Below, piece after piece: positions 1 to 64,000 of a stretch of 64,000 bases of DNA. Source of the DNA: Candidatus Parcubacteria bacterium (lineage in GTDB: Bacteria > Patescibacteriota > Patescibacteriia > CAIXNZ01); contig JAPLYG010000001.1 in the NCBI GenBank assembly GCA_026395685.1, positions 7,862 to 71,861 of the forward strand, in the 5' to 3' direction. Below the pieces are notes generated by a model, which worked only from the letters and a program-made list of their open reading frames with translations, had not been told where the DNA came from and searched no databases. The position numbers were made by a program, and so were the translations under genes. The number at the start of each line of letters is the position of its first letter. Positions within the stretch are counted from its first letter, which is position 1.

Positions 1-19
1 AATTCTATCCCAAAAAGAG

Positions 20-667
20 TTGGGTTTTATTAATGAGTATTTAAGAAGAGAAAATATTAATAAGATTTTAGATGTCGGTGTCGGCAACGGCAGAATCTTA
101 AAAAATTTAATTGCTCATTCGGATCAGGCTGCTGAAATTTATGGCATTGATATTGCGGAGCAAATGGTTAATATTTGTTTAAATAAATATAAAGACGAAC
201 CAAAAATTAGGGAAATTAAAGTCTGCAATTTATCGAAAGAAAATTTAAATTTTAATAATAAGTTTGATTTTATTACTGCAATTAGGGTGCTTAAGTATAA
301 CCTGAATTGGCCGGAAATAATCAAAAAGATATATTCAGGATTGAATAATGACGGATATTTTATCTTCACTATGCCCAACGAGCTATCTATTACTTTTTTT
401 CACAAAGATAAATTTGCTAATGGTAAATTAATGATTCAATATTCAACTCCCAATAAAATAAAAGAAATTCTCAATGATTGCGGTTTTGAGAATATTAAGA
501 TTAAAAGTTTTAGCAAGCTGCCTGATTTTCTGTATTATCTTAGCAATAATATGTATTACGTTAAATTGCTATTGTTATTGGAAAATATTTTAAGCAAAAC
601 TTTCGGCAATATTTTATTCGGCAGAATTTTATTTATTGCCTGCCAGAAGAATAAAAATGAGGAATAA
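20..667 (+). CDS. Class I SAM-dependent methyltransferase (possibly 5'-partial; frame open to window start)
   Basis: Motif I-like 'LDVGVGNGR', followed by acidic motif II 'YGIDIAEQM' and 'FDFITAIRVL'. Typical Methyltransf_11/12 layout. Confidence 0.6.
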   Translation: MGFINEYLRRENINKILDVGVGNGRILKNLIAHSDQAAEIYGIDIAEQMVNICLNKYKDEPKIREIKVCNLSKENLNFNNKFDFITAIRVLKYNLNWPEIIKKIYSGLNNDGYFIFTMPNELSITFFHKDKFANGKLMIQYSTPNKIKEILNDCGFENIKIKSFSKLPDFLYYLSNNMYYVKLLLLLENILSKTFGNILFGRILFIACQKNKNEE

Positions 668-3600
668 AATAAAAAAATTCAAGAAAAGCAGATTTTTCAA
701 ATTTATCGCGCGCCATAAATACCCGATACTTTTAATTTTGCTCGCTATTATTACCCATTGGCAGTGGTTTGATCCAAACAGTTTGCTTTTTCACGGCGAT
801 TGGCGCAACTGGCCCAATGAAAACATCCAAAGGTTTATTAGCGGCGGCTATGGAGCTTATGTTGATGACCTGAATTTTGGCATCCAAAACATCCAGATTT
901 ATTTTAGTTTTATTTTCTTTCTTTGGGGAATAATTGGATCTTATTTGATGGCCACAAAATTAGTTATGCTTTTGCCCATCGCCCTTCTCTCTCTTTTAGC
1001 CCCTTATTATTTGGTTAAGGAATTGGTTAAAGATGAAAGAATTGCTTTTGTGGCTGCGCTTTTTTATGGCTTTACCACAGTATTACTCAAGCTGGAATTA
1101 GCCCATTTGTTTATCGCTTTTGTCTTTGCCTTAGCACCCTTGATAATTTTATCTTTCATAAAATTATTAAATAACTTCACCTGTAAAAATATCCTTGCCT
1201 TTTCCCTGTTATTTTCCCTGGGATGTTTTTATGAATTAAGAATAATGTACATCATAACTTTTATTATATTTTTCTACCTCCTCATTTATATAACAAAGAA
1301 AAAATTCAAGGTGAATTTTTTCAAATATATCCTTTTAGCCCTTGTAATATTGGCGCTAAATGCCTTCTGGCTACTGCCGACTGTTTTTAGCGACCGTACA
1401 GTATTAAATTCTATTGAAGACCGCGGACTTTTTGGCAATAATTTTTTTAATATTTTTTACGCTTTCAGCGATTTTGACAAATACTGGAACGGCCAGGTAT
1501 TAATTCCCTTTGAAGCCCAGCCTATTCCTTCTTGGACATGGATAATGCCGATCTTTATCTTCTCCTTATTTTTCTTTTTTAATAAAATCTCCAAAACCGA
1601 CAAAAAAATAATTTTATTCTCATTCTTTCTAGCTTTATTGGGCATACTTTTAAGCAAACAATCTTTTGAACCTTGGCCCGATTTGTATGCTTGGCTTTAT
1701 AAAAATTTTCCCGGCTTCAGCCTTTTCAGGGAAGCTTCAAAATTTTTTCTCATTATTACGCTAGGCTATTTGTTGTTATTTGCCTACGCCTTGAAATATA
1801 TAATCATTAAAAATAAAAGATTTAACAAACATTTTAAGTCCGCTATATTTATTCTTTTTAGTATAATCTTTTTATGGCAAGCTAAGCCGCTGATAACAGG
1901 AGAAGTAGGCTGGCTGTTTTCTCCCAAAATAGAGCCAGGGGAATATAAAATTTTAAATCAGATAATAAAATCCGGCAATGATTTTTATCGCACGCTGTGG
2001 ATTCCCCGCGATTCCCAATGGGGCTTTTATAACTGGGACAAGCCCAAAGTCTCCTTGGTATCTGTTAAGGATAGCGAATACAAAACATTTTACTCAGAGC
2101 ATAAAGCGGAAAAAAATTACGCTGATTTTATATTTGAACCCTTAGAAAAAAACTATGGTAATTATTTGGCCGATCTTTCAAATATTAAATATTTCGTTAT
2201 ACCTATGCCTGATTGGCAGAGTGACGTATATGAATATTATGGCAGCGCTTATCAGGATTATATTGATAAAATTAAAAATCTGGATTTTTTAACAGAGTTA
2301 AAAATAGACGGCCTGGATAAAATTAAATTATATGAAAACAAGGGGTACAAACCCTATATTTTTGCTTTTGACAGCCTTTTTGCCGTTAGCGCAAATCAAA
2401 ATTTAGAAAAAAAGTTTAATTTGATTAATAATTATTTAAATAAAGATTTTAATTTTACGCTCCTCAGCAATGGTGATAAAGAAATAGAAAACTTAACTGG
2501 GCTGGAAAATTTATTTGAAAATATTAATTTTGGAAATATCAAGCTGGATGAACTTATATTTACCGCAGATAGCTCAATTAATCAAAAAAACAATTTCCTT
2601 TTGACCAATAAATTTAAAAATAATCTATATGCCAAAAAGGAAAACTCTATTATATTATTTTATACTAAGCCTTCGGGCAGTTTGAATTTTAACGGCCGGC
2701 TAATTAGCCAGGAACAAACAAATATCCTGGAGCAAATTAAAGTTGAAGATGCTATTGAATATTATGTATCTCAAAATAGCAATTTAACTCCTTTAATCCC
2801 AAATGTGGAAATTTCTCTCGGCCAATTTGACAGGACAGCATCTCTAACACTATTTTCAGAAACTAAGCAAAATTTAATAGTCAATCCTTCGTTTGAACAG
2901 GGGCTTTGGCAGGACAAAGCCAAGGATTGCCATAACTATGACAACAACCCCATTTTAAATATTAATCTCAATAACCAAGAAAAAACCCAGGGTAATTATT
3001 CTTTGCAGTTAGAAGCAACCAAGCACACTGCCTGCACTTCAACGCAATTTTCCGTTGAACCAGAAGCGGACTTTATTTTCAGTTTTGATTACAAAAACCT
3101 AAAAGGACAAAAAGTCGGTTATTATCTGGAATTTAACAATCCCCAAAAAACAATAATCAATGAGAGTTTCATTAATAATGAAAACGATTGGCAGGTCTAT
3201 AGAAAATGGATAACCACGCCCCAAAATGCCACTTCAGCTAAACTTTATCTTTATGCTTTTGAAAGCGATGAGATGAACAATAATATAAACCTATATGATA
3301 ATCTGCAATTTTTAAAAATTAATCAGCTTAAATCCTGGGAAATACAAGGCAATAGCAAAGAATATAATCGGGAGAATCTTATTTTAACAGAAGAAAAAAA
3401 TGTTTTTTCTTATTCGTCTAAAAATCTCAATTATCAAAATATTATAAAAAATTCGTCTTTTGAAGATGGTTTGTGGCAGAAAAAGGTCAAAGATTGCCAT
3501 AATTATGATGACAACCCAATTTTGGCTATGAGCCAAAATAATCAAGAAAAAACTGAAGGTGACTATTCTTTGCAATTAGAAGCTACCAGGCATGACGCCT

Positions 3601-4373
3601 GCTCTTCAGTAAACTTTCCGATAAAAGAAAATTCAACTTATTTTTTTAGCTTTGATTATCAAAGTCCCAATGCGGAAAGTGTCGGCTATTATTTAAGCTT
3701 TAACAGTCCGCAAAAAGACTATTTGAGCGATAAAATTAAATTAAATAATCAAGATTGGCAAAATTTTAATAAAATCATCACTACTCCTGAAGGAGCCACT
3801 CAGGCGAATTTGTACATTTATGCTTACGCCACAAATAATGGAAAAAATAATATTACGCGCTATGACCATTTCCAATTCATAGAAATTACTGATTTAACGG
3901 ACAAATACTATTTAATTAGCCTGCCAAAATTTAAGATTCAAGAGCCTAAAAAAATAGAATTTGAAAATATCGGCCCCATAAAAAAAGAAATTAATATAAA
4001 ATCGGCTTCAGCTCCCTTTTTTCTGGCGCTCAATGAAAGCTATAATCCTTATTGGCAACTAGAGTTTAATGGCCAAGAAAACCAAGGAATTTTAAATTCC
4101 TGGTGGCCTTTTGCCAAACCTCAAAAAATCTCTGAAAAAAATCATTACCGATTAGATTCTTTTTTAAATGCCTGGTATGTTGATATTTATAAGTTGTGCC
4201 GAAATAATCAGGCTTGCGCTAAAAATGCTGACGGCAGCTATGATATCAAAATGACAGTTGAATTTTGGCCGCAACGTTGGTTTTATCTGGGCGCTTTAAT
4301 ATCATTTGTCGTTTCTATTTCTATGATTTTGTTTTATATAATTTTCTATAAATTCATATGGCTGAAAAAATAA
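636..4373 (+). CDS. Giant polytopic membrane protein, GT-C-fold glycosyltransferase-like (YfhO/PMT/ArnT-like topology) with two tandem CBM4/9-like extracytoplasmic repeats and a C-terminal TM anchor
   Basis: About 12 predicted TM helices in the first ~420 aa. An internal ~190-aa tandem repeat ('NPSFEQGLWQDKAKDCHNYDNNPIL...YSLQLEATKH' versus 'NSSFEDGLWQKKVKDCHNYDDNPIL...YSLQLEATRH') is visible at DNA level at about 2881-3400 and 3450-3960. Hydrophobic C-terminus. The true start may be the internal Met at ~657. Confidence 0.45.
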   Translation: MPARRIKMRNKIKKFKKSRFFKFIARHKYPILLILLAIITHWQWFDPNSLLFHGDWRNWPNENIQRFISGGYGAYVDDLNFGIQNIQIYFSFIFFLWGIIGSYLMATKLVMLLPIALLSLLAPYYLVKELVKDERIAFVAALFYGFTTVLLKLELAHLFIAFVFALAPLIILSFIKLLNNFTCKNILAFSLLFSLGCFYELRIMYIITFIIFFYLLIYITKKKFKVNFFKYILLALVILALNAFWLLPTVFSDRTVLNSIEDRGLFGNNFFNIFYAFSDFDKYWNGQVLIPFEAQPIPSWTWIMPIFIFSLFFFFNKISKTDKKIILFSFFLALLGILLSKQSFEPWPDLYAWLYKNFPGFSLFREASKFFLIITLGYLLLFAYALKYIIIKNKRFNKHFKSAIFILFSIIFLWQAKPLITGEVGWLFSPKIEPGEYKILNQIIKSGNDFYRTLWIPRDSQWGFYNWDKPKVSLVSVKDSEYKTFYSEHKAEKNYADFIFEPLEKNYGNYLADLSNIKYFVIPMPDWQSDVYEYYGSAYQDYIDKIKNLDFLTELKIDGLDKIKLYENKGYKPYIFAFDSLFAVSANQNLEKKFNLINNYLNKDFNFTLLSNGDKEIENLTGLENLFENINFGNIKLDELIFTADSSINQKNNFLLTNKFKNNLYAKKENSIILFYTKPSGSLNFNGRLISQEQTNILEQIKVEDAIEYYVSQNSNLTPLIPNVEISLGQFDRTASLTLFSETKQNLIVNPSFEQGLWQDKAKDCHNYDNNPILNINLNNQEKTQGNYSLQLEATKHTACTSTQFSVEPEADFIFSFDYKNLKGQKVGYYLEFNNPQKTIINESFINNENDWQVYRKWITTPQNATSAKLYLYAFESDEMNNNINLYDNLQFLKINQLKSWEIQGNSKEYNRENLILTEEKNVFSYSSKNLNYQNIIKNSSFEDGLWQKKVKDCHNYDDNPILAMSQNNQEKTEGDYSLQLEATRHDACSSVNFPIKENSTYFFSFDYQSPNAESVGYYLSFNSPQKDYLSDKIKLNNQDWQNFNKIITTPEGATQANLYIYAYATNNGKNNITRYDHFQFIEITDLTDKYYLISLPKFKIQEPKKIEFENIGPIKKEINIKSASAPFFLALNESYNPYWQLEFNGQENQGILNSWWPFAKPQKISEKNHYRLDSFLNAWYVDIYKLCRNNQACAKNADGSYDIKMTVEFWPQRWFYLGALISFVVSISMILFYIIFYKFIWLKK

Positions 4374-4837
4374 TATACCGCAAGAAAATCAGTAAGATTT
4401 TTAAGCTTTTTAAAAAATTCAAGCCTAGGGTTGAAAAATATTGCCAGCTGGGATTAGATTGTTTGGTGAATACCTCAAGGGTTGTTTATTTGCAAGTAAA
4501 AAAAGAAAAGCTCTATGGATTTTTAATAATCATTGTTTTTATTATTATTTGGCTTCTGATAAACTTTGCGACTGCTTGTTTGGTAACATTATTTTTAGTC
4601 TTTCTTTGTTATAAGTGGGACAGAAGGATACTGTTAGCGCCAGCGCTGATTTTATTGATTAGCTGCCCTATTTTTTTGCATTTAAAACAGGATAATTATG
4701 CGATTCTAGCCGCAGTTTACGCTTATTATTTATTGCTGATGATTTTTACATTATTAGTTTTTGATTTCCGCGGTTATAATCTTTTTAATAAAATAAAAAA
4801 ATGGCTAAAAAAATTAAAAGCATCATTTTTTTCCTAG
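4358..4837 (+). CDS. Small integral membrane protein (hypothetical)
   Basis: 159-aa ORF with 3-4 hydrophobic helices, tightly packed between two membrane-protein genes. No recognisable motif. Confidence 0.3.
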   Translation: MAEKIIYRKKISKIFKLFKKFKPRVEKYCQLGLDCLVNTSRVVYLQVKKEKLYGFLIIIVFIIIWLLINFATACLVTLFLVFLCYKWDRRILLAPALILLISCPIFLHLKQDNYAILAAVYAYYLLLMIFTLLVFDFRGYNLFNKIKKWLKKLKASFFS

Positions 4838-6468
4838 GATTAACCATTATTATTCTTTGGCAAATGCTCAAGCCGGGCTACATCTTAACCTTGGATATGA
4901 TTTTTACGCCTCATTTTAGCAATTTTCTAACTAATAATAATATTTATAATACCTATCCCTTCTATTGTTTTTTGGCGCTGCTGGATTTAATTTTACCCTC
5001 TTGGATTTTACAAAAAATAATTTTATTGCTTTTGTTTTTGTGTATCAGTTATTTAGCTTTTAAATTTCTGCCCGTTCCTCAAAATTATCGCGCTAATTAT
5101 TGGGCGGCTTTGTTTTATACTGTTAATCCTTTTGTATATGAGAGATTTTTGGCCGGGCATTGGCAGCTTTTATTTGCTTATGCTTTTTTGCCGCCGTTAA
5201 TTTTCTATTTGCTGGAATTTGCCAAATTTCAAGATCGGCGACACTTAATCATAATTTTGTTCTGGATTTTTTTAATAGGCATGTTCTCTCTGCATTTTTG
5301 GGTAATTTCAATTCTGCTTATTTTAATTTTCTTAATTTTTCAGATTTTACATAGTTTAATCGCCAATAAAAAAGAGGCGGCTATGAGGTTGCTGCAATAT
5401 TGCTGCGCTTTAGGATTAGGCATTCTAATTTTAAGCAGCTATTGGCTGATTCCCTATTTAGTAAATAATCAAAAATCCATCCTTAACACTTTTACGCCGG
5501 AAAATATCCAATTATTTAAATCATCCGGAGATCCTCGTCTAGGCACAACTTTAAATGTCCTATCGCTTTACGGATTTTGGCAGGAAAATCAGCCCTGGGC
5601 CAATTATTGGCTCTGGCCAAAGGATAATTTTATTTTATGGTCAATCTTTAGCCTAAGTTTAAGTTTCCTAATTTTAACTGGCTTAATTAAAGGATTGCGC
5701 AACAAACGAAAGAGAGGCCTGGCTGTGTTTTTTTTTATTTTCGGCTTGCTGGCTTTTATTTTTTCAACCGGACTGGGCGAAACTATATTTAAGGGTTTAA
5801 ATAAGTGGTTATTCGCAAATATTTATTTTTGGCGGGGTTTTCGCGATACCAATAAATTCAGCGCCTTTTTAGTGATTAGCTATATTTTTTTTATTGGTTT
5901 GGGACTGGAAACAATTATAAAATTTTTAAAAGAAAGAAACTTCAAATTAACTAATTTTGTCTTAGCTCTCATTTTTCTCATCCCCCTTATTTATACATAC
6001 CCGATATTAGGAGGGTTTGCCAGACAATTACAGCCGATTTGGTATCCAAAGTCGTGGCTCCAAATTAATCAAATTTTGAATCAGGATAAAAGTGATTATA
6101 AAGTGCTTTTTTTGCCTTGGCACCAGTATTTTTCCCTTAGATTTAATAACACGTTAATTACTGCCAGCCCAGCTAAACTATATTTTGATAAAAAAGTTAT
6201 TCAGAGCCAAAATATGGAATTGGATTCAATTATTACCCCAATAGGCGCATCAGAATATCAGAAGGTTGAAAATATGATAATTAATGAAAATCAATTTGCT
6301 GAAAATAAAATAATTGAGACTTTACAATTAGAAAATATCAAATATATTATCTGGGCCAGAGATTTAGAAGGCCAGGATATTTTTCAGTATAATTTTTTAC
6401 AATCAAATCATCTGTGGAATACTTTTAATTCACTGGAAATAAATCTTTATCAAATTCAGGGAAATTAA
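4801..6468 (+). CDS. Polytopic membrane protein, paralog of the N-terminal GT-C-like domain of the upstream giant protein
   Basis: More than 12 hydrophobic helices. The 'YWLIPYLVNNQKS' segment resembles 'FWLLPTVFSDRT' of ORF 636-4373, and the periplasmic Trp/Tyr-rich tail is similar. Confidence 0.45.
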   Translation: MAKKIKSIIFFLGLTIIILWQMLKPGYILTLDMIFTPHFSNFLTNNNIYNTYPFYCFLALLDLILPSWILQKIILLLLFLCISYLAFKFLPVPQNYRANYWAALFYTVNPFVYERFLAGHWQLLFAYAFLPPLIFYLLEFAKFQDRRHLIIILFWIFLIGMFSLHFWVISILLILIFLIFQILHSLIANKKEAAMRLLQYCCALGLGILILSSYWLIPYLVNNQKSILNTFTPENIQLFKSSGDPRLGTTLNVLSLYGFWQENQPWANYWLWPKDNFILWSIFSLSLSFLILTGLIKGLRNKRKRGLAVFFFIFGLLAFIFSTGLGETIFKGLNKWLFANIYFWRGFRDTNKFSAFLVISYIFFIGLGLETIIKFLKERNFKLTNFVLALIFLIPLIYTYPILGGFARQLQPIWYPKSWLQINQILNQDKSDYKVLFLPWHQYFSLRFNNTLITASPAKLYFDKKVIQSQNMELDSIITPIGASEYQKVENMIINENQFAENKIIETLQLENIKYIIWARDLEGQDIFQYNFLQSNHLWNTFNSLEINLYQIQGN

Positions 6469-6639
6469 TCTTTTTACTCTTATTTTATTAAAAAAAGATT
6501 AAATTAAGATAAATTAAAAATTAAGCAAATATTAGCCAAAATTCATTGATCTTTTGTTTAAAAATTGGTACAATTATACTAATATTAAGGTTTTAAAAAT
6601 AAAACTTAAAATATCTACCTAAAAACTAATTTATCGCTT

Positions 6640-7254
6640 ATGAAACTGAAATTAATACGCAAAATAACACTGCCTATTTTGATTGTCAGCTTAATTATTT
6701 TTTCAACTGGTCTTTTAGGCCATGGCATTTTTTGGGGCATTAAAACCGCCTTTGGCTATGGCGGGGGCGGCGGAGGCTATTACCCGCCTGTTAATACAAA
6801 TACAAACACTAATGTTAATGCCAATACTAACATTAATCAACCAATTCAGGTACTTGCCCCAACTATTGATGCTTTTAGCAGTCCGACCGGCAATTCAATT
6901 TTAGTCTTACATGGAGGACGCGATGCCAATACCATTGTTTTTATTAATAATTCAGACAATTCTGTTTCCTATCCTACGGCCACAACTTGGCAAGCGACTG
7001 TTTCTTTGGAAATAGGCCTGAATTTTTTTACTTTAACTGCCAAGAATTCAATCGGCACGAGCAGCGGAGCGGTGGCGATTTTTGTCACTCGCACTGGCTC
7101 TGCTGATATAACTGGCGATAACATAACTGACGATCTTGATTTGGCGAAATTAGTTTCTAATTGGAACAAAAATTGGTCCGATGGCGATTATAATAAAGAT
7201 GGGATAATCGATGATCTTGATTTGGCCTATCTTGTAAGCCATTGGAGTATTTAA
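6640..7254 (+). CDS. Secreted/anchored protein with Gly-rich and (NT)n low-complexity linker and a C-terminal type-I dockerin module
   Basis: N-terminal hydrophobic segment. 'GYGGGGGGYYPP' and 'NTNTNTNVNANTN'. Two 22-aa Ca-binding dockerin repeats: 'DITGDNITDDLDLAKLVSNW' and 'DYNKDGIIDDLDLAYLVSHW'. Confidence 0.55.
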   Translation: MKLKLIRKITLPILIVSLIIFSTGLLGHGIFWGIKTAFGYGGGGGGYYPPVNTNTNTNVNANTNINQPIQVLAPTIDAFSSPTGNSILVLHGGRDANTIVFINNSDNSVSYPTATTWQATVSLEIGLNFFTLTAKNSIGTSSGAVAIFVTRTGSADITGDNITDDLDLAKLVSNWNKNWSDGDYNKDGIIDDLDLAYLVSHWSI

Positions 7255-7291
7255 AAAATTATTATTAATTTTTAAAATAACTGCAAAAATT

Positions 7292-8518
7292 ATGAAAAAA
7301 ATATTCATTGTTTTATTAATATCCTTGGTTCTAACTTTAATTTCCTTGCCTGCCTTAGCTGCCTCAGCCACGCTATCTTTAACGTCAAGTAAAACTACTT
7401 ATAAAGTTGGTGATGTTCTTAAAGTCTCTATTAATATCAATAGCGATGGTAATGCGCTTCAGGTAGTCAGGGCAAAGGTTTCTTACCCGGCTGATTTATT
7501 GCAAGCGCAGGGATTTACTTTGGGTTCGCTTTTTCCCCAAAAAAGTCCCGGTGAAATTATTGGTGGTGGCACCCTTTATGTCGGCGGTTATCGCATAGGC
7601 GAGGGTACAAGTTCAAATGGCGTCTTGGGCACAGCTACCTTTAAGGTCATAAAAGCCGGAAAAGCCGCCTTGTCTTTAGTCGCCGGTTCAAGAATGGTTA
7701 CTGCCGAACCAAAAGATATTTATAGCGGAGGCAATAGTTTGGCTTTCACTTTAAATACAGTTGAAAAGCCAAAAGAAGAAATAAATCCAGCTAAGCCGCA
7801 GGAAAAAATAATTTTAACTGCGCCGGAAATTTCCTCAGCTGCTAATCCTGAAGATGCCTGGTCAAAATCAAATTCAATAACTTTGAACTGGACCAAGCCA
7901 GCTAATGCGCTTGGTTATGTGACAAAATTATCAGCTGATACCTTGGAAGATATTGGTGAAACAATTACAACTAAAGATAATACTGCAACATACAATAATG
8001 TTGGAGACGGGATTTGGATTTTTTATCTGAAGGCTAAATATCAGACAGGCTTTAGCGAATTAGCCAATTATACTTTAAAAATTGACACAATTCCGCCAGT
8101 GGTTCCGCAACCCTCGATTGAAGCCCAGTTAAACCAAAATAATGCCAATACCTATCAAATTTTATTTAATACCACGGATGCTTTAGCAGGCATTGATCAT
8201 TATCAGATAAAATTTGACGATAGTGAGTTTAAAAATGCTAATAGCCCTTATATCTTAAATAGTAACGAAAAAGAAGCAAAGTTTGTCACTGTTAAAGCAG
8301 TTGACAAAGCAGGCAATGAAAGCACTGGCGTGTTAGCAATTAGCGATTATATCGCTAGTCAGGATAAAATAGCATTACAAAAAACAACATTGTTTGATAT
8401 TCAGGCTAATGCAGTTAAACAATCTCAATTAACTTTTTATATTGTTTTGGCTGCAATTATTGCCATTATCACGATTGTAATAATTGCCATTATTGTTAGG
8501 AATCGTAAAAAATCTTAA
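7292..8518 (+). CDS. Cell-surface protein with N-terminal cohesin-like domain, Ig/FN3-like middle region and C-terminal TM anchor
   Basis: Signal peptide 'MKKIFIVLLISLVLTLISLPALA'. The segment 'TTYKVGDVLKVSININSDGNALQVVRAKVSYPADLLQAQGF' fits the cohesin beta-sandwich signature. C-terminal 'IVLAAIIAIITIVIIAIIV' followed by 'RNRKKS'. Confidence 0.5.
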   Translation: MKKIFIVLLISLVLTLISLPALAASATLSLTSSKTTYKVGDVLKVSININSDGNALQVVRAKVSYPADLLQAQGFTLGSLFPQKSPGEIIGGGTLYVGGYRIGEGTSSNGVLGTATFKVIKAGKAALSLVAGSRMVTAEPKDIYSGGNSLAFTLNTVEKPKEEINPAKPQEKIILTAPEISSAANPEDAWSKSNSITLNWTKPANALGYVTKLSADTLEDIGETITTKDNTATYNNVGDGIWIFYLKAKYQTGFSELANYTLKIDTIPPVVPQPSIEAQLNQNNANTYQILFNTTDALAGIDHYQIKFDDSEFKNANSPYILNSNEKEAKFVTVKAVDKAGNESTGVLAISDYIASQDKIALQKTTLFDIQANAVKQSQLTFYIVLAAIIAIITIVIIAIIVRNRKKS

Positions 8519-8544
8519 TAAAATCATTTTTCTTAAGTTATCAT

Positions 8545-9435
8545 ATGACCGCCAAAGACTGGCAGAAAATTTTTTTAGTTATTATATTTATCAATGTATA
8601 TTTATTTTGGCCCAAAAATAATATTCTGGCGCAAAATTTGAATAAGATTGAAATCACAGCGCTGGAGCAATTTCAGACAATCGCGCCAGGCGAAAGCCTA
8701 CCCATAAATATTAAACTGCTAAATATGGGCGGCAGCGGACGCGTTGATGTGCAATTGGCTTACAGAGTTTTGGATGTAGCTAATAATCTAATCTCTGAAG
8801 AATCAGAAACAGTTGCCGTTGAAACTACTGCCAGTTTTATCAAGCAGGTAAAAATACCTTCAAATATAAAGCCGGGGCGCTATTTTCTCTTGGCTGATTT
8901 AAAATATGCGGATCAGGAAGTACCCGCTATTGCCAAAATCCCTTTTCAGGTAGAGTTTAAATTCTTGGGCTTATTTCTGAATCAATTGGCAATTTTAGGC
9001 GCTATAATATCAGTGGGAATAATTTTAGTATGGCTGCTTATTTATTTTATTAACAGGCCACGTAAAATTATAATCTCCAGATTTGATTATAAAAAAGTTC
9101 CCGTAAATTTAAAACCCTATTATGAATTAATCAGCGACATTATCCTGACTATGCAGCTGCATCTGGGCGATAAGGCTGTTAAGATAGCCAATAAAATTAT
9201 GGGGTTAAGAATCTCTGATCAGGGCGAAGTTTTGGAAATCAAAAAAGAGCCGGCGGAAATCGTCACTTTGCTGACTGTCGCCTTTCAAAAAAATCTTAAT
9301 TACCAAAGCCTGTATATTTCCCAAAAAGCCATTAGCCAAAGGTTGAAAATCAGCCCTTCGGCGCAAGACAAGGCTGAATACAAAAAAACAGCTGATTTGG
9401 TAAGCAATGTGGCTAAATTTTTTATAAAAAAATAA
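8545..9435 (+). CDS. Membrane protein, hypothetical (N-terminal signal/TM and central TM)
   Basis: Hydrophobic N-terminus and central helix 'LAILGAIISVGIILVWLLIYFI'. No recognisable catalytic motif. Confidence 0.35.
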   Translation: MTAKDWQKIFLVIIFINVYLFWPKNNILAQNLNKIEITALEQFQTIAPGESLPINIKLLNMGGSGRVDVQLAYRVLDVANNLISEESETVAVETTASFIKQVKIPSNIKPGRYFLLADLKYADQEVPAIAKIPFQVEFKFLGLFLNQLAILGAIISVGIILVWLLIYFINRPRKIIISRFDYKKVPVNLKPYYELISDIILTMQLHLGDKAVKIANKIMGLRISDQGEVLEIKKEPAEIVTLLTVAFQKNLNYQSLYISQKAISQRLKISPSAQDKAEYKKTADLVSNVAKFFIKK

Positions 9436-9459
9436 TTTAATGATTTTAAATATAAACTT

Positions 9460-9846
9460 ATGTCTAAAATTTTAGCAGTTGACAATGACTTAAACACTTT
9501 GGAGACGATTTGTTTAAGCCTGGAAGCAGGGGGACATAAAGCAAGCAAAGCTGAAAGCGGCGAACAAGCCTTGAAAGTTTTGAAGCAAAATAAAATCGAT
9601 TTAATTTTGCTTGATATTATGATGCCGAAAGTTGACGGCATCCAGGTCGCCAAAAATTTAGCGGCTGATTCTGCATTTAAAAAAATACCCATCATTTTAA
9701 TTTCCGCTCTGCCGATTGAATCAAACAGTTTTAAAAAAGCCCTGAAAGAAACTGAAAAGCTTGACAATGTCAAAGGCTCGATTGAAAAACCGTTCAAGCT
9801 GGAAGATTTGCTGGCGAAAATAGATGTAGTTTTAAAAGGCGTTTAA
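9460..9846 (+). CDS. Single-domain response regulator (CheY-like receiver)
   Basis: 'ILAVDND', 'LLDIMMPKVDGIQV' and a conserved Lys region 'IILISA'. No output domain. Confidence 0.8.
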   Translation: MSKILAVDNDLNTLETICLSLEAGGHKASKAESGEQALKVLKQNKIDLILLDIMMPKVDGIQVAKNLAADSAFKKIPIILISALPIESNSFKKALKETEKLDNVKGSIEKPFKLEDLLAKIDVVLKGV

Positions 9847-9871
9847 ATACGTTGGAATTTTTTAAAAAAAT

Positions 9872-11869
9872 ATGGCAAGCGCAATCAATGGTAAAAAAAT
9901 AAAAGCATTGCAGCGCCAATCTGATTTGCAAGAAAAATCAGTAATTAATGATTCTTTGGCCAACTTTTATAATGCCACGGAGCATTCATTCTCCGGCATT
10001 TTTATTTTGGACAATGATTTTAATATTATTTATCTGAATGAAGCAGCGGCTAAAAATCATGGCTATGCCAGGGAGAAGATCGGGATTAAAAATTTTTTTG
10101 ATTTAATCAATTGCCAATCAAATAATAAACAAAATAAGATTTTAGCCAGGTTGCAGAAAGGAGAGTGGATCGGCAAAATCAAAATAGATGGCGCTTCGGG
10201 CGACAGGATGAAATATGAAATTTATATCAATAAAATACAGCAAATTGGAAACGGACGACAGTCCTTTTTGGCCATAGAAAACCAAATTCTTGATTCAACC
10301 AAAACAGAAGAAAAATTGAGGCAGTCAGAGGAACGTTTCAGGATAATTTTTGAAAACGCGCCCGAAACGATTTATTTGAATGATCTGAAGGGAACATTTA
10401 TTGCCGGCAATAGAGCCTCGGAAATATTGACCGGTTATAAAAGAAACGAGCTGATAGGTAAAAGTTTTCTCAAATTGAAGCTGATTAGCCCCCAGCAAAT
10501 ACTCAAAGCGGCAGAGCTTTTAGCTGCTAATGCTTTAGGCAAACCGACTGGCCCTAATGAATTTAAATTAAGACGTAAAGACGGCGCAACAGTCATAGTT
10601 GAAATAAGCACTTATCCTGTTAAATTAAACGATAAAACCACAATTTTGGGCATTGCTAGGGATATCTCGGAAAGAAAATCCATGGAAAATAAGCTGGCTG
10701 AAAGCGAGGCAAAATACCGCTCTTTGGTTGAAGAAACAAGCGATATTATTTACTCTGCAGATTTGGACGGCAACTTGACTTATATCAGTCCGCAAATTGC
10801 CAAATTAGGATATCGCCCCAAAGAGCTTATCGGAAAAAATTTCCTCCAATTCATTCATCAAAGCGATAGGAATAAAGTAATTAATGATTTTAAAAAAACC
10901 ATCACAACAGGGCAGGAATTACCAACCCAATTCAGGCTCATATCAGACAATAAAAAAAACAATTATCGCTGGGTTGAAGAAACTGATAAAGTTATCAGGA
11001 ATCGCCAGAACAACATAGTCGGTGTCACCGGCATAGTTAGGGATATTACTGAACGCAAGATTATTGAAAAACAATTGGCAAAATTAAATAATGAGCTGGA
11101 TCGTAAAGTTGAACAAAGAACCAGGCAATTAAAAATAGCCTTAACAGAGTTAAAAAGCCTGGATGCTTTAAAGGATGAATTTTTGAATATTTCCGCTCAC
11201 GAGTTAAAAACGCCCCTAACTTCTATTATCGGTTTGACCGAATTAATGATCCTAAAAAAACAGGGTTCAATTAATAACCAGCAGGAAAAAAGCCTGCAGA
11301 TTGTCAATAATGAATCAAACAGGCTTTTAAATATTATTAAAAAGATTTTAAATATTACCCGTATTGAGGCCAAAAAAGCTGTCTTTGACCTGCAATTATT
11401 AAATCCCTGTGATTTATTGCCCAAGGTCGTGGAATCGCTTAAAACCATTGCCAAGGGCTTAGAAGTTAAAATAATCTGCCAACGGCCACATGGGAAATTT
11501 TTAGTTAAGGCTGATCCGGAAAAATTGCAGGAAGTGGTATATAACCTGATTGATAATGCATTAAAATTCAGCCCGCCCAACAGCAAGGTTCTTGTTTCCG
11601 GTGAAATTAAGGATAAGAACTTTATTTTCAGTGTCAAAGACCAGGGGCATGGCATTGACCCTGCTTCAAAAAAACGGCTCTTCCAAAAATTTTCCCAGTT
11701 GGATACCGGCTTCAGCCGCCAGCAGGAAGGCACGGGACTGGGCTTGTATATCAGCAAAATCATGATAGACAGCATGGGGGGCAAAATATGGGTTGAGTCA
11801 GAACTCGGCAAAGGCGCGACTTTTATATTCAGCTTGCCTATCGCTAAAAAAAAGAAAAACGCCGGCTAA
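9872..11869 (+). CDS. Multi-PAS sensor histidine kinase
   Basis: Three PAS-like segments. HisKA H-box 'SAHELKTPLTS'. HATPase_c N-box 'YNLIDNALKFS' and G-boxes 'DQGHGI' and 'GTGLGLYISK'. Confidence 0.85.
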   Translation: MASAINGKKIKALQRQSDLQEKSVINDSLANFYNATEHSFSGIFILDNDFNIIYLNEAAAKNHGYAREKIGIKNFFDLINCQSNNKQNKILARLQKGEWIGKIKIDGASGDRMKYEIYINKIQQIGNGRQSFLAIENQILDSTKTEEKLRQSEERFRIIFENAPETIYLNDLKGTFIAGNRASEILTGYKRNELIGKSFLKLKLISPQQILKAAELLAANALGKPTGPNEFKLRRKDGATVIVEISTYPVKLNDKTTILGIARDISERKSMENKLAESEAKYRSLVEETSDIIYSADLDGNLTYISPQIAKLGYRPKELIGKNFLQFIHQSDRNKVINDFKKTITTGQELPTQFRLISDNKKNNYRWVEETDKVIRNRQNNIVGVTGIVRDITERKIIEKQLAKLNNELDRKVEQRTRQLKIALTELKSLDALKDEFLNISAHELKTPLTSIIGLTELMILKKQGSINNQQEKSLQIVNNESNRLLNIIKKILNITRIEAKKAVFDLQLLNPCDLLPKVVESLKTIAKGLEVKIICQRPHGKFLVKADPEKLQEVVYNLIDNALKFSPPNSKVLVSGEIKDKNFIFSVKDQGHGIDPASKKRLFQKFSQLDTGFSRQQEGTGLGLYISKIMIDSMGGKIWVESELGKGATFIFSLPIAKKKKNAG

Positions 11870-11890
11870 TAAGCTGGCGTTTTGCATAGG

Positions 11891-12253
11891 TTAGGCGTTT
11901 TTTCCCAAAGATTGCCTGACGAAATTTTCAAGCACATCGTCTTGCCACGGTTTGGGTGTAAAAAGTATTCCGCTGGGAGCCTCTCTTGCCTGAAGATTGC
12001 CTGAAATCAGTATCACGGGCAATGCCGGATAGGTCTCTTTTACTTTGGAAATCAATTCCAATCCTGTCATTCCCGGCATTTTATGGTCAGTGATCAGCAG
12101 GTCAAATTGTTGCTTTTGCAACAAGATTAAAGCCTTTTCCCCGCTTTCCGCCTGTATAAATTCAACCCCCAATTTCCTTAATGCGCGGCAAATGGCTTTA
12201 CGCACATATTCTTCATCGTCAACGAGCAAAATTTGCTTCTTGGCCTCACTCAT
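11891..12253 (-). CDS. Single-domain response regulator (CheY-like receiver), convergent with the histidine kinase
   Basis: 'ILLVDDEEYV', 'LLITDHKMPGMTGLEL' and 'VILISG'. Confidence 0.8.
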   Translation of the reverse strand: MSEAKKQILLVDDEEYVRKAICRALRKLGVEFIQAESGEKALILLQKQQFDLLITDHKMPGMTGLELISKVKETYPALPVILISGNLQAREAPSGILFTPKPWQDDVLENFVRQSLGKNA

Positions 12254-12518
12254 TTTAACCTCCTTTATAATTTAGAATCTTACAATAAATCTCTTGCCCC
12301 CGATATGGAGATATCTTAGTATGAATTAGATTATTTATCAACCCTAAAGCCTGGTAAAGTTGTCCTATCTGCAGTTATGAGTTTCGCAATTTATACGGGC
12401 AATAAAGGGTTAATAAATGCTTGAATTTTATTAGGAAAAACGGCTTTTTTTCGTTTGACTCAGCGCAATTTTAGGCGTAAAATAAGAATAAATTAGCTTA
12501 ATTTTAAACTTCTCAAAT

Positions 12519-15422
12519 ATGGACAAAAAGCACCAAATCTTAAGAACGCCACAAATAGACAGTGATATAACAGATTCTGCTAAAAACAAGCTGAAGAAAG
12601 GGCTTGTTAGTTTGGTTCAGAAATTCAAGGAAGAAGACGGCTGGTCAAAGTCTGAAGAACATGTTCAGACCAGCTTTACGATTAAGTTACTGGAATTGCT
12701 GGGCTGGGATAGTTCAAGCTGGAATATCAACCAAGGACAGGATGTTAAGACTGGCAAAAAGCCCGATATAGTTTTAAAATCAAGCACATCCAAACTTTTA
12801 GTTATTGAGTCTAAGGATGCCCACAAAAAAGACATGCTTGACGGAGCATATCAGACCAAAACTTTTGTAGAGCAGTTATTAAAATATTGTTCTGGTGAGG
12901 GTGTGGCCTGGGGCGTACTGACTAATTTCGTGGAATGGCGACTGTACAGCTTTTATCAGGGGCGATTATATAAAAACAAAAAGTATGCCTTTTATGATTT
13001 GCTTTGGCCGAACGCCAACAAAGAAGATTATATTGATTTGCTTTCAGAAGATGGTTTAAACTTCTTACTCAAGCTCTCTAAAAGTTTCTTACTGCAAACT
13101 CAGGGCAGAATTGATCAGGATACTATTTATTATCCAGTTCAGCAGGATTTGGGCGTGGAAAAAATAAAGAAAGAATTTTTTGAAAAGATTAAAGTTTGGC
13201 GGTCATCCTTGCGTAAATATTTATTAAAGAATTATCCTCGCATTGAGGCTGATGATATTGATTTATTAGCACAGAAAATTTTAGACCGCTTAATCTTCAT
13301 GGACATCTGCCATGACAAGCATGTAATTGGCGAAGACATTATTGGTCAGGTTAAGGAATCAAAGTTGCCCAAGTATCAGGAATTGAAACTCAAGTTTAAA
13401 CAGATGGATGATAAGTTTAATACCGAGCTTTTCACATTTAAAGATTACAGCCAAGTCAATGAAGAAGATATTAAGATCAATGACGAAGTTATCCTACCAA
13501 TAATCACAGACTTGATAGAAATTGATTTTTCTAAATTAAGCGTTCATATTATCGGCGAAGTTTACGAGAATTATTTGGGCGAATTGGCCAAGTCCAGAAC
13601 TACTGATTCCGCCTCCGCTAAAGCTTCGGCGGACAGGGAAAAGAAAATCAGCGATAAGCAGAAACAAAAACGAAAATCCCAGGGTATTTACTATACTCCC
13701 GATTACATTGTTGACTACATTGTGAAAAATACAATCGGTGAGATATTGAAACAGGCAAAAACTGTTGAAGAAATAGAAAAAATAAGAGTCATAGATCCTG
13801 CCTGTGGATCAGGTTCTTTCCTTATCAGAGCATTTGATGAGTTTTTAAATGCATATATGCGGGTTCACAGAGAAGGCGGTCTGTTTGCTTTTGAATTAAA
13901 AAAGAAAATCTTGCAGAAGAATCTGTTTGGGGTTGATTTGGATGCCAAAGCCGTGGAAATTACAAAGTTGAATCTGCTGATTAAGGCTTTGGATGGCACC
14001 AAACCTGAAGATCTTAAGGGTAAACACCTTTTGCCTAATTTAAACTTGAACATTCGCTGTGGTAATTCATTGATTGGCGGTGAAAAATTACAGGATAAAG
14101 AGCAAAGCTTAAATCTTTTTGATAATTATAAAACTGAAGTTAATAAATTAGCTGACTTAAAGATTAGTTTTTACAAAGAATCAGATGATCAGAAGAAAAA
14201 GGACTTGCTGACAGAAATTGGCACATTGGAAATGGTGATTAATAAAAATCTTAACGGTGGGTTGAGCAAATACTTCTCCAACTTATCAAAAGTTGATCCC
14301 TTTAATTATTTCGTCGCATTTTGTTAAATATTTAATGATGGTGGGTTTGACGCAATAATCGGTAATCCGCCATATGGAGCTGAACTGAATGATAATGAAA
14401 AGGAATTTTATGCTAATAATTTTGGGGTCGGTTCAACTGATACTGCAATCCTGTTTATCAAGCGTTCATTTGATATTTTAAAGGATGAAAGTAAATTCGG
14501 ATTTATTGTCCCTAAAGCTTTTTGTTTTGCCTCTAATTACGAAAAAATCAGGGATTATGTTTGGAATAATCTGGAACAGATTGTGGACTGCAATAAAGTA
14601 TGGAAAGAAGTCAAACTCGAACAGCTTATATTTATAATCAACAAAGAAAAGAAATCTAAAAAATACTTATCCGCTAATTTTAAGAATAAGCAATTAAACA
14701 TCCTCGGCGATATTGATAAATCCGATGCAAAAGAATTTGGTTTCTTTTTAAATAGTGTTTCACCCGACGAAGTTGAAATCGCTAAAAAGATAAAATCAAA
14801 TTCACTTATGCTTAATGATATTGCCACTAATCAGAGGGGTGCAATTTTACAAAAACATATTTCAGACAAGGGCGAACTTGAGGTTATTGGCGGAGCGCAA
14901 GTACAGAGATTTGGAATTGATGGGATTAAGGGTAAAATTGACAAGAGTAAAATAGACAATGATCAAGCTTATTTAAAAGATAATTCTGTCTTAGTCCAGA
15001 ATATTGTCGCTCATATAGAAAATCCTGTTGACCATATTTTAATTATTGCAGGAATACCTGAAAAAGCAGACTATATTTTAGTGGATACCGTAAATCAAAT
15101 AACTTTACAAAAAGAGTTCTCGCCTTATTTTATTTGGTGTCTTCTAAATTCTAAGATAATTAACTGGTATGCTTATAGGTTCATTTTTGGTAAAGCTATT
15201 AGAACTATGCATTTTGATAATTCAGTGACTGCACGATTGCCTATTCCTAAGGCCACGAAGCAGGAGAAAAATTTATTAATTCAAAAGGCAAAGGAATTCT
15301 TGAAATTGGTAAAACAGAACCCAAGTGAGGATAAAATAAATGCGGTTAATTACGAAATTGACAAGGTGGTTTATAATTTGTTCGGATTGACTGATAATGA
15401 AATTAATTTATTATTTAAATAA
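12519..15422 (+). pseudogene. Type IIG restriction-modification enzyme (MmeI/Eco57I-like: PD-ExK nuclease, gamma-class N6-adenine MTase, TRD) interrupted by one in-frame TAA at 14325-14327
   Basis: N-terminal 'PDIVLK...VIESK' nuclease core. MTase motif I 'IDPACGSGSFL' lies upstream of the stop, and motif IV 'GNPPYG' (14358-14378) lies downstream of it in the same frame. The reading frame continues to 15422. The ORF track splits this into 12519-14327 and 14583-15422. Confidence 0.6.
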
Positions 15423-15437
15423 TCTAACTATAAAAAT

Positions 15438-16472
15438 ATGGATGACCGTAAAATACAAGAGATAAGAGAAGGATTACAAAGTTCTCATGTGAATTTTTTA
15501 TTTGGAGCGGGCTTGTCAACACCATATTTGCCATTGCTTGGCGATATTGAGATAAGATTATCAAGAGAAAGGAAATCCGCTGAAAGAATAAAGATAAAGA
15601 AGGAATACTTTGAAAAAGTCATGATCCCCAATTTAGAAATCATAAATAATGATATTACTAGTTCAAAACAGAATGATTTTAATATTACACAAAAAGCATA
15701 TAAAGATTTTTTTGAGCTTATTGGTCACATTTTACTTCACAGAAAAAATACTATTTTAAGTAAACAAGTAAATATCTTTACAACTAATATTGACATTCTA
15801 ATGGAAGTAGCATTAGAGGAACTTAACATGGAATACAATGATGGATTCTCTGGTAGACTAAATTCAGTTTTTAGTTTAAGTAATTTCAAGCGGTCTATTT
15901 TAAAACGAAGCTTGCACTATGAAAATGTATCGGAGGTGCCTATTTTCAATCTGGTAAAAATACACGGTTCCCTTACTTGGAAGAAAATTGAAGACAAGAT
16001 ATTTTTCTCTAAATTAACCCATTTTGATAAATCATTACTAAAAAAGTCTGGGAAAAAATTTGATGACAATTACAAAAAATTAGCAATAGTGAATCCTGAA
16101 AAGAAAAAACTTGAAGAAACCGTAATGGATCTGACTTATTATGAATTACTCAGAATGTATTCTAGTGAATTAGAGAAAGAAAATGTCATTTTATTTATTA
16201 TGGGTTTTTCAATGGAAGATGAACATATAAGAGAAATAACTATTAGGGGTGCTAATTCAAATCCCACATTAAAAATCTATCTTATTAGTCACGAAAAAGA
16301 TACTAATTTAGATCTGGCAAGAAAAATGGAAATCGGAAAATTGAGATATTCAAATATTGAAATAGTAGAACCTGAAGATGGAGAACAAAATAGCAAATTA
16401 AGTCTAACTGTAATTACAAAATTGATTTTCGAAAAAGTGGTTAAGAACATTGCTCATGACAACAAAGATTAA
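15438..16472 (+). CDS. SIR2-family NADase (defence-associated sirtuin) of a SIR2-HerA pair
   Basis: SIR2 signature motifs 'FLFGAGLST', 'FTTNIDILME' (TTNxD) and 'KIHGSL'. Confidence 0.8.
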   Translation: MDDRKIQEIREGLQSSHVNFLFGAGLSTPYLPLLGDIEIRLSRERKSAERIKIKKEYFEKVMIPNLEIINNDITSSKQNDFNITQKAYKDFFELIGHILLHRKNTILSKQVNIFTTNIDILMEVALEELNMEYNDGFSGRLNSVFSLSNFKRSILKRSLHYENVSEVPIFNLVKIHGSLTWKKIEDKIFFSKLTHFDKSLLKKSGKKFDDNYKKLAIVNPEKKKLEETVMDLTYYELLRMYSSELEKENVILFIMGFSMEDEHIREITIRGANSNPTLKIYLISHEKDTNLDLARKMEIGKLRYSNIEIVEPEDGEQNSKLSLTVITKLIFEKVVKNIAHDNKD

Positions 16473-18366
16473 TCCAATTGAAAAAGAATTAGTTAGGGAG
16501 TCAATTTTTATAATTGGACATGTTTTGTCTGTAGAGGGTAGGATTGTCAAAATTAAATTAAATAAAGATAAGAATCATTCCCACATACTGTACGAGGGTA
16601 AAACGGTAAAAAATGTTTCAGTTGGTGGTTATGTAAAAATCATTAAAGGTTTTGTTAGTATTATTGGTAAGGTTGAGGGAGAATATATTACTGAAGAAAA
16701 ATACATCAATAGAGAATATAACAAAGAAGAGATAAAAATAAATAGAATTTTGCAGGTTTCTCTTTTTGGTCATTTTGAAGGTGGTTGTTTTAGACAGGGT
16801 ATTAAAGAAATGCCACTTATTGATAACGAGTGTTATCTTTTAAATAGAGAAGAGTTCAACACCCTTCATCAGTTCTATAAAAATAGTCAGAAGTCGATAG
16901 TCATAGGAAGTTTAACAGAAGAACCTTCGCAAAAGATACGACTAGGTGTCAATAATTTATTTGCTAGTCACATAGGAATATTTGGCAATACAGGAAGTGG
17001 TAAATCAAACACATTAGCCAAAATTTACACTGAATTATTTATAGAATTTGATGATAACGAGGAGTTTAAAGCTAAATCTGATTTCGTGATTATTGATTTT
17101 AATGGTGAATATATAGGTAGGGATATAATTACCAATAATAAAACTGTTTACGAATTATCTACAGGTAAAGAAGGAAGTAAGAAAAAATATCCAATAACTA
17201 GAGAAAATCTTAATAAGGTTGAAGTGTTATCCGTTTTATTAGAAGCTACGGAAAAGACTCAAAAGCCTTTTCTGGATAGGGTTGTAAGAAATGATTACTT
17301 AAATGACGTCGATAAATTTAATAGTAGGGTAATTTCTGATATAGAAGATATTTGCAGAAACATTATTGACAAAAAAGACAAAAATATGCGAGAAGGAGTT
17401 GTGGTTGAGTTATTTGGACGAATTTCAGATTTAGTTTTAGATGAAAGTAAAGATGGGATAACAAATTTAAAAAAAGAAATTGAAAATAATTTGCATTTCT
17501 TTTCAGGTACTGGTGGTACCCCCGAATATTACTGGGCAAATTCCTCAGATTCAAATAATTTTAATAACAAGACACCAATTTATGATAATAAAATAAAAAC
17601 CGTAGTGGATGGTTTAAAATTTAAAAGTGATGAGTTTAGTAAATTAAAACTAAAGATTATACTCAATTATTTTCACGAGACTATTAAGGGATACTCAAAT
17701 CAGGAACACATTGCCCCTTTAATCGGCAGAACTTTTAGAAAATTCGATATGCTTGAAAAGTTAATTGAGATTAATGAAGAAGTAGACTCAAATAACTTAT
17801 CAATTGTTTGTTTGAGAAATGTAAATATTGAAATGAAAAAGATAATTCCTCTTATTGTTTCTAAGCAACTATACGAGAGGAAAAAAGAGATAAATGGGAA
17901 AAAATCATTGCATATCATTGTTGATGAAGCACATAATATTCTTTCAACGATGTCGCAAAGGGAAAGTGAAACATGGAAAGATTATCGCCTAGAAACATTT
18001 GAAGAAATAATTAAAGAAGGTAGAAAATTTGGTGTCTTTTTGACCATCGCAAGCCAAAGGCCATATGATATTTCCTCTACAATCATTTCTCAATTGCACA
18101 ATTATTTCATCCATAGACTAATTAATGATAATGATATTAATGCGGTTGAGAAGGCGGTTTCTTATCTTGATAAGCTATCATTTCAAACTATCCCAATATT
18201 ATCAGTTGGAAGTTGTTTTGTTGCTGGATTAGCTTCGGATATACCTATTAAAGTCGATATTGATCCACTGGAAAAAAACAAAAGACCAAAGAGCGAGACT
18301 GTTGATTTAGAAAATGCGTGGACAAAAATTTTGTCGCCAAATAATCGAAAATCAAGCAAACAATAG
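16450..18366 (+). CDS. HerA/DUF87-family ATPase partner of SIR2
   Basis: Walker A 'GNTGSGKSNTL'. Walker B 'LHIIVDEAHNI'. Size (638 aa) and 23-nt overlap with the SIR2 gene, typical of an operon. Confidence 0.8.
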   Translation: MLMTTKINPIEKELVRESIFIIGHVLSVEGRIVKIKLNKDKNHSHILYEGKTVKNVSVGGYVKIIKGFVSIIGKVEGEYITEEKYINREYNKEEIKINRILQVSLFGHFEGGCFRQGIKEMPLIDNECYLLNREEFNTLHQFYKNSQKSIVIGSLTEEPSQKIRLGVNNLFASHIGIFGNTGSGKSNTLAKIYTELFIEFDDNEEFKAKSDFVIIDFNGEYIGRDIITNNKTVYELSTGKEGSKKKYPITRENLNKVEVLSVLLEATEKTQKPFLDRVVRNDYLNDVDKFNSRVISDIEDICRNIIDKKDKNMREGVVVELFGRISDLVLDESKDGITNLKKEIENNLHFFSGTGGTPEYYWANSSDSNNFNNKTPIYDNKIKTVVDGLKFKSDEFSKLKLKIILNYFHETIKGYSNQEHIAPLIGRTFRKFDMLEKLIEINEEVDSNNLSIVCLRNVNIEMKKIIPLIVSKQLYERKKEINGKKSLHIIVDEAHNILSTMSQRESETWKDYRLETFEEIIKEGRKFGVFLTIASQRPYDISSTIISQLHNYFIHRLINDNDINAVEKAVSYLDKLSFQTIPILSVGSCFVAGLASDIPIKVDIDPLEKNKRPKSETVDLENAWTKILSPNNRKSSKQ

Positions 18367-18436
18367 TTTGTATAAAACACCACTCTCTTAATTAATTCTA
18401 TTAACATTGATAGAATAGATTGTCATTTTAAATAAT

Positions 18437-19906
18437 ATGCCACACCAAATTATAAAATTTTCAGAATATTTTAATCTAAATAAGAGTCAGTACGAACTTG
18501 ATTTTGTTGATGTTCCTATAAATAATGGCGATGTGCCTTTATTTATTGATCCCTATGCAATATCTAAAAGAACTGATTATTGGTCAATTGAGTGTCATAA
18601 TGCAATCGTAGATTTCTTTCAATATTTAATTGATCAAATTAGCCAAGGCAACACTCAACAAGCCAGGAATGCTTTATCTGGTTTAAGGGAGCCAAATCAA
18701 ACCAGATTAGGCATGTCTACTGGAAATAAGCCAAGAGGACGAGGTATCGGGAATGAGCAATCTGAATTTTTATTTTTAGCATTATCAGAAAGCACCGCTG
18801 TAAGAACTGGATTCATAAAAGATCTAGAAGAATGTGAACTTTTAATTGAGGGTATTGGCCGTGATAAAATTTCCGATATAGCCACAAATATAATCAGACA
18901 TAAATTAATTGAGTATACTCAAATACAGTGTGAACTTTGGAATATCACATTAAACTCGGTTCCAAGTGGGATGACATGGAATCAAGATTTAAATGAATGG
19001 GAGAATGAATATGTTAATCTGCCAGTATGTAATTCTAATAGTGTTATTTTAATCCCAAAGGCAATAGCTAGATTTGATATTGAATTTGATTATCAAGAAT
19101 ATTATCAACACTTCGTATTGAATTTTCTTCAATCCGAAGAATTATCTGCAAATTCTTCACTGGTTAGAACTTTAAAAAATGGGACTAAAAAACCACCCTA
19201 CAAAAAAGCTTTAAAGGAAAAATATCCTTTAACCAAGAAATATCTTTATGAATTTTCTAAAGAGCACCCAGATATATTAAGTAATTATAAAACTAGCAAA
19301 GGCTATAATTTAAGAGAATTAAGCGTAGAGGATATTTTATTTTTCGCTTATAAACAAGAGACAAATAGAAGCATTGATTATAATACTTTAAAGAATAAGT
19401 TAAATACCATTCAAACTGGAGACTCAGCCGCTAATCAATATCATGATTATATTATAGGAGCGATGACGGCAATATTTTATCCTTACCTTATCAACCCTAA
19501 AAAAGAGCAGGAAATTCATGATGGAAGGAAAAGAATTGATATAGTATTCCAAAATTCAGCACATGACGGTTTCTTTTTTGAATTACCGAATACTAAATCG
19601 GTTCCGTCCGGGTATATATTTGTCGAGTGTAAGAATTACGCAAGTGATCCCGCCAACCCTGCATTGGATCAATTGTCTGGAAGATTTTCAACTAATAGAG
19701 GTAAATTCGGATTTTTAGTGTGTAGGTCATTTAGCAATAAAGATTTATTTATACAAAGATGCAAAGACACAGCACAAGATGATAGAGGTTTTATTGTCGC
19801 ACTAGACGACGATGACATTGAAAAGTTATTAGAATTTAGAAGTAATAATAATTATGCTGGCATTAATACTTTTTTAGATGATAGATTTAAAGAATTGGTA
19901 ATGTAA
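18437..19906 (+). CDS. Hypothetical protein with C-terminal PD-(D/E)xK nuclease-like core
   Basis: 'RIDIVFQN...GYIFVECKNY' (D...E-x-K) near the C-terminus. The N-terminal 330 aa are unrecognised. Confidence 0.4.
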   Translation: MPHQIIKFSEYFNLNKSQYELDFVDVPINNGDVPLFIDPYAISKRTDYWSIECHNAIVDFFQYLIDQISQGNTQQARNALSGLREPNQTRLGMSTGNKPRGRGIGNEQSEFLFLALSESTAVRTGFIKDLEECELLIEGIGRDKISDIATNIIRHKLIEYTQIQCELWNITLNSVPSGMTWNQDLNEWENEYVNLPVCNSNSVILIPKAIARFDIEFDYQEYYQHFVLNFLQSEELSANSSLVRTLKNGTKKPPYKKALKEKYPLTKKYLYEFSKEHPDILSNYKTSKGYNLRELSVEDILFFAYKQETNRSIDYNTLKNKLNTIQTGDSAANQYHDYIIGAMTAIFYPYLINPKKEQEIHDGRKRIDIVFQNSAHDGFFFELPNTKSVPSGYIFVECKNYASDPANPALDQLSGRFSTNRGKFGFLVCRSFSNKDLFIQRCKDTAQDDRGFIVALDDDDIEKLLEFRSNNNYAGINTFLDDRFKELVM

Positions 19907-19912
19907 TATAAT

Positions 19913-20329
19913 ATGCTTAAAGAATCACAAGTTGAAAATATTTTGAGAGGATACTTAATTAGTAAAGGATGGCGATTAACAAACTTGCCTAAAGGTATTG
20001 GTGAAGGTGGTATTGATATTAAAGGTTATCATCCTATTAAAAGGAAGGTTTTATTGGTAGAGGTTAAAGGTGACGGGAAAGCAAAGAATCAAACACTGCA
20101 TAATGGTTTTTACACTATTTTAGGCCAGATACTTTTTCGCATGGATAAACAAGGTAATGATCAGAAGAAGGCTAGAACCTATGCCTTAGCCATCCCTGCA
20201 AATTGGGAGGATGCGTTTACTAAGAAAATCAAACAAATGCCATACGGCTGGAGTTTATTGCGATTAAAAGTCTTTTTAGTTTCAAATAGAAGCGTTGAAG
20301 AAAAAAATTATAAATATTTTTTAAAATAA
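19913..20329 (+). CDS. Small PD-(D/E)xK-fold protein (YraN/Hjc-like mini-nuclease)
   Basis: 'ENILRGYLISKGWRL...GEGGIDIKGY...LLVEVKGDGKA' resembles the UPF0102/YraN layout. Starts 7 nt after the previous gene. Confidence 0.4.
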   Translation: MLKESQVENILRGYLISKGWRLTNLPKGIGEGGIDIKGYHPIKRKVLLVEVKGDGKAKNQTLHNGFYTILGQILFRMDKQGNDQKKARTYALAIPANWEDAFTKKIKQMPYGWSLLRLKVFLVSNRSVEEKNYKYFLK

Positions 20330-20342
20330 TTAAATATAAATT

Positions 20343-20540
20343 ATGCTCACCTCAAAAATCAAAGTCCTAAACGAAGAAAAAATTGCCAATATAATTTTGG
20401 ATTTAGAACGCGGGAAATTAAAAATTCCAAGATTTCAGCGTCAATTTGTTTGGGAGCGGTCAAAAATTATTAAACTTTTAGATAGCATCTATCAGGAGTT
20501 TCCGATCGGCAGTTTTTTCGGGGGAATGACTTGTGGATAA
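20343..20540 (+). pseudogene. Truncated DUF262 (GmrSD/ParB-like type IV restriction N-domain) fragment
   Basis: 'IPRFQRQFVWERSKIIKLLDSIYQEFPIG' is the DUF262 signature. The ORF stops after 65 aa, whereas intact family members are several hundred aa. Confidence 0.5.
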
Positions 20541-20613
20541 GTATTGTTGTGTTCGGCTTTTGTTCGGGATATAATATTAATAACAAAATATCTCTAAGTA
20601 TTATTCATATTCT

Positions 20614-21564
20614 ATGCCGAAAACGAACTATTGGGATTTAACCAATAGGCCACATACAAAATTAAAACTGGAGATTTATGAAAAATACCTTAAGTCATGG
20701 TGCCAAATTTTTAAAAAACAGGCATGGGCTAAGGATGTTTTTATAGTAGATTGCTTTGCTGGTAAGGGCGATTACCTTGATAATGGCGCAATCGTGGATG
20801 GTTCTCCTCTCATAACCATAAAAACAGTTAAGGAAATTAATGAGGATTTTAAGAATAACAAAGTCAGGAATAAAGATTATTTTAAAATCAAATGTTTTTT
20901 TATTGAAGAAAATTCTGGTTATGCCAATAATTTAACTAAGCTTTTGGAGCCATATAAGAAGGATGTTGAATTTGAAATAATCAATGATGACTTCAATAAA
21001 GTAATCGCTAGGCTGGTAAAAGATATGGCAAATAAGCCGGCGTTATTTTTTATTGATCCCTATGGCATAAAAAGCGTGAATAAATCTAGCATCTTATCAG
21101 TTATTAATAAACCAGGGGCCAAAGATATTTTATTTAACTATATAAACGAAGGAGTCATCAGGATTGCTGGATTAGCCAAGAAAGTAATAACTAGAGACAT
21201 TGACGATATCACAGTCACGGAACTTAAAACAATAAAGCATTTGCAGAATTTTATTGGCGATAAGTTTTTAGAACTTATTGATAAAAATGACATAGAAATA
21301 CTTAAGTATTATGTTGATAATATTTTAAAAAGCAATAATAACGATACTGCCGGGAAAAATAATCTCGATGTAATCGGCTTTGACATGCCTTACCCCAATA
21401 AAAGCGATACGATTTATTATTTATTGTTTGCGTCAAGAAACAAACAGGCGATGAAAATCGTAAGCCAAGTATATGCTAACAGCAAAAAGGAAAACTTGCA
21501 GAAACAAAAAAGCCTTTTTGATTCTAAAGAGCAATTGAGAATACATAAGGATTTTAAGGTCTAA
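20614..21564 (+). CDS. Hypothetical protein, possible TcmP-like partner protein (MTase-like 'IVDCFAGKGDY')
   Basis: N-terminal 'FIVDCFAGKGDYLDNGAIVDGSPL' and 'LFFIDPYG'. Tight pairing with the downstream Cys-motif gene. The assignment is from memory of the family and not verified. Confidence 0.3.
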   Translation: MPKTNYWDLTNRPHTKLKLEIYEKYLKSWCQIFKKQAWAKDVFIVDCFAGKGDYLDNGAIVDGSPLITIKTVKEINEDFKNNKVRNKDYFKIKCFFIEENSGYANNLTKLLEPYKKDVEFEIINDDFNKVIARLVKDMANKPALFFIDPYGIKSVNKSSILSVINKPGAKDILFNYINEGVIRIAGLAKKVITRDIDDITVTELKTIKHLQNFIGDKFLELIDKNDIEILKYYVDNILKSNNNDTAGKNNLDVIGFDMPYPNKSDTIYYLLFASRNKQAMKIVSQVYANSKKENLQKQKSLFDSKEQLRIHKDFKV

Positions 21565-21599
21565 GTATAAATATGATATAATTAAAACATATAAATCCC

Positions 21600-22439
21600 A
21601 TGCAAAAAATAACCAGAAAATCTCTTTTATATAAAAGCGGTGTTGAATACGCTGATTTTTGCATTAATCATGTAGAGGGATGCTCTCATGGCTGTAAGTT
21701 TCCTTGCTATGCCATGATGATGAAAAAACGATGTGGGGTAATTAAGACTTATAGCGACTGGATCCAACCTAAAATAGTAAGCAACGCCCTGGAATTACTT
21801 GATAAGGAAATCCCCAGGTTGAAACATAAGATTAAAGTAGTTCATCTTTGTTTCACAACTGACCCTTTTATGTATAAACAGCCGGAGATTACAGATTTAA
21901 CTTTGAAAATTATTGAGAAGTTAAATGCTAATGGCATCAGATGCACGGTATTGACTAAAGGAATTTATCCTAAAGAATTGGCAGACACTACGAAATATAG
22001 TCCCAGCAATGAATATGCCGTAACTTTGGTTTCTCTGAATAAAAATTTCAAGGAGCAATTTGAGCCTGGCACAGCTCCTTACGAATCAAGAATAAACGCT
22101 TTAAAATATCTGCATGACAGTGGATTAAACACCTGGGTCAGTATGGAGCCTTATCCAACCCCTAATTTAGTCAGGCAAGACCTGGAGAAAATATTGGAGA
22201 AAATAGATTTTGTCGACAAGATAATTTTTGGCAAATTAAATTATAATGTTAAGGTTACCCAATTCCAAGATAATAAAGATTTTTATGATAATTGCGCCAG
22301 TGTTGTTACAGATTTTTGCACTCAAAATAATATAAGCTATCATATTAAATACGGCACGGCAAAAAAAGATAATTTTAAAACAGAGAAAATTTTCAAAGTT
22401 GCGAGCTGTAATTTAGATCCTGTAACTTTTAATGTTTAA
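21600..22439 (+). CDS. COG1533/spore-photoproduct-lyase-like Cys-motif protein (variant 'GCSHGCKFPCYA')
   Basis: 'NHVEGCSHGCKFPCYAMM' resembles the 'GCxHGCxYCYA' radical-SAM-type motif of SplB-like DNA repair lyases, but with CX3CX3C spacing. Confidence 0.4.
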   Translation: MQKITRKSLLYKSGVEYADFCINHVEGCSHGCKFPCYAMMMKKRCGVIKTYSDWIQPKIVSNALELLDKEIPRLKHKIKVVHLCFTTDPFMYKQPEITDLTLKIIEKLNANGIRCTVLTKGIYPKELADTTKYSPSNEYAVTLVSLNKNFKEQFEPGTAPYESRINALKYLHDSGLNTWVSMEPYPTPNLVRQDLEKILEKIDFVDKIIFGKLNYNVKVTQFQDNKDFYDNCASVVTDFCTQNNISYHIKYGTAKKDNFKTEKIFKVASCNLDPVTFNV

Positions 22440-22485
22440 ATATAACTAAAAAAGAGACGATTTAAACGCCTCTTTTTTGTTTTAA

Positions 22486-23946
22486 CTATATTTTTTCTAA
22501 AAACTTTAATATCTCCACCATGGCCATTGTATCCATAAAGCAATAATCCAGCATATCCCTATAAAGTTTATCTTTTTCTTTTTTATCAATATCATGATCA
22601 ATCAAGGTTTTCCAACTATCAGAAGCAGTCCCGCCTTCCTGAATATTTAAATCCTTGTAGGACAATTTGGGAATCAATACGGGCAATACCTTTTTAATAG
22701 ATGCGCTCCCGTGGAAATTCTTATGGACATAATAGCCTTTGCGGAAAATGAGCATTAGATCGTACATTGAATCATTGACTGATTTTAAGAACATAGCATA
22801 TTGCGGAGCCCGTTTTGCCATTTCACTGTTACAGCCCTTTTCAAACATCGCATTCCATGAAATGGCAGTGCCTTTCTTAGATATAAATTTTCTAAGAGCT
22901 TTTAATAAATCTTCAGTCGGATCTTTAAAGTCTTTGGCCAGAAATTCATAATGATTCAGCTTTCCGCCCGGCTTTTCCTGCACATGCAGGGAAAACTGAA
23001 AGACAATGCGCTGATAGGGCTTGTAGCCGTCAAAAAGCGGGATAGCAGGGCTGAATGTCTCGTAATCAAGGAAATAGAGCGGATATTTGAGGTTACTTAG
23101 GTCTTCTTTGATGTTTTCTGGTTCAATATGGACTTTGTTATGCTTAACCACATGTCGGTGCATTAAAGCTCGGTCTCTGGTCAAAAAGTCCTCGGGAACG
23201 TCCTTAATTTCTAAAATATCCTGATCTAGGAGCTCATTTAGCTTTTTCTCGCTTAATCCGCAGGCAATGCTGTAAATTGAGTGGTCTGGCACGTCTTTCC
23301 AGCAGTAATCAATGAATGGGCATTCATAGGGACTATTACATTGCTTTAAGATCCTTATTTGGGGTTCTTTGGGAGATTTGATAAGTTTAAGAGCGGATTC
23401 AATGTTTAGCTTGGTTTCGCTGATCAGATTTCTGACATCAGAAGTAATATCCTCAATCTTTAATAATTTTTTAGGATCAATTTCGCCTTTTCTTACATAG
23501 CTGGTATTGATTACAACCAAATGGGTTTTACCGATTTTATAACCTGCAGATTCAAAACAGACTTTCTGGAAGGACAAGTCAATGATATGGATATCTTTGA
23601 CCTGGGTTGAACTTTTAACTTCGTAAATATCCCACTTGTCTCCGTTCTTAACAAAAATATCAGCCATTGCGTAAAGGCTATTGGCCATGGCAGTGGCTTG
23701 AAAAATAACTTTATTGCCGTCTTTGATCAGTTTGTCAGTATTTTTCTTGGCGGTTTCATAAAGCCCCTCTGCCTTAACTCCCTTAGGAAATAATTTGCGA
23801 GCATAATCTTCAACTTCATAACCTTCGTCAAATATTCTTTGCAATGATTCATCTGTTTCTTCAGGCAACAAATCACGGCGGAATTTATACAGCCAAAGGT
23901 ATTTGTAGCACTGGATATATTTTAGGAATTGGGATTTGGATAGCAT
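22486..23946 (-). CDS. DUF2779-like protein with N-terminal Cas4/RecB-like PD-(D/E)xK nuclease domain
   Basis: 'SKSQFLKYIQCYKYLWL' and 'MADIFVKNGDKWDIYEVKSST' (D...E-x-K), plus a long C-terminal domain. Confidence 0.4.
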   Translation of the reverse strand: MLSKSQFLKYIQCYKYLWLYKFRRDLLPEETDESLQRIFDEGYEVEDYARKLFPKGVKAEGLYETAKKNTDKLIKDGNKVIFQATAMANSLYAMADIFVKNGDKWDIYEVKSSTQVKDIHIIDLSFQKVCFESAGYKIGKTHLVVINTSYVRKGEIDPKKLLKIEDITSDVRNLISETKLNIESALKLIKSPKEPQIRILKQCNSPYECPFIDYCWKDVPDHSIYSIACGLSEKKLNELLDQDILEIKDVPEDFLTRDRALMHRHVVKHNKVHIEPENIKEDLSNLKYPLYFLDYETFSPAIPLFDGYKPYQRIVFQFSLHVQEKPGGKLNHYEFLAKDFKDPTEDLLKALRKFISKKGTAISWNAMFEKGCNSEMAKRAPQYAMFLKSVNDSMYDLMLIFRKGYYVHKNFHGSASIKKVLPVLIPKLSYKDLNIQEGGTASDSWKTLIDHDIDKKEKDKLYRDMLDYCFMDTMAMVEILKFLEKI

Positions 23947-23961
23947 AAGCTTGTTTATATA

Positions 23962-25029
23962 TTAACGCAGTTTCTTCAAAACATCCATAACCCCCGACTT
24001 CTCTAATTCAAGTAGAGAATTGTAAATAAAAGTTATTGCCTTTTTTTCTCCACCCTTAATGAATTCGGGGAATGCCATTTCTTTTAAATATGGCCAATGA
24101 ATATCGTTCGGTTGTTTTACGAAAAATGTCTTATCGATTTTCTGCGGTTTTATATTTTTAAACTTTTCAGCGAATTCTTTTTTCCAGATAGCGATACATT
24201 GATAGTAATAAAGTCCATTCGTATAATTTTTTTCATCTATATATAAAGCGAAGCCTAATTCAATCCGTTTAAACCAACTCCATTCGTTTCTGCCAAAAAA
24301 TAAATAGAACAACATGTTGTCACTGCTGAATTTTGGGGTATTGCGTGTCACTTGCAATTTATGTTTCTTTAAAAATCCGATAATCCTTTTGTCTTTGTAA
24401 ATCTGTTTTAAAAAGGCAATTAGTTTTTTATTAAAGCCCAGGAAATTTGTTTTGGAAAGGGCGATGTCTTTCTTATCAAAACCCTGAAATGGTTGCATAT
24501 CTAATTCTTTCATGAATTTTAAAAAATTAGTAATAAAATATTTATTGGTTTTATTAATCTTATTATTATGAAAATAATCGTCCAAAAGATTATAGACCTC
24601 AAACCATTCAAATTGTCCTAGGAATTTGTCGATATTACTTTTAACTTGTATACTGCCCTGATCTTTCGTTATAAAACAAACAAAACCTTTATTCATTCGT
24701 AGATATTTTTCAACTTGTCCAAAATCATCCTCTGTAGCGTCGTCATAATAACGGTTTTCATGAGCATTGACTTTAATTTCAATAAATATTTTCTTATAGT
24801 TTTTATCAGTAACCTGCAAATCAATTATTGAATTGCCATATCTGACTTGGCTTTCTAAGGTAAAAGGAGCTTTAAATACCTGATCGTTACTGATATATTT
24901 TACAAATTTATTTAGAAGATCTGCATCAAGAGAAAGTATGATTTTTAAGCTTTCAGTAAAAAAATTCTCCGCAGGAGTCATTCCCGGCTGAGGCTTGTAT
25001 CTATATAAGGTAGAAAAAATATTTTCCAT
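23962..25029 (-). CDS. PD-(D/E)xK nuclease-superfamily protein (hypothetical), first gene of a two-gene minus-strand operon
   Basis: 'GNSIIDLQVTDKNYKKIFIEIKVNAHE' core. The likely start is Met 'MENIFSTLYR' at 25029 rather than the extended ORF start at 25080. Confidence 0.35.
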   Translation of the reverse strand: MENIFSTLYRYKPQPGMTPAENFFTESLKIILSLDADLLNKFVKYISNDQVFKAPFTLESQVRYGNSIIDLQVTDKNYKKIFIEIKVNAHENRYYDDATEDDFGQVEKYLRMNKGFVCFITKDQGSIQVKSNIDKFLGQFEWFEVYNLLDDYFHNNKINKTNKYFITNFLKFMKELDMQPFQGFDKKDIALSKTNFLGFNKKLIAFLKQIYKDKRIIGFLKKHKLQVTRNTPKFSSDNMLFYLFFGRNEWSWFKRIELGFALYIDEKNYTNGLYYYQCIAIWKKEFAEKFKNIKPQKIDKTFFVKQPNDIHWPYLKEMAFPEFIKGGEKKAITFIYNSLLELEKSGVMDVLKKLR

Positions 25030-25046
25030 ATAATAGGTGAAATTTT

Positions 25047-25083
25047 TGGGAAAACAAAAAGGGTCCCACGTCGGTGGCACCCT
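25047..25083 (-). terminator. Hairpin plus U-run immediately upstream of the 23962-25029 start (leader attenuator or terminator of an upstream sRNA)
   Basis: Minus strand reads 'GGGTGCCACCGACGTGGGACCC' followed by 'TTTTTGTTTT', about 20 nt before the ATG. Confidence 0.4.
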
Positions 25084-25782
25084 TTCGGGCGCCCAACAAC
25101 CTTTCGGATGTTGACCATTCGCATAGTGCCGATCATGAGACCGTCTTTATGCGAATGGATTTGAGCGACCATGCCCCAAGGAGGAATCCTTGGGGGTTAG
25201 GTCCAAATTGTATGAAATTATTCATATCATACCTTAAAAAATGGTTGCTGTAAAGCGGGGTTACCGACAGTTTATCTACTCGGGTTTCAGCAAAAAGTTA
25301 TCCACAATTTAATTTTTGACTTACAAAATCACAAAATTATAACATATCTGATTTTGCTTAATCTTAGATGAATTTTCATGGTTGACTTACGAGATGTAAT
25401 TATCTGAAAAACACGATTATAAACTTGACGGAACTGCTAGTTAAGCTATAATTAATGTAACAGTTCTTGTGACTAGCTCTTCGAAAACTTAATATCAGCA
25501 ATAAGATATAAGATTTTATAACTAATTAACATTTAAGTTCGGTTTTAAAAAGGAAAAAATCTATAACCCTAATAAAAGGTTTTAGGTTTGAAGTTAAAAT
25601 ATAAGATTTAAAATTAAAATTCTAAAAAAGTTCCAGTCATTTAATATCCCTATAAGATATTAAATTTAATTTTAAACAATCCAGCAATGGGTATATTTTA
25701 ACAACAGACTTAAGGCCTTTTTTTGTTAAAAGCTATCCCCATTGAGGATAGCTTTTTAATTATTTATAATTAATTTTATTTT

Positions 25783-27054
25783 ATGCAAAACTCAGCCAAA
25801 TTAAAAATAGAGTCAATTCCTATTGCTGAACTTAAGGTGGATATTTACAATCCCAGAATCCACACGCCAGAAGCAATAAGCCAGCTAAAAGAGTCAATTA
25901 AAAAGTTCGGCGAAATTTCGCCAATAGTGGCTAATAGTGCTCCCAACAGGAAAAATATTGTAATTTCGGGGCACATGAGAATAAAAGCCTGCTTAGAGTT
26001 AGGGCTTAAGGAAATACCGACAATTTTTGTGAACATCCCCGACATTAATCGAGAAAAAGAATTAAATCTTCGCATGAACCGTACTGGCTCATGGGATTAT
26101 GAACTTCTTAAGAGTTTTGACTTAAATGTCCTTTTGGATGTTGGGTTCGATAACAGTGATTTATCTTTGATATGGGATCAGAACTTGGAAACTGAAGATG
26201 ACAGTTTTGATGTAGAAACGGAATTAAAAGAGATTAAGAAAACAGACATAAAAGTTGGAGATTTATTCCAGATTGGATCTCATAGGATTTTGTGCGGTAA
26301 TTCATTGGATCTTTCAGCAGTAAAAGGGCTTATGGGCGGTAAAAAGACAAGGATGATATATACCGATCCGATCTACAACATCTCTCTGGATTATAACTTG
26401 GGGATTTCTCAGAAACAAAATTATGGCGGACAAACTAATGACAAGAAAACCGATGCTGAATACAAAGAATTTCTGAAAGGAGCTATTTCTAATGGATTGG
26501 CGGTTTCTGAAAAGGATTTACATGTGTTTGTTTACTGTGACCAAAGATATATTGGTTTAATTCAAGATCTTTATCATGAGCTTGGGATAAAGAACCAAAG
26601 GGTCTGCCTTTGGATTAAGAATGGATTTAATGTAACTCCACAAATAGGTTTTAATAAATCATATGAGCCTTGTGTTTATGGAACAATGGGAACGCCTTTT
26701 CTTTCAGACATAAAGAACTTAAGTGAAATTTTAAACAAGGAAATCGGCACAGGAAACAGAACAATTGATGACATCATGGACTTGTTGGATATTTGGCTGG
26801 TTAAACGTTTGCCAGGCCAAGATTACACACACGCCACAGAGAAGCCAACAACTCTCCATGAAAAAGCAATAAAAAGATGTACATCTCCTGGCGATATTAT
26901 TTTAGATCTATTCGCTGGTTCGGGATCAGCCATTATTAGTAGTGAACAACTTAAGCGAGTATGTTACGCCGTCGAGATTGAACCTATCTTCGTACAACTA
27001 ATTATTAACAGGTTTGAAAAATATGCAAACATCAAAGCAAAAAAGCTCAATTAA
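25783..27054 (+). CDS. ParB-N domain fused to beta-class N4/N6 DNA methyltransferase
   Basis: ParB-like 'ISGHMRIKAC'. MTase motif IV 'MIYTDPIYN' precedes motif I 'ILDLFAGSGSAII...YAVEIEP'. Confidence 0.75.
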   Translation: MQNSAKLKIESIPIAELKVDIYNPRIHTPEAISQLKESIKKFGEISPIVANSAPNRKNIVISGHMRIKACLELGLKEIPTIFVNIPDINREKELNLRMNRTGSWDYELLKSFDLNVLLDVGFDNSDLSLIWDQNLETEDDSFDVETELKEIKKTDIKVGDLFQIGSHRILCGNSLDLSAVKGLMGGKKTRMIYTDPIYNISLDYNLGISQKQNYGGQTNDKKTDAEYKEFLKGAISNGLAVSEKDLHVFVYCDQRYIGLIQDLYHELGIKNQRVCLWIKNGFNVTPQIGFNKSYEPCVYGTMGTPFLSDIKNLSEILNKEIGTGNRTIDDIMDLLDIWLVKRLPGQDYTHATEKPTTLHEKAIKRCTSPGDIILDLFAGSGSAIISSEQLKRVCYAVEIEPIFVQLIINRFEKYANIKAKKLN

Positions 27055-27793
27055 ATATGGTGACATTTTTACGCTAGGCGAACATCTTTTATGTTGCGGA
27101 AATTGTACAGATACGGAATTAGTAAAGAGGTTATTGGGCAATAATAAAATTAAATTAATTTTGGCGGATGTGCCGTATGGCGTGAATTTTACCCAATCAA
27201 AAGAAAGTTTATTGAAAAAAGAGACAAAGCATAAAGATATTGTCGGTGATGAAGATCAAAGCGACGAAAAATACAGTTCCTTCACCCGAGAATGGCTAGA
27301 AGCGATTAAACCTTATTTGGAAAGGAAAAATGCCTTCTATATTTTTAATTCAGATAAGATGATTTTTTCACTCAGACAAGGGATTGAGAATGCTGGTTAC
27401 AATTTTGGGCAGCTTCTAATTTGGGTGAAGAGTCAGGCTGTAATCGGACGAAAGGATTATCTTCCCATGCATGAGCTTATTGCATACGGATGGTGTGGTA
27501 CTCATGAATTTATGAAAAGTAAGGCGAAAAGCGTGCTCTTTTATCCTAAACCTCAAAACAACAATCTTCATCCGACAATGAAACCAATCAGTTTGTTAAG
27601 AGATTTGATTTTGAATAGCACAAGGATTGGTGACATTGTTTATGATGGATTCGTTGGGTCTGGGTCAACTATTTTAAGTTGTGAGCAAACTAAGAGAAAA
27701 TGTTTTGCTTTTGAGATCGAACCCGACTATTGCCGAGTTATTCTTGAGAGATTCGAGAAATTAACAGGCATTAAACCTAAAAAACTAACTTAA
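27014..27793 (+). CDS. Beta-class DNA methyltransferase (phage-type orphan MTase)
   Basis: 'LILADVPYG' (DPPY variant) and 'VYDGFVGSGSTIL...FAFEIEP'. Confidence 0.75.
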   Translation: MKNMQTSKQKSSIKYGDIFTLGEHLLCCGNCTDTELVKRLLGNNKIKLILADVPYGVNFTQSKESLLKKETKHKDIVGDEDQSDEKYSSFTREWLEAIKPYLERKNAFYIFNSDKMIFSLRQGIENAGYNFGQLLIWVKSQAVIGRKDYLPMHELIAYGWCGTHEFMKSKAKSVLFYPKPQNNNLHPTMKPISLLRDLILNSTRIGDIVYDGFVGSGSTILSCEQTKRKCFAFEIEPDYCRVILERFEKLTGIKPKKLT

Positions 27794-27797
27794 TACT

Positions 27798-28205
27798 ATG
27801 AAAGATCTAAAAACTAAAGAGTTATTTCTAGACCAGCTTAAGAAGACCCCAATAATTCAGGTCTGTTGTGAAAAAACTGGCATCAGCAGAGCAACACTTT
27901 ATCGCTGGAAAGCAAAGGATAAGGGTTTTGCTGAAAAATTAGATAAAGCCTTAGGCGAAGGCACTGAATTGGTAAATGATTGCGCTGAAAGCATGTTAAT
28001 TTCAGCTATTAAGGATAAAAACATGACGGCCATCACCTACTGGTTAAAAAATAAGTGTCCTGGATATATGCCTAAGCTGGAATTGTCGGGCAAAGTAAAA
28101 GTGGAAAACGAGGCTCTGTCCGAAGAACAGAAGTCTCTAATCAAGAAAGCCCTTGAGCTTTCTGGCTTAAATATTAATGATCCTAAATATGATAAGTACA
28201 AATAA
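27798..28205 (+). CDS. Phage terminase small subunit-like HTH protein
   Basis: 'KTGISRATLYRWKAKDKGFAEK'. Sits directly upstream of and overlapping the terminase large subunit. Confidence 0.5.
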   Translation: MKDLKTKELFLDQLKKTPIIQVCCEKTGISRATLYRWKAKDKGFAEKLDKALGEGTELVNDCAESMLISAIKDKNMTAITYWLKNKCPGYMPKLELSGKVKVENEALSEEQKSLIKKALELSGLNINDPKYDKYK

Positions 28206-29760
28206 TTTTGACCCAGAGCTAATAGCCAAAATAATGGTTGATCAAAAAGTCAGACAGGAAATCGCCTACAATTCTCATGTATTGTTCTTCCATATTTATT
28301 TTAGCCACTATGTCCAATATCAGACTGCGGATTTCCAGCGTAATCTATTTGATTTGACGCATGATGCTGAAAATCCGTTATTGTGCGTGCTCGCTTTTAG
28401 GGGTTCAGGCAAAAGTTCTATTATGTCAGTATCATTTCCGATTTGGGCAGTACTCGGCAAATTACAGAAAAAACACGTGGTGTTGATTGCCCAAACAATG
28501 GATCAAGCCAAACAAATGCTATTTAACATAAAAACCGAGCTTGAAAATAACCAGCTGCTTAAATCGGATCTGGGACCATTTAAGGAAGAAGAAGACTGGC
28601 GTTCATATACATTGGTATTATCCAAATATGGTGCGAGAATTTCGGCGCTGTCAACTGAGCAAAGCAGTAGAGGCATCAGACACAGAGAAAACCGTCCTGA
28701 TTTGATTATTTTAGATGATGTGGAAAATTCTTATTCCGTTAAGACCAAAGAGTCGAGAGACAAATTATATAATTGGTTTAATTCTGAAATTGTGCCTTTA
28801 GGCGATAAGCAAACTCAAACTGTGATAATTGGGAATCTGCTTCATGAAGATTCTTTGATGATGAGAATAAAGGAAAGAATTACCAGCGACAATCTTACCG
28901 GCAAATTTGTAGAAATACCGATTGTTTATAAAGATGGAAAGATTGCCTGGCCGGGAAAGTATCCGACGATGGCTGATATTGAAAATCTAAAAAAAAGAAT
29001 GCCCGATCCCGCCATCTTTGCTTTGGAGTATGAATTAAGAAAAATTGATGATGGAGATAGAATAATTCATCAGGAATGGATTAAAACTTATGCTAATCTT
29101 CCAGATCCCAATGATAAAACACATAGATACTTATTCACCGTCTCAGGAATTGATCCTGCGGCTTCGACTGATAGCGGAGCATGCTTTACGGCAATAATTT
29201 CTGCTCATATCTACCAAATTCGCGAAAGGCTTAAAATTTTTATTTTGCCTAATCCATTAAACAAAAGGCTGACATTCCCTCAGTTGATAGAGCAGATAAA
29301 ATTATTGGATATACGATTAAAAAGGGAGAAACATAAATTATTTATCGAAGATGTTGGCTATCAAAAAGTATTAATTCAGGAATTGTCTTCTCAGTATTTT
29401 GCCGTAGAAGGAATAAAAGTTGGCTCTCTTAATAAGTATGAAAGATTAAAGTTGACCAGCAATGCGGTTTTTGACGGGACTGTTTTGTTTCCTGAAAAAG
29501 GCTGTGAAGCGTTAATAAATCAGATTGTTAATTTCGGCGTAGAAAGATATAAGGATCTGGCAGATGCCTTTTCGCTATTAATTAACCAGCTGATATCCGC
29601 TAATTATAAGCAGAACGAACTTTATGTGACAACAGGAAATTTTACTCATATAAATATCCCCGGTCAAGACCATTTCACTGAACAGTCAAAGGCGGCAAAG
29701 ATAGCTGAATATAAAAGGTTACAGGATAAAATTAACAGAGACGGGTTTCTGTATTTTTAG
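28177..29760 (+). CDS. Phage terminase large subunit (TerL)
   Basis: P-loop 'AFRGSGKSS', 'LIILDDVEN', and a C-terminal RNaseH-like nuclease region with conserved acidic residues. Confidence 0.7.
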   Translation: MILNMISTNNFDPELIAKIMVDQKVRQEIAYNSHVLFFHIYFSHYVQYQTADFQRNLFDLTHDAENPLLCVLAFRGSGKSSIMSVSFPIWAVLGKLQKKHVVLIAQTMDQAKQMLFNIKTELENNQLLKSDLGPFKEEEDWRSYTLVLSKYGARISALSTEQSSRGIRHRENRPDLIILDDVENSYSVKTKESRDKLYNWFNSEIVPLGDKQTQTVIIGNLLHEDSLMMRIKERITSDNLTGKFVEIPIVYKDGKIAWPGKYPTMADIENLKKRMPDPAIFALEYELRKIDDGDRIIHQEWIKTYANLPDPNDKTHRYLFTVSGIDPAASTDSGACFTAIISAHIYQIRERLKIFILPNPLNKRLTFPQLIEQIKLLDIRLKREKHKLFIEDVGYQKVLIQELSSQYFAVEGIKVGSLNKYERLKLTSNAVFDGTVLFPEKGCEALINQIVNFGVERYKDLADAFSLLINQLISANYKQNELYVTTGNFTHINIPGQDHFTEQSKAAKIAEYKRLQDKINRDGFLYF

Positions 29761-29840
29761 TTATCAACAATGCCTCCTGGACTCAGCAAAGCCGTTGCGT
29801 CATCCCTTGTCTTAGGTAATAACTATTAACCTTAAGACCT

Positions 29841-31181
29841 ATGGATCAACCAACGACGCAAATTAAGGGCAATTTGGGGGCTTTAAGCAACAAACAGGCG
29901 GATTTGAAGCCTATACTCAAGTATTGCCTTTACTCAAGAAAATCAACGGAACAAGAGGAACGGCAGGCTCTTTCCATTGATTCGCAAATTAAAGAAATGT
30001 TAAAAGTTGCAGAAAGAGATAATCTGGAAGTAACCGAGATTAGGCGTGAAAGCCATTCTGCCAAAGCTTCGGGAGCCAGGCCGATTTTCAAACAGCTGTT
30101 AGTTGATATTGAGAAAGGACTATTCAATGGAATTTTAACCTGGGCTCCCGACAGGTTAAGTAGAAACGCTGGGGATCTGGGCGAATTGGTCGATCTGATG
30201 GATCATCAAAAACTGATTGAAATCAGAACATTCAGCCAGATATTCACTAATTCACCTAATGAAAAATTTCTACTGATGATCTTGGGCAGTCAGGCCAAAC
30301 TGGAAAACGATAATAGGGGCGTTAATGTCAAAAGAGGATTAAGAGCCAGAGTTGAAATGGGTTTGTGGCCCGGCCAGGCGCCGACTGGTTATCTGACTAA
30401 TAAAAATGTTGATAAGAAAGGTCAAGTTTTAGTAGATCCAGACCGAGCTCCAGTGCTCCGCAAAATGTTTGAAAAAGTAGCTTATGAAAATGTTAGCGGT
30501 CGTAAACTATATGCCTGGCTAAAATTTGATATAGACTTCAAAACTAAATACGGCAAACATTTAACGCTAAGCAATGTATACAGAATTTTAAATAGCCCGT
30601 TTTATTACGGCAGATTCCAATATCCTAAAGAAAGCGGAAACTGGTATCAGGGCAAGCATGAACCATTAATATCGCAAGAACTCTATGAACTGGTACAGCA
30701 AGCGATTACCAGAGGCCAGCATATTAAATCAGAAGCAAAGGAATTCATGTTTGTTAAGCTGATTAAGTGCGGAGCCTGCGGATCAGGAATAACCGCAGAT
30801 GAAAAATTCAAAAAGCTATTGGACGGATCAGTAAGCAGATATGTTTATTACGGATGCACTAAGAGCAAGGATATCCATTGCAAGACAGGTTATATAAGAG
30901 AGGACGAATTATTAAAGCAGATGCTGGAATTGATTGATCGGGTCGATCTTAATCAGCTGGGCATAAAAGAAAAAATAGAAAATGAAATAGACAGGTACTA
31001 TAAATTCAAAACCAGCGTGCTTGGCGAGTCAGACACAAAGAAAAATAAGCAAAAAGATCTGGATATTAAAAATTATGCCAAGTACATCTTAAAGGAAGGC
31101 AGTGTTTATGAAAAAAGAGATTTGTTATCTAACTTAAGAAGCAAGCTTGTACTTAAGGATAAAAAGTTGATGCTGGAATAG
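29841..31181 (+). CDS. Large serine recombinase/integrase
   Basis: Resolvase catalytic region 'YCLYSRKSTEQEERQALSIDSQ'. Recombinase domain, then zinc ribbon 'CGACGSG...YYGC' and a coiled-coil tail. Confidence 0.8.
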   Translation: MDQPTTQIKGNLGALSNKQADLKPILKYCLYSRKSTEQEERQALSIDSQIKEMLKVAERDNLEVTEIRRESHSAKASGARPIFKQLLVDIEKGLFNGILTWAPDRLSRNAGDLGELVDLMDHQKLIEIRTFSQIFTNSPNEKFLLMILGSQAKLENDNRGVNVKRGLRARVEMGLWPGQAPTGYLTNKNVDKKGQVLVDPDRAPVLRKMFEKVAYENVSGRKLYAWLKFDIDFKTKYGKHLTLSNVYRILNSPFYYGRFQYPKESGNWYQGKHEPLISQELYELVQQAITRGQHIKSEAKEFMFVKLIKCGACGSGITADEKFKKLLDGSVSRYVYYGCTKSKDIHCKTGYIREDELLKQMLELIDRVDLNQLGIKEKIENEIDRYYKFKTSVLGESDTKKNKQKDLDIKNYAKYILKEGSVYEKRDLLSNLRSKLVLKDKKLMLE

Positions 31182-31277
31182 GTAAAATAGAAAAACGCCC
31201 TGCTATTGCGGGCGTTCTTCTGTTTCTCTGAATTTGTACGTCCTTGAGGCACTCGGGTCTCTCGAACGCTTTCTTCT

Positions 31278-31352
31278 TGGTACCGCCTAGGGGAATCGAA
31301 CCCCTGTTACCAGGATGAAAACCTGGTGTCCTAACCACTAGACGAAGGCGGC
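31278..31352 (-). tRNA. tRNA-Glu(UUC), CCA encoded
   Basis: Minus strand reads 'GCCGCCTTCGTCTAGTGGTTAGGACACCAGGTTTTCATCCTGGTAACAGGGGTTCGATTCCCCTAGGCGGTACCA'. Cloverleaf with anticodon loop 'TTTTCAT'. Confidence 0.85.
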
Positions 31353-31356
31353 GTAA

Positions 31357-31611
31357 TTATTTAAGATTAAAACCTAATTTGTTAAGTAACTCTTTACGAA
31401 TTTGATAATTTTTCTTTAATATAAGTTCTATCTTTCTCGCTTCAGTTTTAGTATTATATTCTTCTATATATATTAATTCAAAGGGTATTCTACATTTAGT
31501 TGATTTTGTTTTGCCATTATTATGTTCTTTTAGCCTATTTGTTGGGTTATCACTTATTCCAATATAATAACCTTTATCATTTAAGCTTTGTAAAATATAT
31601 AAATAGTACAT
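31357..31611 (-). CDS. GIY-YIG nuclease-family small protein (YhbQ/UPF0213-like)
   Basis: 'YYLYILQSLNDKGYYIGISDNPTNRLKEHN' (GIY-YIG motif, Arg and Glu) and '...TKTEARKIELILKK'. The ORF-track N-terminus 'MVRTPGF...' is a read-through of the tRNA fragment, so the start is set at the internal Met. Confidence 0.7.
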   Translation of the reverse strand: MYYLYILQSLNDKGYYIGISDNPTNRLKEHNNGKTKSTKCRIPFELIYIEEYNTKTEARKIELILKKNYQIRKELLNKLGFNLK

Positions 31612-31620
31612 ATTAATCAA

Positions 31621-31694
31621 GGCAGGATGTCCGCCGGAGGCGGATCCGCCTTTGGCGGAAAAACCTGGTGTCCTAACCACTAGACGAAGGCGGC
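31621..31694 (-). repeat. Duplicated 5' half of tRNA-Glu (acceptor, D-arm and anticodon 5' stem) fused to GGATCCGCC palindromic hairpins
   Basis: Minus strand reads 'GCCGCCTTCGTCTAGTGGTTAGGACACCAGGTTTT' then 'TCCGCCAAAGGCGGATCCGCCTCCGGCGGA'. Identical to tRNA-Glu positions 1-35, diverging inside the anticodon loop. Confidence 0.6.
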
Positions 31695-31882
31695 AAGTTT
31701 AGTTCAAAGTTTATAGTGCAAAGTTTAAAGTTGCGTAATAATCATTTTAAACTAAAAATCCCCTAAGGGATTATGGTTATATTATAGGGTAAAAATCAAT
31801 TATCGTCAAGGCTTGACCTTTGTCAGGATATTTGATTAAGTAACTGTAGGACTAACTGTAATAATAACCAAGGAGGATTAAG

Positions 31883-32329
31883 ATGAAATACAAGTCTAAA
31901 AGATCAGCTCATCTGGTAATTGGAGAAATGATTGCGGAAACAGTGACCAAGATTTGTTCTTTAGCTGACTTGACCAGTTTAGAAGCTGCTACTCTTTTAG
32001 GGATGCTGGCAGCGGAGCTGGAGATGATGAAGCGAGTAAATATCTCGCTGGATGATTATAAGGCACTTTGCGCCACTTTGTGGAAAATTAAACAAAGCTG
32101 TTCCGATGATCTGGCTGAAAAGCTTTTGCCGGCGGCAATATTTGTTATTGAAGAAGAACCTGAAAAAAATGATGTGACTTATATTCCTTGCCCTGCTAAA
32201 GATTGCAATGGGCTGATGGAATCTAAGGGAAAATCTTCGGCTAAGGGTGACGATGGAAAGAGTTCGTATCTTACTTATATTTGTCCGAGATGTGGTCGCG
32301 AACAAAAAGTTCAACAGCCTCGATGGTGA
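31883..32329 (+). CDS. Hypothetical protein with C-terminal zinc-ribbon (CPxxDC...CPRCG)
   Basis: RBS 'AGGAGG' upstream. 'CPAKDCNG' and 'CPRCGREQ'. Confidence 0.4.
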   Translation: MKYKSKRSAHLVIGEMIAETVTKICSLADLTSLEAATLLGMLAAELEMMKRVNISLDDYKALCATLWKIKQSCSDDLAEKLLPAAIFVIEEEPEKNDVTYIPCPAKDCNGLMESKGKSSAKGDDGKSSYLTYICPRCGREQKVQQPRW

Positions 32330-32459
32330 ATTTTAACATGATAAACCGCGCTCAAGGGAGCCGGTTTTTTTTATGTTCTAACCTTGAATTCTATTGATTT
32401 TTAAGGTATCATTTAAATAAAGATTTTAAAATTTTGTTATAAAACTAAGTCTTTTAATT

Positions 32460-33500
32460 ATGATAATACTAGCCATTGAGACATCATGTGATGAAACAGC
32501 CGTCGCCTTGTTAGAAATTAATAGGGGTTATTTTAAAGTTTTGGCCAATTTGGTGGCATCTCAAATTAATATTCATAAAAAATACGGGGGAGTGGTGCCG
32601 GAAGTGGCTGCGCGTAAACACTTGGAAAATATGCTGCCGATTTTGGATAAGGCTTTAAAGCAGGCCAAAGTAACTCCGAAACAAATTGATGCCATCGCTG
32701 TGGTTTATGGGCCGGGGTTAATCACTTCTTTAATTGTAGGTGTGGAAGCTGCAAAGACTTTGGCCATGGTTTGGGATAAGCCTTTGATTCCGGTTAATCA
32801 TGTGAAAGCGCATATTCTGGCTAATTATCTCAAGGGCGAGCAGGGAAAACTTGAAGATATTAAATATCCTGCTTTATGTCTGGTTGTTTCAGGCGGGCAT
32901 ACTTCTTTGGTTTTACTTAATGATCCCAATGATTTAAAAACAATCGGCTCTACCCGTGATGACGCGGTTGGTGAAGCCTTTGATAAAGCCGCCAAAATTA
33001 TGGGCTTAGGTTATCCTGGCGGGCCGATAATCTCCAAACATGCGGAAAATGCAGATAAGGAAGATTATAAATTGCCCAGACCCATGATTCATTCTAAGGA
33101 TTTTGATTTTAGCTTTTCCGGCCTAAAAACCGCTGTTAAATATGAATGGGAAAAAGAACGATTTAAGGATGAAAAAAACATACGCAAAATGTGCGCCGCT
33201 TTTCAGCAGGCTTGTATCGATGTGTTAATTGCCAAAACTTTATCCGCGGCTAAACATTATAATGTCAAAGCAATTTTACTGGGCGGGGGAGTCTCGGCTA
33301 ATCGAGAATTGCGCCTGCAATTGGCCGCCAAAGTTAAGGATGAATTACCTAAAGTCATTTTTTCCCAGCCTGATTTGCATTTGACTACAGACAATGCTTT
33401 AATGGTAGCAGTAGCGGCTTTTTTTGAAACTCAGGGTGGTTTGGCTAAATTCAGGGATAATTGGAAAAATGTGAAGGTGGATCCGAATCTGGAGGTCTAA
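32460..33500 (+). CDS. tsaD: tRNA N6-adenosine threonylcarbamoyltransferase TsaD
   Basis: 'MIILAIETSCDETAVAL', 'GVVPEVAARKH' and 'VSGGHTSL'. Confidence 0.9.
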   Translation: MIILAIETSCDETAVALLEINRGYFKVLANLVASQINIHKKYGGVVPEVAARKHLENMLPILDKALKQAKVTPKQIDAIAVVYGPGLITSLIVGVEAAKTLAMVWDKPLIPVNHVKAHILANYLKGEQGKLEDIKYPALCLVVSGGHTSLVLLNDPNDLKTIGSTRDDAVGEAFDKAAKIMGLGYPGGPIISKHAENADKEDYKLPRPMIHSKDFDFSFSGLKTAVKYEWEKERFKDEKNIRKMCAAFQQACIDVLIAKTLSAAKHYNVKAILLGGGVSANRELRLQLAAKVKDELPKVIFSQPDLHLTTDNALMVAVAAFFETQGGLAKFRDNWKNVKVDPNLEV

Positions 33501-33590
33501 TTACCAATAACCAATATTCAATAATCAAACAAATTATATTACACTAAATACTAAATTCAAATTTTGGATTTTGAAATTTGAATTTAGACA

Positions 33591-34070
33591 TTGTTTGATG
33601 ATTGGTTATTGATAGTTGATTATTATAAAATAATGAAAAAACTAATATTAAAATCTGAGAAAGATACCAAGAAATTTGCCATTGAGCTGAGCAAGAAACT
33701 TAAGGGCGGAGAGATTATTGCTTTAGAAGGCGACTTGGGCGTCGGCAAAACTACGTTGACCCAATATTTGGCTAAAAATTTTGGAATTAAGGAAAAGGTA
33801 ACCAGCCCGACTTTTGTTTTAATGAAGATATATGAAATTAAAAATTTAAAATTTAAAATTAAAAATTTAATTCATGTCGATTGTTATAGATTGGACGATC
33901 CTCAGGAGCTTTTTTATCTGGGGATTGAGGAATATTTGAATAATAAAGAATCAATAGTTATAATTGAGTGGGCAGACAAGATTAAAAAGTATATTAAGGC
34001 TTTTAAAAATGTGATTTGGCTGAAAATTGAAATTAAAAATAATTTACGATATTTAAAGGTATTAAAATAA
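33591..34070 (+). CDS. tsaE: tRNA t6A biosynthesis ATPase TsaE (likely true start at Met 33633)
   Basis: P-loop 'GDLGVGKTT', 'SPTFVLM' and 'HVDCYRL'. Confidence 0.8.
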   Translation: MFDDWLLIVDYYKIMKKLILKSEKDTKKFAIELSKKLKGGEIIALEGDLGVGKTTLTQYLAKNFGIKEKVTSPTFVLMKIYEIKNLKFKIKNLIHVDCYRLDDPQELFYLGIEEYLNNKESIVIIEWADKIKKYIKAFKNVIWLKIEIKNNLRYLKVLK

Positions 34071-34074
34071 TAAT

Positions 34075-34614
34075 ATGGATAATGAGCAGATTAAAAAGTT
34101 ATCAGACGAAAAATTGATAGTGTTAGATTCTTTATTTAAAGGGAAAACAGATGCCCAGTTAACAGCTGAAGAAAAAAAACGAAAAGCGATTTATGCGGAT
34201 TATTTGTATCGGCTTCAAGATTTGGAAAATAACGCAAAATTAGAAATCGCCAATAATAAAGTTCGAAAAAAGAGGAGTCTGGAGGGTGATAGGGAAGAAG
34301 CACGGGAAATGATTGAAAAAATGATCAGTGAAAGAATATATCCAATCGTCACTGTCCCGGCTGAATTTTGGCCAAATATCCAAAGCGAAGGCGGACTTTC
34401 AGCCCATAAAACAAAATATTTGCCGGATTTTAAAAAAATAGTAGGCACTTTAGGTGTAGGCGCATATAATCCTCAAGGGCGCGTGCTTTTACAGATTGAA
34501 TGTGATCCAAACGATTTAGAGCCGAGAATGACCGGATCAAATTTGACCTACCATGGCATTGTTGGTTATACGAAAAATTTTGTGCCTCTTGAAAAAATTA
34601 AATTACTGCAATAA
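34075..34614 (+). CDS. Hypothetical protein
   Basis: 179-aa ORF in an operon with tsaDE. No recognisable motif. Confidence 0.35.
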   Translation: MDNEQIKKLSDEKLIVLDSLFKGKTDAQLTAEEKKRKAIYADYLYRLQDLENNAKLEIANNKVRKKRSLEGDREEAREMIEKMISERIYPIVTVPAEFWPNIQSEGGLSAHKTKYLPDFKKIVGTLGVGAYNPQGRVLLQIECDPNDLEPRMTGSNLTYHGIVGYTKNFVPLEKIKLLQ

Positions 34615-34649
34615 AAAAAGCGGTTAAAGTCTTGGACTTAGCCGCTTTA

Positions 34650-34850
34650 TCATTTAGATACGTTCAGCATGATTTCTTCGATGAAAAATCCGCTAGGCAA
34701 ACAAACTGTTTTTTTGTTGTTAAGATGAAAGATAACTAGTTTTTTATCGCTGGAAACGCTTGCGTCAATAATCACGAGTCCCTTCCCATCACTATAGGGC
34801 AATCTTTTCTTGTATTCAGCCAAGGCTAATGCAAGTCTGTCTTCTGCCAT
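34650..34850 (-). CDS. Small hypothetical protein (66 aa) with strong RBS
   Basis: 'GGAGGTG' lies 5 nt upstream of the ATG on the minus strand. Confidence 0.4.
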   Translation of the reverse strand: MAEDRLALALAEYKKRLPYSDGKGLVIIDASVSSDKKLVIFHLNNKKTVCLPSGFFIEEIMLNVSK

Positions 34851-34950
34851 TTTATCACCTCCATTAATCTATACTTAAAGACATTATTTCTTAGCGGATT
34901 ACTAACCTTAGCAGTTGTTTAGGTTATTGTCAAGCGGCAACCTTAAATAA

Positions 34951-34984
34951 AAGATCCTCCCTAAGGCGAGAGGATCTTTTTTAT
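34951..34984. terminator. Bidirectional rho-independent terminator
   Basis: 'AAGATCCTCCCTAAGGCGAGAGGATCTT' flanked by an A-run and a T-run. Confidence 0.6.
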
Positions 34985-34991
34985 TCAATGA

Positions 34992-36740
34992 TTATTCAAC
35001 TACTCTAAAGACTTCGTCAACTGTTGTAATGCCATCAAGAGCTTTTAAAATGCCGTCTTGAGCCATGCTGATCATGCCGCTATCATGGGCAACTTTGGAA
35101 ATAATATATTCTGATGTTTTGCCTGATAAAATTTCAGCTTCAATTTGGGGGTTAAGAGTAAAGATTTCATAAATACCGAGCCTACCCTTTAAACCAATAT
35201 GGTTACATTCATCACAGCCTTGTCCGCGATAAAATTTTAATTTATTAAGATCAATTTTATAGCCTGAATTGGGTGGTAAATTTTTGAGGGTTTCTTTAAC
35301 TTTTTCTAGTTGCGCTGGTTCCAGCTGGGCTTCAATTTTGCATTTATCGTGAATTTTTCTGACTAAACGCTGTCCAATCACGGCATTTAAGGCCGGGGCC
35401 AATAAATAAGGCTTGGCGCCCATGGATAAGAAGCGGGGAATGGCGCCAGAGGCATCATTGGTGTGCAGGGTGGAAAGTACCTGATGGCCTGTCAAAGCAG
35501 CCTGAATAGCTACATCTACGGTTTCCAGGTCGCGCAATTCGCCGACCATAATGATATCCGGATCCTGCCTTAAAAGCGAACGTAATCCGTCAGCAAAAGA
35601 ATAGCCGGCAGTATGGTCAATTTGACTTTGAGAAATACCTTCAATCTTGTATTCAATAGGATCTTCTAAGGTAATGATTTTTATTTCTGGATTATTTAAT
35701 TTACTTAAAATTGCATATAAGGTCGTTGTTTTACCAGAACCGGTAGGCCCGGTGGTAATAATCATGCCGGTTGGCCTGTCAATTTGTCTTTTTAAATCAT
35801 CAAAAGCTTTGCCTCTAATTCCTAATTCCTCAAAATTTAAGCCCGTGATATTGGGATGAAGTAATCTCAAAACAATACTTTCCCCATAGGCTGTGGGTAG
35901 GGTAGAAACACGGATTTCCATTTTATTTTCTCCCTTTAAGAATATAGTGATTCTGCCGTCCTGCGGTTTTTCAGTAATATTTATTTTCAAGCCGGCAATA
36001 TTTTTGATTCTGGAGTCAAGCCTCTCCCAGACGTTTTTCTGCAGAGTAGCGACAACATGCAAAACACCGTCAATTCTGTATCTGATATTTATTTTATTTT
36101 CTTCCGGCTCAATATGAATATCCGAAGAATTTGACTGCATTGCTCCCGCCAGGAGCATTTGAAAAATTACAGTCATATTTTTTTCTTCATTCAGTTTAGC
36201 ATTCAAAATTCCAAAATTTTTCAGTTCTTTCTGCAGCTGTTCCAGCTCAGCAGCGGTAATTTTAACGCCGGCAATAAATTCACGCGGGGGAGGAAATTTA
36301 TCATAAAGCTGATCTGCCGTTTTTAGGTTATGTTCGGAAATTAAATATATCTCTCCGGTTCCGCTGGCAGTATCTTTCGCAGCCATAGTTAAGATTTCTT
36401 TCAGCTTTGGATTATTCGGCATCGTCGAAGCGATTTTGGCGCCTTTTTCTGATTTATAAAAACAAATTACCTTATTCTTTCGGGAGATTTCTCGGGGAAT
36501 AGCATTGATGGCATCGCTATTAATCGGCAGGCCAATCAGATTAATATAAGGATAGCCCAGCTGTTGAGCCTGGGCCTGAGCTACTCCTTCCAGTTCTCCA
36601 AGCTTGATTGCGGTCATTTTTTCCGTAAATTTTTCCTGAACATTCGTTTCAGCTAAAACCGGTTTGAGTGATTTGTTTTTGCTTTCTGAAATTAAATCAG
36701 AGATGCCTTTTATTTTTTTATTATCGTCTAAGTCAGCCAT
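34992..36740 (-). CDS. Type IV pilus/type II secretion assembly ATPase (PilB/GspE family)
   Basis: Walker A 'GPTGSGKTTTLYA', Asp box, Walker B 'IMVGELRD', and a tetracysteine motif 'CDEC...'. Confidence 0.85.
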   Translation of the reverse strand: MADLDDNKKIKGISDLISESKNKSLKPVLAETNVQEKFTEKMTAIKLGELEGVAQAQAQQLGYPYINLIGLPINSDAINAIPREISRKNKVICFYKSEKGAKIASTMPNNPKLKEILTMAAKDTASGTGEIYLISEHNLKTADQLYDKFPPPREFIAGVKITAAELEQLQKELKNFGILNAKLNEEKNMTVIFQMLLAGAMQSNSSDIHIEPEENKINIRYRIDGVLHVVATLQKNVWERLDSRIKNIAGLKINITEKPQDGRITIFLKGENKMEIRVSTLPTAYGESIVLRLLHPNITGLNFEELGIRGKAFDDLKRQIDRPTGMIITTGPTGSGKTTTLYAILSKLNNPEIKIITLEDPIEYKIEGISQSQIDHTAGYSFADGLRSLLRQDPDIIMVGELRDLETVDVAIQAALTGHQVLSTLHTNDASGAIPRFLSMGAKPYLLAPALNAVIGQRLVRKIHDKCKIEAQLEPAQLEKVKETLKNLPPNSGYKIDLNKLKFYRGQGCDECNHIGLKGRLGIYEIFTLNPQIEAEILSGKTSEYIISKVAHDSGMISMAQDGILKALDGITTVDEVFRVVE

Positions 36741-36755
36741 AAAGTAAGTAAAAAA

Positions 36756-38093
36756 TTATTTTGATTTTTTAGATTTTCGTTTAGTTTTAACCGGGGGTTT
36801 AGTCTGGGTTTGCCATTCCTTCTGAGCTTCAATTAGTATTTTTTTTGCTCTTCTTTTTATTATAGGCTCAAATTTGGTATAGGCATAAACCGCTTCCTTG
36901 GCAACTTTCTGACTGCGTTTTTTTAGAACCGGCTTATACTCCCTGTATTTATCGTAAATATTTTGGGAGATTACCACTGCTTGTTTTTCCGCCTCTTTGG
37001 CTATCTGGGCGGCATTTTTTTCTATCATTTTCGCATCAATCTTAAGTTTATTTTTTTTGGCAAAATCTCTCATGAATCCGGGTAATTCCTTGATCAGATT
37101 TAGAATCTTTCCAAATAAAGTCTCTTCACTAAGCTTAATAAAGGTAATAGTCCAGGATGACAGATAGAATACCGTAAAAAATGAATTGATAAATAGCGAC
37201 AAAGCAGTAAAGGCTAAGACTAGAATTGTCAGACATAAAACAATGGCTAACAAATCGCCTTTAATTACTGATAAAACACCCATAATGCTCATGGGGAATA
37301 AGAATAACAGGAAAAGACTGAAAATAACAATCAAACTAAGCAGTTTAATAAAAAATAATATTGTGGCAATTTCAAGGCTGATCAGGATGTTTTTAGTAAA
37401 CAGTTTCCAGGCATGGGAAATCGCATCAATTACCTCCATGTCTTTCAAGACAATATAATTGATGGCGTAGGCTGTGATAAAACTGATAATTATTGCCAGG
37501 ATTATATAGAAAATAAAGAATAGAATATTGACATATACCAGAAGTATGAATTTTTGTATCAGGATGAGATAAAGCAAGGGCAGGCTTAAGGCAATAAATA
37601 ATGCATAGATTACGAGCTTATTGAGAATATTCAGACTTAAAACCGCCCAAAATTTTTCACTGCTTTGGCCCAGTATTTTACTGATTGTTATTTTCTTGCC
37701 ATGATAAATTAAACTCGTTCCCTTGATAACAAAGATTTGGGAAGTAAAGGCAAACCAGATAGCCGCTAAAATAGTTGCACCTGCCAGACAAAACGCAATA
37801 AAACCCAGAAAGTTTGGCTTTTGGATGCTCAATCCCATGAAAATTTTTTGAAAATATAGACCCTGATTTTGATAAAAAATAATCAGGCTTTGATAAAAGC
37901 CGACCGGATCCTGCGCCTGGGTAATCTGCCCCAGGAAAATTTCATAAATATTTTCCAAAGAAACAAAAGAAGCAAAAATACCAAAAACCCAAAGAATCTT
38001 ATTATGGGCGGTAATTTGCCAAGCTTGCTTAAGAATTTGTTTATAAGAAATGAACATATTTTTCCCCCGTCTCTTTGCGTTTTTATAAAGCAA
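36756..38093 (-). CDS. Polytopic membrane protein, hypothetical
   Basis: About 8 TM helices and a Lys-rich C-terminal tail. Not a recognisable PilC. Confidence 0.35.
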   Translation of the reverse strand: MLYKNAKRRGKNMFISYKQILKQAWQITAHNKILWVFGIFASFVSLENIYEIFLGQITQAQDPVGFYQSLIIFYQNQGLYFQKIFMGLSIQKPNFLGFIAFCLAGATILAAIWFAFTSQIFVIKGTSLIYHGKKITISKILGQSSEKFWAVLSLNILNKLVIYALFIALSLPLLYLILIQKFILLVYVNILFFIFYIILAIIISFITAYAINYIVLKDMEVIDAISHAWKLFTKNILISLEIATILFFIKLLSLIVIFSLFLLFLFPMSIMGVLSVIKGDLLAIVLCLTILVLAFTALSLFINSFFTVFYLSSWTITFIKLSEETLFGKILNLIKELPGFMRDFAKKNKLKIDAKMIEKNAAQIAKEAEKQAVVISQNIYDKYREYKPVLKKRSQKVAKEAVYAYTKFEPIIKRRAKKILIEAQKEWQTQTKPPVKTKRKSKKSK

Positions 38094-38241
38094 AAAAGAC
38101 TTAACTTTCTTAATTAATTTATTATAATAAAAAATATTTAGCTGTATAAATTATACTACAAATTAGCATAAAAATAAACTAGCCCCTGCTGAGAGGCTAG
38201 TTTTAAACTATAAAGATCCAGAGGGCTATGCTTATTGCTAT

Positions 38242-40059
38242 TTATTTTGTAAATAAGGCTTCAAAGTCACCGCGTTCCAGGGTTTCTTTTTCCAGCAAGA
38301 CAGAAACTATTTTTTCCAGTTGCACCTTGTTTTTTAGGAGAATATCTTTAGCTGTTTTTTGCGCCTGAGTGATCAGAGCTGAAATTTGATGATCAATCAT
38401 TTCTGATGTTTTTTCCGAATAATCGCGCTGTTCATGTATTTCTTTGCCTAAGAAAATAAGTTCTTCACGTTCTCCAAAGGTACGCGCGCCCAGGGTGTCA
38501 TCCATGCCATATTGGGTAATCAGGCTTTTGGCAAGCTTAGTGGCTTGTTGTAAGTCATTAGAAGCTCCGGTAGTTACTTCGCCAAAAATTTCCTTCTCAG
38601 CTACAAAGCCGCCCAGAAATACTGCTAATTCATCAATAAATTCTGAACGGGGATGTAAATGCTTATCTTCCAGGGGCAGTTTTAAAGTATAACCGGCAGC
38701 ATGGCCGCGGGAAATAATAGAAATTTTTTGTACCGGGTCAACATTTGGAAGCTCATGGGCAACTAAGGCATGGCCGGCTTCATGAAAGGCAGTGATTTTT
38801 CTTTCCTTTTCTGACAAAATGTGGCTTTTTCTTTCAGGTCCCAGCAAGACTTTTTCAATGCTTTCTAAAATATCAAGCTGTTCAATTGATTTTTTATTGC
38901 GTCTGGCCGCCATAATAGCGCCTTCATTCAAAACATTTGCCAAGTCAGCGCCAGAAAAGCCGGGGGTGCGTTCAGCTACTTTGCGTAAATCGACATCAGT
39001 GGAAAAAGGCTTATTTTCCGCATGGACTTTTAATATTTCTTCACGATCTTTAATATCGGGCATATCTAAAACTATGCGTCTGTCAAAACGGCCGGGGCGC
39101 AATAATGCCGGATCCAGAATGTCTGGCCTATTTGTTGCAGCCATAACAATGACATTGATTTTTGTTTCCATGCCATCCATTTCAACAAGAATTTGATTCA
39201 ATGTCTGTTTGCGTTCATCATGAGAGCCTCCCACACCTGCGCCACGCTGGCGACCGACAGCATCGATTTCATCAATGAAAATAATGCAGGGGCTGGATTT
39301 CTTTGCGCGTTTAAATAAATCACGTACTCTGGAAGCGCCTACACCCACAAACATTTCCACAAATTCTGAACCGGAAATAGAAAAGAAGGGAACATTAGCT
39401 TCGCCGGCAACTGCTTTGGCCAATAATGTCTTGCCTGTTCCGGGGGCGCCCATTAAAAGCACGCCTTTGGGAATTTTTGCGCCTAGCTGCAGGAATTTTT
39501 TAGGATTTTGCAGAAATTCAACAACTTCCAGCAGTTCTTCTTTTGATTCTTTACAGCCGGCCACATTTTTAAAGGTAATTTTATCCTTGCCTTTTTGCTT
39601 AAGTTCTCGAGCTTGGCTTTGGCCAAAAGACATGGCCTTGGTATTGGCTCCCTGAACCTGCCGCATCATCAGATAAATAAAAGCGGCGATAATAATAAAC
39701 GGAATTAAAATCGGCAAAATTGTGACTGCCCAAAAGCTCCAGCCTTCATCTTCTTTAACGTCAATCTTTACCTGTTTAATTTTTGCCGGATCAACATTAT
39801 AATTTTTCAATAATGTACTGAGAGAATCCGTGCTTTCTTTTTTGGTTATTTCCTTTTGTCCGTTAAGCAGGGTAATCTCCAGATTGCTGTTTTTGACAAT
39901 TATTTCCTTAACCTCCTGATTTTCAATCTGGCTGATTAATTTTTCCAGTCCGATTTCCGCGGGTTTTTCAGTCTTGGCATTGTAGGTGGAAAATAAGGCG
40001 GCAATAACCAGGAAGATTAGTAAGAAGATAAGAAAGTTTTTGAGGATAATTTTGGACAT
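38242..40059 (-). CDS. ftsH: ATP-dependent zinc metalloprotease FtsH
   Basis: Two N-terminal TM segments. AAA Walker A '[13 protein letters not shown]', Walker B 'IIFIDEID', SRH region. Zn site 'HEAGHAL'. Confidence 0.9.
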
Positions 40060-40158
40060 AGATGATAGATTATAGATAATGGATTATCCCGCGAAGCGGG
40101 AAGCCGCTACGCGGCTTAGATTTTAGTTTAAGATATTTTGCCGAAAAAGTCAATGATT

Positions 40159-40899
40159 CTATTTGGTTTTGCTTACATTCCAAACAACGCGCCAGATAAA
40201 TTTTAAACTGGTTGCTAATTCCTGGCTTTCAATGATCAGGCCATAGCTTTCTTTGGCTGATGAAAGGATTGAAATTTTATTATCATAAATATCAATATTC
40301 ACGAAAAAATCCTTTTCTTCAGTAGGGAAATATCGTAAATCACGTAAAAATTCTTCGCCTCCCTGCCATTCTTTTATCGGTAATTCTTTGCCCCTGATTC
40401 TGATAGCATTTACTTTAATGCCTTTTTCTTTTCTTTTTTTAATCCAGTCACCTAAAAATTTTTTTCCCACTAAATTAACTTCATCCTTGATAGTACCAAA
40501 ATAATATATCTGATCCTTGGTGGTTAATAAGTCTTCATATATATGCTTAATGCCTTCAATTCCTTCATAGTATCTGATCTTTGGTTTTTGCAGTGATTTG
40601 CTGGCTAAAAATTTTAAATCAGGCAAAAGCTGTTTAATGGCTTGAGTCTGTTTTTGCAAAATCAGTTCCAATGATTCCGGGGGAGCGGCATTATAAAGTT
40701 TTCTTTTACCGCTAAAAGTGGCAATGATAAAGCCCTGATGAATCAAAGGTTCAATAAATTCATGAATAGTGGTTCTTTTGACCCCTGATTTAGAAGCTAA
40801 ATCAATAATTGTAGTCGGTCCAAACTCCAAAGCAGCCAGATATACTTTGGCTTCTTTTTCATTTAAGCCTAATTGTTGTAATAAGTCTATTTGTTCCAT
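40159..40899 (-). CDS. TrmB-family transcriptional regulator
   Basis: N-terminal wHTH 'KEAKVYLAALEFGPTTIIDLASKSGVKRTTIHEFI'. C-terminal sensor-like domain. Confidence 0.6.
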   Translation of the reverse strand: MEQIDLLQQLGLNEKEAKVYLAALEFGPTTIIDLASKSGVKRTTIHEFIEPLIHQGFIIATFSGKRKLYNAAPPESLELILQKQTQAIKQLLPDLKFLASKSLQKPKIRYYEGIEGIKHIYEDLLTTKDQIYYFGTIKDEVNLVGKKFLGDWIKKRKEKGIKVNAIRIRGKELPIKEWQGGEEFLRDLRYFPTEEKDFFVNIDIYDNKISILSSAKESYGLIIESQELATSLKFIWRVVWNVSKTK

Positions 40900-41043
40900 A
40901 TGGCTAAATTTGAAGTGTTGACGAAATAACCGTCATATTTAGTATATCATAAGTTTTAGGCTAAGTCAATAGTGTCTATTTTATGGCTAATTGACGATAA
41001 AAATAAGAATTATGAAATTTTTATAACTAAGTGACGTAATACT

Positions 41044-41073
41044 TGACATATTTCTCTAAATGTGCTATACTGT
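41044..41073 (+). promoter_or_regulatory. Sigma70-type promoter (TTGACA-17-TATACT) for 41135-41809
   Basis: 'TTGACATATTTCTCTAAATGTGCTATACTG', followed by RBS 'AAAAGGAGGA'. Confidence 0.6.
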
Positions 41074-41134
41074 TATATCAGGATGAGAAAGGATAGTACT
41101 TAAACAAACGTTCCCAACCCAAAAGGAGGAAGAT

Positions 41135-41809
41135 ATGAAGAAGATGATGATGGCGGCTATGGTTGTTTGCCTGTTGGCTACTTCGGCTAAGGCTGGCCAG
41201 CTTCGGTTGGCAGGCTACTTCGATGTTATCCGGGAGCAGAGAACCATAACGCTTGATGGTTTCTCGCAGCTGTCCACGAAGTGGAGCGCCTGGGGATTCG
41301 TGGACTTTTACACAAATCCGGGAAACCAGAAGCAAGCAGCTGACAATGCTGATGTCCAGACGTTCTGTGGCAAAGGCACTCTGAGCTTCGTTCTCTGGCA
41401 GATTGATCAGAACAACTCTGTCAAACTGACTGGCGAGCTGATTGATTCTTCCTGGGCAAGCTCGCAGTTTCGGCCTGGTATTCAGTGGATGTTCGCCGAC
41501 GATCAGGGCTGGGTCAACTTCAAGATTTTGCCGGTCACGTTTGAACTGGTAACTCCTGAAGAAGAAATCCCGCAGGTCGGAGTGCTGGGCAGCGCCTGGA
41601 ATCTCAACGTGACTGACAAACTCTTCTGGGAAGGGTTCTGGGAAATGAGCTTTAGCTATGAGCAGCAGGATCAGCATTTCCCCTTTATTGCTGAGACTCA
41701 GCTTGGTTACCGGTTATTTGAAAAAGTTAATGTGCTGGTCGAGTACCGGTACAATAACTTTGTGGAAGATGACCACGGCCTCGGACTCGGGGCTGAGATC
41801 GTCTTCTAA
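41135..41809 (+). CDS. Secreted protein with predicted beta-strand-rich body and C-terminal Phe (outer-membrane-barrel-like signature). GC-rich relative to the flanks.
   Basis: Signal peptide 'MKKMMMAAMVVCLLATSAKA'. Alternating hydrophobic pattern. C-terminus 'GLGAEIVF'. Confidence 0.4.
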   Translation: MKKMMMAAMVVCLLATSAKAGQLRLAGYFDVIREQRTITLDGFSQLSTKWSAWGFVDFYTNPGNQKQAADNADVQTFCGKGTLSFVLWQIDQNNSVKLTGELIDSSWASSQFRPGIQWMFADDQGWVNFKILPVTFELVTPEEEIPQVGVLGSAWNLNVTDKLFWEGFWEMSFSYEQQDQHFPFIAETQLGYRLFEKVNVLVEYRYNNFVEDDHGLGLGAEIVF

Positions 41810-41858
41810 CGCAAGGGGAACAGACTTTCTGAAAGTCTGCTCCCCACCTAAATTCAAA

Positions 41859-41887
41859 TCCCGCCCTTAAGTGGACGGGATTTTTTA
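41859..41887 (+). terminator. Rho-independent terminator
   Basis: 'TCCCGCCCTTAAGTGGACGGGA' followed by 'TTTTTT'. Preceded by a second hairpin 'GGGGAACAGACTTTCTGAAAGTCTGCTCCCC' at 41815-41845. Confidence 0.7.
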
Positions 41888-42051
41888 AATGGGTTTATAG
41901 GTAATCGGTTTCGATATTCGTTTCGTTTATCGGAAATCGTTATTGGTAACAAATTCCGTATAACGCATAACGTAACGTTAAACGATACCGAATAACGAAA
42001 AACAAAAAAGAAATCCCTTGGTGGGGATTCCTTTTTTTATATTATTCAATT

Positions 42052-43464
42052 TTATTGCACTGTTAACACCAAATCATTGGAATAAACTCCGCAAGCTCCG
42101 CCCAGATATTCGCAGACTCGGAAATGATAAGTACCTGCGCTCAATCCCTGCCAAACATCGCTTTTAGCGGCGGAGCTGGAAAGATAATGATAATCATCAC
42201 CGGGATAAATCGGATTTATATGTTCAGCTTTAACAATTTTAAAACCTTGCCCGGAGGTAAAACTGGCTGTCCAGTTTAAACTTACGCTATTGCCGTAAAC
42301 TACCGCTGAAGCCGAGATGCTTTTATCGGCAGTTGAAGTTGTTGCTGCTTTGATAATTACTATTACATCATTGGAATAAACTCCGCAGGACCCGCCTAAA
42401 TATTCACAGACACGGAAATGCCAGGTGCCAACTGCTAAGTCAGACCATAAATCTATATTTGCTGACGGGCTGGATAAATAGTGGTATTCATCGCCGGGAT
42501 ATACTGGATTTACATGTTCGGCTTTGACGATCTTAAACCCGCTGGGAGAAGAAATATTTGTAGTCCATTTTATTTTTATGCCGTCAGTAACTGTTTCTGA
42601 CATTGCAGTAATGCTTTTTGTGCCGGTGTTTATTCCGTCTTCGACTATAAATGCCATGTTATCACTGTAGATTCCGCATTTGCCAGCCTGATACTCGCAG
42701 ACGCGGAAATAATAGGTGCCTTTGAATAGTCCTTCCCAAGTATCACTGCGAGCTGAAGGATCTGATAAATAATGATATTCATTGCCAGGATAAACCGGGT
42801 CTGGCTGGTTAGCCCAGACAACTTTAAACCCCTGGTCAGCGCTAATATTGGTGGTTGTCCATTTCAAGTTAACAGTATTGGTGGAAATAGATCCGGTTAA
42901 AGTAATTTTGCTGAGCTGGGAGTCGGTCGGATCTGGCTGGGTTGAAATTAATTTATCCTGATTAATGGAATAAGTCGCAGGGATAGCGGTTAATTCAGGA
43001 TTTTCTAAGGGTTCGCCGATTTTATAATTTATAAAAAATGGATCTGGCACATCATCAATTTTTTTAGACCAATCTGCACCCCATAAATTTTTTGCCAAAG
43101 ATTCGCTGGTTACCCATTTTAAAGTTCCTTCCTTATCAACATAGTAAACTTTGGGATCGGTGGTAATTTTTACGAGTTTAACGCCGGGCTTGTAGGTAAC
43201 ATTGCCGCCAATCGGAATTTCACCCAATAATTCATTACTGATTGCGATTACAGTATCAAAAGTGATAAACCAGGTTTTGTAAGTTTTTTCTGTGGGGAAA
43301 ACATAACGTTTGCCATCTGCGCCATAGTAATAAATACTATCGCTGGAGCCTCTAATCAAAGTTCCGGGGACTAAAGAGGAGGAGATGGTGGCTGAAGCTG
43401 TCAGAGGCAATAACGTTAAGACAAAAAGTCCTATTAGCGCCCCCACTAAAAATTTCTTCAACAT
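42052..43464 (-). CDS. Secreted protein with three tandem ~95-aa Cys-containing repeat domains
   Basis: Signal peptide 'MLKKFLVGALIGLFVLTLLPLTASA'. The repeat 'GFK(I/V)V...PVYPG(D/N)EYHYLS.PSA..D.W..L..GT(Y/W)(Y/H)FRVCEY..G.CG(V/I)YSN' occurs three times. Confidence 0.5.
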   Translation of the reverse strand: MLKKFLVGALIGLFVLTLLPLTASATISSSLVPGTLIRGSSDSIYYYGADGKRYVFPTEKTYKTWFITFDTVIAISNELLGEIPIGGNVTYKPGVKLVKITTDPKVYYVDKEGTLKWVTSESLAKNLWGADWSKKIDDVPDPFFINYKIGEPLENPELTAIPATYSINQDKLISTQPDPTDSQLSKITLTGSISTNTVNLKWTTTNISADQGFKVVWANQPDPVYPGNEYHYLSDPSARSDTWEGLFKGTYYFRVCEYQAGKCGIYSDNMAFIVEDGINTGTKSITAMSETVTDGIKIKWTTNISSPSGFKIVKAEHVNPVYPGDEYHYLSSPSANIDLWSDLAVGTWHFRVCEYLGGSCGVYSNDVIVIIKAATTSTADKSISASAVVYGNSVSLNWTASFTSGQGFKIVKAEHINPIYPGDDYHYLSSSAAKSDVWQGLSAGTYHFRVCEYLGGACGVYSNDLVLTVQ

Positions 43465-43784
43465 AAATTTAGGGTTATTAGTTAGGTTTATACTTTTAGT
43501 TTAGCAGATAAAGTTGGGTTTAGGCAAAACAAATTGTTAATCGTCAATCGGTATCGAAAATCGTTACGTTTATCGTTAATCGTTTGACGAGACGTAATGG
43601 AAAACGAAGCTGAAAAACGTATAACGAGAATGTTTGACAAATATCCCCAAAATGTTAAGTTTAAAGCAAATAAGAAATTGTCTAGGGGGACAGTTTTTTA
43701 TTTTTTAGAGATAAAGGTCTTTGAAAAAAAAGAGTCTTAAGGTATAACAAGGTTAACGATTACGCAAAGAAAGGGAGATGCCAG

Positions 43785-46700
43785 ATGTCTATGTTCTATC
43801 GCATCTATCGTCGGCCGCTACTCTCAACAGCCAGGACTGAAGAATTACAGCAAGTTCTGGCAGAAGTGGTGCCGGAAATTTCTGGGCTGGAAACTGAAAA
43901 AGTATTCTGCCTGGAAACAAAAAGGGAACTGACTGACGAGGAAATGGATCGGCTCAGGTGGCTCTTAGGCGGAGCTGACAGAGCCAAATGTCTGTCAGAC
44001 AGAACTTTTTTCCAAGATCACAGCAATGTGATAGAAATTGGTCCGCGGCTGCATTTTGAAACAGCTAATTCAACCAATGCTGTTTCCATTTGCCAGTCCT
44101 GTGAACTACCTGTGATCAGGCTGGAAGAAGCCAGACGTTACAAATTCATAAGCACTCAAACCTTGGGCAATGGCAAGATCGATCTGATTCTGCCGTTGTT
44201 GCACGACAAAATGACAGAGTGTCCGTATCCCAATCAGCTGACAACTTTTGTCACTGACAAAAAGCCGGAGCCGGTAAAGTATATTCCGGTAATGGAACAG
44301 GGAATGGATGCTTTGGTCAAAGCCAATGCTGAATATGGCACTGGCATGGACAAGGCGGATTTGCAGTACTATTTGTATCTCTTCACTGAAGTTGCCAAAC
44401 GCAATCCCACTGATGTTGAATGGTGCGATCTGGGCAACTGTAATTCTGAACATTCGCGACATCATGTCTTCCGCGCCAAGCTGATTATCGACGGACAGGC
44501 AATGCCCTTCACGCTGATGGATATTATCAAAAGCACGCTGACCAATCTCAGCAACTCTATTATTGCTTTTGATGATAATGCCTCGGCGATTAAAGGTGTG
44601 CCAGTTGGTTTCCTCATTCCTGAAAGACCTGGTTTACCTTCGCCAGTGCGTATGGCCGAACTTTTACTCCATTACGTGCTGACCTGCGAAACGCACAATC
44701 ACCCCTGCTTATGGGCAGCATATCCCGGAGCAGGAACGGGTGGCGGTGGCCGCAGACGCGATAATCAGGGTTTGGGCAGAGGCGGCTTAATTGCTGCCTG
44801 TTCAGCTGGATTTTTTGGCGGCAATCTCAATATTCCGGGCTATCCCCTGGAATGGGAAGATCCAAACTTTGCCTATGATCCGCTGTGCGAAAGCCCGCTG
44901 AAATTTTTCCGCAAAGCTGTTAATGGCGCTTTTGATGACGGCAATCAGTGTGGCGAGCCAGTCATTCTGACTTTCTTCGAGAGCTTTGGCTTGCGTATCG
45001 GTGCCGAACGCTGGGAGTACATCAAGCCGATCATGTTTACCGGTGGCTTTGGCTTCCTTGATGATCGCCATGTTAAAAAACACGAACCTGTTCCTGGCTG
45101 GCTGATTGTCCGAATCGGCGGCAAGGCCCATGAAGTTGGTTTTGGCGGCGGTGCTGCTTCCAGCTTAATGGGTGGTCAGAACATTGCAGCCCTTGATTTC
45201 AAATCAGTGCAGCGCGCTGATGGGGAAATGGCTCGCAAAACCGACCAGGTTATCCGCACTTGCGTCATGAAGGGTGATGATAATCCGATTGAAACGATTC
45301 ATGACCAAGGCGCTGGCGGACCTGGTAATGTGCTTAAAGAAATCATGGCTCCGGCTGGCGGTAGGATTGATATTCGCAACATCATCCTGGGCGATAAAAC
45401 CATGTCACCGGTGGCGATCTGGGTTTCCGAGTTCCAGGAAAATATGGCGATGTTAATCAAGCCAGAGCGCTGGGAAGAATTCAAGGCCATCTGCGACCGG
45501 GAAAAAGTCCCCTGCGCCGTGGTGGGTACGATCACTGGCGACGGCAAAGTCGTGGTTATTGATTCTCAGAACAATACCACTCTCTTTGATCTCAGTCTCC
45601 AGCAGATTTTCGGTGAATATCCTCTGAAAACTTATGAGGATACGCGCCGCAAACTAGAACTTCAGCCGCTTAATTTACCCGAAGATCTGTCAGTGGCTCA
45701 AGCTCTGGAAAAAACTTTCAAGCTGTTACAAGTTGGTTCGCAGGAATGGGCAGTTCACGTGGTTGACCGCAGTGTTACACCGCATGTGGTGCAGCAGCAG
45801 TGTGTCGGCCCCTGGCAATTGCCGATCAACAAATATTCGGTGATTGCGCCCAGCCCCTTCAGTCATACTGGCATGACCAATTCAGTAGGCACTAAACCCA
45901 TCATCGGCTTGATTTCACCGCAAGCCAGCGCCAGAATGTCTGCTGCTGAAGCTTTGTTAAGGCTGATGTTTGTTCCGGTCAGCAGTCGAGATGAAATCAA
46001 AGCATCCATAAACTGGATGCTGGCAGCCAAAGTCCCGGGCGGGATTGCCTGGCTGTACGATGCTGCTGTGGCTTTGCGCGATTTCATGAATAGCATCGGC
46101 ATGGATGCTGATGGCGGCAAAGATTCTTTATCAATGGCTACTAATGCCGGCGGAGAAAGAGTCAAATCGCCCAGCACAGTAGTAGTCAGCACCTATGCTG
46201 CTTGTACGGATTATCGCCAGAGATTGCAGCCTTACCTCAAGAATCCTGGCCAAACCAAACTGTTATTTGTTGATTTGGCTAATGGCAAAACCCGCTTAGG
46301 CGCGAGCGCCTTAGCTCAAGTCTGTGGCCAAGTCGGCAATGACTGTCCTGATGTTGAGAATGTTGATTTAGTCAATCAGGCTTTTGATAGCGTCCAGAAA
46401 TTGCTGGTCGCTGACGGCTTGATTGTCTCTGGCCAGCTGCGCAGTCGTAATGGTCTGATCTCGTCGTTGTGTGAAACAGCCTTTGCCGGCAACTGCGGAC
46501 TGTCAGTTAACATTCAACATCCGACAGCTTCGGCTAAAGAGGTACTGTTTTGCGAAGAGCTGGGTTTTGTCCTGGAATATCTGCCGGAAAACGAAGACGA
46601 CTTGTTGGCAGCGTTTGCCGAAGCCGGTCTTTCGAAGCATATCCAACAGATCGGAGTAACCACTACGGATAAGCAAATCATTATTCGTTTTAATGGGGAA

Positions 46701-47684
46701 CCGATCTTCAATGAACCGAGTGATCTCTGGCTACAAAAATGGCGGGAAACATCTTTCCGGATGAAAGCCTTGCGTTCAGTCAAAGCAGTCGTGGCTCAAG
46801 AAAGAGCCAATATTGCCAAAGGCAACGGCCTGGAATTTTCTCTCAGCTTTAATCCGGATTTAATTACTCCGGTGAAGACTGATTTTCCCGGCAAACCGAA
46901 AGTGGCCATTATCCGCGATGAAGGCACTAACAGCCAAGAAGAAATGAAAGTCGCGTTTTACTTGGCTGGCTTTGAACCCTATGATGTCACCATCACTGAT
47001 CTGGCCAGCGGAAAAGTCAGTTTGCGCGATTTTCGCGGCGTCGCTTTCCCAGGCGGATTCAGTTATAAAGATGTCCTGGGTTCAGCTGTTGGCTGGGCCG
47101 GAGTAATCAAGTTTAATCCGGTTCTTGTCAAAGAATTTTTAGCCTTTTTTCAACGGACAGATACTTTCAGCGTGGGCATCTGTAATGGCGATCAGGTAGA
47201 AATCTGGCTGGGAGTGCTTTATCCCGAGCTTGATGAATTGTCGCAGCCCAGGATGTACTTCAACTTGAGTGAATCTTTTGAATCGCGATTTGTCAGAGTG
47301 AGCATCTTGGATTCTCCAGCAATCATGTTGAAGGGTATGGCTGGATCAATTCTGGGAATCCACGTAGCTCATGGCGAAGGTCGTTTTTACTTCCCGGATG
47401 ACCAAATCTATCGTAGTATCCTATCCAAAGGTTTGGCGCCGGTAAGGTACATTGATCCGAGCGATCAACCGACTGAGGATTATCCCTTCAATCCCAATGG
47501 ATCTCCTGCGGGTATTGCGGCTTTGTGTTCTGCTGACGGCAGGCATCTTGCTATTATGCCGCATCCAGAACGTACAGTCCTAGTCAGGCAGTGGCCTTAT
47601 TTGCCCTACGGGACAAATTGGGAAAACTCGCCCTGGCTGAAAATGTTCCAGAACGCCTATCAGTGGTGTATGGAACAGAAGTAA
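43785..47684 (+). CDS. purL: Phosphoribosylformylglycinamidine synthase, single-chain large form (PurL/FGAM synthase)
   Basis: 1299-aa protein. AIRS-like domains, and a C-terminal class-I glutamine amidotransferase with catalytic 'GICNGDQ' and 'MPHPER'. Confidence 0.9.
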   Translation: MSMFYRIYRRPLLSTARTEELQQVLAEVVPEISGLETEKVFCLETKRELTDEEMDRLRWLLGGADRAKCLSDRTFFQDHSNVIEIGPRLHFETANSTNAVSICQSCELPVIRLEEARRYKFISTQTLGNGKIDLILPLLHDKMTECPYPNQLTTFVTDKKPEPVKYIPVMEQGMDALVKANAEYGTGMDKADLQYYLYLFTEVAKRNPTDVEWCDLGNCNSEHSRHHVFRAKLIIDGQAMPFTLMDIIKSTLTNLSNSIIAFDDNASAIKGVPVGFLIPERPGLPSPVRMAELLLHYVLTCETHNHPCLWAAYPGAGTGGGGRRRDNQGLGRGGLIAACSAGFFGGNLNIPGYPLEWEDPNFAYDPLCESPLKFFRKAVNGAFDDGNQCGEPVILTFFESFGLRIGAERWEYIKPIMFTGGFGFLDDRHVKKHEPVPGWLIVRIGGKAHEVGFGGGAASSLMGGQNIAALDFKSVQRADGEMARKTDQVIRTCVMKGDDNPIETIHDQGAGGPGNVLKEIMAPAGGRIDIRNIILGDKTMSPVAIWVSEFQENMAMLIKPERWEEFKAICDREKVPCAVVGTITGDGKVVVIDSQNNTTLFDLSLQQIFGEYPLKTYEDTRRKLELQPLNLPEDLSVAQALEKTFKLLQVGSQEWAVHVVDRSVTPHVVQQQCVGPWQLPINKYSVIAPSPFSHTGMTNSVGTKPIIGLISPQASARMSAAEALLRLMFVPVSSRDEIKASINWMLAAKVPGGIAWLYDAAVALRDFMNSIGMDADGGKDSLSMATNAGGERVKSPSTVVVSTYAACTDYRQRLQPYLKNPGQTKLLFVDLANGKTRLGASALAQVCGQVGNDCPDVENVDLVNQAFDSVQKLLVADGLIVSGQLRSRNGLISSLCETAFAGNCGLSVNIQHPTASAKEVLFCEELGFVLEYLPENEDDLLAAFAEAGLSKHIQQIGVTTTDKQIIIRFNGEPIFNEPSDLWLQKWRETSFRMKALRSVKAVVAQERANIAKGNGLEFSLSFNPDLITPVKTDFPGKPKVAIIRDEGTNSQEEMKVAFYLAGFEPYDVTITDLASGKVSLRDFRGVAFPGGFSYKDVLGSAVGWAGVIKFNPVLVKEFLAFFQRTDTFSVGICNGDQVEIWLGVLYPELDELSQPRMYFNLSESFESRFVRVSILDSPAIMLKGMAGSILGIHVAHGEGRFYFPDDQIYRSILSKGLAPVRYIDPSDQPTEDYPFNPNGSPAGIAALCSADGRHLAIMPHPERTVLVRQWPYLPYGTNWENSPWLKMFQNAYQWCMEQK

Positions 47685-47691
47685 TCCAAAC

Positions 47692-47724
47692 GCCCCGTTG
47701 TCGCAAGACGCGGGGCTTTTTTTA
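47692..47724 (+). terminator. Rho-independent terminator after purL
   Basis: 'GCCCCGTTGTCGCAAGACGCGGGGC' followed by 'TTTTTTT'. Confidence 0.8.
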
Positions 47725-47924
47725 ATTGGTGAGTAGTGTGTTGGTTAGGAAGCTAGTAGGTGGAGGTTTCATGGGTTAGGTGTTGAATAAATACTTTACC
47801 TTAACACTCTGCACTTACTAGCATCTTTACCTTTGCACTTAACCGTATGTTTGACAATTTTCAACATTTTTAATATGGTAAATACGAATTGGTTACAAGT
47901 TTGTACTTTAACAAGGAGAATATT

Positions 47925-49043
47925 ATGGAAGAACAAAAGGGAATGACGTATCAGGGAACCGGCGTAAACTACGATGACATGGATCCATTTAAAAGAGAGG
48001 CGCAACAAGCCGGACTGAAAACAGCCGGTAACATCAGCCGTCTTAATATGACGGAATTTGCTCCGAGCCGGGGCGAGAGCGCGTATCTGGTTGATTGCGG
48101 GAATCATTTTTTGGCGCAGGTCGTGGAAGGCTTGGGTACCAAGAATATTGTGGCCGAAGCCATGCAACAGCTAACCGGTGAATTGCATTTTGATTTAATT
48201 GCCCAGTGCTGCATGGCCATGATCGTCAATGACCTGATTACTGTCGGCGCCTTGCCCATTTCCGCGGCCATGTATTTGGCAGTGGGTGATTCAGCCTGGT
48301 TCAAAGACGAAGCGCGCGCCAAGAATCTGATTGACGGCTGGATGCATGCCTGCAATAAGTCTGGCTGTACCTGGGGTGGTGGGGAAACACCCACACTCAA
48401 AGGCATTATCAATCCAAATACAATCGATCTGAGTGGCGCGGCCATGGGCATCATTAGGAATAAACAGCATTTGATTACTGGCGAGAAGATCAAGCATGGC
48501 GATGTCATCATCGTTTTTGCCAGTTCCGGAATTCATGCCAATGGTCTGACTCTGGCCAGACGGATCGCTGAAAAGTTGTCCCAAGGCTACTTAACTCCAA
48601 TTGATTATATTGGCACGACATATGGCCGAGCCTTGCTGGATCCGACCGTGATCTATGTTCCTATCATCGAAGATTGTCAGTATTGGAATGTGAACGTACA
48701 CTACGCAGTCAATATCACAGGCCATGGTTGGCGCAAGCTGATGCGTAGTCAGGAACCTTTTATTTATGTCATTGAAACAATTCCTGATCCTCAGCCGGTT
48801 TTCCAGATCATGCAAAAGCATGGTCCGGTGGACGACGAAGAAGCCTATGGCAACCTGAATATGGGCGGTGGCTTTGCCATCTTTGTGTCAGAAAAGGATG
48901 TGCCTCTGGTCGTTGATATTTCCAAGGCTACCAACATACCGATTGTCGGCTACGGACATATTGAAAAAAGTGGTGAGGACAAGAAAGTCATCATTGAACC
49001 CAAAGGCATTACCTTTGATAGTAAAAGTCTGCAGGTTCGCTGA
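47925..49043 (+). CDS. purM: PurM-family protein (AIR synthetase / AIR-synthase-related)
   Basis: RBS 'AAGGAGAA' before the ATG at 47925. 'VEGLGTKN', 'MIVNDLITVGALPI', 'SGCTWGGGETPTLKG' and 'GDVIIVFASSGIHANGLTL' align with PurM motifs. Confidence 0.7.
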   Translation: MEEQKGMTYQGTGVNYDDMDPFKREAQQAGLKTAGNISRLNMTEFAPSRGESAYLVDCGNHFLAQVVEGLGTKNIVAEAMQQLTGELHFDLIAQCCMAMIVNDLITVGALPISAAMYLAVGDSAWFKDEARAKNLIDGWMHACNKSGCTWGGGETPTLKGIINPNTIDLSGAAMGIIRNKQHLITGEKIKHGDVIIVFASSGIHANGLTLARRIAEKLSQGYLTPIDYIGTTYGRALLDPTVIYVPIIEDCQYWNVNVHYAVNITGHGWRKLMRSQEPFIYVIETIPDPQPVFQIMQKHGPVDDEEAYGNLNMGGGFAIFVSEKDVPLVVDISKATNIPIVGYGHIEKSGEDKKVIIEPKGITFDSKSLQVR

Positions 49044-49283
49044 TTTGATTTTTAAAGGGATTCGTGGAAACGCGGGTCCCTTTTTCTAATTGTCAAAAAG
49101 GTTAGGGTTAGGATGTTGATAGGTGTAAAGTGCTTGGGTTAGGTGACCTTGCCCTGCCTGCCAATAGGAAGTAGACAGGCTAAACACTCCACTCTTAATA
49201 TCGTCTTTACCATTACACCTAACTCTTGTTTGACAAAATATAGATTTTATTATAATTTCAAGCTAGAAAAGAAGGGTCAAAAC

Positions 49284-49808
49284 ATGGAGATTAATGAAAG
49301 TCTAGCTAAGCAGATTCAGGCAAGAACTCGTGAATTTCAGAAAAAACGTCTCTGGAAGAAATCCACGGCCATTGCAAAGACATTTGGCAGAAAAGATGTC
49401 CGTGAAGCCAGCGATCATACGACTGTTACGTATGATTTTAATCAGAATCGATGCTGTGGTTTTTTCAGGGTCTACCTGTCAAATTTTGTTTACGGCGGAT
49501 ACTATGTGAATGTAGAAATCGCGGGCAAAACGGTTTTGTCCGCCCAGGAAACATTCGCTGATTCTGAAGACGCCAAACATTTTCCTTTCCAGATCTGCAA
49601 GTATGGGAGCAGTTTGCTCTTTGTTAAGATTTACATCCCGGGCGATTGGGAAAAACTTATGGATATGAAGTTTATGCGCAAGGAAGTAAAAGCCCTGGAA
49701 GCTGCAGAACAGGGCAGGCTTAAAGAACATGACGAAACAGCGGAAAAATCAAGACCCCTTACCAGGGAGGAACAAGAATTAGCCGCGAATTTCGGCATCA
49801 AAGGCTAA
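49284..49808 (+). CDS. Hypothetical protein (start at ATG 49284 preferred over the extended ORF start 49143)
   Basis: A repeat element and a TTGACA/TATAAT promoter occupy 49150-49260. No known motif. Confidence 0.4.
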   Translation: MEINESLAKQIQARTREFQKKRLWKKSTAIAKTFGRKDVREASDHTTVTYDFNQNRCCGFFRVYLSNFVYGGYYVNVEIAGKTVLSAQETFADSEDAKHFPFQICKYGSSLLFVKIYIPGDWEKLMDMKFMRKEVKALEAAEQGRLKEHDETAEKSRPLTREEQELAANFGIKG

Positions 49809-49815
49809 AAATTAT

Positions 49816-49844
49816 GCCCGCATCTTCGGATGCGGGTTTTTTTA
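49816..49844 (+). terminator. Rho-independent terminator
   Basis: 'GCCCGCATCTTCGGATGCGGG' followed by 'TTTTTTT'. Confidence 0.8.
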
Positions 49845-50054
49845 TTTGTTGTTAGTGAATCGGTATCGATAATCGTTTCGTTTATCGTTAATCGTTTGAC
49901 GTGACGTATATAGTACAACGTTCAACGTAACCTGCCTGTCGGCAGACAGGCTAAACACTCCACTCTTACCAGCATCATTACCATTACACCTTGCCTTTAA
50001 ATAAAAATACCCTCGTGTTCCGAAGGTATTTTTAAGTAATTTGGCTGTCTGAGT

Positions 50055-50372
50055 TTACCATGACAATACGCTAAGAATTAATTTTTTCCAGCTGGGTTTT
50101 CTTTTATAGCGTTTAAATTTGCGTTCTGCTTTTTCAATAAGCTGGAAATAGTAAGTAGAACTCATTGTCCCCAAAACACAGCCCAGAGCATATGCCAGAA
50201 TAATACTCCAATTAGTAATGTCTGAAATGATGGCTTCAATAATATAGTACCAGACAATAATTTCAATCAGAGTAATTGCGCCGCTGGCCCAGACTTGGCT
50301 TTTATTGACCACCTTGGTCCAGATAGTGCAAATTATCATTTCAGCCAGGCCGATTAGAAAAAAGGAAATCAT
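50055..50372 (-). CDS. Small membrane protein (hypothetical)
   Basis: Three hydrophobic helices. Basic C-terminus 'KFKRYKRKPSWKK'. Confidence 0.35.
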   Translation of the reverse strand: MISFFLIGLAEMIICTIWTKVVNKSQVWASGAITLIEIIVWYYIIEAIISDITNWSIILAYALGCVLGTMSSTYYFQLIEKAERKFKRYKRKPSWKKLILSVLSW

Positions 50373-50622
50373 AGGTGTGGGGGATTAAAAATTAGATTAA
50401 ATATTATAGCCAGAATCTATAATCGTAAAAGCTAACTATTTTGATATTATGAGATTTTGGCTAAGGTCCGACCTTTGGTAAGAGCAATTTAAGGCGCTTT
50501 TGTGTGTTGCCTATTTTAGCAAATTTCAGGTAATGTGTCAAAAGTATCTTGTCAGGAGCGTCTGACATTCTTTAGCTAAAAAAGGCAGCTTAGTGAGCCG
50601 CCTTTTTTGCTGTAAATTTATA

Positions 50623-53600
50623 TTAGCGCGGTATATTTACATTGCCTTTTAGCCTGATTCTAGCAATAACGCCTCTGCCATTATTTTTTTCATCTTTTTC
50701 TAAAATTAATTCCCAATTTTTGCGGGCTTCAGGCGTTTCAGCATTAAAAAAGAGGGTTGGTATTTTGCTGTTGGGCACAAAAATTTTATACCAGGATACT
50801 TTGACTTCAGCTCCTGCATCTAAAATAGATATATCCTCAATTGGGAAAGAATTAAGGTTAAGCCTGTTTAAAAGGATCAGCGCATTTTCATTAAAATATT
50901 CCCCATTCCTAACGATTTGCCTGTTGGGAGGAAGTTGTCCGGCCAGAATTCTTTTGACATAATTATTATCGCCATAGTCAATTTTCTCGTTGGCCCCAAT
51001 AAGATTTTTCATAAAGGTTTGATCATTCAGCAGGTTTTTAGTAAATGCTTCAACGTCAGAATCAACCAGAGTTAGAATCTCCAGGACTACAGGAGTAAAT
51101 TCATTCAGCTTTGCTTCTAGAATCTGCTTAACCTCTTGAGGATGATTTTTGACATGATGCTGTAAAAATTTGCCTGTCAAAGGAAAATAAATTTGGGCAA
51201 ATTCTTTGGCTTCTTCAAAATTTTCAGCTTCTCCTAACTTTTCAAATACTTCACTATTAAGAAAATGATTTATATGGTTCTCAAGCTCATTTTTAAAGAT
51301 GCCTGCCAACTCAGTTAAAAATGTAATTTCTTTGGCAGAAAGCGATTTGTCCCTGATAACTTCTGCCAATTGGCCTTCTCTTTTCTTGAGATTTTTCAGC
51401 TTGTTCCTGATTATTTCCAGCTGTTTTTCTAGCGGAAGATTGCGCAGCCACGGACTGGCAATATTGAAATTTCTATTGGCTAAGGCAATTATAAATTCCT
51501 GATCTTTTCCCAAATCTGTACCTTTTGAAATCAAATCTTTGATCTCATCTTGTTTTTTTAATATTTCATCAATTTGCCTCAGGTCTTTTAGTGAGTTTAA
51601 TTCAGTAAAGATCAGCCTTTTTTGTTTTGTCGCTTCCACTAAGGGCAAGCCAAAATTAGGATTTTTTTCCACCAATTTCTCAAAAAATTGTAAGTTGTCA
51701 GGATTTTGCAGCCAGCTGGAATTGTAATTTAGGAGTTTTTCTAGCTGGCTTGTTTTGTCAAAATTTTCCTTTATAATTTCACGCAGTTCTGCCTGGCTGT
51801 TAGCATCGTCAAACAGCATATTGATATAAACAATTGCAGAATCAAAGTCTTTTTTTGCCATTTTTCTGACTTCGGCAGCATCTTCAAGAATAATTCCTTT
51901 TACGTTTTCCATAATTAACCTGGAATTGGTGCCACGTCCGGCTAACGCTTCCTTGAGAAACCTTTTTTGATCTTCCGGCGTTAAATATTTTAGATATTTC
52001 AACGCCAATGAGAAGCTAAGGTCTGCCAATTTGTTCATTATTTCAAGGTCGTCACAAATCTTTGGATTGCTTTTTAGAAAAGATTCAAGATCAAGCATCT
52101 CCGGGTGGATAAGGTATTCTTTAACAGATAAAATTATTTTCTTCTGGATTTCTTTATCTTTAGTTATTCCCAGGGCTAAGGCAAAATGATGATAAGCAAT
52201 TTCTCCAATGATATTCCTATTACTTAAATACTCTGGCTTAATTTCTAAAATTTTCTTTATATCACTTTCAGACAAATCTTGTATTTTTTTTATAATAATG
52301 TCCTCTAAGTTTGTAGCGCCGATTTGTGCTGGTAAGTCTTTCAGATAGGGAATTAAAAGAGAAAAATTATATCTTCTTACAGCTTGCAATAGTTGCTGAT
52401 CAGCAAGCAGTTCTTTGTTTCTGGCAATAAGGTCATTAAAAATTTCAATAGAAGCGGTAGAAGCAGTGCCGAATTTAATGTAGGTTATAACAACTTCCCT
52501 TTTTTCCTCATCAGTCAACTGCGGCAGCAACAGATCTTTATAGTAACTTATTTTTTCCTTAAGTGATGTCTTAATTTGGGGGACATCCAGCAAGTCAGGC
52601 CTTGCTTTTAAAAATTGTTCGATTTTATAAACATAATTATCTCCTCCGCTGACTGGTACGCCGTGATGAAATAATATTTTTTCCATAATAGCAATCTGGG
52701 TTTCTTCATCAACCTTGTCTGCAAATTTAAAAAATATTTCCGGGTTTTTTTCAGCAATTAATCGGCCGAAAGCTTCATTCTTTAAAAAATTCGGATATTG
52801 ACTTAAAATTTCGTCTAACTTATTGATTCTTTCCGGACTTTTAAAATTTATATTGGCAGCTTTTTCAAGATAATGTAATATCCTTTGCTTTTTTTGGTTT
52901 TCATCAGATAAAAGACTGGGATCAACTTCTATAATAGCTTTCAAGGCAAAAAAGTTTTTATCAATAAGCTCTGTCAGAAATCCCTGCTCTGCTCCCAATT
53001 TTGTTACTTTTGCTAAAGTCGTGAGAATTCTTGGAAGCGCATACTCTGATTTACAATTTAGAGCTAAAAATTTTAATAATTCTTTACCGCTCACGGTATA
53101 TTGCCGGGATATCAAGGCGTTAATAATGTCTACTTTGCCGGTCAGCAATTTTTTTATTTCCTCGCCATCTGTCAGCTCACGACAAATTGACAGAATAATA
53201 TGATCATAGGCTATTCTGGCAAAAGTATGCTTTTTTGTCGTGTCTTTTCTTTTTTTACCTATTCTATATACTTCCCATTCTTCCCAGTCATTATTGGAGC
53301 TCCTTTTATACTGAAGAAGTAAAATCAGTATTTTAGGCTTGGAAAGGTTATGTGTCTTGGAAATTTGTTTAATCAGCTTGTCTAAATTATCCGTATCAAA
53401 CTGATCAACGCCTGGTTTGCTGACTTTGTTTACCAGTTCTTCGTATTGTTCTCCGACCATTTTTCTCAGCAGTTTATCTTGTTTTTCCTGATCCATCTTT
53501 TCCCCCAGAATTTCTGTTCTAAAGCGAAAAATTCGATGAACAAAGCCCGGATCCGAAGTTATTGTATCTGAAAGTTTTACGAAAAGATCATTTAATTTAC

Positions 53601-56247
53601 TTTTGTGCACCCCAATTAATTTTATTACCTGTTCGTCTTGGCTATTGGCATCAAGAAAATAAAACAGACTTATAATAAACTCACGATCGTGTGATTTTTC
53701 AGCGACAGAAATCGCCTGCTCAAGGTTATTAATCTTTTCCTGCTTAAATTTTGTGGTTAGGCTAAAAAGCTGTAAAATTTCAGGTAGATTTAATTTATCT
53801 TCTTCAGGGTTATTTTTACTTAAATTGAAATAGTAACTGCTTAGTTTTTTTGGCGCATATCGCAAGACAATGGGTAAATCAAGCTTGGGCGTGGTTGGCA
53901 ACAGGCTCAAAACCTCAAGTAACTTATCCTGATTGGTTTTTATATCCTGAGTCAGCTTTTTTATATAATTCTCAATAGTTTCTTTAATTTCCGCTCCGAT
54001 TTTTATTTGGCTGAATAATTTTGCCTTTTCTTCAGTTGCAATATCCAGGATTAGCAAATTTTCCGCATAATTGGTAAAGTTTGCCAGCACTTTTTTGCGC
54101 ATAAATTCCTGCACCTCGGGATTTTTATGCTTTAGCAAGCTTATGGGAAAGTTTAATTTTGTGGTTTCCGGCAGAGAAGTTAAAATATCCAAAACCAGGG
54201 GCGCAAAGGCGGCTAATTTTTCAGAATTTCGTTCTTTAAAAAATTCTTTATAAATATTTTGGGCAACCTCTACGCTGACATTGCCCTTGAGTTTAAGCAG
54301 GCAATATTGCAGATTTTTGGGGTCAAGGCCTTTATTCAAAAAGCCAATTGGATTTTGGGCCACGTATTCCATGTATCTTTGATCCAGTCCGCCTTCTTTT
54401 TCTGCTGATTTTTTCACTTCTTTTATTACCTGAGTCGGAGTAATTTTTTCTTTGATTTGAAAAACAGTTATGTTGTTTAAGTCTGCGGCTAATTTTTCCA
54501 AATTAACTTTTTTGTCGATTTTTGCCAGGAAATATTTCAAGCGTCCCAGTTTGGTAAGGGCACGTTGGCGATGGGATTCTCCCAGTTTTTCTTCGATTTG
54601 ATTTTGGGTGTCCTTATCAAGTGTCGGGATGGCGCTTTTTTCCAGGACGCTGATATTATTTTTTGCCAAGACATTATAAAATTCCGAAGTAAAAGGCTGA
54701 TTGGTGGAAAAACGTAAAAGTCCGCCTGTTTTGGCCATGCGTACCATGTCAACAAGCATATTTTTTACATCATTTTCTGATGACGGCCCCTTAAGATTAT
54801 CAAAAGAAGAGCATTCTACCAGATCAATGCAATTATCGGCAATCGGCGTATGCTTCATATCCGCCAGAATATCATGGCCTTGATTTTTTATGTCTTGAGG
54901 CAAGGTTTCGCGACTGTTGGCCAGCATGTCAAGGCTGTAATCTGCTGAAATAATATGTTCCGGCATTTTATAATCAGGAAAGCGTTTGGCAATATCATAA
55001 TGGGCTCTTAATTCTTCATGAGGTCCGGAAGCAACAGAAAGAATTACCTGGGGAAGATTCTTTATTAATCCTTTTTTATATTTGCTGATTAAATCTAAAA
55101 CAGCTGCCCGATGTTCCAAATATTGGGGAAAATAATCCATATATTTGACATACAGCTTGGTAATTTCATTGGTCCATTTCCCTGTTTTGGTAGCATTGGA
55201 AATCAGCCAGAATTTTTGCTGCAGTTCATTGGGGACAATTGATTTTTCAGTGGTTTTAATTCTTTTAAAATTCAATAATTCAGGATTGGGATCTGCTATT
55301 TCTTTAAATTTAATGCCCTCCGCATCTAAAAAGGGGAAAATATTATGAAGCGGTATCATTTCAGCCGGGGTGTCATTTAAGACTTCGACAATTTTGCTTT
55401 GCTCTCGGGAGATCGCTCCGGAAAAAAATTCATTCAATTCTCGCTTGCCCAGTTCCTCAAATTTTTGCAGTTCCTTAAAGGTTGAAGCCTGTTTCAATTG
55501 CTTGAAGCGTAAATCTTCAATCTCAAAATCAGCAATGTTCAAGTCGGGATATTCTTTGCGCAAAATTTTCCAGACTGTTTCTTTTACTTCGTCGGCTAAT
55601 ATTTTTTTTATAAAATAAGCAATAATGTCAGATTTCTTTTCAGCCAAGACGCTGTCTTTGGGCAACCCTTTCTCCAATTTATATTGTTCTTCTAGGGATT
55701 TATTTTTTTCCAGGTTTTCTTTGATTTTTTCAAAGGTATAAAGAATCGCGCCGGTAATTTTCGGGCTGAGGTTTATATTATTGGGCAAACCATTAATTTT
55801 AAGCGCCACTCCCATCGGCATGATGGAAAATTCAGAAGCTGATTTTAAGTAGGTTTCCATAATCGGCAGATTGCCAAAAGGCAAGCGAGCTTCAATGACT
55901 GTTTTTTGCAGTCTTTCCTTTGAGGTAAGCTCTTCGCTTGACACTTCTTGTCCCAGATTAATTTCTTCGGATGTTTGTAATTTTTCTTTAATCAGAGATT
56001 TCATCTCCGCAGTCAGGTCAAGCTGCAGCATAACAGCCCAAAAGCGGCGTCTGATTTCCAGGCCGGAATTGCTAATCTTTTTTATATATTCGACAAAATT
56101 GGCAGTTTCTGTTTGTTTGTTTTCAGTGCTAAGTAAAATTAAAATTTCTTGGGCAATTGAATCTTTAAATTTTTCAGTGCCAAGTAGGTCTTTAAGCAGT
56201 TGTTGCGGAGATTTTTTAAGCTGTTCTTTCAGAGAAAAATTTAACAT
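50623..56247 (-). CDS. Giant (1874 aa) largely alpha-helical hypothetical protein with an embedded class-I SAM-MTase-like segment
   Basis: Uninterrupted 5.6-kb ORF. 'VILSVASGPHEE' and 'ADMKHTPIADNCIDLVECSSFDNL' resemble MTase motifs I and II/III. No TM segments. Terminator hairpin 'GGCAGCTTAGTGAGCCGCC' lies downstream at 50587-50620. Confidence 0.55.
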   Translation of the reverse strand: MLNFSLKEQLKKSPQQLLKDLLGTEKFKDSIAQEILILLSTENKQTETANFVEYIKKISNSGLEIRRRFWAVMLQLDLTAEMKSLIKEKLQTSEEINLGQEVSSEELTSKERLQKTVIEARLPFGNLPIMETYLKSASEFSIMPMGVALKINGLPNNINLSPKITGAILYTFEKIKENLEKNKSLEEQYKLEKGLPKDSVLAEKKSDIIAYFIKKILADEVKETVWKILRKEYPDLNIADFEIEDLRFKQLKQASTFKELQKFEELGKRELNEFFSGAISREQSKIVEVLNDTPAEMIPLHNIFPFLDAEGIKFKEIADPNPELLNFKRIKTTEKSIVPNELQQKFWLISNATKTGKWTNEITKLYVKYMDYFPQYLEHRAAVLDLISKYKKGLIKNLPQVILSVASGPHEELRAHYDIAKRFPDYKMPEHIISADYSLDMLANSRETLPQDIKNQGHDILADMKHTPIADNCIDLVECSSFDNLKGPSSENDVKNMLVDMVRMAKTGGLLRFSTNQPFTSEFYNVLAKNNISVLEKSAIPTLDKDTQNQIEEKLGESHRQRALTKLGRLKYFLAKIDKKVNLEKLAADLNNITVFQIKEKITPTQVIKEVKKSAEKEGGLDQRYMEYVAQNPIGFLNKGLDPKNLQYCLLKLKGNVSVEVAQNIYKEFFKERNSEKLAAFAPLVLDILTSLPETTKLNFPISLLKHKNPEVQEFMRKKVLANFTNYAENLLILDIATEEKAKLFSQIKIGAEIKETIENYIKKLTQDIKTNQDKLLEVLSLLPTTPKLDLPIVLRYAPKKLSSYYFNLSKNNPEEDKLNLPEILQLFSLTTKFKQEKINNLEQAISVAEKSHDREFIISLFYFLDANSQDEQVIKLIGVHKSKLNDLFVKLSDTITSDPGFVHRIFRFRTEILGEKMDQEKQDKLLRKMVGEQYEELVNKVSKPGVDQFDTDNLDKLIKQISKTHNLSKPKILILLLQYKRSSNNDWEEWEVYRIGKKRKDTTKKHTFARIAYDHIILSICRELTDGEEIKKLLTGKVDIINALISRQYTVSGKELLKFLALNCKSEYALPRILTTLAKVTKLGAEQGFLTELIDKNFFALKAIIEVDPSLLSDENQKKQRILHYLEKAANINFKSPERINKLDEILSQYPNFLKNEAFGRLIAEKNPEIFFKFADKVDEETQIAIMEKILFHHGVPVSGGDNYVYKIEQFLKARPDLLDVPQIKTSLKEKISYYKDLLLPQLTDEEKREVVITYIKFGTASTASIEIFNDLIARNKELLADQQLLQAVRRYNFSLLIPYLKDLPAQIGATNLEDIIIKKIQDLSESDIKKILEIKPEYLSNRNIIGEIAYHHFALALGITKDKEIQKKIILSVKEYLIHPEMLDLESFLKSNPKICDDLEIMNKLADLSFSLALKYLKYLTPEDQKRFLKEALAGRGTNSRLIMENVKGIILEDAAEVRKMAKKDFDSAIVYINMLFDDANSQAELREIIKENFDKTSQLEKLLNYNSSWLQNPDNLQFFEKLVEKNPNFGLPLVEATKQKRLIFTELNSLKDLRQIDEILKKQDEIKDLISKGTDLGKDQEFIIALANRNFNIASPWLRNLPLEKQLEIIRNKLKNLKKREGQLAEVIRDKSLSAKEITFLTELAGIFKNELENHINHFLNSEVFEKLGEAENFEEAKEFAQIYFPLTGKFLQHHVKNHPQEVKQILEAKLNEFTPVVLEILTLVDSDVEAFTKNLLNDQTFMKNLIGANEKIDYGDNNYVKRILAGQLPPNRQIVRNGEYFNENALILLNRLNLNSFPIEDISILDAGAEVKVSWYKIFVPNSKIPTLFFNAETPEARKNWELILEKDEKNNGRGVIARIRLKGNVNIPR

Positions 56248-56315
56248 ATAAAGAGGTTAATATTGATAGAGTAATTATAACACAATTTTAGCTTAAATTT
56301 AATAAATTTTGGGAA

Positions 56316-56360
56316 TAATAAAAGGGCGGTGCTTTTGCCCGCCCCTTGGTTGTCTTTTTT
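56316..56360. terminator. Bidirectional terminator between the giant gene start and the PEPCK stop
   Basis: 'GGGCGGTGCTTTTGCCCGCCC' with an A-run before and a T-run after. Confidence 0.6.
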
Positions 56361-58152
56361 AATTTTTGTTCAGTCGGTTCTTCAAAAGCAAATGCTGCTG
56401 GAAAATTTCAACCGGCACGGTATTGCCCAGTTTTTCCTTGAGGAATTTTTCCCGCTTGTCCATCTCTTCCAGCCAAAGATCTTTATCAATCTTCAGCAGT
56501 TTCTCCATGGTCTCAGGGTCAATGTTCAAGCCAGTCAGATCAAGGTCGTTTGGTCCCGGCATAAAGCCAATCGCTGTTTTTTGCGCTTCAATTTTGTTGT
56601 TGCAACGGCTAATAATCCATTCCAAAACACGCAGGTTATCGCCATAACCTGGCCAGAGGAAATTGCCGTTTTCATCTTTACGGAACCAATTGACATGGAA
56701 AATCTTTGGCGCCGGGTTCAGGCGCTCACCGGTACGCAGCCAATGGCTTAAATAATCAGCCAGGTTGTAGCCGCAGAATGGCAGCATGGCCATGGGGTCA
56801 AACCTTAGATCTCCAATGCCCTGAGTTTGGGCTGCTGTTACCTCAGAAGATGTAGTTGCCCCGATATAGACTCCATGTTCCCAGTTGAAAGCCTCATAAA
56901 CCAGAGGTGTGACTGTAGCGCGGCGACCTCCAAAAATAATCGCCGAGATGGGCACTCCTTGAGGTTGTTCAATCCGTCGGCTGACACTGGGACATTGTGA
57001 TAAGGGTGCAGTGAAGCGGCTGTTGGGATGAGCGCCCAGAATCAGCTTGTTGTCAGCGTCTCGCAATCCCGGGTACCAGGGTAATCCCTGCCAATTAACT
57101 CCGCTTGCCGGAGTTTCGCCATCGCAACCTTCCCACCAGACAGTGTAATCAGGTTTAAGTAAAGTATTGGTAAAGATCGTGTTTTTACCAATTGTTGCCA
57201 TGGCATTGGGATTGCTCTGAGTATTTGTTCCGGGTGCAACACCAAACATGCCTGCTTCAGGGTTGATACCCCAAAGTTGGCCGTCGGTATTCACCCGCAA
57301 CCAGGTGATATCATCGCCAATGGTGAAAATACGGTAACCCTTGGCTTTGAATCCTTCAGGAGGAATCAGCATGGCCAAATTAGTTTTGCCGCAGGCACTG
57401 GGAAAGGCCGCTGCAATGTAAGTGATTTGTCCGCTTGGACTCTCAATGCCCATAAGGAGCATATGTTCAGCCAGCCAGCCCTCTTGTCTGGCTTGGTAAC
57501 TGGCAATGCGTAAAGCCAGGCATTTTTTGCCCAGCAGTGCATTTCCGCCATAACCAGAACCAACGCTCCAGATTTCATTGTCCTGGGGAAAATGAAGAAT
57601 CAGGCGCCGTTCAGGATCAAGCGATGCCAGACCGTGCATGCACCGGGTAAATTCACCCTTGTACCCCAGGGCATCTAAAACAGCTGAACCGGCTCTGGTC
57701 ATGATCATCATGTTGATCACGACATAGAGAGAGTCGGTAATTTGGACTCCAATTTTGGAAAATTGAGAGCCAATTGGTCCCATGGAAAATGGGATCACGT
57801 ACATTACGCGGTTGCGCATGGAGCGTGAAAAGATCCCTGTTGCCCGATCGCGTGCTTCCTGAGGAGACATCCAGTTATTGGTCGGGCCAGCCTGGTACTT
57901 ATCCTGAGTACAGATGAATGTCAGCTGCTCAGTTCGGGCAACATCTCCAGAATTACTGCGATGATAATAGCAGCCAGGATGTTTATCCTGGTTTAGCTTG
58001 ATCAGGTCGCCGTTGCGCAAAGCAAGCTGAATTATTTCTTCTCGTTGTGCATCAGAGCCATCGACAATAACAATGTCTTTAGGCTCGCACATGGCAGCCA
58101 TCTGCCAGATCCATCTGCGCAGACCCTCATGTTTGATCTCATCCAATTTCAT
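56359..58152 (-). CDS. pckG: Phosphoenolpyruvate carboxykinase (GTP)
   Basis: About 600 aa. N-terminal 'WIWQMAAMCEPKDIVIVDGSD'. Kinase-1a 'AAAFPSACGKTNLAM'. 'YGGNALLGKKC'. GC-rich. Confidence 0.9.
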   Translation of the reverse strand: MKLDEIKHEGLRRWIWQMAAMCEPKDIVIVDGSDAQREEIIQLALRNGDLIKLNQDKHPGCYYHRSNSGDVARTEQLTFICTQDKYQAGPTNNWMSPQEARDRATGIFSRSMRNRVMYVIPFSMGPIGSQFSKIGVQITDSLYVVINMMIMTRAGSAVLDALGYKGEFTRCMHGLASLDPERRLILHFPQDNEIWSVGSGYGGNALLGKKCLALRIASYQARQEGWLAEHMLLMGIESPSGQITYIAAAFPSACGKTNLAMLIPPEGFKAKGYRIFTIGDDITWLRVNTDGQLWGINPEAGMFGVAPGTNTQSNPNAMATIGKNTIFTNTLLKPDYTVWWEGCDGETPASGVNWQGLPWYPGLRDADNKLILGAHPNSRFTAPLSQCPSVSRRIEQPQGVPISAIIFGGRRATVTPLVYEAFNWEHGVYIGATTSSEVTAAQTQGIGDLRFDPMAMLPFCGYNLADYLSHWLRTGERLNPAPKIFHVNWFRKDENGNFLWPGYGDNLRVLEWIISRCNNKIEAQKTAIGFMPGPNDLDLTGLNIDPETMEKLLKIDKDLWLEEMDKREKFLKEKLGNTVPVEIFQQHLLLKNRLNKN

Positions 58153-58320
58153 AGATTACCTCCTCAAAGAATCAAGAGTTTGTCAGTTTTGGTTAATTAA
58201 AGTTCCCTAGGGAATTTACTATATTTAACTGAAACGCGCAAGCATAAAAATGACTCTGTTTAAAGCAGAGCCATTTTTTTATTTTTTTTGATTAATGTTT
58301 CAAATTGTAGGTAGAAATTT

Positions 58321-58824
58321 TTATTGTGATAATTCAAGCCATTTGTTTTGGTCATTCACCCATTCGACTTTTTTAATTTCCGGAAATTGCATTAAATTGA
58401 CTTCAACAAAGGGTTTCCAATAGCAGAGGAATATAGATACGCCGGCCCAGCCATCAATCGGCTGAATATAGGCAGTATCGCCGACAATTTTTAAATATTT
58501 TTCGTCAATATTGTTATAAATTGAAAATTCCGAGTTATTGGCTGCTGCTGCCAGTGTTTCAATTATCAATTGGTTCGGCGATAAATTTCCTTTGTCAATT
58601 TTAACCTGATTTTTTTGGGTAATGGTTTTTCTAAAGCCCTCGCTGTCCATATCCGCACCATTGCAGTATTTATTGGGATCTTCTGCTGATAAAAGGATTG
58701 AAACTTCTGTTGAGGTTGCCTGGGGAGCAATATTTTGCGTTTGCTTGGCTTTGAAAAAATTACAGCCGGAAACAGCCGTAGTTAAAAGGATAGCCAAGAG
58801 CAGGGAGAATATTAATTTCTTCAT
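58321..58824 (-). CDS. Lipoprotein (hypothetical)
   Basis: Signal peptide with lipobox 'AVSGC'. Confidence 0.5.
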   Translation of the reverse strand: MKKLIFSLLLAILLTTAVSGCNFFKAKQTQNIAPQATSTEVSILLSAEDPNKYCNGADMDSEGFRKTITQKNQVKIDKGNLSPNQLIIETLAAAANNSEFSIYNNIDEKYLKIVGDTAYIQPIDGWAGVSIFLCYWKPFVEVNLMQFPEIKKVEWVNDQNKWLELSQ

Positions 58825-58939
58825 AAGTTTAAAGATTAATAATTAGCAGGTACTTGGAATTATAGCAATTATTACAAATAAAGTCTAAACAAAAAATCCC
58901 CCCGCAACGCGGAAGGGATTTTTGCTATGTAAAAAAGTA

Positions 58940-59167
58940 TTAAACTCGTTTTACATTGACTGCACGAGGACCTTTTTCAGAATCCTCCATGTCAAAGGTA
59001 ACTTCGTCGCCTTCTCTCAAATCAGTAAATGTAGCGTCTGAAAGGGCGCTAGAATGAAAGAAAACGTCTTTGCCCTGATTTTCTTCAGTAGCAATAAAGC
59101 CAAAACCTTTGTCGGTAAGTCTCTTTATTTTGCCGTTCATAATTTTTCTTAAGTAATTAATCTGCAA
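58940..59167 (-). CDS. Cold-shock protein (CspA family)
   Basis: 'GKIKRLTDKGFGFIATEE...DVFFHSSAL' (RNP1 and RNP2 motifs). Confidence 0.85.
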   Translation of the reverse strand: MQINYLRKIMNGKIKRLTDKGFGFIATEENQGKDVFFHSSALSDATFTDLREGDEVTFDMEDSEKGPRAVNVKRV

Positions 59168-59308
59168 AACTTAGCCTTTTGCAGAAATTCGACTTATTTC
59201 TACGCGTAAAAGGTAAATTTTCATATTATTATGATATCATAATTGAGATAGAAAGTCAACAGCTATGGTAATTAGAACAAAAAAACAAGACTTGCGTCTT
59301 ATTTTTCC

Positions 59309-59382
59309 TTGGGCGAGTAAAGGGAATCGAACCCTTGTTAACGGGACCACAACCCGCTGCTCTACCATTGAGCTATACCCGC
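59309..59382 (-). tRNA. tRNA-His(GUG) with encoded G-1 and C73. CCA not fully encoded.
   Basis: Minus strand reads 'G-GCGGGTATAGCTCAATGGTAGAGCAGCGGGTTGTGGTCCCGTTAACAAGGGTTCGATTCCCTTTACTCGC-C'. Anticodon loop 'TTGTGGT'. Confidence 0.8.
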
Positions 59383-59528
59383 CACGAAAATAGTTTAAAG
59401 TTCAAAGTGCAAAGTTTGAAGTTACAATGTAAAGTTTAAAATTTTGGAATAATTATTTAACATGTCCTTCCTAAACTTTGAATTATTAACTGCAATTTTA
59501 CATTTTAAATTTTGAACTTTTAACTATC

Positions 59529-59587
59529 CGTGTGTCCCCGCTAGGAATCTCCCGCGAAGCAGGATCCGCCTCTGGCGGAGAACCTTG
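59529..59587 (-). repeat. GGATCCGCC-hairpin element plus a duplicated 3' end of tRNA-Arg
   Basis: Minus strand immediately 3' of tRNA-Arg reads 'TCCGCCAGAGGCGGATCC...', then 'TTCCTAGCGGGGACAC', a repeat of the tRNA T-stem and acceptor 3' strand. Confidence 0.55.
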
Positions 59588-59659
59588 TGTCCCCGCTAGG
59601 AATCGAACCTAGATCTAAAGCTTAGAAGGCTTTCGTTCTATCCATTGAACTACAGGGAC
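59588..59659 (-). tRNA. tRNA-Arg(UCU). CCA not encoded.
   Basis: Minus strand reads 'GTCCCTGTAGTTCAATGGATAGAACGAAAGCCTTCTAAGCTTTAGATCTAGGTTCGATTCCTAGCGGGGACA'. Anticodon loop 'CTTCTAA'. Confidence 0.8.
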
Positions 59660-59679
59660 TTATTTAATTTGTGGGTACT

Positions 59680-59730
59680 CCATTGTCCCGCGGCGCGGGA
59701 TCCGCCTCCGGCGGAAACTACAGGGACGAA
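59680..59730 (-). repeat. tRNA-Arg 5' fragment interrupted by GGATCCGCC-hairpin element
   Basis: Minus strand reads 'GTCCCTGTAGTT' (tRNA-Arg positions 1-12), then 'TCCGCCGGAGGCGGATCCCGCGCCGCGGGA', then 'CAATGGA' (D-loop). Confidence 0.55.
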
Positions 59731-59960
59731 ATCCGCTCTGTCATTCCGAATGTTAATGAGGAATCTCTTTGGGTTTCGGTATCCAAGGAGATCCTTCGCT
59801 ATGCTCAGGATGACAGAGCGGATTTTAATTTAAAAAAGCTCAAAGCTCAAAGCTCCGAGCCCAGAGCTTACTCGTATTTTAGCAGAAAAATTTAGTTTAG
59901 TCAATATTAAAAAGGCGAGAGAACTCGCCTTTTGTCAGCAGTGGGAAAATCGTTTATCGA

Positions 59961-60320
59961 CTATCTTTTTCTGGCCAGATAATCCTCTGGGAATTTGGCT
60001 GGAATGATGATCAGCGCTTTGCAGTGTCGGCATTTAATTTCCAGTTTGTTACCGAGAAATCTGCCTAAAAGATTACCGCAGTCACACCTTTCATCCAGGT
60101 ATTTATTCGGCTCTTTACCGATTGAAATCTCCAAGTCAATCTGGCAGGGAATGAATATTAACCGTTTACAACGGCGGCATTTAATTTCAATACCGCTGGT
60201 ATCTCCCGTAACCACTTTGCAGAACAAAGTTCCGCAATCGCAACGTACTTCGTTGCCGATAATCCTAATCCGTGGCCTGTTACCCTTAAAAACTCTGTTG
60301 GTTCTGGGGTCATTAGCCAT
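59961..60320 (-). CDS. Tandem Mu Com-like zinc-ribbon protein
   Basis: Two repeats 'CDCGTLFCKVVTGDTSGIEIKCRRCKRLIFI' and 'CDCGNLLGRFLGNKLEIKCRHCKALIIIP'. Confidence 0.5.
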   Translation of the reverse strand: MANDPRTNRVFKGNRPRIRIIGNEVRCDCGTLFCKVVTGDTSGIEIKCRRCKRLIFIPCQIDLEISIGKEPNKYLDERCDCGNLLGRFLGNKLEIKCRHCKALIIIPAKFPEDYLARKR

Positions 60321-60413
60321 TTTTTACCTCCTAAGGTATTTTTTCGACTTCAGTTGAAGTCTCCGTTAAATTATCAGGAAGCAAATAATATGTCAAGGCG
60401 ATTATTCTTATGT

Positions 60414-61352
60414 TTAGCCTTTAGTTTTATGATGAAAATTCTTATAAACTTCGCGCAGTTGCTTATCAGTAATATGAGTATAAATTTGAGTAGTGGTAAT
60501 TGATGAATGTCCCAGCATCATCTGGACTGAACGGATATCAGCGCCGTTTTGGAGCAGATCCGTGGCAAAGGAATGGCGCAACACATGGGGAGTAATTTTT
60601 TTGGTAATGCCGGCAATCTTGGCGCATTTTTGGACGATCCTTTGAACTGACCGCGGAGTTAAGCCTTTATCTTCTTTGGTTTTATTGCGTTTTATTCCGG
60701 CTTTGTCATGATTGGTAAATAAATAGGCGGACATATCTTTGCGGGCATCACAATATTTTTTTATCCAGTGTTTGGCCTGGTTGGATAAAAAGACGACACG
60801 TAATTTCGAGCCTTTGCCGCGGACCGTGAATTCGTCTTTATTGAGGTTGATTGCCTCTTTTTTCAAGCCGGCTAATTCAGAAACACGCAATCCGGTACAA
60901 AATAAAGTTTCCAGAATTGCTTTGTCGCGCAGTTGTAATATTTCCGGCTGATCAATTTTAAAAGGCGCTTCCAGAAAGTTTTGCAAATCAGAGCCTTCCA
61001 AAAATTCGATCTGGCGTTCGGGCATTTTGGCTAGTTCAATTTTTTCCGGAGCTAAAGTTTTAATATCCTGTTTGGCTAAATACTTTAAAAAAGCGCGCAA
61101 GGCGATCAGATGATAATTCTGAGTATTTTTTTTCAGCGGCGAACCAGCCGCATCTGTTTGCCTGTTGAGCCATAAGCGATAATTGCGCACAGAATCCTGG
61201 GTGATTTGTTCTGCGCCGGAAAAACCAGACCAAGCCAAAAAACGGTTGAGATAGAAATGATAATTCTCAATCGTATTGCGCGCCCGGCCTTTTTCAATTT
61301 CGAGGTATTCGAGAAATTGGCGGATTAGGTTTTGGAGATTTGGTGATGGCAT
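60414..61352 (-). CDS. Tyrosine recombinase XerC/XerD family
   Basis: C-terminal catalytic region 'RHSFATDLLQNGADIRSVQMMLGHSSITTTQIYTH' (R..H..R..Y pentad). Confidence 0.85.
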   Translation of the reverse strand: MPSPNLQNLIRQFLEYLEIEKGRARNTIENYHFYLNRFLAWSGFSGAEQITQDSVRNYRLWLNRQTDAAGSPLKKNTQNYHLIALRAFLKYLAKQDIKTLAPEKIELAKMPERQIEFLEGSDLQNFLEAPFKIDQPEILQLRDKAILETLFCTGLRVSELAGLKKEAINLNKDEFTVRGKGSKLRVVFLSNQAKHWIKKYCDARKDMSAYLFTNHDKAGIKRNKTKEDKGLTPRSVQRIVQKCAKIAGITKKITPHVLRHSFATDLLQNGADIRSVQMMLGHSSITTTQIYTHITDKQLREVYKNFHHKTKG

Positions 61353-61670
61353 GTATTTTAATAGGATTGTGAGGGAGAATAGGAAGAAGATGATTAGATG
61401 ACTGTAGGAAAATAGGATAATAGGACAAAATCAGTCATCTAATCCTGTAATCCTATTCTCCTTTTCTTCCTCTTCTTCCTTTAACTCCTCTTATAAACAC
61501 ATTTTACGACACTTTGGAATCTTTGTAAATAAACTAGAGAAATTAATTAGTAAGTTAGAGTTAGATTTTGGATATATTTTGACTTGACAAGGTAATGCGA
61601 ATATGGTAATTTGCCAAATCGTACATATTGTCCTTTTAAAGCAATAACAACCAAGGGAAAGGAGAAAGTC

Positions 61671-61991
61671 ATGTGGGAAGTGCTTGAATTGGTTTTGTTG
61701 GCCATTATTTTTGTGATGGGTGTAACTCAGGTGGTTATTCCTGCGTTTTCCAAACTGCCCTTTTTTTGGCTCTTTCGCCAAAACGGCTTCAAAAGGCTCA
61801 TAAAGGCTGAGACAGATTTGACCGAAGCAGAAGTTGAGAGTGAAGCCCGCCAAGTTGAAAGAGAAGCGTGGGATAAAAAGTTGGACGGGTTGGGGATTGA
61901 CCATGATGAAAAACAAGATTCCGATAGTAATTTTGGGATACCGGAAACCAAACGCAGACAACAGCAGAAAGAAAGGGAGAAGGGAAAATGA
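61671..61991 (+). CDS. Small membrane protein, NfeD-like partner of the SPFH gene
   Basis: RBS 'AGGAGAAAG' before Met 'MWEVLELVLLAIIFVMGV'. The stop overlaps the start of the SPFH gene (ATGA). The minus-strand ORF 61491-62009 is considered spurious. Confidence 0.45.
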   Translation: MWEVLELVLLAIIFVMGVTQVVIPAFSKLPFFWLFRQNGFKRLIKAETDLTEAEVESEARQVEREAWDKKLDGLGIDHDEKQDSDSNFGIPETKRRQQQKEREKGK

Positions 61992-63229
61992 GAGACGACA
62001 GTTATTCACCGCAGGGGCTTTTTAAAAAGACCATCGGAGTCTTGGCGATACTCGCCTTGTTTGTGCTGGCAGCAGCGTCGACCAAGCTTTTTGAGCAGGT
62101 CGCGGCCGGCGAGATCGTGGTTATCCAGGATCCGTATGACGGCGAACTGCATTTTTACACTGACCCCGGACTGGTCTATCAGAACCTCGGACATGCGACC
62201 CATTACAAAAAATCCTTCCAGTACTGGTTTTCTAAGATGGATGATCAGGGCAATACCAAGGATCAGTCCATCAAGATCCGCTTCAATGACGGCGGTCACG
62301 CCACCATCAGCGGATCAGTGCGTGTGGATTTACCGGTCGATAAGGTTATGCTGAGGGATATTCACACGCGTTTGGGTAGTCAGGCTGCAATTGAGCAGGA
62401 AGTGATCAGGACCGTGATCGAAAAATCGGTTTACATGAGTGGACCGCTCATGTCCTCCAAGGAAAGCTACGCTGAAAAGAGAAACAGTCTGATCACATAC
62501 ATCGAAGATCAGGCTGCCTCGGGAATTTACCGGACAATCTCCAAGGAGGCCAAAGTTACTGATCCCCTGACCGGAACGGATAAAACCGTTACCCAGGTCG
62601 AGATCGCGACTGATGCTGCGGGCCTTTTACTGCGGCAAGAGTCTTCTCCACTTCTGCGTTTCGGCTTGAAGCTCTACAACCTTTCCATCAACGCCATCGA
62701 CTATGACGGCGAAGTGGAAAAGCAGATCAACAGCCAGCAGCAGGCGACCATGGAGGTTCAGACCGCCATGGCCGAGGCCAAAAAAGCTGAACAGCGCGCC
62801 ATTACCGTGGAAAAGCAGGGTGAAGCCAATGCTGCCACTGCCAAGTGGGAGCAGGAAACCATTAAAGCCAAGGCAGTGGTTGAAGCGCAGATGCGTCTGG
62901 ACGTGGCTACTCTGGATCGCCAGGCCGCGGAACAGACCAAGCAGAAGGAAATCCTGCTTGGTGAAGGCGAGGCTACCAGGAAAAAGCTGGTAATGGAAGC
63001 GGACGGTGCTTTGAGCCAGAAACTGGAAGCCTGGACTAAAGTCAACGAACTGTACGCCAACGCCATCTCCAATTACAAGGGCAATTGGGTGCCCGGCGTC
63101 ATGATGGGTGGGAGCAGTGCCAACTACGGAAACGGCGCTCAGGATCTGATCAACTTGTTGTCGGTAAGTACCGCCAAACAGTTGAGTCTGGATATGAGCG
63201 TCCCCGCCGGCAATCAGCCCCCCAAGTAA
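61988..63229 (+). CDS. SPFH/band-7 (flotillin-like) membrane-associated protein
   Basis: N-terminal TM. SPFH core, then an Ala/Glu/Lys-rich coiled-coil 'AMAEAKKAEQRAITVEKQGEANAATAKWEQE'. GC-rich. Confidence 0.75.
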   Translation: MRDDSYSPQGLFKKTIGVLAILALFVLAAASTKLFEQVAAGEIVVIQDPYDGELHFYTDPGLVYQNLGHATHYKKSFQYWFSKMDDQGNTKDQSIKIRFNDGGHATISGSVRVDLPVDKVMLRDIHTRLGSQAAIEQEVIRTVIEKSVYMSGPLMSSKESYAEKRNSLITYIEDQAASGIYRTISKEAKVTDPLTGTDKTVTQVEIATDAAGLLLRQESSPLLRFGLKLYNLSINAIDYDGEVEKQINSQQQATMEVQTAMAEAKKAEQRAITVEKQGEANAATAKWEQETIKAKAVVEAQMRLDVATLDRQAAEQTKQKEILLGEGEATRKKLVMEADGALSQKLEAWTKVNELYANAISNYKGNWVPGVMMGGSSANYGNGAQDLINLLSVSTAKQLSLDMSVPAGNQPPK

Positions 63230-63240
63230 CGCACAACCAA

Positions 63241-63269
63241 CCCCCGTCTGAATAAGGCGGGGGTTTTTA
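63241..63269 (+). terminator. Rho-independent terminator
   Basis: 'CCCCCGTCTGAATAAGGCGGGGG' followed by 'TTTTT'. Confidence 0.8.
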
Positions 63270-63487
63270 ATTAGGTTACAAATTTACTGATAAGCTACAG
63301 ATCTACGGATTTTGTCCCCGTAATTATATTAGTAGATTCGTAGCAAATTCGCAGATTAGCATCAATACTTTGTCTTGACATACATGAATTTAAGTGTTAC
63401 CATTACCTTAGCTAATAAAGTTAAGCGTTTTCTCGGTTTTGGGGCGGCTCCCACACTCGGATAAGCGCAATAGAAAGATTTAAAATT

Positions 63488-63781
63488 ATGCCATTAAGTA
63501 AAGAACAAAAGGACCGGGTAATTAAAAAGTACCGCGTCCATGACACTGACACCGGTTCAGCTGAAGTGCAGATTGCCATCTTGACTGAAGAAATTAAGCA
63601 GCTGACAAACCACATGAAAGAACATAAACATGATTATTCCAGCCGTTTGGGCTTAATCAGAAAAGTTCAGGAACGAAAGAGGTTATTAGATTACTTAAGA
63701 AGGGAAAATTTTGAAAGTTATGAAAAATTGGCTAAAGAATTAAAGTTGAAAGTTGCTCAACAAAAAATTGAACAATTATAA
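63488..63781 (+). CDS. rpsO: 30S ribosomal protein S15
   Basis: 'DTGSAEVQIAILTEEIKQLTNHMKEHKHDYSSRLGLIRKVQERKRLLDYL'. Confidence 0.9.
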   Translation: MPLSKEQKDRVIKKYRVHDTDTGSAEVQIAILTEEIKQLTNHMKEHKHDYSSRLGLIRKVQERKRLLDYLRRENFESYEKLAKELKLKVAQQKIEQL

Positions 63782-63931
63782 TATTTAATTAATTCCCCGT
63801 GCTAAGCGGGGATTTTGGTTAATAAGGAAATATCGGAACCACAGATTTTTATTCACTGATTGCACAGATTATTGGGGAAATTGGTCATCAGTGTTATCTG
63901 TGAATTTAAATCAGTGGTTAAGCTTATTCAT

Positions 63932-64000
63932 ATGAAAAAACATTCAGACCAGCGCGTCGGCGTATTCGTCGATGTGCAAAACATGTACCATTCCGCTAAG
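63932..64000 (+). CDS. NYN/LabA-like domain protein, 3'-truncated by the window end
   Basis: 'MKKHSDQRVGVFVDVQNMYHSAK' matches the NYN N-terminal signature. Confidence 0.45.
   Translation, partial: MKKHSDQRVGVFVDVQNMYHSAK

Follow-up and report, generated by a model that had tools for sequence, protein, structure and literature searches.

A GIY-YIG nuclease gene enclosed by a hairpin-bearing partial duplication of tRNA-Glu in Candidatus Parcubacteria, with relatives at other bacterial tRNA genes

The tRNA-Glu(UUC) gene of this Candidatus Parcubacteria contig lies on the minus strand at 31278-31352 of the window, i.e. the whole 64-kb stretch of DNA that was analysed. It is intact, encodes its CCA end, and is recognised by ARAGORN and by the Rfam tRNA model (66.2 bits), in agreement with the original prediction. 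Read in the sense of the tRNA, the order at the locus is promoter, tRNA nucleotides 1-35, a double hairpin, nucleotides 36-42, a leader, a nuclease gene, and the intact tRNA. The promoter-like site TTGACG-17-TATAAT (31809-31781; 11/12 in the promoter scan) is followed by a AATCCCTTAGGGGATT hairpin at 31772-31757, the block as a whole covering 31757-31809 of the minus strand. A pseudo-copy of tRNA nucleotides 1-35, identical at 35/35 positions, occupies 31660-31694 (minus strand). A GC-rich double hairpin of 30 nt (31630-31659) sits between anticodon nucleotides 35 and 36 of this pseudo-copy, after which the tRNA sequence resumes with CATCCTG, corresponding to nucleotides 36-42 (31623-31629, minus strand). 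The 11-nt leader CCTTGATTAAT (31612-31622, minus strand) connects the resumed tRNA bases to the ATG of the GIY-YIG nuclease gene (31357-31611, minus strand, stop codon included). This gene encodes 84 amino acids, or 85 codons counting the stop, and the 4-nt spacer TTAC (31353-31356, minus strand) separates its stop codon from nucleotide 1 of the intact tRNA. The whole cassette unit amounts to 342 nt, which is also the distance from one 35-nt copy to the other.

Within the window, the 35-nt string GCCGCCTTCGTCTAGTGGTTAGGACACCAGGTTTT has exactly two occurrences (31318-31352 and 31660-31694); none would be expected from 100 shuffles, and the 64 kb contain no third copy. The exact copy of nucleotides 1-35 noted earlier is therefore present, while the 3' part of the tRNA occurs only once in the window. 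The copy had also been thought to stop inside the anticodon loop and to continue into palindromes. Palindromes do follow nucleotide 35, but nucleotides 36-42 resume beyond the 30-nt hairpin, and the upstream element is tRNA nucleotides 1-42 with a hairpin between 35 and 36, interrupted rather than truncated. From 31659 to 31630 the double hairpin reads TCCGCC-AAA-GGCGGA plus TCCGCC-TCC-GGCGGA, which gives two 6-bp stems with 3-nt loops and a near-perfect 30-nt palindrome. Pairing of the resumed CATCCTG with nucleotides 28-31 of the pseudo-copy can restore 4 bp of the anticodon stem, and in the RNA fold this stem closes around the hairpin.

The promoter-like site and the AATCCCTTAGGGGATT hairpin are the tRNA's own, and now stand upstream of the pseudo-copy and the GIY-YIG gene. 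The promoter block, which is conserved in the window and at the related loci L002, L192, L187, L119, and L128, is separated from the pseudo-copy here by about 57 nt; at the empty locus L128, the corresponding distance to the tRNA is about 51 nt. Relative to this block, the pseudo-copy occupies the place of the original tRNA 5' end. The second copy of nucleotides 1-35 is fused to the original nucleotides 36-75 directly after the stop codon, and the intact tRNA thus consists of cassette-side nucleotides 1-35 joined to nucleotides 36-75. The tRNA at 31278-31352 is the functional copy. The gene stays functional because the insert brings a spare copy of the first 35 bases, and since an uninterrupted tRNA follows the ORF, no splicing is required. 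An assembly artefact is ruled out, as over 60 independent assemblies, complete genomes among them, show this layout.

The upstream gene had been assigned to the GIY-YIG proteins, which is upheld by a PF01541 match over residues 1-70 (62.7 bits, with a Pfam cutoff of 22.6; E 4e-17), with the protein length corrected from 85 to 84 residues. A longer version of the ORF, with 107 aa and a start inside the pseudo-tRNA, was not accepted as the real gene. Around 9 of 56 database homologues are called in such a long form (105-114 aa), in which the extra residues are translated tRNA and hairpin DNA; six of the nine start with MVRT. Sequence matches in the PDB are the UPF0213 proteins 1ywl and 1zg2 (E 1e-13) and Slx1 (E 3e-4), and the same search with the 84-aa protein returned neither I-TevI nor UvrC. 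The AF2 model has a mean pLDDT of 93.7 and a beta-beta-alpha-alpha-beta-alpha-alpha topology. In Foldseek, every match with a probability of 1.00 is a GIY-YIG protein, the best being 1zg2 and Slx1. The five top-ranked Slx1 nuclease-domain chains show a TM of 0.66-0.73 at 28-33% identity, and the structural TMq of 0.66-0.73 for Slx1 compares with 0.44-0.49 for I-TevI and 0.50 for UvrC. Residues Y5, I17, G18, R26, H30, and E62 are invariant in 28 homologues, in which Y16 and N68 are near-invariant (at least 90% conserved). The conserved Y/Y/R/H/E/N residues presumably correspond to the catalytic residues of I-TevI. By these comparisons, the protein is a member of the GIY-YIG superfamily and a predicted nuclease. 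More specifically, sequence and model place it as a minimal catalytic domain of the Slx1/UPF0213 type, closer to these proteins than to I-TevI or UvrC. The C-terminal RING/Zn finger of orthodox Slx1 is absent, and the protein, being the catalytic domain alone, is therefore not an orthodox Slx1. Pfam and AF2 reveal no DNA-binding domain and nothing else beyond the 84-aa catalytic domain. A two-domain homing endonuclease of the I-TevI/SegB type was rejected on account of this bare domain. A comparison with NCBIfam yielded no named family for the protein.

An exact-protein look-up with the GIY-YIG protein, its 148-aa neighbour, TsaD, the recombinase, and P0001 returned no contigs, and a metagenome scan found no relatives of the 148-aa neighbour. 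The syntenic site was defined by a tRNA-Glu gene divergent from tsaD, and relatives were found via TsaD. This site is empty in L128 and others, and occupied in the window, L002, L192, and L187. The tRNA of the empty L128 site is identical at 73/73 positions, which correspond to the first 73 nt of the window tRNA, i.e. all but the terminal CA of CCA. L192 and L187 carry another cassette variant with a 61% identical protein. L002 shares the hairpin of the window at 30/30 positions and has an 80% identical protein; it contains an additional hairpin at 22/23 that is absent from the syntenic window locus. L119, a fragment-only variant at the syntenic site, and L148 are remnants, and in L148 a 3-nt ATT is found at 35/36, where the hairpin would be. 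This ATT could be an excision footprint. Presence/absence and variant polymorphism at one conserved site settle whether the cassette is mobile. The footprint of a mobile GIY-YIG insertion that had been suspected at the tRNA is supported, the proposed comparison of related tRNA-Glu loci having turned up both empty and occupied sites. Rather than an ancient, fixed duplication unconnected with a GIY-YIG gene, the opposite was found.

At least 567 relatives are present in one-genome-per-species contigs, and the locus counts given here are taken from the best 80. In 69 of these 80 loci a tRNA gene on the same strand lies within 150 nt, and in 56/80 within 30 nt. Most linked tRNAs are Glu (52), the remainder being Arg, Thr, Cys, Ser, Pro, Gln, Tyr, Gly, and Ile, and the same layout occurs at tRNA genes of several bacterial phyla. 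In most tRNA-linked loci, the opposite flank of the ORF carries a partial pseudo-copy of the linked tRNA. Pseudo-copies match their own tRNA at 32-35/35 positions, and the tRNA 5' halves vary among loci with a mean of 23.5/35. In the 5'-type loci listed, the gap from stop codon to tRNA is mostly 0-10 nt, with the stop inside the tRNA in some. The leader between pseudo-copy and ATG is most often about 4-20 nt in homologous loci, and the pseudo-copy of tRNA-Glu homologues most often ends at nucleotide 41-42, 6-7 nt beyond the hairpin. A mirror layout of tRNA, ORF, and hairpin-bearing 3' pseudo-copy is seen in L058, L026, L034, L074, L017, and L045, of which L026 and L074 come from the named isolates Marivirga tractuosa and Pararhodonellum marinum. 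Successive insertions, a second possibility raised at the outset, are indeed met with at other loci, as tandem units in L001, L004, L007, and L033; L060 likewise belongs to the loci with tandem or nested units.

The hairpins of the pseudo-copies are restricted to a few recurrent positions (raw nucleotides 12/13, 22/23, 35/36, and 55/56). A GC-rich insert is present at 35/36 in 37 of 38 tRNA-Glu loci, the exception being L037, and two adjacent perfect hairpins could be parsed in 24 of the 38, compared with 9 of 7600 shuffles. At least eight different stem sequences occur, all of them complementary, so that the stems covary between loci. Hairpins at 22/23 are found in Glu, Pro, and Arg loci, and those at 55/56 and 12/13 in other loci. 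Between the hairpin and the ORF-proximal end of the pseudo-copy there are commonly 6-7 nt, the range being about 5-18. A 'GGTT(N1-2)|(C/G)A' motif seems to be shared by the three tRNA-Glu hairpin sites, with L009 and L014 as exceptions. The hairpin was judged to be neither an intrinsic terminator nor a translation signal, as no T-run follows it and as it lies upstream or downstream of the ORF depending on the configuration. Since the hairpin precedes the ORF in one layout and follows it in the mirror layout, its position depends on the tRNA break rather than on expression of the ORF.

Taken as a whole, the locus is with moderate probability a selfish nuclease cassette residing in the tRNA-Glu(UUC) gene, which is directed at tRNA genes and keeps the invaded gene whole through duplication rather than through splicing. 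Judging from the position of the promoter, the ORF would be transcribed from the tRNA promoter, and the tRNA would be released by RNase P. The nuclease may break or nick tRNA-gene DNA at or near the hairpin positions, as the recurrent hairpin and break positions suggest. Lacking a DNA-binding domain, it probably recognises structure and not an extended sequence. Recombinational repair could use the two flanking tRNA sequences, one partial and one complete, as portable homology arms. Such repair would copy the cassette into an empty tRNA gene or duplicate it locally, as found experimentally for phage SegB, and repeated cutting and repair would keep the pseudo-copy the same as the host's own tRNA. 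These cleavage and copying steps are ones that we infer.

Among characterised systems, phage SegB is the closest analogue. SegB of phages T4 and T6 is a free-standing GIY-YIG homing endonuclease in a tRNA gene cluster; its recognition site is a conserved T-loop motif of tRNAs, and its cuts fall within tRNA genes (PMC2330249; PMC13096335). It homes (PMC2330249) and drives a segmental amplification of tRNA and segB that depends on homologous recombination (PMC13096335). Through breaks and homologous recombination, empty alleles acquire the gene together with adjoining tRNA DNA, and tandem segmental duplications of tRNA and segB arise; the gene is significantly co-localised with tRNAs of many isotypes (PMC2330249; PMC13096335). 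The GIY-YIG catalytic domain and the embedding of the gene among tRNA genes are common to both systems. However, SegB is larger, has a 27-bp recognition sequence, and is carried by phages, whereas the cassette protein has 84 aa, belongs to the Slx1/UPF0213 clade, and is chromosomal. In addition, the GC-rich hairpins and the precise partial tRNA duplication of the cassette are not described for SegB. A tblastn search of 50,697 phage records gave no SegB-type match and none in a T4-like phage. It returned seven weak matches (32-37% identity), six in Listeria-phage records and one in Ralstonia phage RP13, and one match was found among 2.9 million viral contigs. By these matches, the putative cassette nuclease is chromosomal and not SegB-like.

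Several observations weigh against the interpretation as a selfish, tRNA-targeting cassette. Disruption of the target in the occupied allele is not seen; an uninterrupted tRNA, the same as in the empty allele, lies 4 nt from the ORF. This intact and presumably cleavable tRNA stays beside the nuclease gene, and the usual immunity of homing endonucleases, in which the insertion destroys the target, is therefore not applicable. The 84-aa protein, moreover, has no evident means of sequence-specific recognition. Simple homing also leaves unexplained the move to a new tRNA species with a fresh, host-matching pseudo-copy, and the constant placement of the hairpin a few nucleotides inside the ORF-proximal pseudo-copy end.

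A comparable way of entering a gene is reportedly found in fungal mitochondria, for which Paquin, Lang and co-workers are said to have described mobile GIY-YIG ORFs that insert with a replacement gene end, as well as GC-rich double-hairpin elements in Allomyces mtDNA. In both cases, a nuclease ORF lies in an essential gene whose function is kept by a duplicated or replaced segment and not by splicing, and GC-rich double hairpins are associated with the insertion borders in an AT-rich genome. The mitochondrial ORFs differ in being organellar, in protein-coding genes, and fused in frame, whereas here bacterial tRNA genes are affected and the hairpins have defined tRNA positions. The double-hairpin form, with two short, adjacent, GC-rich stem-loops in an AT-rich genome, is represented by four window copies and by 24 parsed in relatives; its likeness to the Allomyces elements is one of form only, with no sequence relationship expected. 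With respect to the enzyme itself, the best sequence and structure matches are to Slx1/UPF0213 (PDB 1zg2 and 1ywl; Slx1 7cq3 and 6seh). Slx1 cuts branched and stem-loop DNA, which would explain how an enzyme reduced to this domain could process hairpins. The cassette protein differs from Slx1 in having neither the RING/Zn domain nor an Slx4 partner, and a tRNA-gene linkage of UPF0213 proteins is not reported in the literature covered.

Two of the four GC-rich double hairpins in the window belong to an ORF-less instance (59533-59727, minus strand) around tRNA-Arg(UCU) at 59587-59659. Its upstream unit comprises tRNA nucleotides 1-12 (59727-59716), a double hairpin (59715-59686), nucleotides 13-19 (59685-59679), and a 19-nt spacer, the end of which (...AAATTAAATAA) resembles the 3' end of the GIY-YIG ORF. 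The downstream unit consists of AAGGTTC (59586-59580), a double hairpin (59579-59550), and the 3' 17 nt of the tRNA (59549-59533). This pattern would fit an internal-deletion derivative, similar to L001. A further double hairpin of like type is intergenic and has no similarity to tRNA (40087-40117), and an ORF-less hairpin is present at tRNA-Val in L079. Moreover, the identical 20-nt palindrome CCTGCCTGCCGGCAGGCAGG occurs in Glu, Pro, and Arg pseudo-copies. Because it accompanies divergent ORF clades and different tRNAs, this suggests that the hairpins may have a mobility of their own. The GC-rich hairpins could then be the primary mobile units, MITE-like and inserted at particular tRNA positions, with the GIY-YIG protein as a structure-specific 'transposase' or resolvase and with the duplications and the ORF location secondary to hairpin insertion and repair. 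The ORF-less hairpins and the shared palindrome are in line with this proposal, as are the 22/23 hairpin of L002, the ATT of L148, the branched-DNA nucleases of the Slx1 type as nearest structural relatives, and a clade (L057, L066, L075) in which the ORF is flanked by GC-rich inverted repeats. We nevertheless regard it as unlikely. The ORF-less units resemble internal deletions of ORF-bearing ones, and we know of no GIY-YIG enzyme that acts as a transposase. Hairpins inside essential tRNA genes would be lethal, and the proposal therefore still needs a coupled duplication step.

A less probable proposal, to which we give little credence, is a domesticated host module. The nuclease would serve tRNA-gene or tRNA maintenance and be co-expressed with tRNA-Glu, and the hairpin-bearing pseudo-tRNA would be a cis-regulatory or processing leader. 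Between the window and L002, pseudo-copy and hairpin are indeed more conserved than the ORF (30/30 against 80%), the stems covary, and the anticodon stem can close around the hairpin. COG4123 is a tRNA m6A37 methyltransferase. Fusion or linkage of Slx1-like genes with a TrmH-type SPOUT methyltransferase and with COG4123 methyltransferases is found elsewhere in prokaryotes (PMC1564403). However, the module is patchy among close relatives, with an empty site beside an identical tRNA; the hairpin switches sides in the mirror layout, and the linked tRNAs are of many kinds. The tandem arrays and decayed remnants are what selfish elements typically show.

The 35-nt repeat might also be read as an attL/attR-type duplication left by the adjacent prophage-like element, whose large serine recombinase (29841-31181) lies directly 3' of the tRNA together with a terminase (PHROG 38, E 4e-66) and methylases. 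Related recombinases in viral contigs often end beside a tRNA. The cassette resembles tRNA-targeting islands and prophages in that a tRNA gene is entered and regenerated by an element-borne partial tRNA, leaving a direct repeat. Those elements, in contrast, encode an integrase of the tyrosine or serine type, as a rule duplicate the 3' part, and are kilobases long, whereas the cassette has 342 nt and no integrase, duplicates the 5' part (the 3' part in mirror form), and bears a hairpin in the displaced copy. The repeats, only 342 nt apart, enclose the GIY-YIG ORF alone; this ORF and the prophage flank the tRNA on opposite sides, and the recombinase lies outside the repeats. Among 37 loci of related recombinases, a tRNA is present in 11 and a GIY-YIG gene in none; L101 combines recombinase and tRNA-Glu with no duplication, and L192, L187, and L002 have cassettes without this prophage. 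Given this geometry, the missing third copy, and the recombinase relatives without a cassette, an att origin is refuted as highly improbable, and the prophage is unrelated.

A group I intron or its remnant with a homing endonuclease shares the anticodon-loop target and a selfish nuclease gene that leaves the tRNA active, and the break follows a U in the anticodon loop, where bacterial tRNA group I introns are located (PMC3984707). The intron analogy drawn originally has next to no probability and is refuted together with group II, as Rfam finds no intron family at the gathering score in the whole window and, within 31150-31900, only the tRNA at E<=10, the last base of the supposed intron is U and not G, like cassettes occupy D-arm and T-loop positions and the mirror orientation, and the gene, followed by an uninterrupted tRNA, is restored by duplication with neither ribozyme nor splicing.

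The selfish, duplication-restored cassette preferred here can be extended to the whole family, although only tentatively and with a little less than balanced confidence. A previously undescribed class of bacterial mobile element would combine a minimal, structure-specific Slx1-like nuclease with GC-rich hairpins and invade tRNA genes at the D arm, at anticodon position 35/36, and in the T loop, by an 'intron-free homing' based on partial target duplication. ORF-less units would be its non-autonomous members. It would be widespread in Patescibacteria and Bacteroidota, and act as a hidden driver of tRNA-gene rearrangement and concerted evolution. In a bolder sub-reading, the enzyme might recognise the tRNA cloverleaf itself, as extruded DNA or as RNA, which would agree with the methyltransferase fusions known from this protein clade (a TrmH-type one; PMC1564403). 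Literature searches of open-access papers and preprints turned up no description of a bacterial tRNA-associated GIY-YIG/hairpin cassette, and an earlier account elsewhere is possible.

If this interpretation is true, selfish nuclease genes would have a third way of residing inside essential genes besides introns and inteins, namely by supplying a duplicate of whatever segment they push aside. The frequent location of small 'GIY-YIG nuclease family' genes beside tRNA-Glu in Patescibacteria and Bacteroidota would be accounted for, as would the tRNA fragments and GC-rich palindromes that border tRNA genes in these AT-rich genomes. The spurious N-terminus MVRTPGFSAxGGSASGGHP in databases would likewise be explained as translated pseudo-tRNA and hairpin. 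The element would contribute a minimal 84-aa nuclease with a possibly structure-defined target, and the isolates of Marivirga tractuosa and Pararhodonellum marinum make the mechanism testable. The link that SegB establishes with tRNA-segment amplification would thereby be extended from phages to bacterial chromosomes.

All three parts named in the original prediction, namely a tRNA-Glu, a GIY-YIG gene and an exact copy of tRNA nucleotides 1-35, were recovered by Rfam, Pfam and sequence search, respectively. The intact tRNA-Glu(UUC), one of three tRNA genes in the window, is located at 31278-31352 (-) (Rfam 66.2 bits). The 84-aa GIY-YIG ORF at 31357-31611 (-) (Pfam GIY-YIG, E 4e-17) is the sole real ORF between the two copies of nt 1-35, and a 4-nt gap separates its stop codon from the start of the intact tRNA. 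The partial copy, or pseudo-copy, at 31660-31694 (-) is an exact 35-nt repeat, for which the chance expectation is none, and the 3' part of the tRNA occurs only once in the window. On the minus strand, nt 1-35 of this upstream copy are followed by a 30-nt GC-rich double hairpin (TCCGCC-AAA-GGCGGA, TCCGCC-TCC-GGCGGA), CATCCTG, 11 nt and the ATG. The copy had been described as breaking inside the anticodon loop and continuing into palindromes. Break and hairpin are present, but the copy does not end there, since CATCCTG corresponds to tRNA-Glu nt 36-42.

Database homologues of the GIY-YIG protein show 45-100% identity and stem mostly from Patescibacteria. About 9 of 56 have annotated lengths of 105-114 aa, with an MVRT start in 6 of the 9 read (example N-terminus MVRTPGFSAxGGSASGGHP). 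This extension is the translated anticodon arm plus hairpin, and the calls for P0009, P0013, P0016, P0019, P0021, P0025, P0026 and P0032 (105-114 aa) start inside the pseudo-tRNA. The MVRT-type N-terminus is an annotation artefact, yet a usable search signature for such cassettes, and it gave the first hint that the gene moves together with a piece of tRNA and a hairpin. Scanning one genome per species yielded at least 567 relatives, the best 80 of which were examined. A same-strand tRNA lies within 150 nt in 69 of these 80 loci and within 30 nt in 56, downstream of the ORF in 57 and upstream in 12. The linked tRNA is Glu in 52 cases; the others are Arg, Thr, Cys, Ser, Pro, Gln, Tyr, Gly and Ile. 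Most tRNA-linked loci carry a partial copy of their own tRNA across the ORF, matching it at 32-35 of 35 positions (35/35 in ten of the listed loci), and tRNA-Glu 5' halves from different loci share a mean of 23.5 of 35. The hosts include many Patescibacteria classes, Bacteroidota (among them the isolates Marivirga tractuosa and Pararhodonellum marinum), Ignavibacteria and others. Three loci from one clade of the family (L057, L066, L075) have no adjacent tRNA. Their ORF lies between GC-rich inverted repeats, CCCCCACACC...GGTGTGGGGG (~3001-3255 in L066 and L075), an arrangement resembling a long hairpin with the gene as its loop.

The hairpins occupy recurrent positions in the pseudo-copies, given here as the raw tRNA nucleotides flanking the insert. 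A 35/36 hairpin, inside the anticodon, is present in 37 of 38 tRNA-Glu loci examined. The 22/23 hairpin, often the identical palindrome CCTGCCTGCCGGCAGGCAGG, is found at Glu, Pro and Arg loci, and further sites are 55/56 (TTC|GA, T loop) and 12/13. Two adjacent perfect hairpins were parsed in 24/38 loci versus 9/7600 shuffles, and the stems covary, complementarity being kept in each of at least 8 distinct stem sequences. Past the hairpin the tRNA sequence resumes and ends a few nucleotides later, mostly at nt 41-42 in the 35/36 class and nt 27-33 in the 22/23 class; hairpin and duplication end are mostly 6-7 nt apart, an offset suggestive of one coupled event. The other end of the pseudo-copy is tRNA nt 1, and the upstream flank is not duplicated in most loci. 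In a mirror form the intact tRNA is followed by the ORF, a few nucleotides, the hairpin and the 3' part of the tRNA, as in L058 (GGTTTT|hairpin|nt 36-73). Mirror and usual forms are interspersed in the protein tree. The hairpin lies 5' of the ORF in one form and 3' in the other, and is thus linked to the break in the tRNA copy, not to ORF expression.

Syntenic sites were compared at the tRNA-Glu divergent from tsaD, which is the ancestral arrangement in the window lineage. L128 (TsaD 73% identical to the window) is empty, with the same promoter block and an uninterrupted tRNA identical at 73/73 nt. The window and L002 carry the 35/36-hairpin cassette; their hairpins agree at 30/30 positions and their proteins share 80% identity, and L002 bears a further hairpin at 22/23. 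L192 and L187 (TsaD 85% and 71%) are occupied by another variant with a 22/23 palindrome, a pseudo-copy ending at ~nt 32-34 and a protein only 61% identical. L148 (TsaD 52%) retains a remnant lacking ORF and hairpin, with ATT at 35/36. In L119 (TsaD 82%), nt 1-18 are followed by a ~200-nt unrelated insert without GIY-YIG and then the tRNA. This insert (~1740-1940, minus sense) is relatively GC-rich, has internal inverted repeats and no GIY-YIG similarity, and a diverged stretch similar to nt 17-28 separates it from the intact tRNA. Tandem or nested units occur in L001, L004, L007, L033 and L060. In L026, from the complete genome of the isolate M. tractuosa, two tandem intact tRNA-Glu genes are followed at 2683-3500 by repeated units of [GIY-YIG ORF][GGGTTC | double hairpin | tRNA 3' end + terminator + flank], the second ORF starting past the duplicated flank. 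The proposed footprint of a mobile GIY-YIG insertion is thus borne out by empty, variant and remnant sites, and that of successive insertions by tandem and nested units in other loci. The cassette is shown to occupy a formerly single tRNA gene, to leave the tRNA working, and to undergo gain, loss, replacement and amplification. A selfish cassette is, as a whole, a fairly probable explanation.

Units without an ORF also occur. The tRNA-Arg(UCU) at 59587-59659, within a unit at 59533-59727 (-), has partial self-copies on both sides, each broken by a GC-rich double hairpin: nt 1-12, hairpin and nt 13-19 upstream, and AAGGTTC, hairpin and the last 17 nt downstream. The neighbouring tRNA-His (59311-59382) has no such copies. 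A spacer similar to the ORF 3' end is present in the ORF-less units of L001 and the window tRNA-Arg locus. Mobile elements with internal deletions would show this pattern. The main rival explanation is that the hairpins move on their own. Identical palindromes do accompany divergent ORFs, and a solitary intergenic GC-rich double hairpin at 40087-40117 (AAGCCGCGTAGCGGCTT + CCCGCTTCGCGGGA, minus strand) has no tRNA similarity, so double hairpins are not limited to tRNA loci; independent movement is nevertheless considered unlikely. A palindrome at 49934-49951, GCCTGTCGGCAGACAGGC, is similar to the 22/23-type hairpin. GC content is 0.45-0.50 at 44001-50000 and 56001-58000 versus 0.31-0.40 in the rest of the window; these stretches take in a 1299-aa ORF (43785-47684) and part of the ORF at 56359-58152.

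On its 5' side, the tRNA-Glu is adjoined by core genes (a 148-aa ORF, tsaD and tsaE). A strong promoter-like site, TTGACG-17-TATAAT (31809-31781, -), with a conserved small hairpin after it, lies upstream of the pseudo-copy, not of the intact tRNA. The conserved block (31757-31809 (-), L002, L119, L128, L187, L192) comprises this sigma-70-like promoter, the hairpin AATCCCTTAGGGGATT and a T-run; hairpin and T-run, located between promoter and tRNA-Glu, look like a terminator. On the 3' side, ~33 nt of the flank (31240-31277) are common to relatives before all diverge. A phage-like block at 25783-31181 (+) encodes a ParB-methylase, a second methylase, an HTH protein, a large terminase (PHROG 38, E 4e-66) and a large serine recombinase convergent with tRNA-Glu, and ends 97 nt from the tRNA 3' end. 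An Rfam match to LOOT RNA (RF03000; 80.9 bits, E 1e-13) at 25076-25203 (-) lies immediately upstream of the ORF at 23962-25080 (-). Related recombinases were compared at 37 viral-contig loci; 11 of these loci have a tRNA (Asp, Ser, Glu, Gln, Trp, Lys), always downstream of the recombinase gene and mostly convergent with it, and none has a GIY-YIG gene; L101 combines recombinase and tRNA-Glu without the duplication. Prophage att sites were rejected, as the repeats are 342 nt apart and away from the prophage side of the tRNA, and a third copy is absent. A phage-borne, SegB-like element was likewise rejected, with one match in 2.9 million viral contigs and 7 weak matches in 50,697 phage records. 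The intron analogy drawn from the anticodon-loop break fails, as group I/II models gave no match at gathering score or even at E<=10 and the tRNA is complete.

The AF2 model of the 84-aa protein is a confident GIY-YIG fold (pLDDT 93.7) with no DNA-binding domain, and homologues conserve the catalytic residues (Tyr, Tyr, Arg, His, Glu, Asn). The best HMM matches are UPF0213 proteins of unknown function (E 1e-13). Structurally, the Slx1 nuclease domain is closest (TM 0.66-0.73, rmsd 1.9-3.9 Å, 28-33% identity over the five best-ranked chains), with I-TevI and UvrC scoring well below. COG4123 is a tRNA m6A37 enzyme. Dunin-Horkawicz et al. grouped such prokaryotic proteins in an Slx1 cluster and described their fusion to, or operon linkage with, COG4123 and TrmH-type methyltransferases, the TrmH-type fusion being taken as a hint of a role in RNA metabolism; tRNA-gene linkage was not reported (PMC1564403).

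Each single mechanistic step of the selfish cassette is less certain than the explanation as a whole. A transcript started at the tRNA promoter would run across pseudo-copy, hairpin and ORF to include the tRNA, itself then freed by RNase P. The nuclease may cut the DNA of tRNA genes at, or close to, the sites where hairpins sit, probably recognising structure (extruded stem-loops or a palindrome) rather than long sequence, as it is Slx1-like and consists of the domain only. RecA-type repair would employ the pseudo-copy at one flank and the full tRNA at the opposite flank as portable homology arms, either transferring a copy of the cassette to an empty allele or generating local tandem duplications. 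With repeated rounds the pseudo-copy would track the host tRNA; at nt 7, for instance, the window has T and L002 has A, in each case in both pseudo-copy and tRNA. Two problems arise: the intact tRNA adjoining the ORF should still be a target, and a move to another tRNA species requires the pseudo-copy to be made anew. Experimental precedent for nuclease- and recombination-driven spread at tRNA genes is provided by phage SegB, a homing enzyme that cleaves inside tRNA genes and recognises their T-loop motif (PMC2330249), and that also drives a segmental amplification of tRNA and segB dependent on nuclease and recombination (PMC13096335).

No description of bacterial tRNA-associated minimal GIY-YIG/hairpin cassettes was found in full-text searches of open-access papers and preprints. 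Mobile ORFs that bring a replacement gene end are known from fungal mitochondria, and the logic of a free-standing nuclease gene exploiting tRNA genes, as in SegB, is known. Novelty appears to reside in the enzyme clade, in the placing of hairpins at defined tRNA positions, in the precise partial duplication and in a distribution that is chromosomal and spans several phyla.

Follow-up and report, generated by a model that had tools for sequence, protein, structure and literature searches.

The window, by which we mean the whole 64-kb stretch of DNA analysed, carries the purine genes purL and purM between 41 and 50 kb, followed by a phosphoenolpyruvate carboxykinase gene (pckG) and an SPFH gene. 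Its proteins are recorded under 'Candidatus Parcubacteria bacterium' (locus tags NTZ49_; MAG contig of 77,129 bp), in agreement with the CPR-like background recognised in the sequence-only reading of this DNA. The relatives compared comprise G4 (locus L004; JGI, 245-kb contig), G1 (loci L001 and L098; NCBI GCA_026395755.1), L100 and L101 (Logan), L102 (ENA), and L009 and L010. The segment begins with p224 (41135-41809, forward strand; NTZ49_00225, exact sequence MCX6739640.1), which encodes a hypothetical protein with a hydrophobic leader that reads as a signal peptide and a C-terminus (...GAEIVF) resembling outer-membrane beta-barrel proteins; it had no match in Pfam, NCBIfam or PHROG, and its AF2 single-sequence model reached a pLDDT of 30. 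The p224 orthologue in L004 is 67-68% identical (51% GC), and a relative in L002 is 31% identical. Convergent to p224 lies p470 (42052-43464, reverse strand), a backbone gene that encodes a hypothetical protein containing repeats and has internal 63-nt repeats (D2) spaced by ~291-294 nt; its orthologues in L001, L004, L009 and L010 are 59-67% identical, and its position relative to the pur genes is always divergent and upstream. Another repeat, D1, occurs three times in 64 kb vs. 0.32 expected by chance: in the p224/p470 spacer (copy a, 41891-41953, forward), directly 5' of the purL promoter (copy b, 43534-43596, forward; partly kept 5' of purL in L004 and 5' of purN in L001), and within an insertion 3' of purM (copy c, 49846-49908).

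The purL gene (43785-47684, forward; 49% GC) has its own terminator on the 3' side and is preceded by a predicted promoter-like element, TTGACA followed by an extended -10 (TGTTAAGTT; 43634-43668, forward), which also precedes purL in L004 and purN-purL in L001; the three-way intergenic alignment contains the invariant block TTGACAAATAT..CCAAAATG.TAA. The purM-like gene (47925-49043, forward; 48% GC) starts 12 codons inside the ORF that opens at 47889, where a ribosome-binding site and an ATG are read, and is flanked by a predicted promoter-like site (47851-47879) and a predicted terminator (49054-49083). Downstream lies a backbone gene for a DUF5698 small membrane protein (50055-50372, reverse; weak Pfam match, 37% GC), orthologues of which adjoin purM in L004, L005, L098, L099 and L100.

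Profile searches supported the identities previously assigned to three of the products. PurL, a single-chain FGAM synthetase of 1299 aa, scored 1297 bits against TIGR01735 (cut-off 1123), matched five of five Pfam domains, and had full-length PurL/FGAMS as its PDB matches; it thus has the full domain architecture of lgPurL (TIGR01735; Salmonella 1T3T), but belongs to a divergent CPR clade that is ~49% identical to mainstream bacterial PurL. The pckG product matched the GTP-dependent carboxykinase model NF003253 (842 bits), and the SPFH protein matched Band_7. The fourth assignment, PurM, needs the qualification 'PurM-like': this 372-aa protein (P0121; 100% identical over 372 aa to MCX6739643.1, 'AIR synthase related protein' at NCBI) has both domains of the AIR synthetase PurM (TIGR00878; E. 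coli 1CLI), AIRS and AIRS_C in Pfam, and PDB matches exclusively to PurM, but its TIGR00878 score of 192.8 is below the equivalog cut-off of 236. Judging by these homologies, PurL and PurM would convert FGAR to FGAM to AIR, and PckG would interconvert OAA and PEP. Neither purN (tblastn) nor purF, purD, purE, purK, purC, purB or purH (Pfam annotation of ORFs) was recognised in the 64-kb window.

The GC content of positions 41080-50050 is 45.7%, compared to 36.0% for the remaining window (35.1% minus PEPCK and SPFH), with peaks of 46-51% in 1-kb windows. The contrast with an AT-rich background noted earlier therefore holds, whereas the background itself ranges from 29 to 41% and is not uniformly ~30%. 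Using the 41 other window genes as the reference (GC 35.9 ± 4.3, GC3 35.0 ± 5.5), we obtained z-scores of 2.9-4.0 for GC and 2.8-5.5 for GC3 for p224 (51.0% GC, GC3 63%), purL (49.0%, 50%), purM (48.3%, 53%), PEPCK (48.9% GC) and SPFH (53.1% GC, GC3 65%), and the compositional shift is common to the last two, as had been proposed. Within the segment, p470 is at 41.3% GC and orf221, a gene in the insertion 3' of purM, at 42%. The GC change tracks gene boundaries discontinuously, with at least eight alternations at gene edges in the window. The rise is seen at every codon position, GC1 and GC2 included, and in every synonymous codon class, taking in G-ending purine codons beyond C over U, and amino-acid usage has moved as well (GARP 26% in GC-rich genes vs. 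15-20%). Three tiers can be distinguished, namely accessory genes (29-33% GC), backbone (36-41%) and the GC-rich set (48-53%). Given that ftsH, tsaD, tsaE, the T2SSE ATPase gene, xerC, csp and rpsO have 36-41% GC and GC3 of 33-43%, the GC-rich set is still an outlier when compared to the core. Opposite-strand ORFs, thought to be confined to this stretch, are only enriched there: of ~17 ORFs of 100 aa or more that are overlapping or antisense, 6 fall in 41-49 kb, and others lie within the histidine kinase gene, ftsH, the giant gene described below, PEPCK and SPFH. They are an expected by-product of stop-poor GC-rich DNA; one of them (41078-41677, reverse) overlaps p224, whose forward frame is conserved and called in L004, and is spurious.

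Comparison to relatives shows that the gene order ftsH-trmB-p224-p470-purL-purM-DUF5698-pckG-p167-csp-tRNAs-xerC-rpsO, with tRNA-Arg/His and with purD-purN optional between p470 and purL, is found again, in pieces, in five or more independent assemblies. L004 has ftsH-trmB-227aa-428aa-567aa-purL-purM-DUF5698-pckG-177aa-csp, and L102 has purD-purN-purL-purM-p166-csp-xerC; xerC is a conserved backbone gene (identity 88% in L100, 85% in L102). The GC-rich genes of the window are equally GC-rich in the syntenic relatives: p224, purL, purM and pckG exceed their neighbours by 10-17 GC points in the relatives examined, apart from the purL-purM fusion of L009 (40%). Amino-acid identity between the window and G4 is 76% for TrmB, 67% for p224 and p470, 83% for PurM, 69% for DUF5698 and 74% for PEPCK, but 46-48% for PurL. 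Against G1, identical codons amount to 55-56% for FtsH-N and p470 and 49% for PEPCK (saturation expectation 37-45%), such that the G1 backbone genes are near synonymous saturation relative to the window. Between G1 and G4, purM and pckG have diverged as much as the backbone genes; among these close relatives, both act as inherited genes.

At purL, the pattern is different. DNA homology with L004 is lost near 43706-43727 and regained at 47276 (76% identity from 47276, blastn), which delimits a putatively replaced tract of ~57 nt of leader and purL codons 1 to ~1164 (43728-47275, forward; approximate boundaries), followed by a native-like 3' end of the last ~135 codons (47276-47684, forward) that resembles L004 and mainstream PurL more than it does the rest of the CPR clade. 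The window PurL is 47% identical to the syntenic PurL of G4 and of L102; this other type is common to G4 and L102 (81% mutual identity) and L009. By contrast, residues 1-754 are 94.8% identical to G1 (91.2% nt), with codons identical at 80% of conserved residues vs. a saturation expectation of 41%, and the last 297 residues are 84.6% identical (79.6% nt); G1 purL spans two contigs, and residues 755 to ~1002 are absent from this comparison. In neighbour-joining trees with Kimura distances, bootstrap support was 100 for the window with P0001 and 100 for the window with P0001-3 and L002, L004 and L009 falling outside, compared to 62% for CPR clade A and 23% for L004 with 'mainstream' PurL. In 500/500 resamples, the N-terminal 1160 aa were nearer to CPR clade A, and in 500/500 the C-terminal 135 aa were nearer to group B; in 447/500, the C-terminal region, 135 residues of a conserved domain, lay nearer to L004 than it did to P0002. 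These comparisons indicate that purL is chimeric, its body being of the CPR clade and its 3' end native-like, that it appears to be a relatively recent horizontal replacement in the window genome, and that the donors of the allele appear to have been other CPR bacteria. By parsimony over few, partly sampled relatives, the invaded lineage would be that of the window and G1 rather than G4, L102 or L009. A placement with sister CPR taxa had been named as evidence against horizontal acquisition; the apparent purL donors do belong to CPR, but at the purL locus the window does not group with its sister.

Purine genes had been considered unexpected for CPR, a view that the distribution of purM contradicts: the 80 best of 589 confirmed GTDB matches include purM relatives from over 15 CPR candidate phyla, often next to purL, purC, purN, purE or also purD, and hence neither purM-like nor large purL genes are unexpected in this group. 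The purM of Blackburn-, Nomura-, Vogel-, Taylor- and Moranbacteria is 88-92% identical in amino acids and 83-88% in nucleotides, with unsaturated synonymous sites, and alignment between these loci is confined to purM itself. The GC content of purM exceeds that of its flanks in 74/74 loci (by 2-4 points in non-CPR genomes), and purM is the highest-GC gene of the locus in most CPR loci. Its synonymous flux, GC to AT vs. AT to GC, is 60:38, which fits slow amelioration.

The closest homologues of pckG (56359-58152, reverse) form a small CPR set (89-68% identity) in which pckG and purM are linked on one contig, and the next tier is a plateau of 62-65% in Margulisiibacteriota, Omnitrophota and others outside CPR; pckG is thus probably an older import from outside CPR that is now vertically inherited. 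Its GC content is 44-52% in all relatives, its GC3 is 51-57% in four lineages, and its synonymous changes are balanced (58 GC to AT vs. 53 AT to GC), so that simple amelioration is rejected (p = 0.0002-0.007). Because of these two last properties, GC-richness cannot serve as a recency clock; the net GC to AT flux of purM limits the argument of maintained GC to pckG. High GC may be kept by re-seeding from a GC-richer pool, by GC-biased gene conversion, or by selection.

Three insertions stand out from the shared order. The one 3' of purM (49173-49991, forward) is specific to the window and missing between purM and DUF5698 in L004, L098, L005 and L099; 48-nt direct repeats (D4; 49173-49220 and 49944-49991) flank it on both sides, and it holds D1 copy c and the ORFan orf221 (probably 49284-49808; predicted terminator 49816-49837), which has no homologue in any relative locus compared. 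The variable slot between DUF5698 and pckG is occupied by a gene for a giant protein of 1874 aa (50623-56247, reverse; 35.7% GC) without a tblastn match in any relative locus compared; this slot is empty in L004 and holds a 236-aa gene in L098 and 240-aa and T2SSE-like genes in L100. Between xerC and rpsO (63488-63781), the distance is ~245 bp in L100 vs. 1975 bp in the window, owing to an insertion of ~1.9 kb (61353-63308, forward) with the SPFH gene (61988-63229, forward) and, 5' of it, one of two candidate short ORFs (61611-61991, forward, or 61491-62009, reverse); SPFH matches phrog_11908 (1e-45) and 9 IMG/VR contigs at 47-59% identity. Absence from the compared loci suggests that the truly recent, lineage-specific arrivals are orf221, the AT-rich giant gene and SPFH. 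An island at 12.5-31 kb carries defence and mobile genes.

A single recent transfer that brought in the 41-50 kb block from a donor outside CPR with higher GC, PEPCK and SPFH being additional recent imports, agrees with the shift in all codon positions, synonymous classes and amino-acid usage, as foreign DNA would show, with the recent insertion of SPFH, and with the non-CPR next-closest relatives of pckG. However, p470 breaks the block, order and GC-richness are common to at least five related assemblies, purM and pckG diverge between G1 and G4 like the backbone, the closest homologues of PurL and PurM are all from CPR, and neither an integrase nor a tRNA nor any other mobility gene was found at the 41-50 kb edges, xerC being backbone; we therefore regard such a transfer as highly improbable. 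Recent horizontal acquisition, as originally proposed, thus stands for the purL replacement and the SPFH insertion and fails for the whole 9-kb block, and the shift does mark genes with a history of transfer. Still less credence is due to an assembly or binning chimera, made by assembling reads of an organism with higher GC into an AT-rich CPR contig: sharp GC transitions in a metagenome-assembled contig and the break of the G1 assembly within purL are in its favour, but the alternations at gene boundaries do not form one junction, three assemblies have orthologous intergenic promoter regions 5' of purL, and the junctions of ftsH/trmB/p224/p470/purL, purM/DUF5698/pckG and pckG/p167/csp/tRNA/xerC/rpsO each recur in independent JGI, NCBI, ENA and Logan assemblies. 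Such recurrence excludes a chimera, earlier offered as the alternative, at every junction common to another assembly.

Vertical inheritance alone, with conserved enzymes resisting AT drift and GC-rich codons selected (e.g., for expression level or mRNA properties), is a more serious though still unlikely explanation. It is consistent with the GC-rich purL, purM and pckG orthologues in all close relatives, the balanced pckG changes, the elevation of purM above its flanks even outside CPR, and the raised GC1 and GC2, but not with a chimeric PurL that is 47% vs. 95% identical in equally related genomes, with L101, where PurM is 71% identical to that of the window beside PEPCK at 89% and Csp at 92%, or with purM at 88-92% across candidate phyla. 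In addition, G-ending purine codons are shifted too, and the conserved ftsH, tsaD, T2SSE ATPase and csp genes have GC3 of 33-38%; moreover, the L009 fusion is at host-like GC, which shows that function does not need high GC. Conversely, the AT-rich DNA could be foreign or fast-evolving and the GC-rich segment a native core of ~40-50% GC, as the three compositional tiers and the lineage-specific or mobile nature of the giant gene and the 12.5-31 kb island would allow; we deem this improbable given that the housekeeping backbone lies well under purL, purM and pckG in GC and GC3.

Taken together, these findings lead us to favour, as probable rather than certain, the joint explanation that the stretch belongs to a chromosomal backbone conserved within a Parcubacteria family, not a single recent import, in which pur genes have repeatedly been replaced in place by alleles of other CPR bacteria. 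Under this explanation, purL and purM would be separate promoter-gene-terminator modules from a gene pool moving among CPR lineages, and resident copies would be replaced through recombination in flanking or intragenic homology, possibly after DNA uptake. In the window genome, ~3.5 kb, from ~57 nt 5' of the purL start codon to ~codon 1164, would have been overwritten by a member of the CPR-specific PurL clade, with the native purL 3' end and native purM retained, and the 5' 2.3 kb of purL would have been shared recently with a second Parcubacterium, G1.

Xenologous displacement of genes in situ, giving mosaic operons, was reportedly described by Omelchenko, Koonin and colleagues in 2003. The window resembles this in that neighbourhood and promoter are kept and a distant orthologue is swapped in (PurL 47% vs. 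66-83% for flanking genes); unlike it, the replacement is partial, with a chimeric purL retaining its native 3' end, the allele comes from the same superphylum, and a very recent 5' exchange with a second lineage is superimposed. Cyanophages carry purM, purL and purN as purine auxiliary metabolic genes, and CPR pur genes likewise travel as small mobile units between genomes; however, the window context is chromosomal and not prophage, and no relative of the CPR purM-like genes was found among 2.9 million IMG/VR contigs. As in the compositionally deviant genomic islands subject to amelioration of Lawrence and Ochman (1997), to the extent that they are cited in PMC12455944, deviating GC, GC3 and codon usage set foreign genes apart from their AT-rich host, but here these genes have no mobility module and are present in relatives, the deviation is common to orthologues of lineages near synonymous saturation and is not decaying in pckG, and the new DNA includes an AT-rich gene. 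Horizontal transfer, among CPR and from other bacteria, shapes CPR/Patescibacteria metabolism, with sparse and patchy metabolic genes, gene trees in conflict with the species tree, and nucleotide-metabolism genes among the gains (Jaffe et al. 2020, PMC7304191; mSystems 2025, PMC12455944). The pur genes of the window fit this pattern of patchiness and conflict, whereas single-gene GC islands of purM and an in-situ purL chimera are not described there; the words 'purine' and 'PEPCK' are absent from both papers and 'purL' from PMC12455944, and none of the papers retrieved by our full-text literature searches dealt with purL or purM of CPR. The type of event, horizontal transfer with in-situ gene displacement, is thus known, and its CPR setting is notable: in these genomes, GC-richness is probably a trait of an exchanged class of metabolic genes and not the time stamp of a single recent acquisition.

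The segment at 41080-50050 has a GC content of 45.7%, compared with 36.0% for the remainder of the window, or 35.1% when PEPCK and SPFH are left out, and 1-kb windows reach maxima of 46-51% GC in 41-49 kb vs. 29-41% over the first 41 kb. The shift is bounded by genes rather than continuous along the segment. Five genes deviate from the 41 other genes of the window (GC 35.9 ± 4.3, GC3 35.0 ± 5.5) by 2.9-4.0 SD in GC and by 2.8-5.5 SD in GC3, namely, p224 (41135-41809; 51.0% GC, GC3 63%), purL (43785-47684; 49.0%, GC3 50%), purM (47925-49043; 48.3%, GC3 53%), pckG encoding PEPCK (56359-58152; 48.9%, GC3 51%), and the SPFH gene (61988-63229; 53.1%, GC3 65%), whereas p470 (42052-43464) and orf221, which also lie inside the segment, have only 41-42% GC. 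The GC-richer coding DNA of the segment, and the same shift in PEPCK and SPFH, had been noticed in the sequence-only reading and are borne out by these values. All codon classes are shifted in the GC-rich genes: the share of C in two-fold pyrimidine codons is 0.40 (vs. 0.22), the share of G in two-fold purine codons is 0.44 (vs. 0.24), and Gly, Ala, Arg and Pro together account for 26% of the residues, compared with 20% and 15% in backbone and accessory genes, respectively. Translational selection is not favoured as the cause of the high GC3 because G-ending purine codons increase as much as C-ending pyrimidine codons, and because csp, from a family that we take to be usually highly expressed, is not GC3-rich (GC3 0.33). 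Opposite-strand ORFs, which had seemed to occur in this stretch only, are indeed enriched (6 of the approximately 17 such ORFs of at least 100 aa in the window fall in the segment) but not confined to it, the enrichment being a by-product of stop-poor, GC-rich DNA; for the ORF at 41078-41677 (−), antisense to p224, the conserved frame is that of p224 on the plus strand.

The AT-rich background is that of a CPR bacterium, as had been supposed (ftsH, tsaD, tsaE and the T2SSE ATPase gene are present; locus tags NTZ49_). Contigs that encode the closest homologues were taken from independent assemblies (JGI, NCBI, ENA and Logan). In genome G4, a 245-kb JGI contig (L004) carries ftsH, trmB, a 227-aa orthologue of p224, a 428-aa gene, a 567-aa orthologue of p470, purL, purM, DUF5698, pckG, a 177-aa gene and csp. 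The corresponding region of genome G1 (GCA_026395755.1) lies on two contigs that both end within purL: L001, with ftsH, trmB, six small genes, p473, a laminin-G gene, purN and the 5' part of purL, and L098, with the 3' part of purL, an Hpt gene, purM, DUF5698, a 236-aa gene, pckG, a 180-aa gene, trmB and csp. Of the contigs from further relatives, L100 (Logan) contains PNPase, NYN, rpsO, xerC, tRNAs, csp, three further genes, pckG, two further genes and DUF5698; L101 (Logan) contains csp, p165, pckG, purM and the 3' end of purL; and L102 (ENA) contains purD, purN, purL, purM, p166, csp and xerC. Two GTDB representatives (L009 and L010) have ftsH, p470 and purM in common with the window, and L010 has pckG as well. 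Across G1, G4, L100, L101 and L102, the GC content is 50-53% for purL, 47-53% for purM and 51-52% for pckG, compared with 28-42% for neighbouring genes, and in L102, purD (51%) and purN (48%) are GC-rich too.

These comparisons bear on both explanations that had been offered for the GC-rich segment, a recent acquisition and, alternatively, an assembly chimera. With the exception of those around three window-specific inserts, all junctions between GC-rich and AT-rich DNA recur elsewhere, in independent assemblies from four sources, which argues against a chimera. Recent acquisition of the block is likewise contradicted, given that p224, purL, purM and pckG are found at the same sites in L004, L001/L098, L100, L101 and L102. 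Of the marks of a recent island, compositional deviation is seen in p224, purL, purM, PEPCK and SPFH, and absence from the corresponding site of relatives only in SPFH, orf221 and an AT-rich giant gene. Nor do xerC and the tRNAs qualify as an integration module of an island: xerC is 88% identical in L100 and 85% identical in L102, in the same backbone position. No integrase or tRNA adjoins 41-50 kb, and the xerC at 60.4 kb is a backbone gene.

One of the window-specific inserts is the AT-rich gene (50623-56247), which encodes 1874 aa; the slot where it sits is without a gene in G4 and is taken by one gene in G1 and by two in L100. The others are orf221 with its repeats (49173-49991) and a block of approximately 1.9 kb with the SPFH gene, which separates xerC from rpsO; these two genes are approximately 245 bp apart in L100. 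The naming of the SPFH gene is supported by a Band_7 match. Its product (61988-63229, +) also shows a full-length match to phrog_11908 (1e-45), and nine IMG/VR viral contigs (L089-L097), including contigs of 185, 207 and 379 kb, encode proteins that are 47-59% identical to it. The GC-rich segment, and no other part of the window, contains two families of direct repeats in intergenic DNA. D1 (51-63 nt; best pair 48/51 identical) has three copies, all on the plus strand (41891-41953, 43534-43596 and 49846-49908), of which the second lies shortly before the purL promoter; a partial copy lies upstream of the pur genes in L001 and L004. D4 (48 nt) is present in two copies that are 90% identical (49173-49220 and 49944-49991) and flank orf221, which is an ORFan. 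Arrays for protein binding, scars of recombination and small dispersed elements are candidate explanations for these repeats.

By protein identity, the window, G1 and G4 are approximately equidistant. For the window-G1, window-G4 and G1-G4 pairs, respectively, the identities are 74, 76 and 68% for the FtsH N-terminus, 60, 67 and 59% for p470, 86, 83 and 82% for PurM, 81, 69 and 73% for DUF5698, 84, 74 and 78% for PEPCK, and 85, 82 and 91% for Csp. TrmB could not serve as a yardstick of window-G1 divergence, the two trmB-like genes of G1 being only 33-40% identical to that of the window and of doubtful orthology. Synonymous sites are near saturation, with identical codons at 48-56% of the conserved residues vs. 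37-45% expected by chance. From these identity and codon comparisons, purM and pckG look like genes that were already present in the ancestor of the three genomes and have been passed down since. The PEPCK was correctly named and is GTP-dependent, with 841.8 bits to NF003253 (cut-off 504) and both domains present (PEPCK_N, 277 bits; PEPCK_GTP, 512 bits). The set of closest homologues consists of a few CPR sequences (89, 84, 83, 81, 79, 74, 70 and 68% identical), with purM on the same contigs, and the next tier is a plateau at 62-65% in Margulisiibacteriota, Saganbacteria, Omnitrophota and Sedimentisphaerales, a pattern that fits an older import of pckG from outside the CPR.

We counted directional changes at purely synonymous third positions only. 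In pckG, 58 changes were from GC to AT and 53 from AT to GC, whereas decay to a backbone GC3 of 35-40% would predict a GC to AT share of 65-69%; decay was rejected (p = 0.0002-0.007), so that the high GC3 of pckG is stationary, and this balance argues that simple amelioration of one old import would be insufficient to account for it. In purM, 60 GC to AT and 38 AT to GC changes were found overall, and 17 and 16, respectively, in the lineage of the window, which is compatible with slow decay.

The single-chain PurL predicted from the sequence alone is well supported. The protein scores 1297.2 bits against TIGR01735 (cut-off 1123.05), with residues 11-1294 of 1299 aligned; it has matches above gathering to FGAR-AT_N, FGAR-AT_linker, AIRS_C, FGAR-AT_PurM_N-like and GATase_5, with the domain order of large PurL (N-terminal domain, linker, duplicated PurM-like synthetase and C-terminal triad glutaminase), and it aligns over its full length to solved PurL structures. 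The best of these is 9n9w (1369-residue chain, 1008 bits), and Salmonella PurL (1T3T) scores 743 bits. Comparison of the window to G4 shows that PurL is only 46-48% identical, compared with 66-83% for the flanking proteins. The flanking DNA of the window and L004 aligns at 70-76% identity up to approximately 43706-43727 and again from 47276, that is, within the last 135 codons of purL, with homology continuing through purM at 76%; the intergenic region upstream of purL is common to the window and G4, including a conserved TTGACA promoter-like box at 43634. The G4 type of PurL is also found in the syntenic relatives L102 (81% identical to G4 and 47% to the window, by BLASTP only, this sequence lying outside the tree) and L009 (56% identical to G4). 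The window PurL falls in a divergent clade of CPR sequences, with identities of 84% for P0001, 68% for P0002, encoded on the L002 contig, and 64% for P0003, followed by sequences from a Patescibacteria MAG (57%), Parcubacteria (54%) and Moranbacteria (52%). In a neighbour-joining tree, bootstrap support is 100 for the window with P0001 and 100 for the window with P0001-P0003 and L002, with L004 and L009 outside; the deeper nodes are weak, with 62 for the whole CPR clade and 23 for the placement of L004 with mainstream PurL. Thus, purL is a diverged gene between conserved flanks, and the displaced and displacing alleles belong to different supported clades.

The two ends of the window PurL differ in affinity. 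Residues 1-1160 are nearer to the CPR clade than to G4 and mainstream PurL in 500 of 500 resamples, whereas residues 1165-1299 are nearer to G4 and mainstream PurL than to the CPR clade, again in 500 of 500; in this C-terminal part, the window is nearer to G4 than to P0002 in 447 of 500 resamples. As judged from these alignments, the purL of the window is a chimeric gene. Moreover, over residues 1-754, the window and G1 are 94.8% identical in amino acids and 91.2% in nucleotides, with identical codons at 80% of the conserved residues vs. 41% expected and 49-56% in backbone genes, whereas the last 297 residues show 84.6% and 79.6% identity, respectively, which is the level of purM; by this measure, the similarity of the 5' tract is far beyond what the backbones allow. 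In the simplest reading, the direction of which is a matter of parsimony and not proven, the ancestral purL of the family would have been of the G4/L102/L009 type, an allele of the CPR clade would then have overwritten most of it, by recombination with one crossover in the conserved glutaminase end, in the lineage to which the window, G1 and P0001 belong, and a second, recent exchange between the lineages of the window and G1 would have involved a 5' tract. The purL case fits in-situ xenologous gene displacement, a known kind of event. In the G1 assembly, L001 ends at purL codon 754 and L098 starts at approximately codon 1003, and this break inside a recombining gene may reflect alleles coexisting in that population. 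Directly upstream of purL, purN is present in G1, L002, L003 and L102 and absent at this site in the window and G4; tblastn found no purN anywhere in the window, and p224, considered as a displaced purN, showed no similarity to three PurN proteins by BLASTP.

For the purM-like gene, the predicted identity held in part. Its product, named 'AIR synthase related protein' at NCBI, aligns end to end to TIGR00878 (20-360 vs. 2-331 of 332) but, at 192.8 bits, misses the cut-off of 236.35; nevertheless, both AIRS domains are above gathering (PF00586, 49.2; PF02769, 32.7), and all 20 of 20 PDB matches are PurM (best, 131 bits). Its relatives number in the thousands at approximately 58-63% identity, many of them from named CPR. 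Among the 123 immediate neighbours of purM in 66 loci, the commonest Pfam assignments are PurL (8), PurC (4), PurN-type (4) and PurE (3), which marks the purM-like gene as a purine-pathway gene. We scanned one genome per GTDB species with the PurM alignment and confirmed 589 relatives, of which the best 80 cover more than 15 CPR candidate phyla (Falkow-, Blackburn-, Nomura-, Vogel-, Taylor-, Wildermuth-, Nealson-, Andersen-, Berkel-, Moran-, Staskawicz-, Levy-, Roizman-, Woese- and Doudnabacteria, Paceibacteria and Saccharibacteria) and also include Vicinamibacterales, Syntrophaceae and Armatimonadota. The initial impression that purine genes are unexpected in CPR is thus not upheld, the purM-like gene often standing beside pur genes in these phyla.

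Each of the 74 loci with sufficient flanking sequence has a purM that exceeds its surroundings in GC content (mean, +6.8 points). In many CPR loci, purM has the highest GC content by a wide margin (e.g., 55.6% vs. 32.3% in a Nomurabacterium and 54.8% vs. 34.0% in a Moranbacterium), and in these, the GC island consists of purM alone; other CPR loci show an excess of approximately zero. The purM copies of Blackburn-, Nomura-, Vogel-, Taylor- and Moranbacteria are 88-92% identical in amino acids and 83-88% in nucleotides, with identical codons at 62-74% vs. 41-46% expected (L011:286-1386, L014:10001-11101, L020:611-1711, L023:6507-7607, L058:1-987 and L012:9977-11077). These six islands have approximately 55-61% GC, compared with 32-49% for the flanks (measurable in five of the six loci), and across these loci of 10-21 kb, only purM and a few tens of flanking bases align. 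Such near-identity across phyla, with the gene alone aligning, indicates, at the sequence level, single-gene horizontal transfer between candidate phyla. Replacement of purM is evident within the window's own family too, given that L101, the closest relative of the window by PEPCK (89%) and Csp (92%), has a PurM that is only 71% identical (L101:3104-4222) and much GC-richer (GC3 66%). A phage vector for purM was considered, and no relative was found in IMG/VR viral contigs. In L009, a syntenic CPR relative whose record is labelled 'uncultured Gammaproteobacteria', a single 1652-aa ORF (L009:6140-11098) fuses purL and purM at a host-like 40% GC, the adjoining purN having 52%; high GC is therefore not needed for function.

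Both purL and purM have their own promoter-like site and terminator and fixed positions in the conserved backbone, and no riboswitch or known RNA was found near the pur genes, the only Rfam matches at gathering in the window being tRNAs and a LOOT RNA elsewhere. The comparisons demonstrate that alleles from other CPR lineages have replaced purL and purM, the breakpoints lying in homologous sequence beside or within the genes, with the direction for purL following only by parsimony. Such replacement would involve uptake of foreign DNA followed by homologous recombination. The GC-rich genes of the window are compositionally deviant transferred genes of a known kind, and their lasting high GC could be due to repeated re-seeding from a GC-richer pool, to recombination-linked GC-biased gene conversion, or to selection. 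A broader scenario, which we put forward tentatively and consider rather unlikely as a whole, is that a pool of GC-rich purine alleles (purM, purL, and perhaps purN and purD) is common to CPR and sweeps between distant candidate phyla as single-gene modules through homologous replacement of residents, plausibly via the DNA-uptake machinery, with approximately 50-57% GC kept in hosts of 32-49% GC as replacement or GC-biased gene conversion outpaces amelioration; in this scenario, the chimeric purL of the window would capture a single moment of such exchange. Of the leads from this analysis, the purM islands found across phyla are the most interesting.

Several other features of the window were observed. 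The protein encoded by p224 (41135-41809, +) has a signal peptide-like N-terminus, predicted beta strands and the C-terminus ...GAEIVF; it has the look of a secreted, all-beta protein with a terminal Phe, features that are reminiscent of outer-membrane beta-barrel proteins and would be odd in a CPR bacterium. The protein is conserved in L004 (67%) and L002 (31%), has no family match, and yielded a single-sequence AlphaFold2 model with a pLDDT of only 30. The p470 gene, always divergent from the pur genes in the window's family and without a family match, contains three 63-nt repeats (within 42073-42720) at a spacing of 291-294 nt, which implies a tandem protein repeat of approximately 97 aa. 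At 12519-31352 lies a long AT-rich stretch of mobile and defence genes, including a type IIG/MmeI-like methylase-restriction gene with a TaqI_C specificity gene, a SIR2-HerA pair, a DUF2779/Cas4-like nuclease, a ParB-N-terminal methylase, a second methylase, a terminase-like ATPase, and a large serine recombinase (29841-31181) that adjoins tRNA-Glu (31278-31352). Within this region, the LOOT RNA (RF03000; 25076-25203, −; 80.9 bits vs. a gathering threshold of 46.4) is directly upstream of, and overlaps by 5 nt, a 372-aa gene (23962-25080) without a family match.

The usual description of CPR bacteria is that they cannot synthesise nucleotides. PurL (FGAR to FGAM) and PurM (FGAM to AIR) are predicted to catalyse consecutive steps of purine synthesis, and with purL-purM in a conserved locus, purD-purN-purL-purM in one relative and a widespread purM-like gene, partial purine synthesis may be recurrent and exchangeable in CPR. 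Horizontal transfer in CPR metabolism has been documented (PMC7304191, PMC12455944); the words 'purine' and 'PEPCK' are absent from both papers, and 'purL' from PMC12455944, the sole one checked for it, and our full-text literature search found no work specific to purL, purM or FGAM synthetase in CPR. Where an AT-rich CPR genome shows a GC-rich patch, neither a chimera nor a fresh import should be assumed: the same genes are GC-rich across the family, and the newest DNA of the window includes an AT-rich gene. Partial purine synthesis may be worth adding to metabolic reconstructions of CPR symbionts, and if purM and purL truly circulate as single-gene alleles, they would provide a concrete case for recombination and gene flow in organisms that are not yet cultured.

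Follow-up and report, generated by a model that had tools for sequence, protein, structure and literature searches.

The three related segments described here, from a 64-kb window (the whole stretch of DNA analysed) of a Candidatus Parcubacteria genome, are best read as members of a low-copy, dispersed, non-autonomous repeat family of the MITE, ERIC or REPIN type, a reading whose probability we put at roughly 0.6. The family is new; its kind, the interspersed palindromic repeat, is already known. A preliminary description had offered three options, namely transcription-factor operator arrays, recombination scars and a small repeat element, and it is the last that proved right, since copies are dispersed between unrelated genes in several uncultured bacteria. 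Being scattered in this way, they are taken to make up an unremarkable, junk-like family of repeats, and neither to switch purine genes nor to mark the border of an island. For the window itself the outcome is mostly negative, the repeats defining neither a pur regulon nor an island.

Three related segments near purL

A repeat search of the window aligned 43534-43596, used as reference, with the direct repeats 49846-49908 (89% identity) and 41891-41953 (68%). The window holds exactly two occurrences of the 23-mer CGTTTATCGTTAATCGTTTGACG, at 43567 and 49879 (0.00 expected from 100 shuffles), and a scan of the window with AATCGGTATCGANAATCGTT, allowing up to 3 mismatches, matched exactly the three sites (0.01 expected). 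An nhmmer model trained only on copies from other genomes, with the window sequences left out, recovered copy 2 (E = 1e-16), copy 1 (7e-14) and copy 3 (1e-12). The three segments first noticed in the sequence are real, where chance would give none, and they lie among the following features:

41857-41886, + strand: terminator-like hairpin with T-run belonging to a 224-aa gene, its end 6 nt short of copy 1 (sequence reading)
41893-42003, + strand: copy 1 (W1), whole element with both arms and an enlarged symmetric centre (repeat search, CpG spacing, nhmmer)
42004-42037, both strands: bidirectional terminator directly after copy 1 (terminator scan)
43533-43632, + strand: copy 2 (W2), with an intact left arm and an eroded right one (repeat search, CpG spacing, nhmmer)
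43634-43661, + strand: purL promoter, TTGACA at 43634-43639, 16-nt spacer, TAAGTT at 43656-43661 (sequence reading)
43678-43700, + strand: conserved hairpin in the leader (TGTC..GACA) with a T-run behind it, 3' of the purL promoter and outside the repeat (sequence reading, four-genome comparison)
49816-49845, + strand: terminator of a 174-aa ORF, directly before copy 3 (terminator scan)
49846-49935, + strand: copy 3 (W3), left arm and decayed right arm, without hairpin (repeat search, CpG spacing, nhmmer)
49944-49991, + strand: third copy of D6, a different repeat (promoter-upstream module), adjoining copy 3 (repeat search)

The ATCGTT/AACGAT heptad-like units on which the segments were said to be built are borne out by the unit profile, but the bare hexamer ATCGTT is not enriched (24 found in the window versus 28 expected), and what is special is the ordered array. 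Runs of at least five CpGs spaced by 5-7 bp mark each of the three copies, as compared to a shuffle mean of 0.3 runs, and the only other such runs in the window are two short 5-CpG runs within ORFs (7053 and 60233).

The diverged copy placed at 41895-41960 exists, but it is longer than had been thought (41893-42003). Its forward half (41893-41941) is followed by an inverted one (41961-42005), and it is thus a complete palindrome with CpG spacing 6,7,5,7,7,[19],7,7,5,7,6,7. In copy 2 the right arm has lost two CpGs and carries 1-nt deletions. Copy 3 is 89% identical to copy 2 across 63 nt, and the two have the derived TTAATCGTTTGACG variant in common. DNA fold z values are -2.0, -0.36 and +0.43 for copies 1, 2 and 3, respectively.

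Copy 1 is framed by terminators belonging to two convergent genes, with a weak Rfam terminator-type match at 41812-41886. Copy 2 ends 1-2 nt ahead of the -35 box of the purL promoter, which is invariant or nearly so across four genomes, and which was missed by a consensus scan because its -10 hexamer is weak. The two remaining D6 copies are found at 47793-47840 and 49173-49220. The 224-aa gene upstream of copy 1 has no homology to the genes that precede purL at two related loci, L001 and L002; the one in L001 is weakly purN-like. We note that the 470-aa protein of the window is recorded as NTZ49_00230 of a Candidatus Parcubacteria MAG, and that an exact sequence look-up with the window purL product returned no record.

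Architecture, dispersal and decay of the family

The canonical element is an imperfect palindrome of ~90-110 bp holding 13-14 TCGTTA-like units. Six to seven units are followed by a centre around TTAAACGTTTAA and then by inverted units, and consequently the CpG spacing, which is fixed, is mirror-symmetric (7,7,6,7,5,7,7,7,5,7,6,7,7). The unit profile shows T at position -1 (84%), CG, and then T-T-A. As to dyad symmetry, 82% of cells pair, as compared to 27-41% in controls with a slid partner; for intact copies the fold z ranges from -3.5 to -5.8, and the copy at L012 contains a 21-bp perfect stem. Subfamilies are genome-specific, with a CGCAACCTAWACCGTAA extension in both L019 copies and TTAATCGTTTGACG in W2 and W3. 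The paralogues L006a and L007, from different genomes, are more alike (94% in the left arm) than the orthologues W2 and L001 (79%).

The copies are dispersed, and the genes that adjoin them have no common functional theme. One lies between rny and ymdB (L007), one between an SfLAP-like gene and murJ (L006a), and one between the recJ stop codon and the recJ terminator (L006b). In a bacterium of 48% GC (L004/L019), the gap between DUF2007 and a hexapeptide transferase gene holds one copy and that between hycI and hypA another, both within the hydrogenase-maturation locus of a non-CPR organism whose HypD is closest to proteins of Deltaproteobacteria, Calditrichia and Omnitrophica. Copy numbers are low: three in the 64-kb window, three in 28 kb of the LacPavin MAG and two in 13 kb of L019. 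A search of 596 Gb of genomes with a strict left-arm pattern yielded no more than 3 loci, the metagenome set giving 1, and the whole LacPavin MAG has just 2 strict matches; a relaxed pattern recovered L004-L007, and a stricter first pattern (AATCGG...) matched nothing in genomes or metagenomes.

Presence and absence of the element differ between relatives. At both sites occupied in L004/L019, different sequence is present in L013 and L014 (HypD 89% identical), and the sites orthologous to copies 1 and 3 lack the element in L001, L011 and L012. Position is kept only for the purL-upstream copy, W2 being orthologous to copies in L001, L012 and L011, and no element was detected in more distant relatives (L002, L003, L008-L010, L015-L018). 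Copies also decay: in L011, the purL-upstream copy is reduced to ~55 nt next to a promoter and leader that are nearly invariant.

Mobility would account for the dispersal, and the element probably has no dedicated function for pur genes. It may spread or duplicate as a non-autonomous unit in the manner of MITEs, ERIC or REPINs, perhaps with its hairpin or dyad symmetry as the recognised feature, and would land or survive at intergenic 'safe' places, such as beside terminators, between operon genes or upstream of promoters. Copy 1 would then represent an entire element lodged in the dead zone that separates convergent terminators, and copy 2 an old insertion that four related genomes received from their common ancestor and whose right arm is now being lost. 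Copy 3 would be a half-element arising from local duplication of a copy 2-type sequence together with promoter module D6.

The decay of the W2 right arm and of the L011 copy, while promoter and leader stay, argues for such a repeat, as do the dyad symmetry, the unrelated gene contexts, the differences in presence between relatives and the genome-specific subfamilies. Against it stand the low copy number, given that a MITE in a burst should be more common, and the rigid CpG spacing and better-kept left arm, which resemble protein recognition, as well as the purL-upstream copy that touches the -35 box in a position kept in four genomes. In addition, neither a parent element nor a transposase with matching ends was found in the ~348 kb examined, and no transposase was seen among the window ORFs scanned. 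The only Y1_Tnp gene seen (L011, 19581-20195) has no copy nearby, and there is no RAYT gene in the window. The flanks of 9 copies display no consistent target-site duplication, and at both comparable sites the relative carries another insert in place of a clean empty site. A phage or plasmid origin was considered and rejected: the 9.4-kb region gave no phage match, the canonical element no blastn match to plasmids or phages, and pattern scans of viral contigs no element.

Operator, RNA and recombination readings

A rival reading is an iteron array, made up of the 13-14 TCGTTA units in direct and then inverted order, along which a candidate small DNA-binding protein would polymerise. The protein might be a repressor of the omega/ribbon-helix-helix kind or the neighbouring TrmB-family regulator, and the element would serve nearby promoters, among them those of purL and the divergent 470-aa gene, as an operator or an architectural site. 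We consider this unlikely. It is consistent with a unit consensus that reaches beyond CG, with CpG spacing that is fixed across genomes and subfamilies, with contact to the purL -35 box in four genomes, and with a left arm better kept than the right in orthologues that were found through synteny rather than by pattern. A TrmB-family gene (40159-40899 in the window) lies a few genes from purL in the window, L001, L012 and L002, while L011, where the element is a remnant, has none in 21 kb, a correlation that covers five loci. Nevertheless, copies 1 and 3 face no promoter because they sit between convergent terminators, L006b is flanked by a stop codon on one side and a terminator on the other, and the operon-type gaps occupied by L006a and L007 run up to a start codon. 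The adjoining genes have no function in common, the spacing varies from 5 to 7 bp instead of a strict 7, and the site is missing in close relatives.

Arrays bound by omega, a ribbon-helix-helix protein, are made of contiguous 7-bp WATCACW units in direct and inverted orientation. Omega of pSM19035 (PMC9499535, PMC2441792) offers a precedent for such unit arrays serving both as operators and as a centromere. The element resembles these heptad operator/parS arrays in its ~7-bp units, direct and then inverted, and in the one copy directly upstream of a promoter; it differs in its unit (WTCGTTA, not WATCACW), in its spacing of 5-7 bp rather than a strict 7, and in being chromosomal and dispersed. 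A broader version, in which a candidate small DNA-binding protein would coat the array much as in the omega/ParB heptad arrays and make it an architectural, centromere-like or global regulatory site shared by these tiny CPR chromosomes and at least one unrelated bacterium, with one such site controlling the divergent purL and surface-protein promoters, seems improbable.

An array of PurR-like operators, as had been suggested, finds no support. The PurR box ACGCAAACGTTTGCGT has no match in the window at up to 3 mismatches, the 8 PurBox-like matches to the PurBox pair of AWWWCCGAACWWT are at chance level with none inside any copy, and no LacI/PurR-type regulator is present among the 42 ORFs scanned. 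With the operators of E. coli (LacI-type PUR box) and Bacillus (PurBox pairs) the family has in common one copy upstream of purL and the AAACGTTT present in the centre of canonical copies, but the element is six times longer, gives no consensus match within the mismatch limits and is also found beside non-pur genes. Copies elsewhere flank rny/ymdB, murJ, recJ and hyp genes, and such copies, unrelated to pur genes or island borders, are what the preliminary description had named as its own refutation.

The element might instead act as RNA, forming a long interrupted hairpin that serves as an RNase III-type processing site or as an mRNA stabiliser uncoupling neighbouring genes. Roles of this type have been described for ERIC and REP elements. 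Several copies occupy places that are certainly or probably transcribed (rny-ymdB, upstream of murJ, hycI-hypA, and the recJ 3' UTR before its terminator), the RNA of intact copies folds well (L007, z = -4.6), and L006a, L006b and L007, flanked by genes on one strand, are co-oriented with those genes. We regard such a role as quite unlikely, since copies 1 and 3 stand behind terminators, copy 2 lies upstream of a promoter, and the better-scoring strand of the second L019 copy runs against the direction of transcription. Moreover, covariation does not exceed that of shuffled columns, the observed score being reached by 94 of 500 shuffles, and the dyad mismatches (G:T versus A:C, 15 versus 7), counted on copies some of which have common ancestry, thus give no clear signal for an RNA strand. 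No Rfam family corresponds to the element: covariance models run with permissive thresholds over 40800-50700 gave only sub-threshold terminator-type matches.

Least of all do the copies appear to be recombination or attachment sites, whether bordering a mobile pur island, left behind by one as scars, or serving as integron-like attC sites of gene cassettes, a reading that is largely refuted and that we consider very improbable. It draws on the arrangement of copies 1 and 3 as direct repeats (104 nt at 71%) that bracket ~8 kb, on the promoter and terminator that every gene in the segment has of its own, and on gene content near purL that differs among relatives. The copies had also been placed at the edges of a GC-rich segment, which holds for copy 3, near the shift at ~50000, but not on the left, where the shift at ~41000 precedes copy 1 by ~900 bp. 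However, the bracketed 470-aa gene, purL and purM-like gene occur together with the flanking FtsH and DUF5698 genes in relatives that lack copies 1 and 3, and purL and purM have an equally high GC in those relatives. The high GC is ancestral and specific to these genes, and the repeats accordingly do not bound an island. No gene for an integron integrase adjoins the segment, the closest one for a tyrosine recombinase being at 60414-61352, and further copies lie in housekeeping operons. Integron attC sites and island borders were rejected on synteny and ancestral GC.

Relation to known repeats

ERIC (or IRU) elements of enterobacteria are ~127-bp imperfect palindromes found in intergenic, often transcribed regions, and neither they nor the present family have a known transposase. 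The family resembles them in size class, in a palindrome that spans the whole length rather than the ends alone, in intergenic location, including inside operons, in closely similar copies at different loci in different species, and in presence or absence that differs among relatives. It is unlike them in its periodic CpG-centred TCGTTA units, its low copy number and its occurrence in Parcubacteria and one unrelated uncultured bacterium; the comparison is a descriptive one, and we know of no sequence relationship between the two.

REP doublets mobilised by RAYT (REPINs) and MITE-type elements such as Correia and RUP (PMC3116915) are likewise short, non-coding, dispersed and of inverted symmetry, with genome-specific subfamilies and decaying copies. 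In contrast to these, no consistent target-site duplication, parent IS or flanked RAYT gene was found for the present family, and copies are far fewer than is typical of REPINs. TIGR (Tas) loci of CPR bacteria and phages are tandem arrays next to a Nop-domain gene, the units of which carry box C/D motifs and dual spacers that vary (PMC12045711). A guide array of this type was rejected because the elements, which are single, dispersed and conserved in sequence, have no tandem units, variable spacers or box C/D motifs.

Interspersed repeats are hardly described in the streamlined genomes of CPR/Patescibacteria, and a full-text literature search found no description of one. Since the element can mimic an operator array next to a metabolic gene, it would be a practical warning to annotators. 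A family common to Parcubacteria and an unrelated hydrogenase-bearing bacterium, with subfamilies specific to each genome, would provide a small marker of DNA exchange.

Three repeat copies around purL

The window, a low-GC bacterial chromosome segment (~37% GC), carries a single direct-repeat family with three copies at 41891-41953, 43534-43596 and 49846-49908, which show 68%, 100% and 89% identity, respectively, to the middle copy used as reference. The 23-mer CGTTTATCGTTAATCGTTTGACG occurs exactly twice in the window (0.00 expected from shuffles), and the 20-mer AATCGGTATCGANAATCGTT, with up to 3 mismatches allowed, matches precisely the three repeat sites (0.01 expected); the three-copy repeat reported in the preliminary description is thus real. 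On its own, the hexamer ATCGTT shows no enrichment (24 occurrences in the window vs 28 expected); the repeat signal is an ordered array of units rather than this word. Copy 1 had been delimited too narrowly: a small-word BLAST of intergenic regions identified an inverted second half at 41961-42005, and the locus at 41893-42003 is therefore a complete palindrome.

Genes and repeat copies of the purL region
38242-40059, minus strand, FtsH
40159-40899, minus strand, TrmB-family regulator
41135-41809, plus strand, 224-aa signal-peptide protein
41893-42003, repeat copy 1
42052-43464, minus strand, 470-aa secreted protein with three internal repeats
43533-43632, repeat copy 2
43785-47684, plus strand, purL
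47889-49043, plus strand, AIR-synthase-like (purM-like) gene
49284-49808, plus strand, 174-aa ORF, no Pfam match (a 221-aa call takes in upstream non-coding repeat)
49846-49935, repeat copy 3
50055-50372, minus strand, DUF5698

The genes around the copies are individually equipped with a TTGACA-type promoter and a hairpin terminator. Copy 1 is flanked on both sides by terminators, which belong to two convergent genes (at about 41857-41886 and 42004-42037). Copy 2 occupies a divergent region, its 3' end 1-2 nt upstream of the purL -35 box (TTGACA at 43634-43639), and copy 3 follows the terminator at 49816-49845, also between convergent genes. Copy 1 retains both arms and an enlarged centre that is symmetric in itself (fold z=-2.0); in copy 2, two CpGs and some single bases are gone from the right arm (z=-0.4), and little is left of copy 3 except the left arm (z=+0.4). 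Copy 3 is a local duplicate of copy 2-type sequence, as the two are 89% identical and have the derived TTAATCGTTTGACG variant in common.

Two matches assign the window to Candidatus Parcubacteria: the best one of its purL, in the LacPavin Parcubacteria MAG GCA_026395755.1 (95% identity over 58% of the query), and that of the 470-aa protein, which is identical to NTZ49_00230 of a Parcubacteria MAG. The 470-aa protein has no Pfam match; its three ~97-aa repeats, each with a terminal CEY..G.CG.YS motif, correspond at the DNA level to repeat family D3 (period about 292 nt), and homologues in related genomes carry one extra repeat (567-590 aa).

Architecture and distribution of the element

Genomes and metagenomes were searched with TCGGTNTCGANNNTCGTTNCGTTTATCG, a pattern that fits all copies. 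Matches were found in two LacPavin MAG contigs (L005, the same contig as the purL-locus relative L001, and L006), a contig from a sediment metagenome (L007) and one from a Pseudomonadota-labelled MAG (L004). With an HMM of the element, a second L006 copy was recovered, then copies in L012 and L011 (further purL-locus relatives) and L019; in total, about 348 kb were scanned. The canonical copies (L001, L006a, L007) contain 14 CpGs, one of them mutated in L007, whose spacing (7,7,6,7,5,7,7,7,5,7,6,7,7) is perfectly mirror-symmetric. The left-arm unit is wwTCGTTAw, with T at -1 and at +2 in 84% each; in the right arm its reverse complement appears, less clearly marked. This makes the element an imperfect palindrome of 90-110 bp, in which direct TCGTTA-like units lead to a centre near TTAAACGTTTAA and then to inverted units. 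Dyad pairing in a fixed structure holds for 82% of cells, vs 27-41% with slid partners, and intact copies fold, as DNA, much better than shuffled sequence (z=-5.8 for L012, -4.1 for L019b, -3.5 for L007). Every family copy is marked by a run of at least 5 CpGs at 5-7 bp spacing; elsewhere only scattered 5-6-CpG runs were seen, in several sources, two of them in the window, inside ORFs (mean of 0.3 in window shuffles).

The L007 copy fills the 97-nt gap from the stop codon of an RNase Y-like gene (assigned from its C-terminal sequence) to the ymdB start, and L006a fills that between an SfLAP-like gene and murJ; L006b lies between the recJ stop codon and terminator. The L004/L019 organism (48% GC) has a full hyp cluster, and the nearest matches of its HypD are proteins named Deltaproteobacteria, Calditrichia, Omnitrophica and Geobacter. 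One of its copies separates a hexapeptide-transferase gene from a DUF2007 gene, the other hycI from hypA. The adjoining genes have no function in common, pur genes being found only at the purL-upstream copy. The proposed PurR-like operator is not supported: the elements contain neither PUR box nor PurBox, and a scan of 42 ORFs found no LacI/PurR-type regulator.

L011 and L012 share the gene order of the window (DUF5698, purM-like, purL, 470-aa-like gene, FtsH) and have no element at the sites of copies 1 and 3. In L001, the 3' end of the 473-aa gene is likewise free of it; the purL-upstream copy is the only one common to all four. In the four-way alignment there, promoter and leader are almost invariant and the left arm is fairly conserved, but the right arm is not; about 55 nt of the L011 copy are left. 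Left arms of paralogues in different genomes (L006a vs L007, 94%) are more alike than those of orthologues (copy 2 vs L001, 79%), and the two L019 copies have a private extension in common. The L004 organism has an identical copy in three samples, and its relative (L013/L014, HypD 89% identical) has unrelated sequence at both element sites. More distant relatives (L002, L003, L008-L010, L015-L018) lack the element. At the L013 site (about 13430-13690) we noted a ~250-bp insert with long terminal inverted repeats (CCAAATAACAAACCACAAATTACAAAC...), and at the L014 site (about 1505-1575) a different short hairpin; these intergenic spots appear to be reused by different small elements.

Nature of the element

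The best explanation, with a probability of roughly 0.6, is a small interspersed palindromic repeat like ERIC, MITEs and REPINs, and the 'small repeat element' suggested initially was the right choice. This reading rests on features shared with those repeats, namely dispersal over unrelated intergenic places, genome-specific subfamilies, presence or absence differing between close relatives, occurrence in two unrelated lineages, and free decay of individual copies. The element would thus be mobile. No transposase or parent element with matching ends was found in the about 348 kb scanned, and the flanks of 9 copies show no consistent target-site duplication, the relative carrying other inserts at both comparable sites. 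Copy number is low: across 596 Gb of genomes, just 3 loci match the strict left-arm pattern. The family has no Rfam entry and no match in plasmid, phage or viral collections, and full-text literature searches turned up no account of repeats like these in CPR bacteria. It is a new sequence family of an already known kind of repeat, unusual only in being built of CpG heptads and in occurring in two unrelated lineages.

The main rival, a protein-bound iteron array, could account for the units being so rigidly spaced, for the better preservation of the left arm and for the contact with the purL -35 box in four genomes, and omega of pSM19035, which binds heptad arrays, provides a mechanistic precedent (PMC9499535, PMC2441792). 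We consider it unlikely, however, as neither copy 1 nor copy 3 faces a promoter, several copies lie within operons or 3' UTRs, and element sites are dispensable in relatives. A role as RNA in the transcribed copies is more doubtful still: covariation is no better than in shuffled columns, G:T vs A:C mismatches number 15 vs 7 among non-independent copies, and Rfam holds nothing similar. That the copies are island borders or att sites is scarcely credible because the bracketed genes occur together in relatives without flanking copies, and because the GC of purL (49-52%) and the purM-like gene (48-49%) is equally high in all relatives; the position at the edges of a GC-rich segment applies to copy 3 and not to copies 1 and 2.

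Other repeats near purL and tRNA genes

Additional modules and short elements
D6 module: window 47708-47857, 49070-49236, 49944-49991
D6 module: L011 2737-2877 and 3733-3867
purL promoter and leader: window 43634-43700; L001 9131-9200; L012 9770-9840, minus strand; L011 7945-8010, minus strand
twin GC-hairpin: window 31630-31659, 59550-59579, 59686-59715; weaker at 40087-40116

D6, a second repeat family, is a 'terminator to -35' promoter-upstream module found ahead of the TTGACA box of the purM-like gene and that of the 174-aa ORF; its third copy stands behind repeat copy 3 with a merely degenerate promoter. The module is duplicated in L011 with an additional Hpt-domain gene in between, and extra genes near purL seem to arrive along with a D6 copy. 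The purL promoter (TTGACA, 16-nt spacer, TAAGTT/TAAATT) and leader (a short hairpin, then a long T-run) are conserved almost without change in four genomes, far above the adjoining repeat, and the leader may be an attenuator for purine genes. The promoter of relatives serves a purN-like gene as well as purL; the window is without that upstream gene.

A 30-nt twin GC-hairpin (TCCGCCGGAGGCGGA-TCCGCCTTTGGCGGA) adjoins tRNA genes in the window, lying beside a partial tRNA duplicate at tRNA-Glu (5' 35 nt repeated exactly at 31318-31352 and 31660-31694) and on one side of tRNA-Arg (3' 18 nt repeated at 59530-59547 and 59588-59605). The hairpin appears to be a further small insertion element, with tRNA genes as its target. 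Between tRNA-Glu and its 35-nt duplicate lies an 84-aa GIY-YIG nuclease-domain ORF (31357-31611, minus strand; Pfam E=4e-17). The neighbouring stretch at 12519-31181 is probably a mobile or defence island; it encodes an N6 DNA methylase, a SIR2-like and HerA/DUF87 pair (15438-18366), a Cas4/DUF2779 protein, a ParB-fused methylase, a second methylase, a terminase-like protein and a large serine recombinase (29841-31181).
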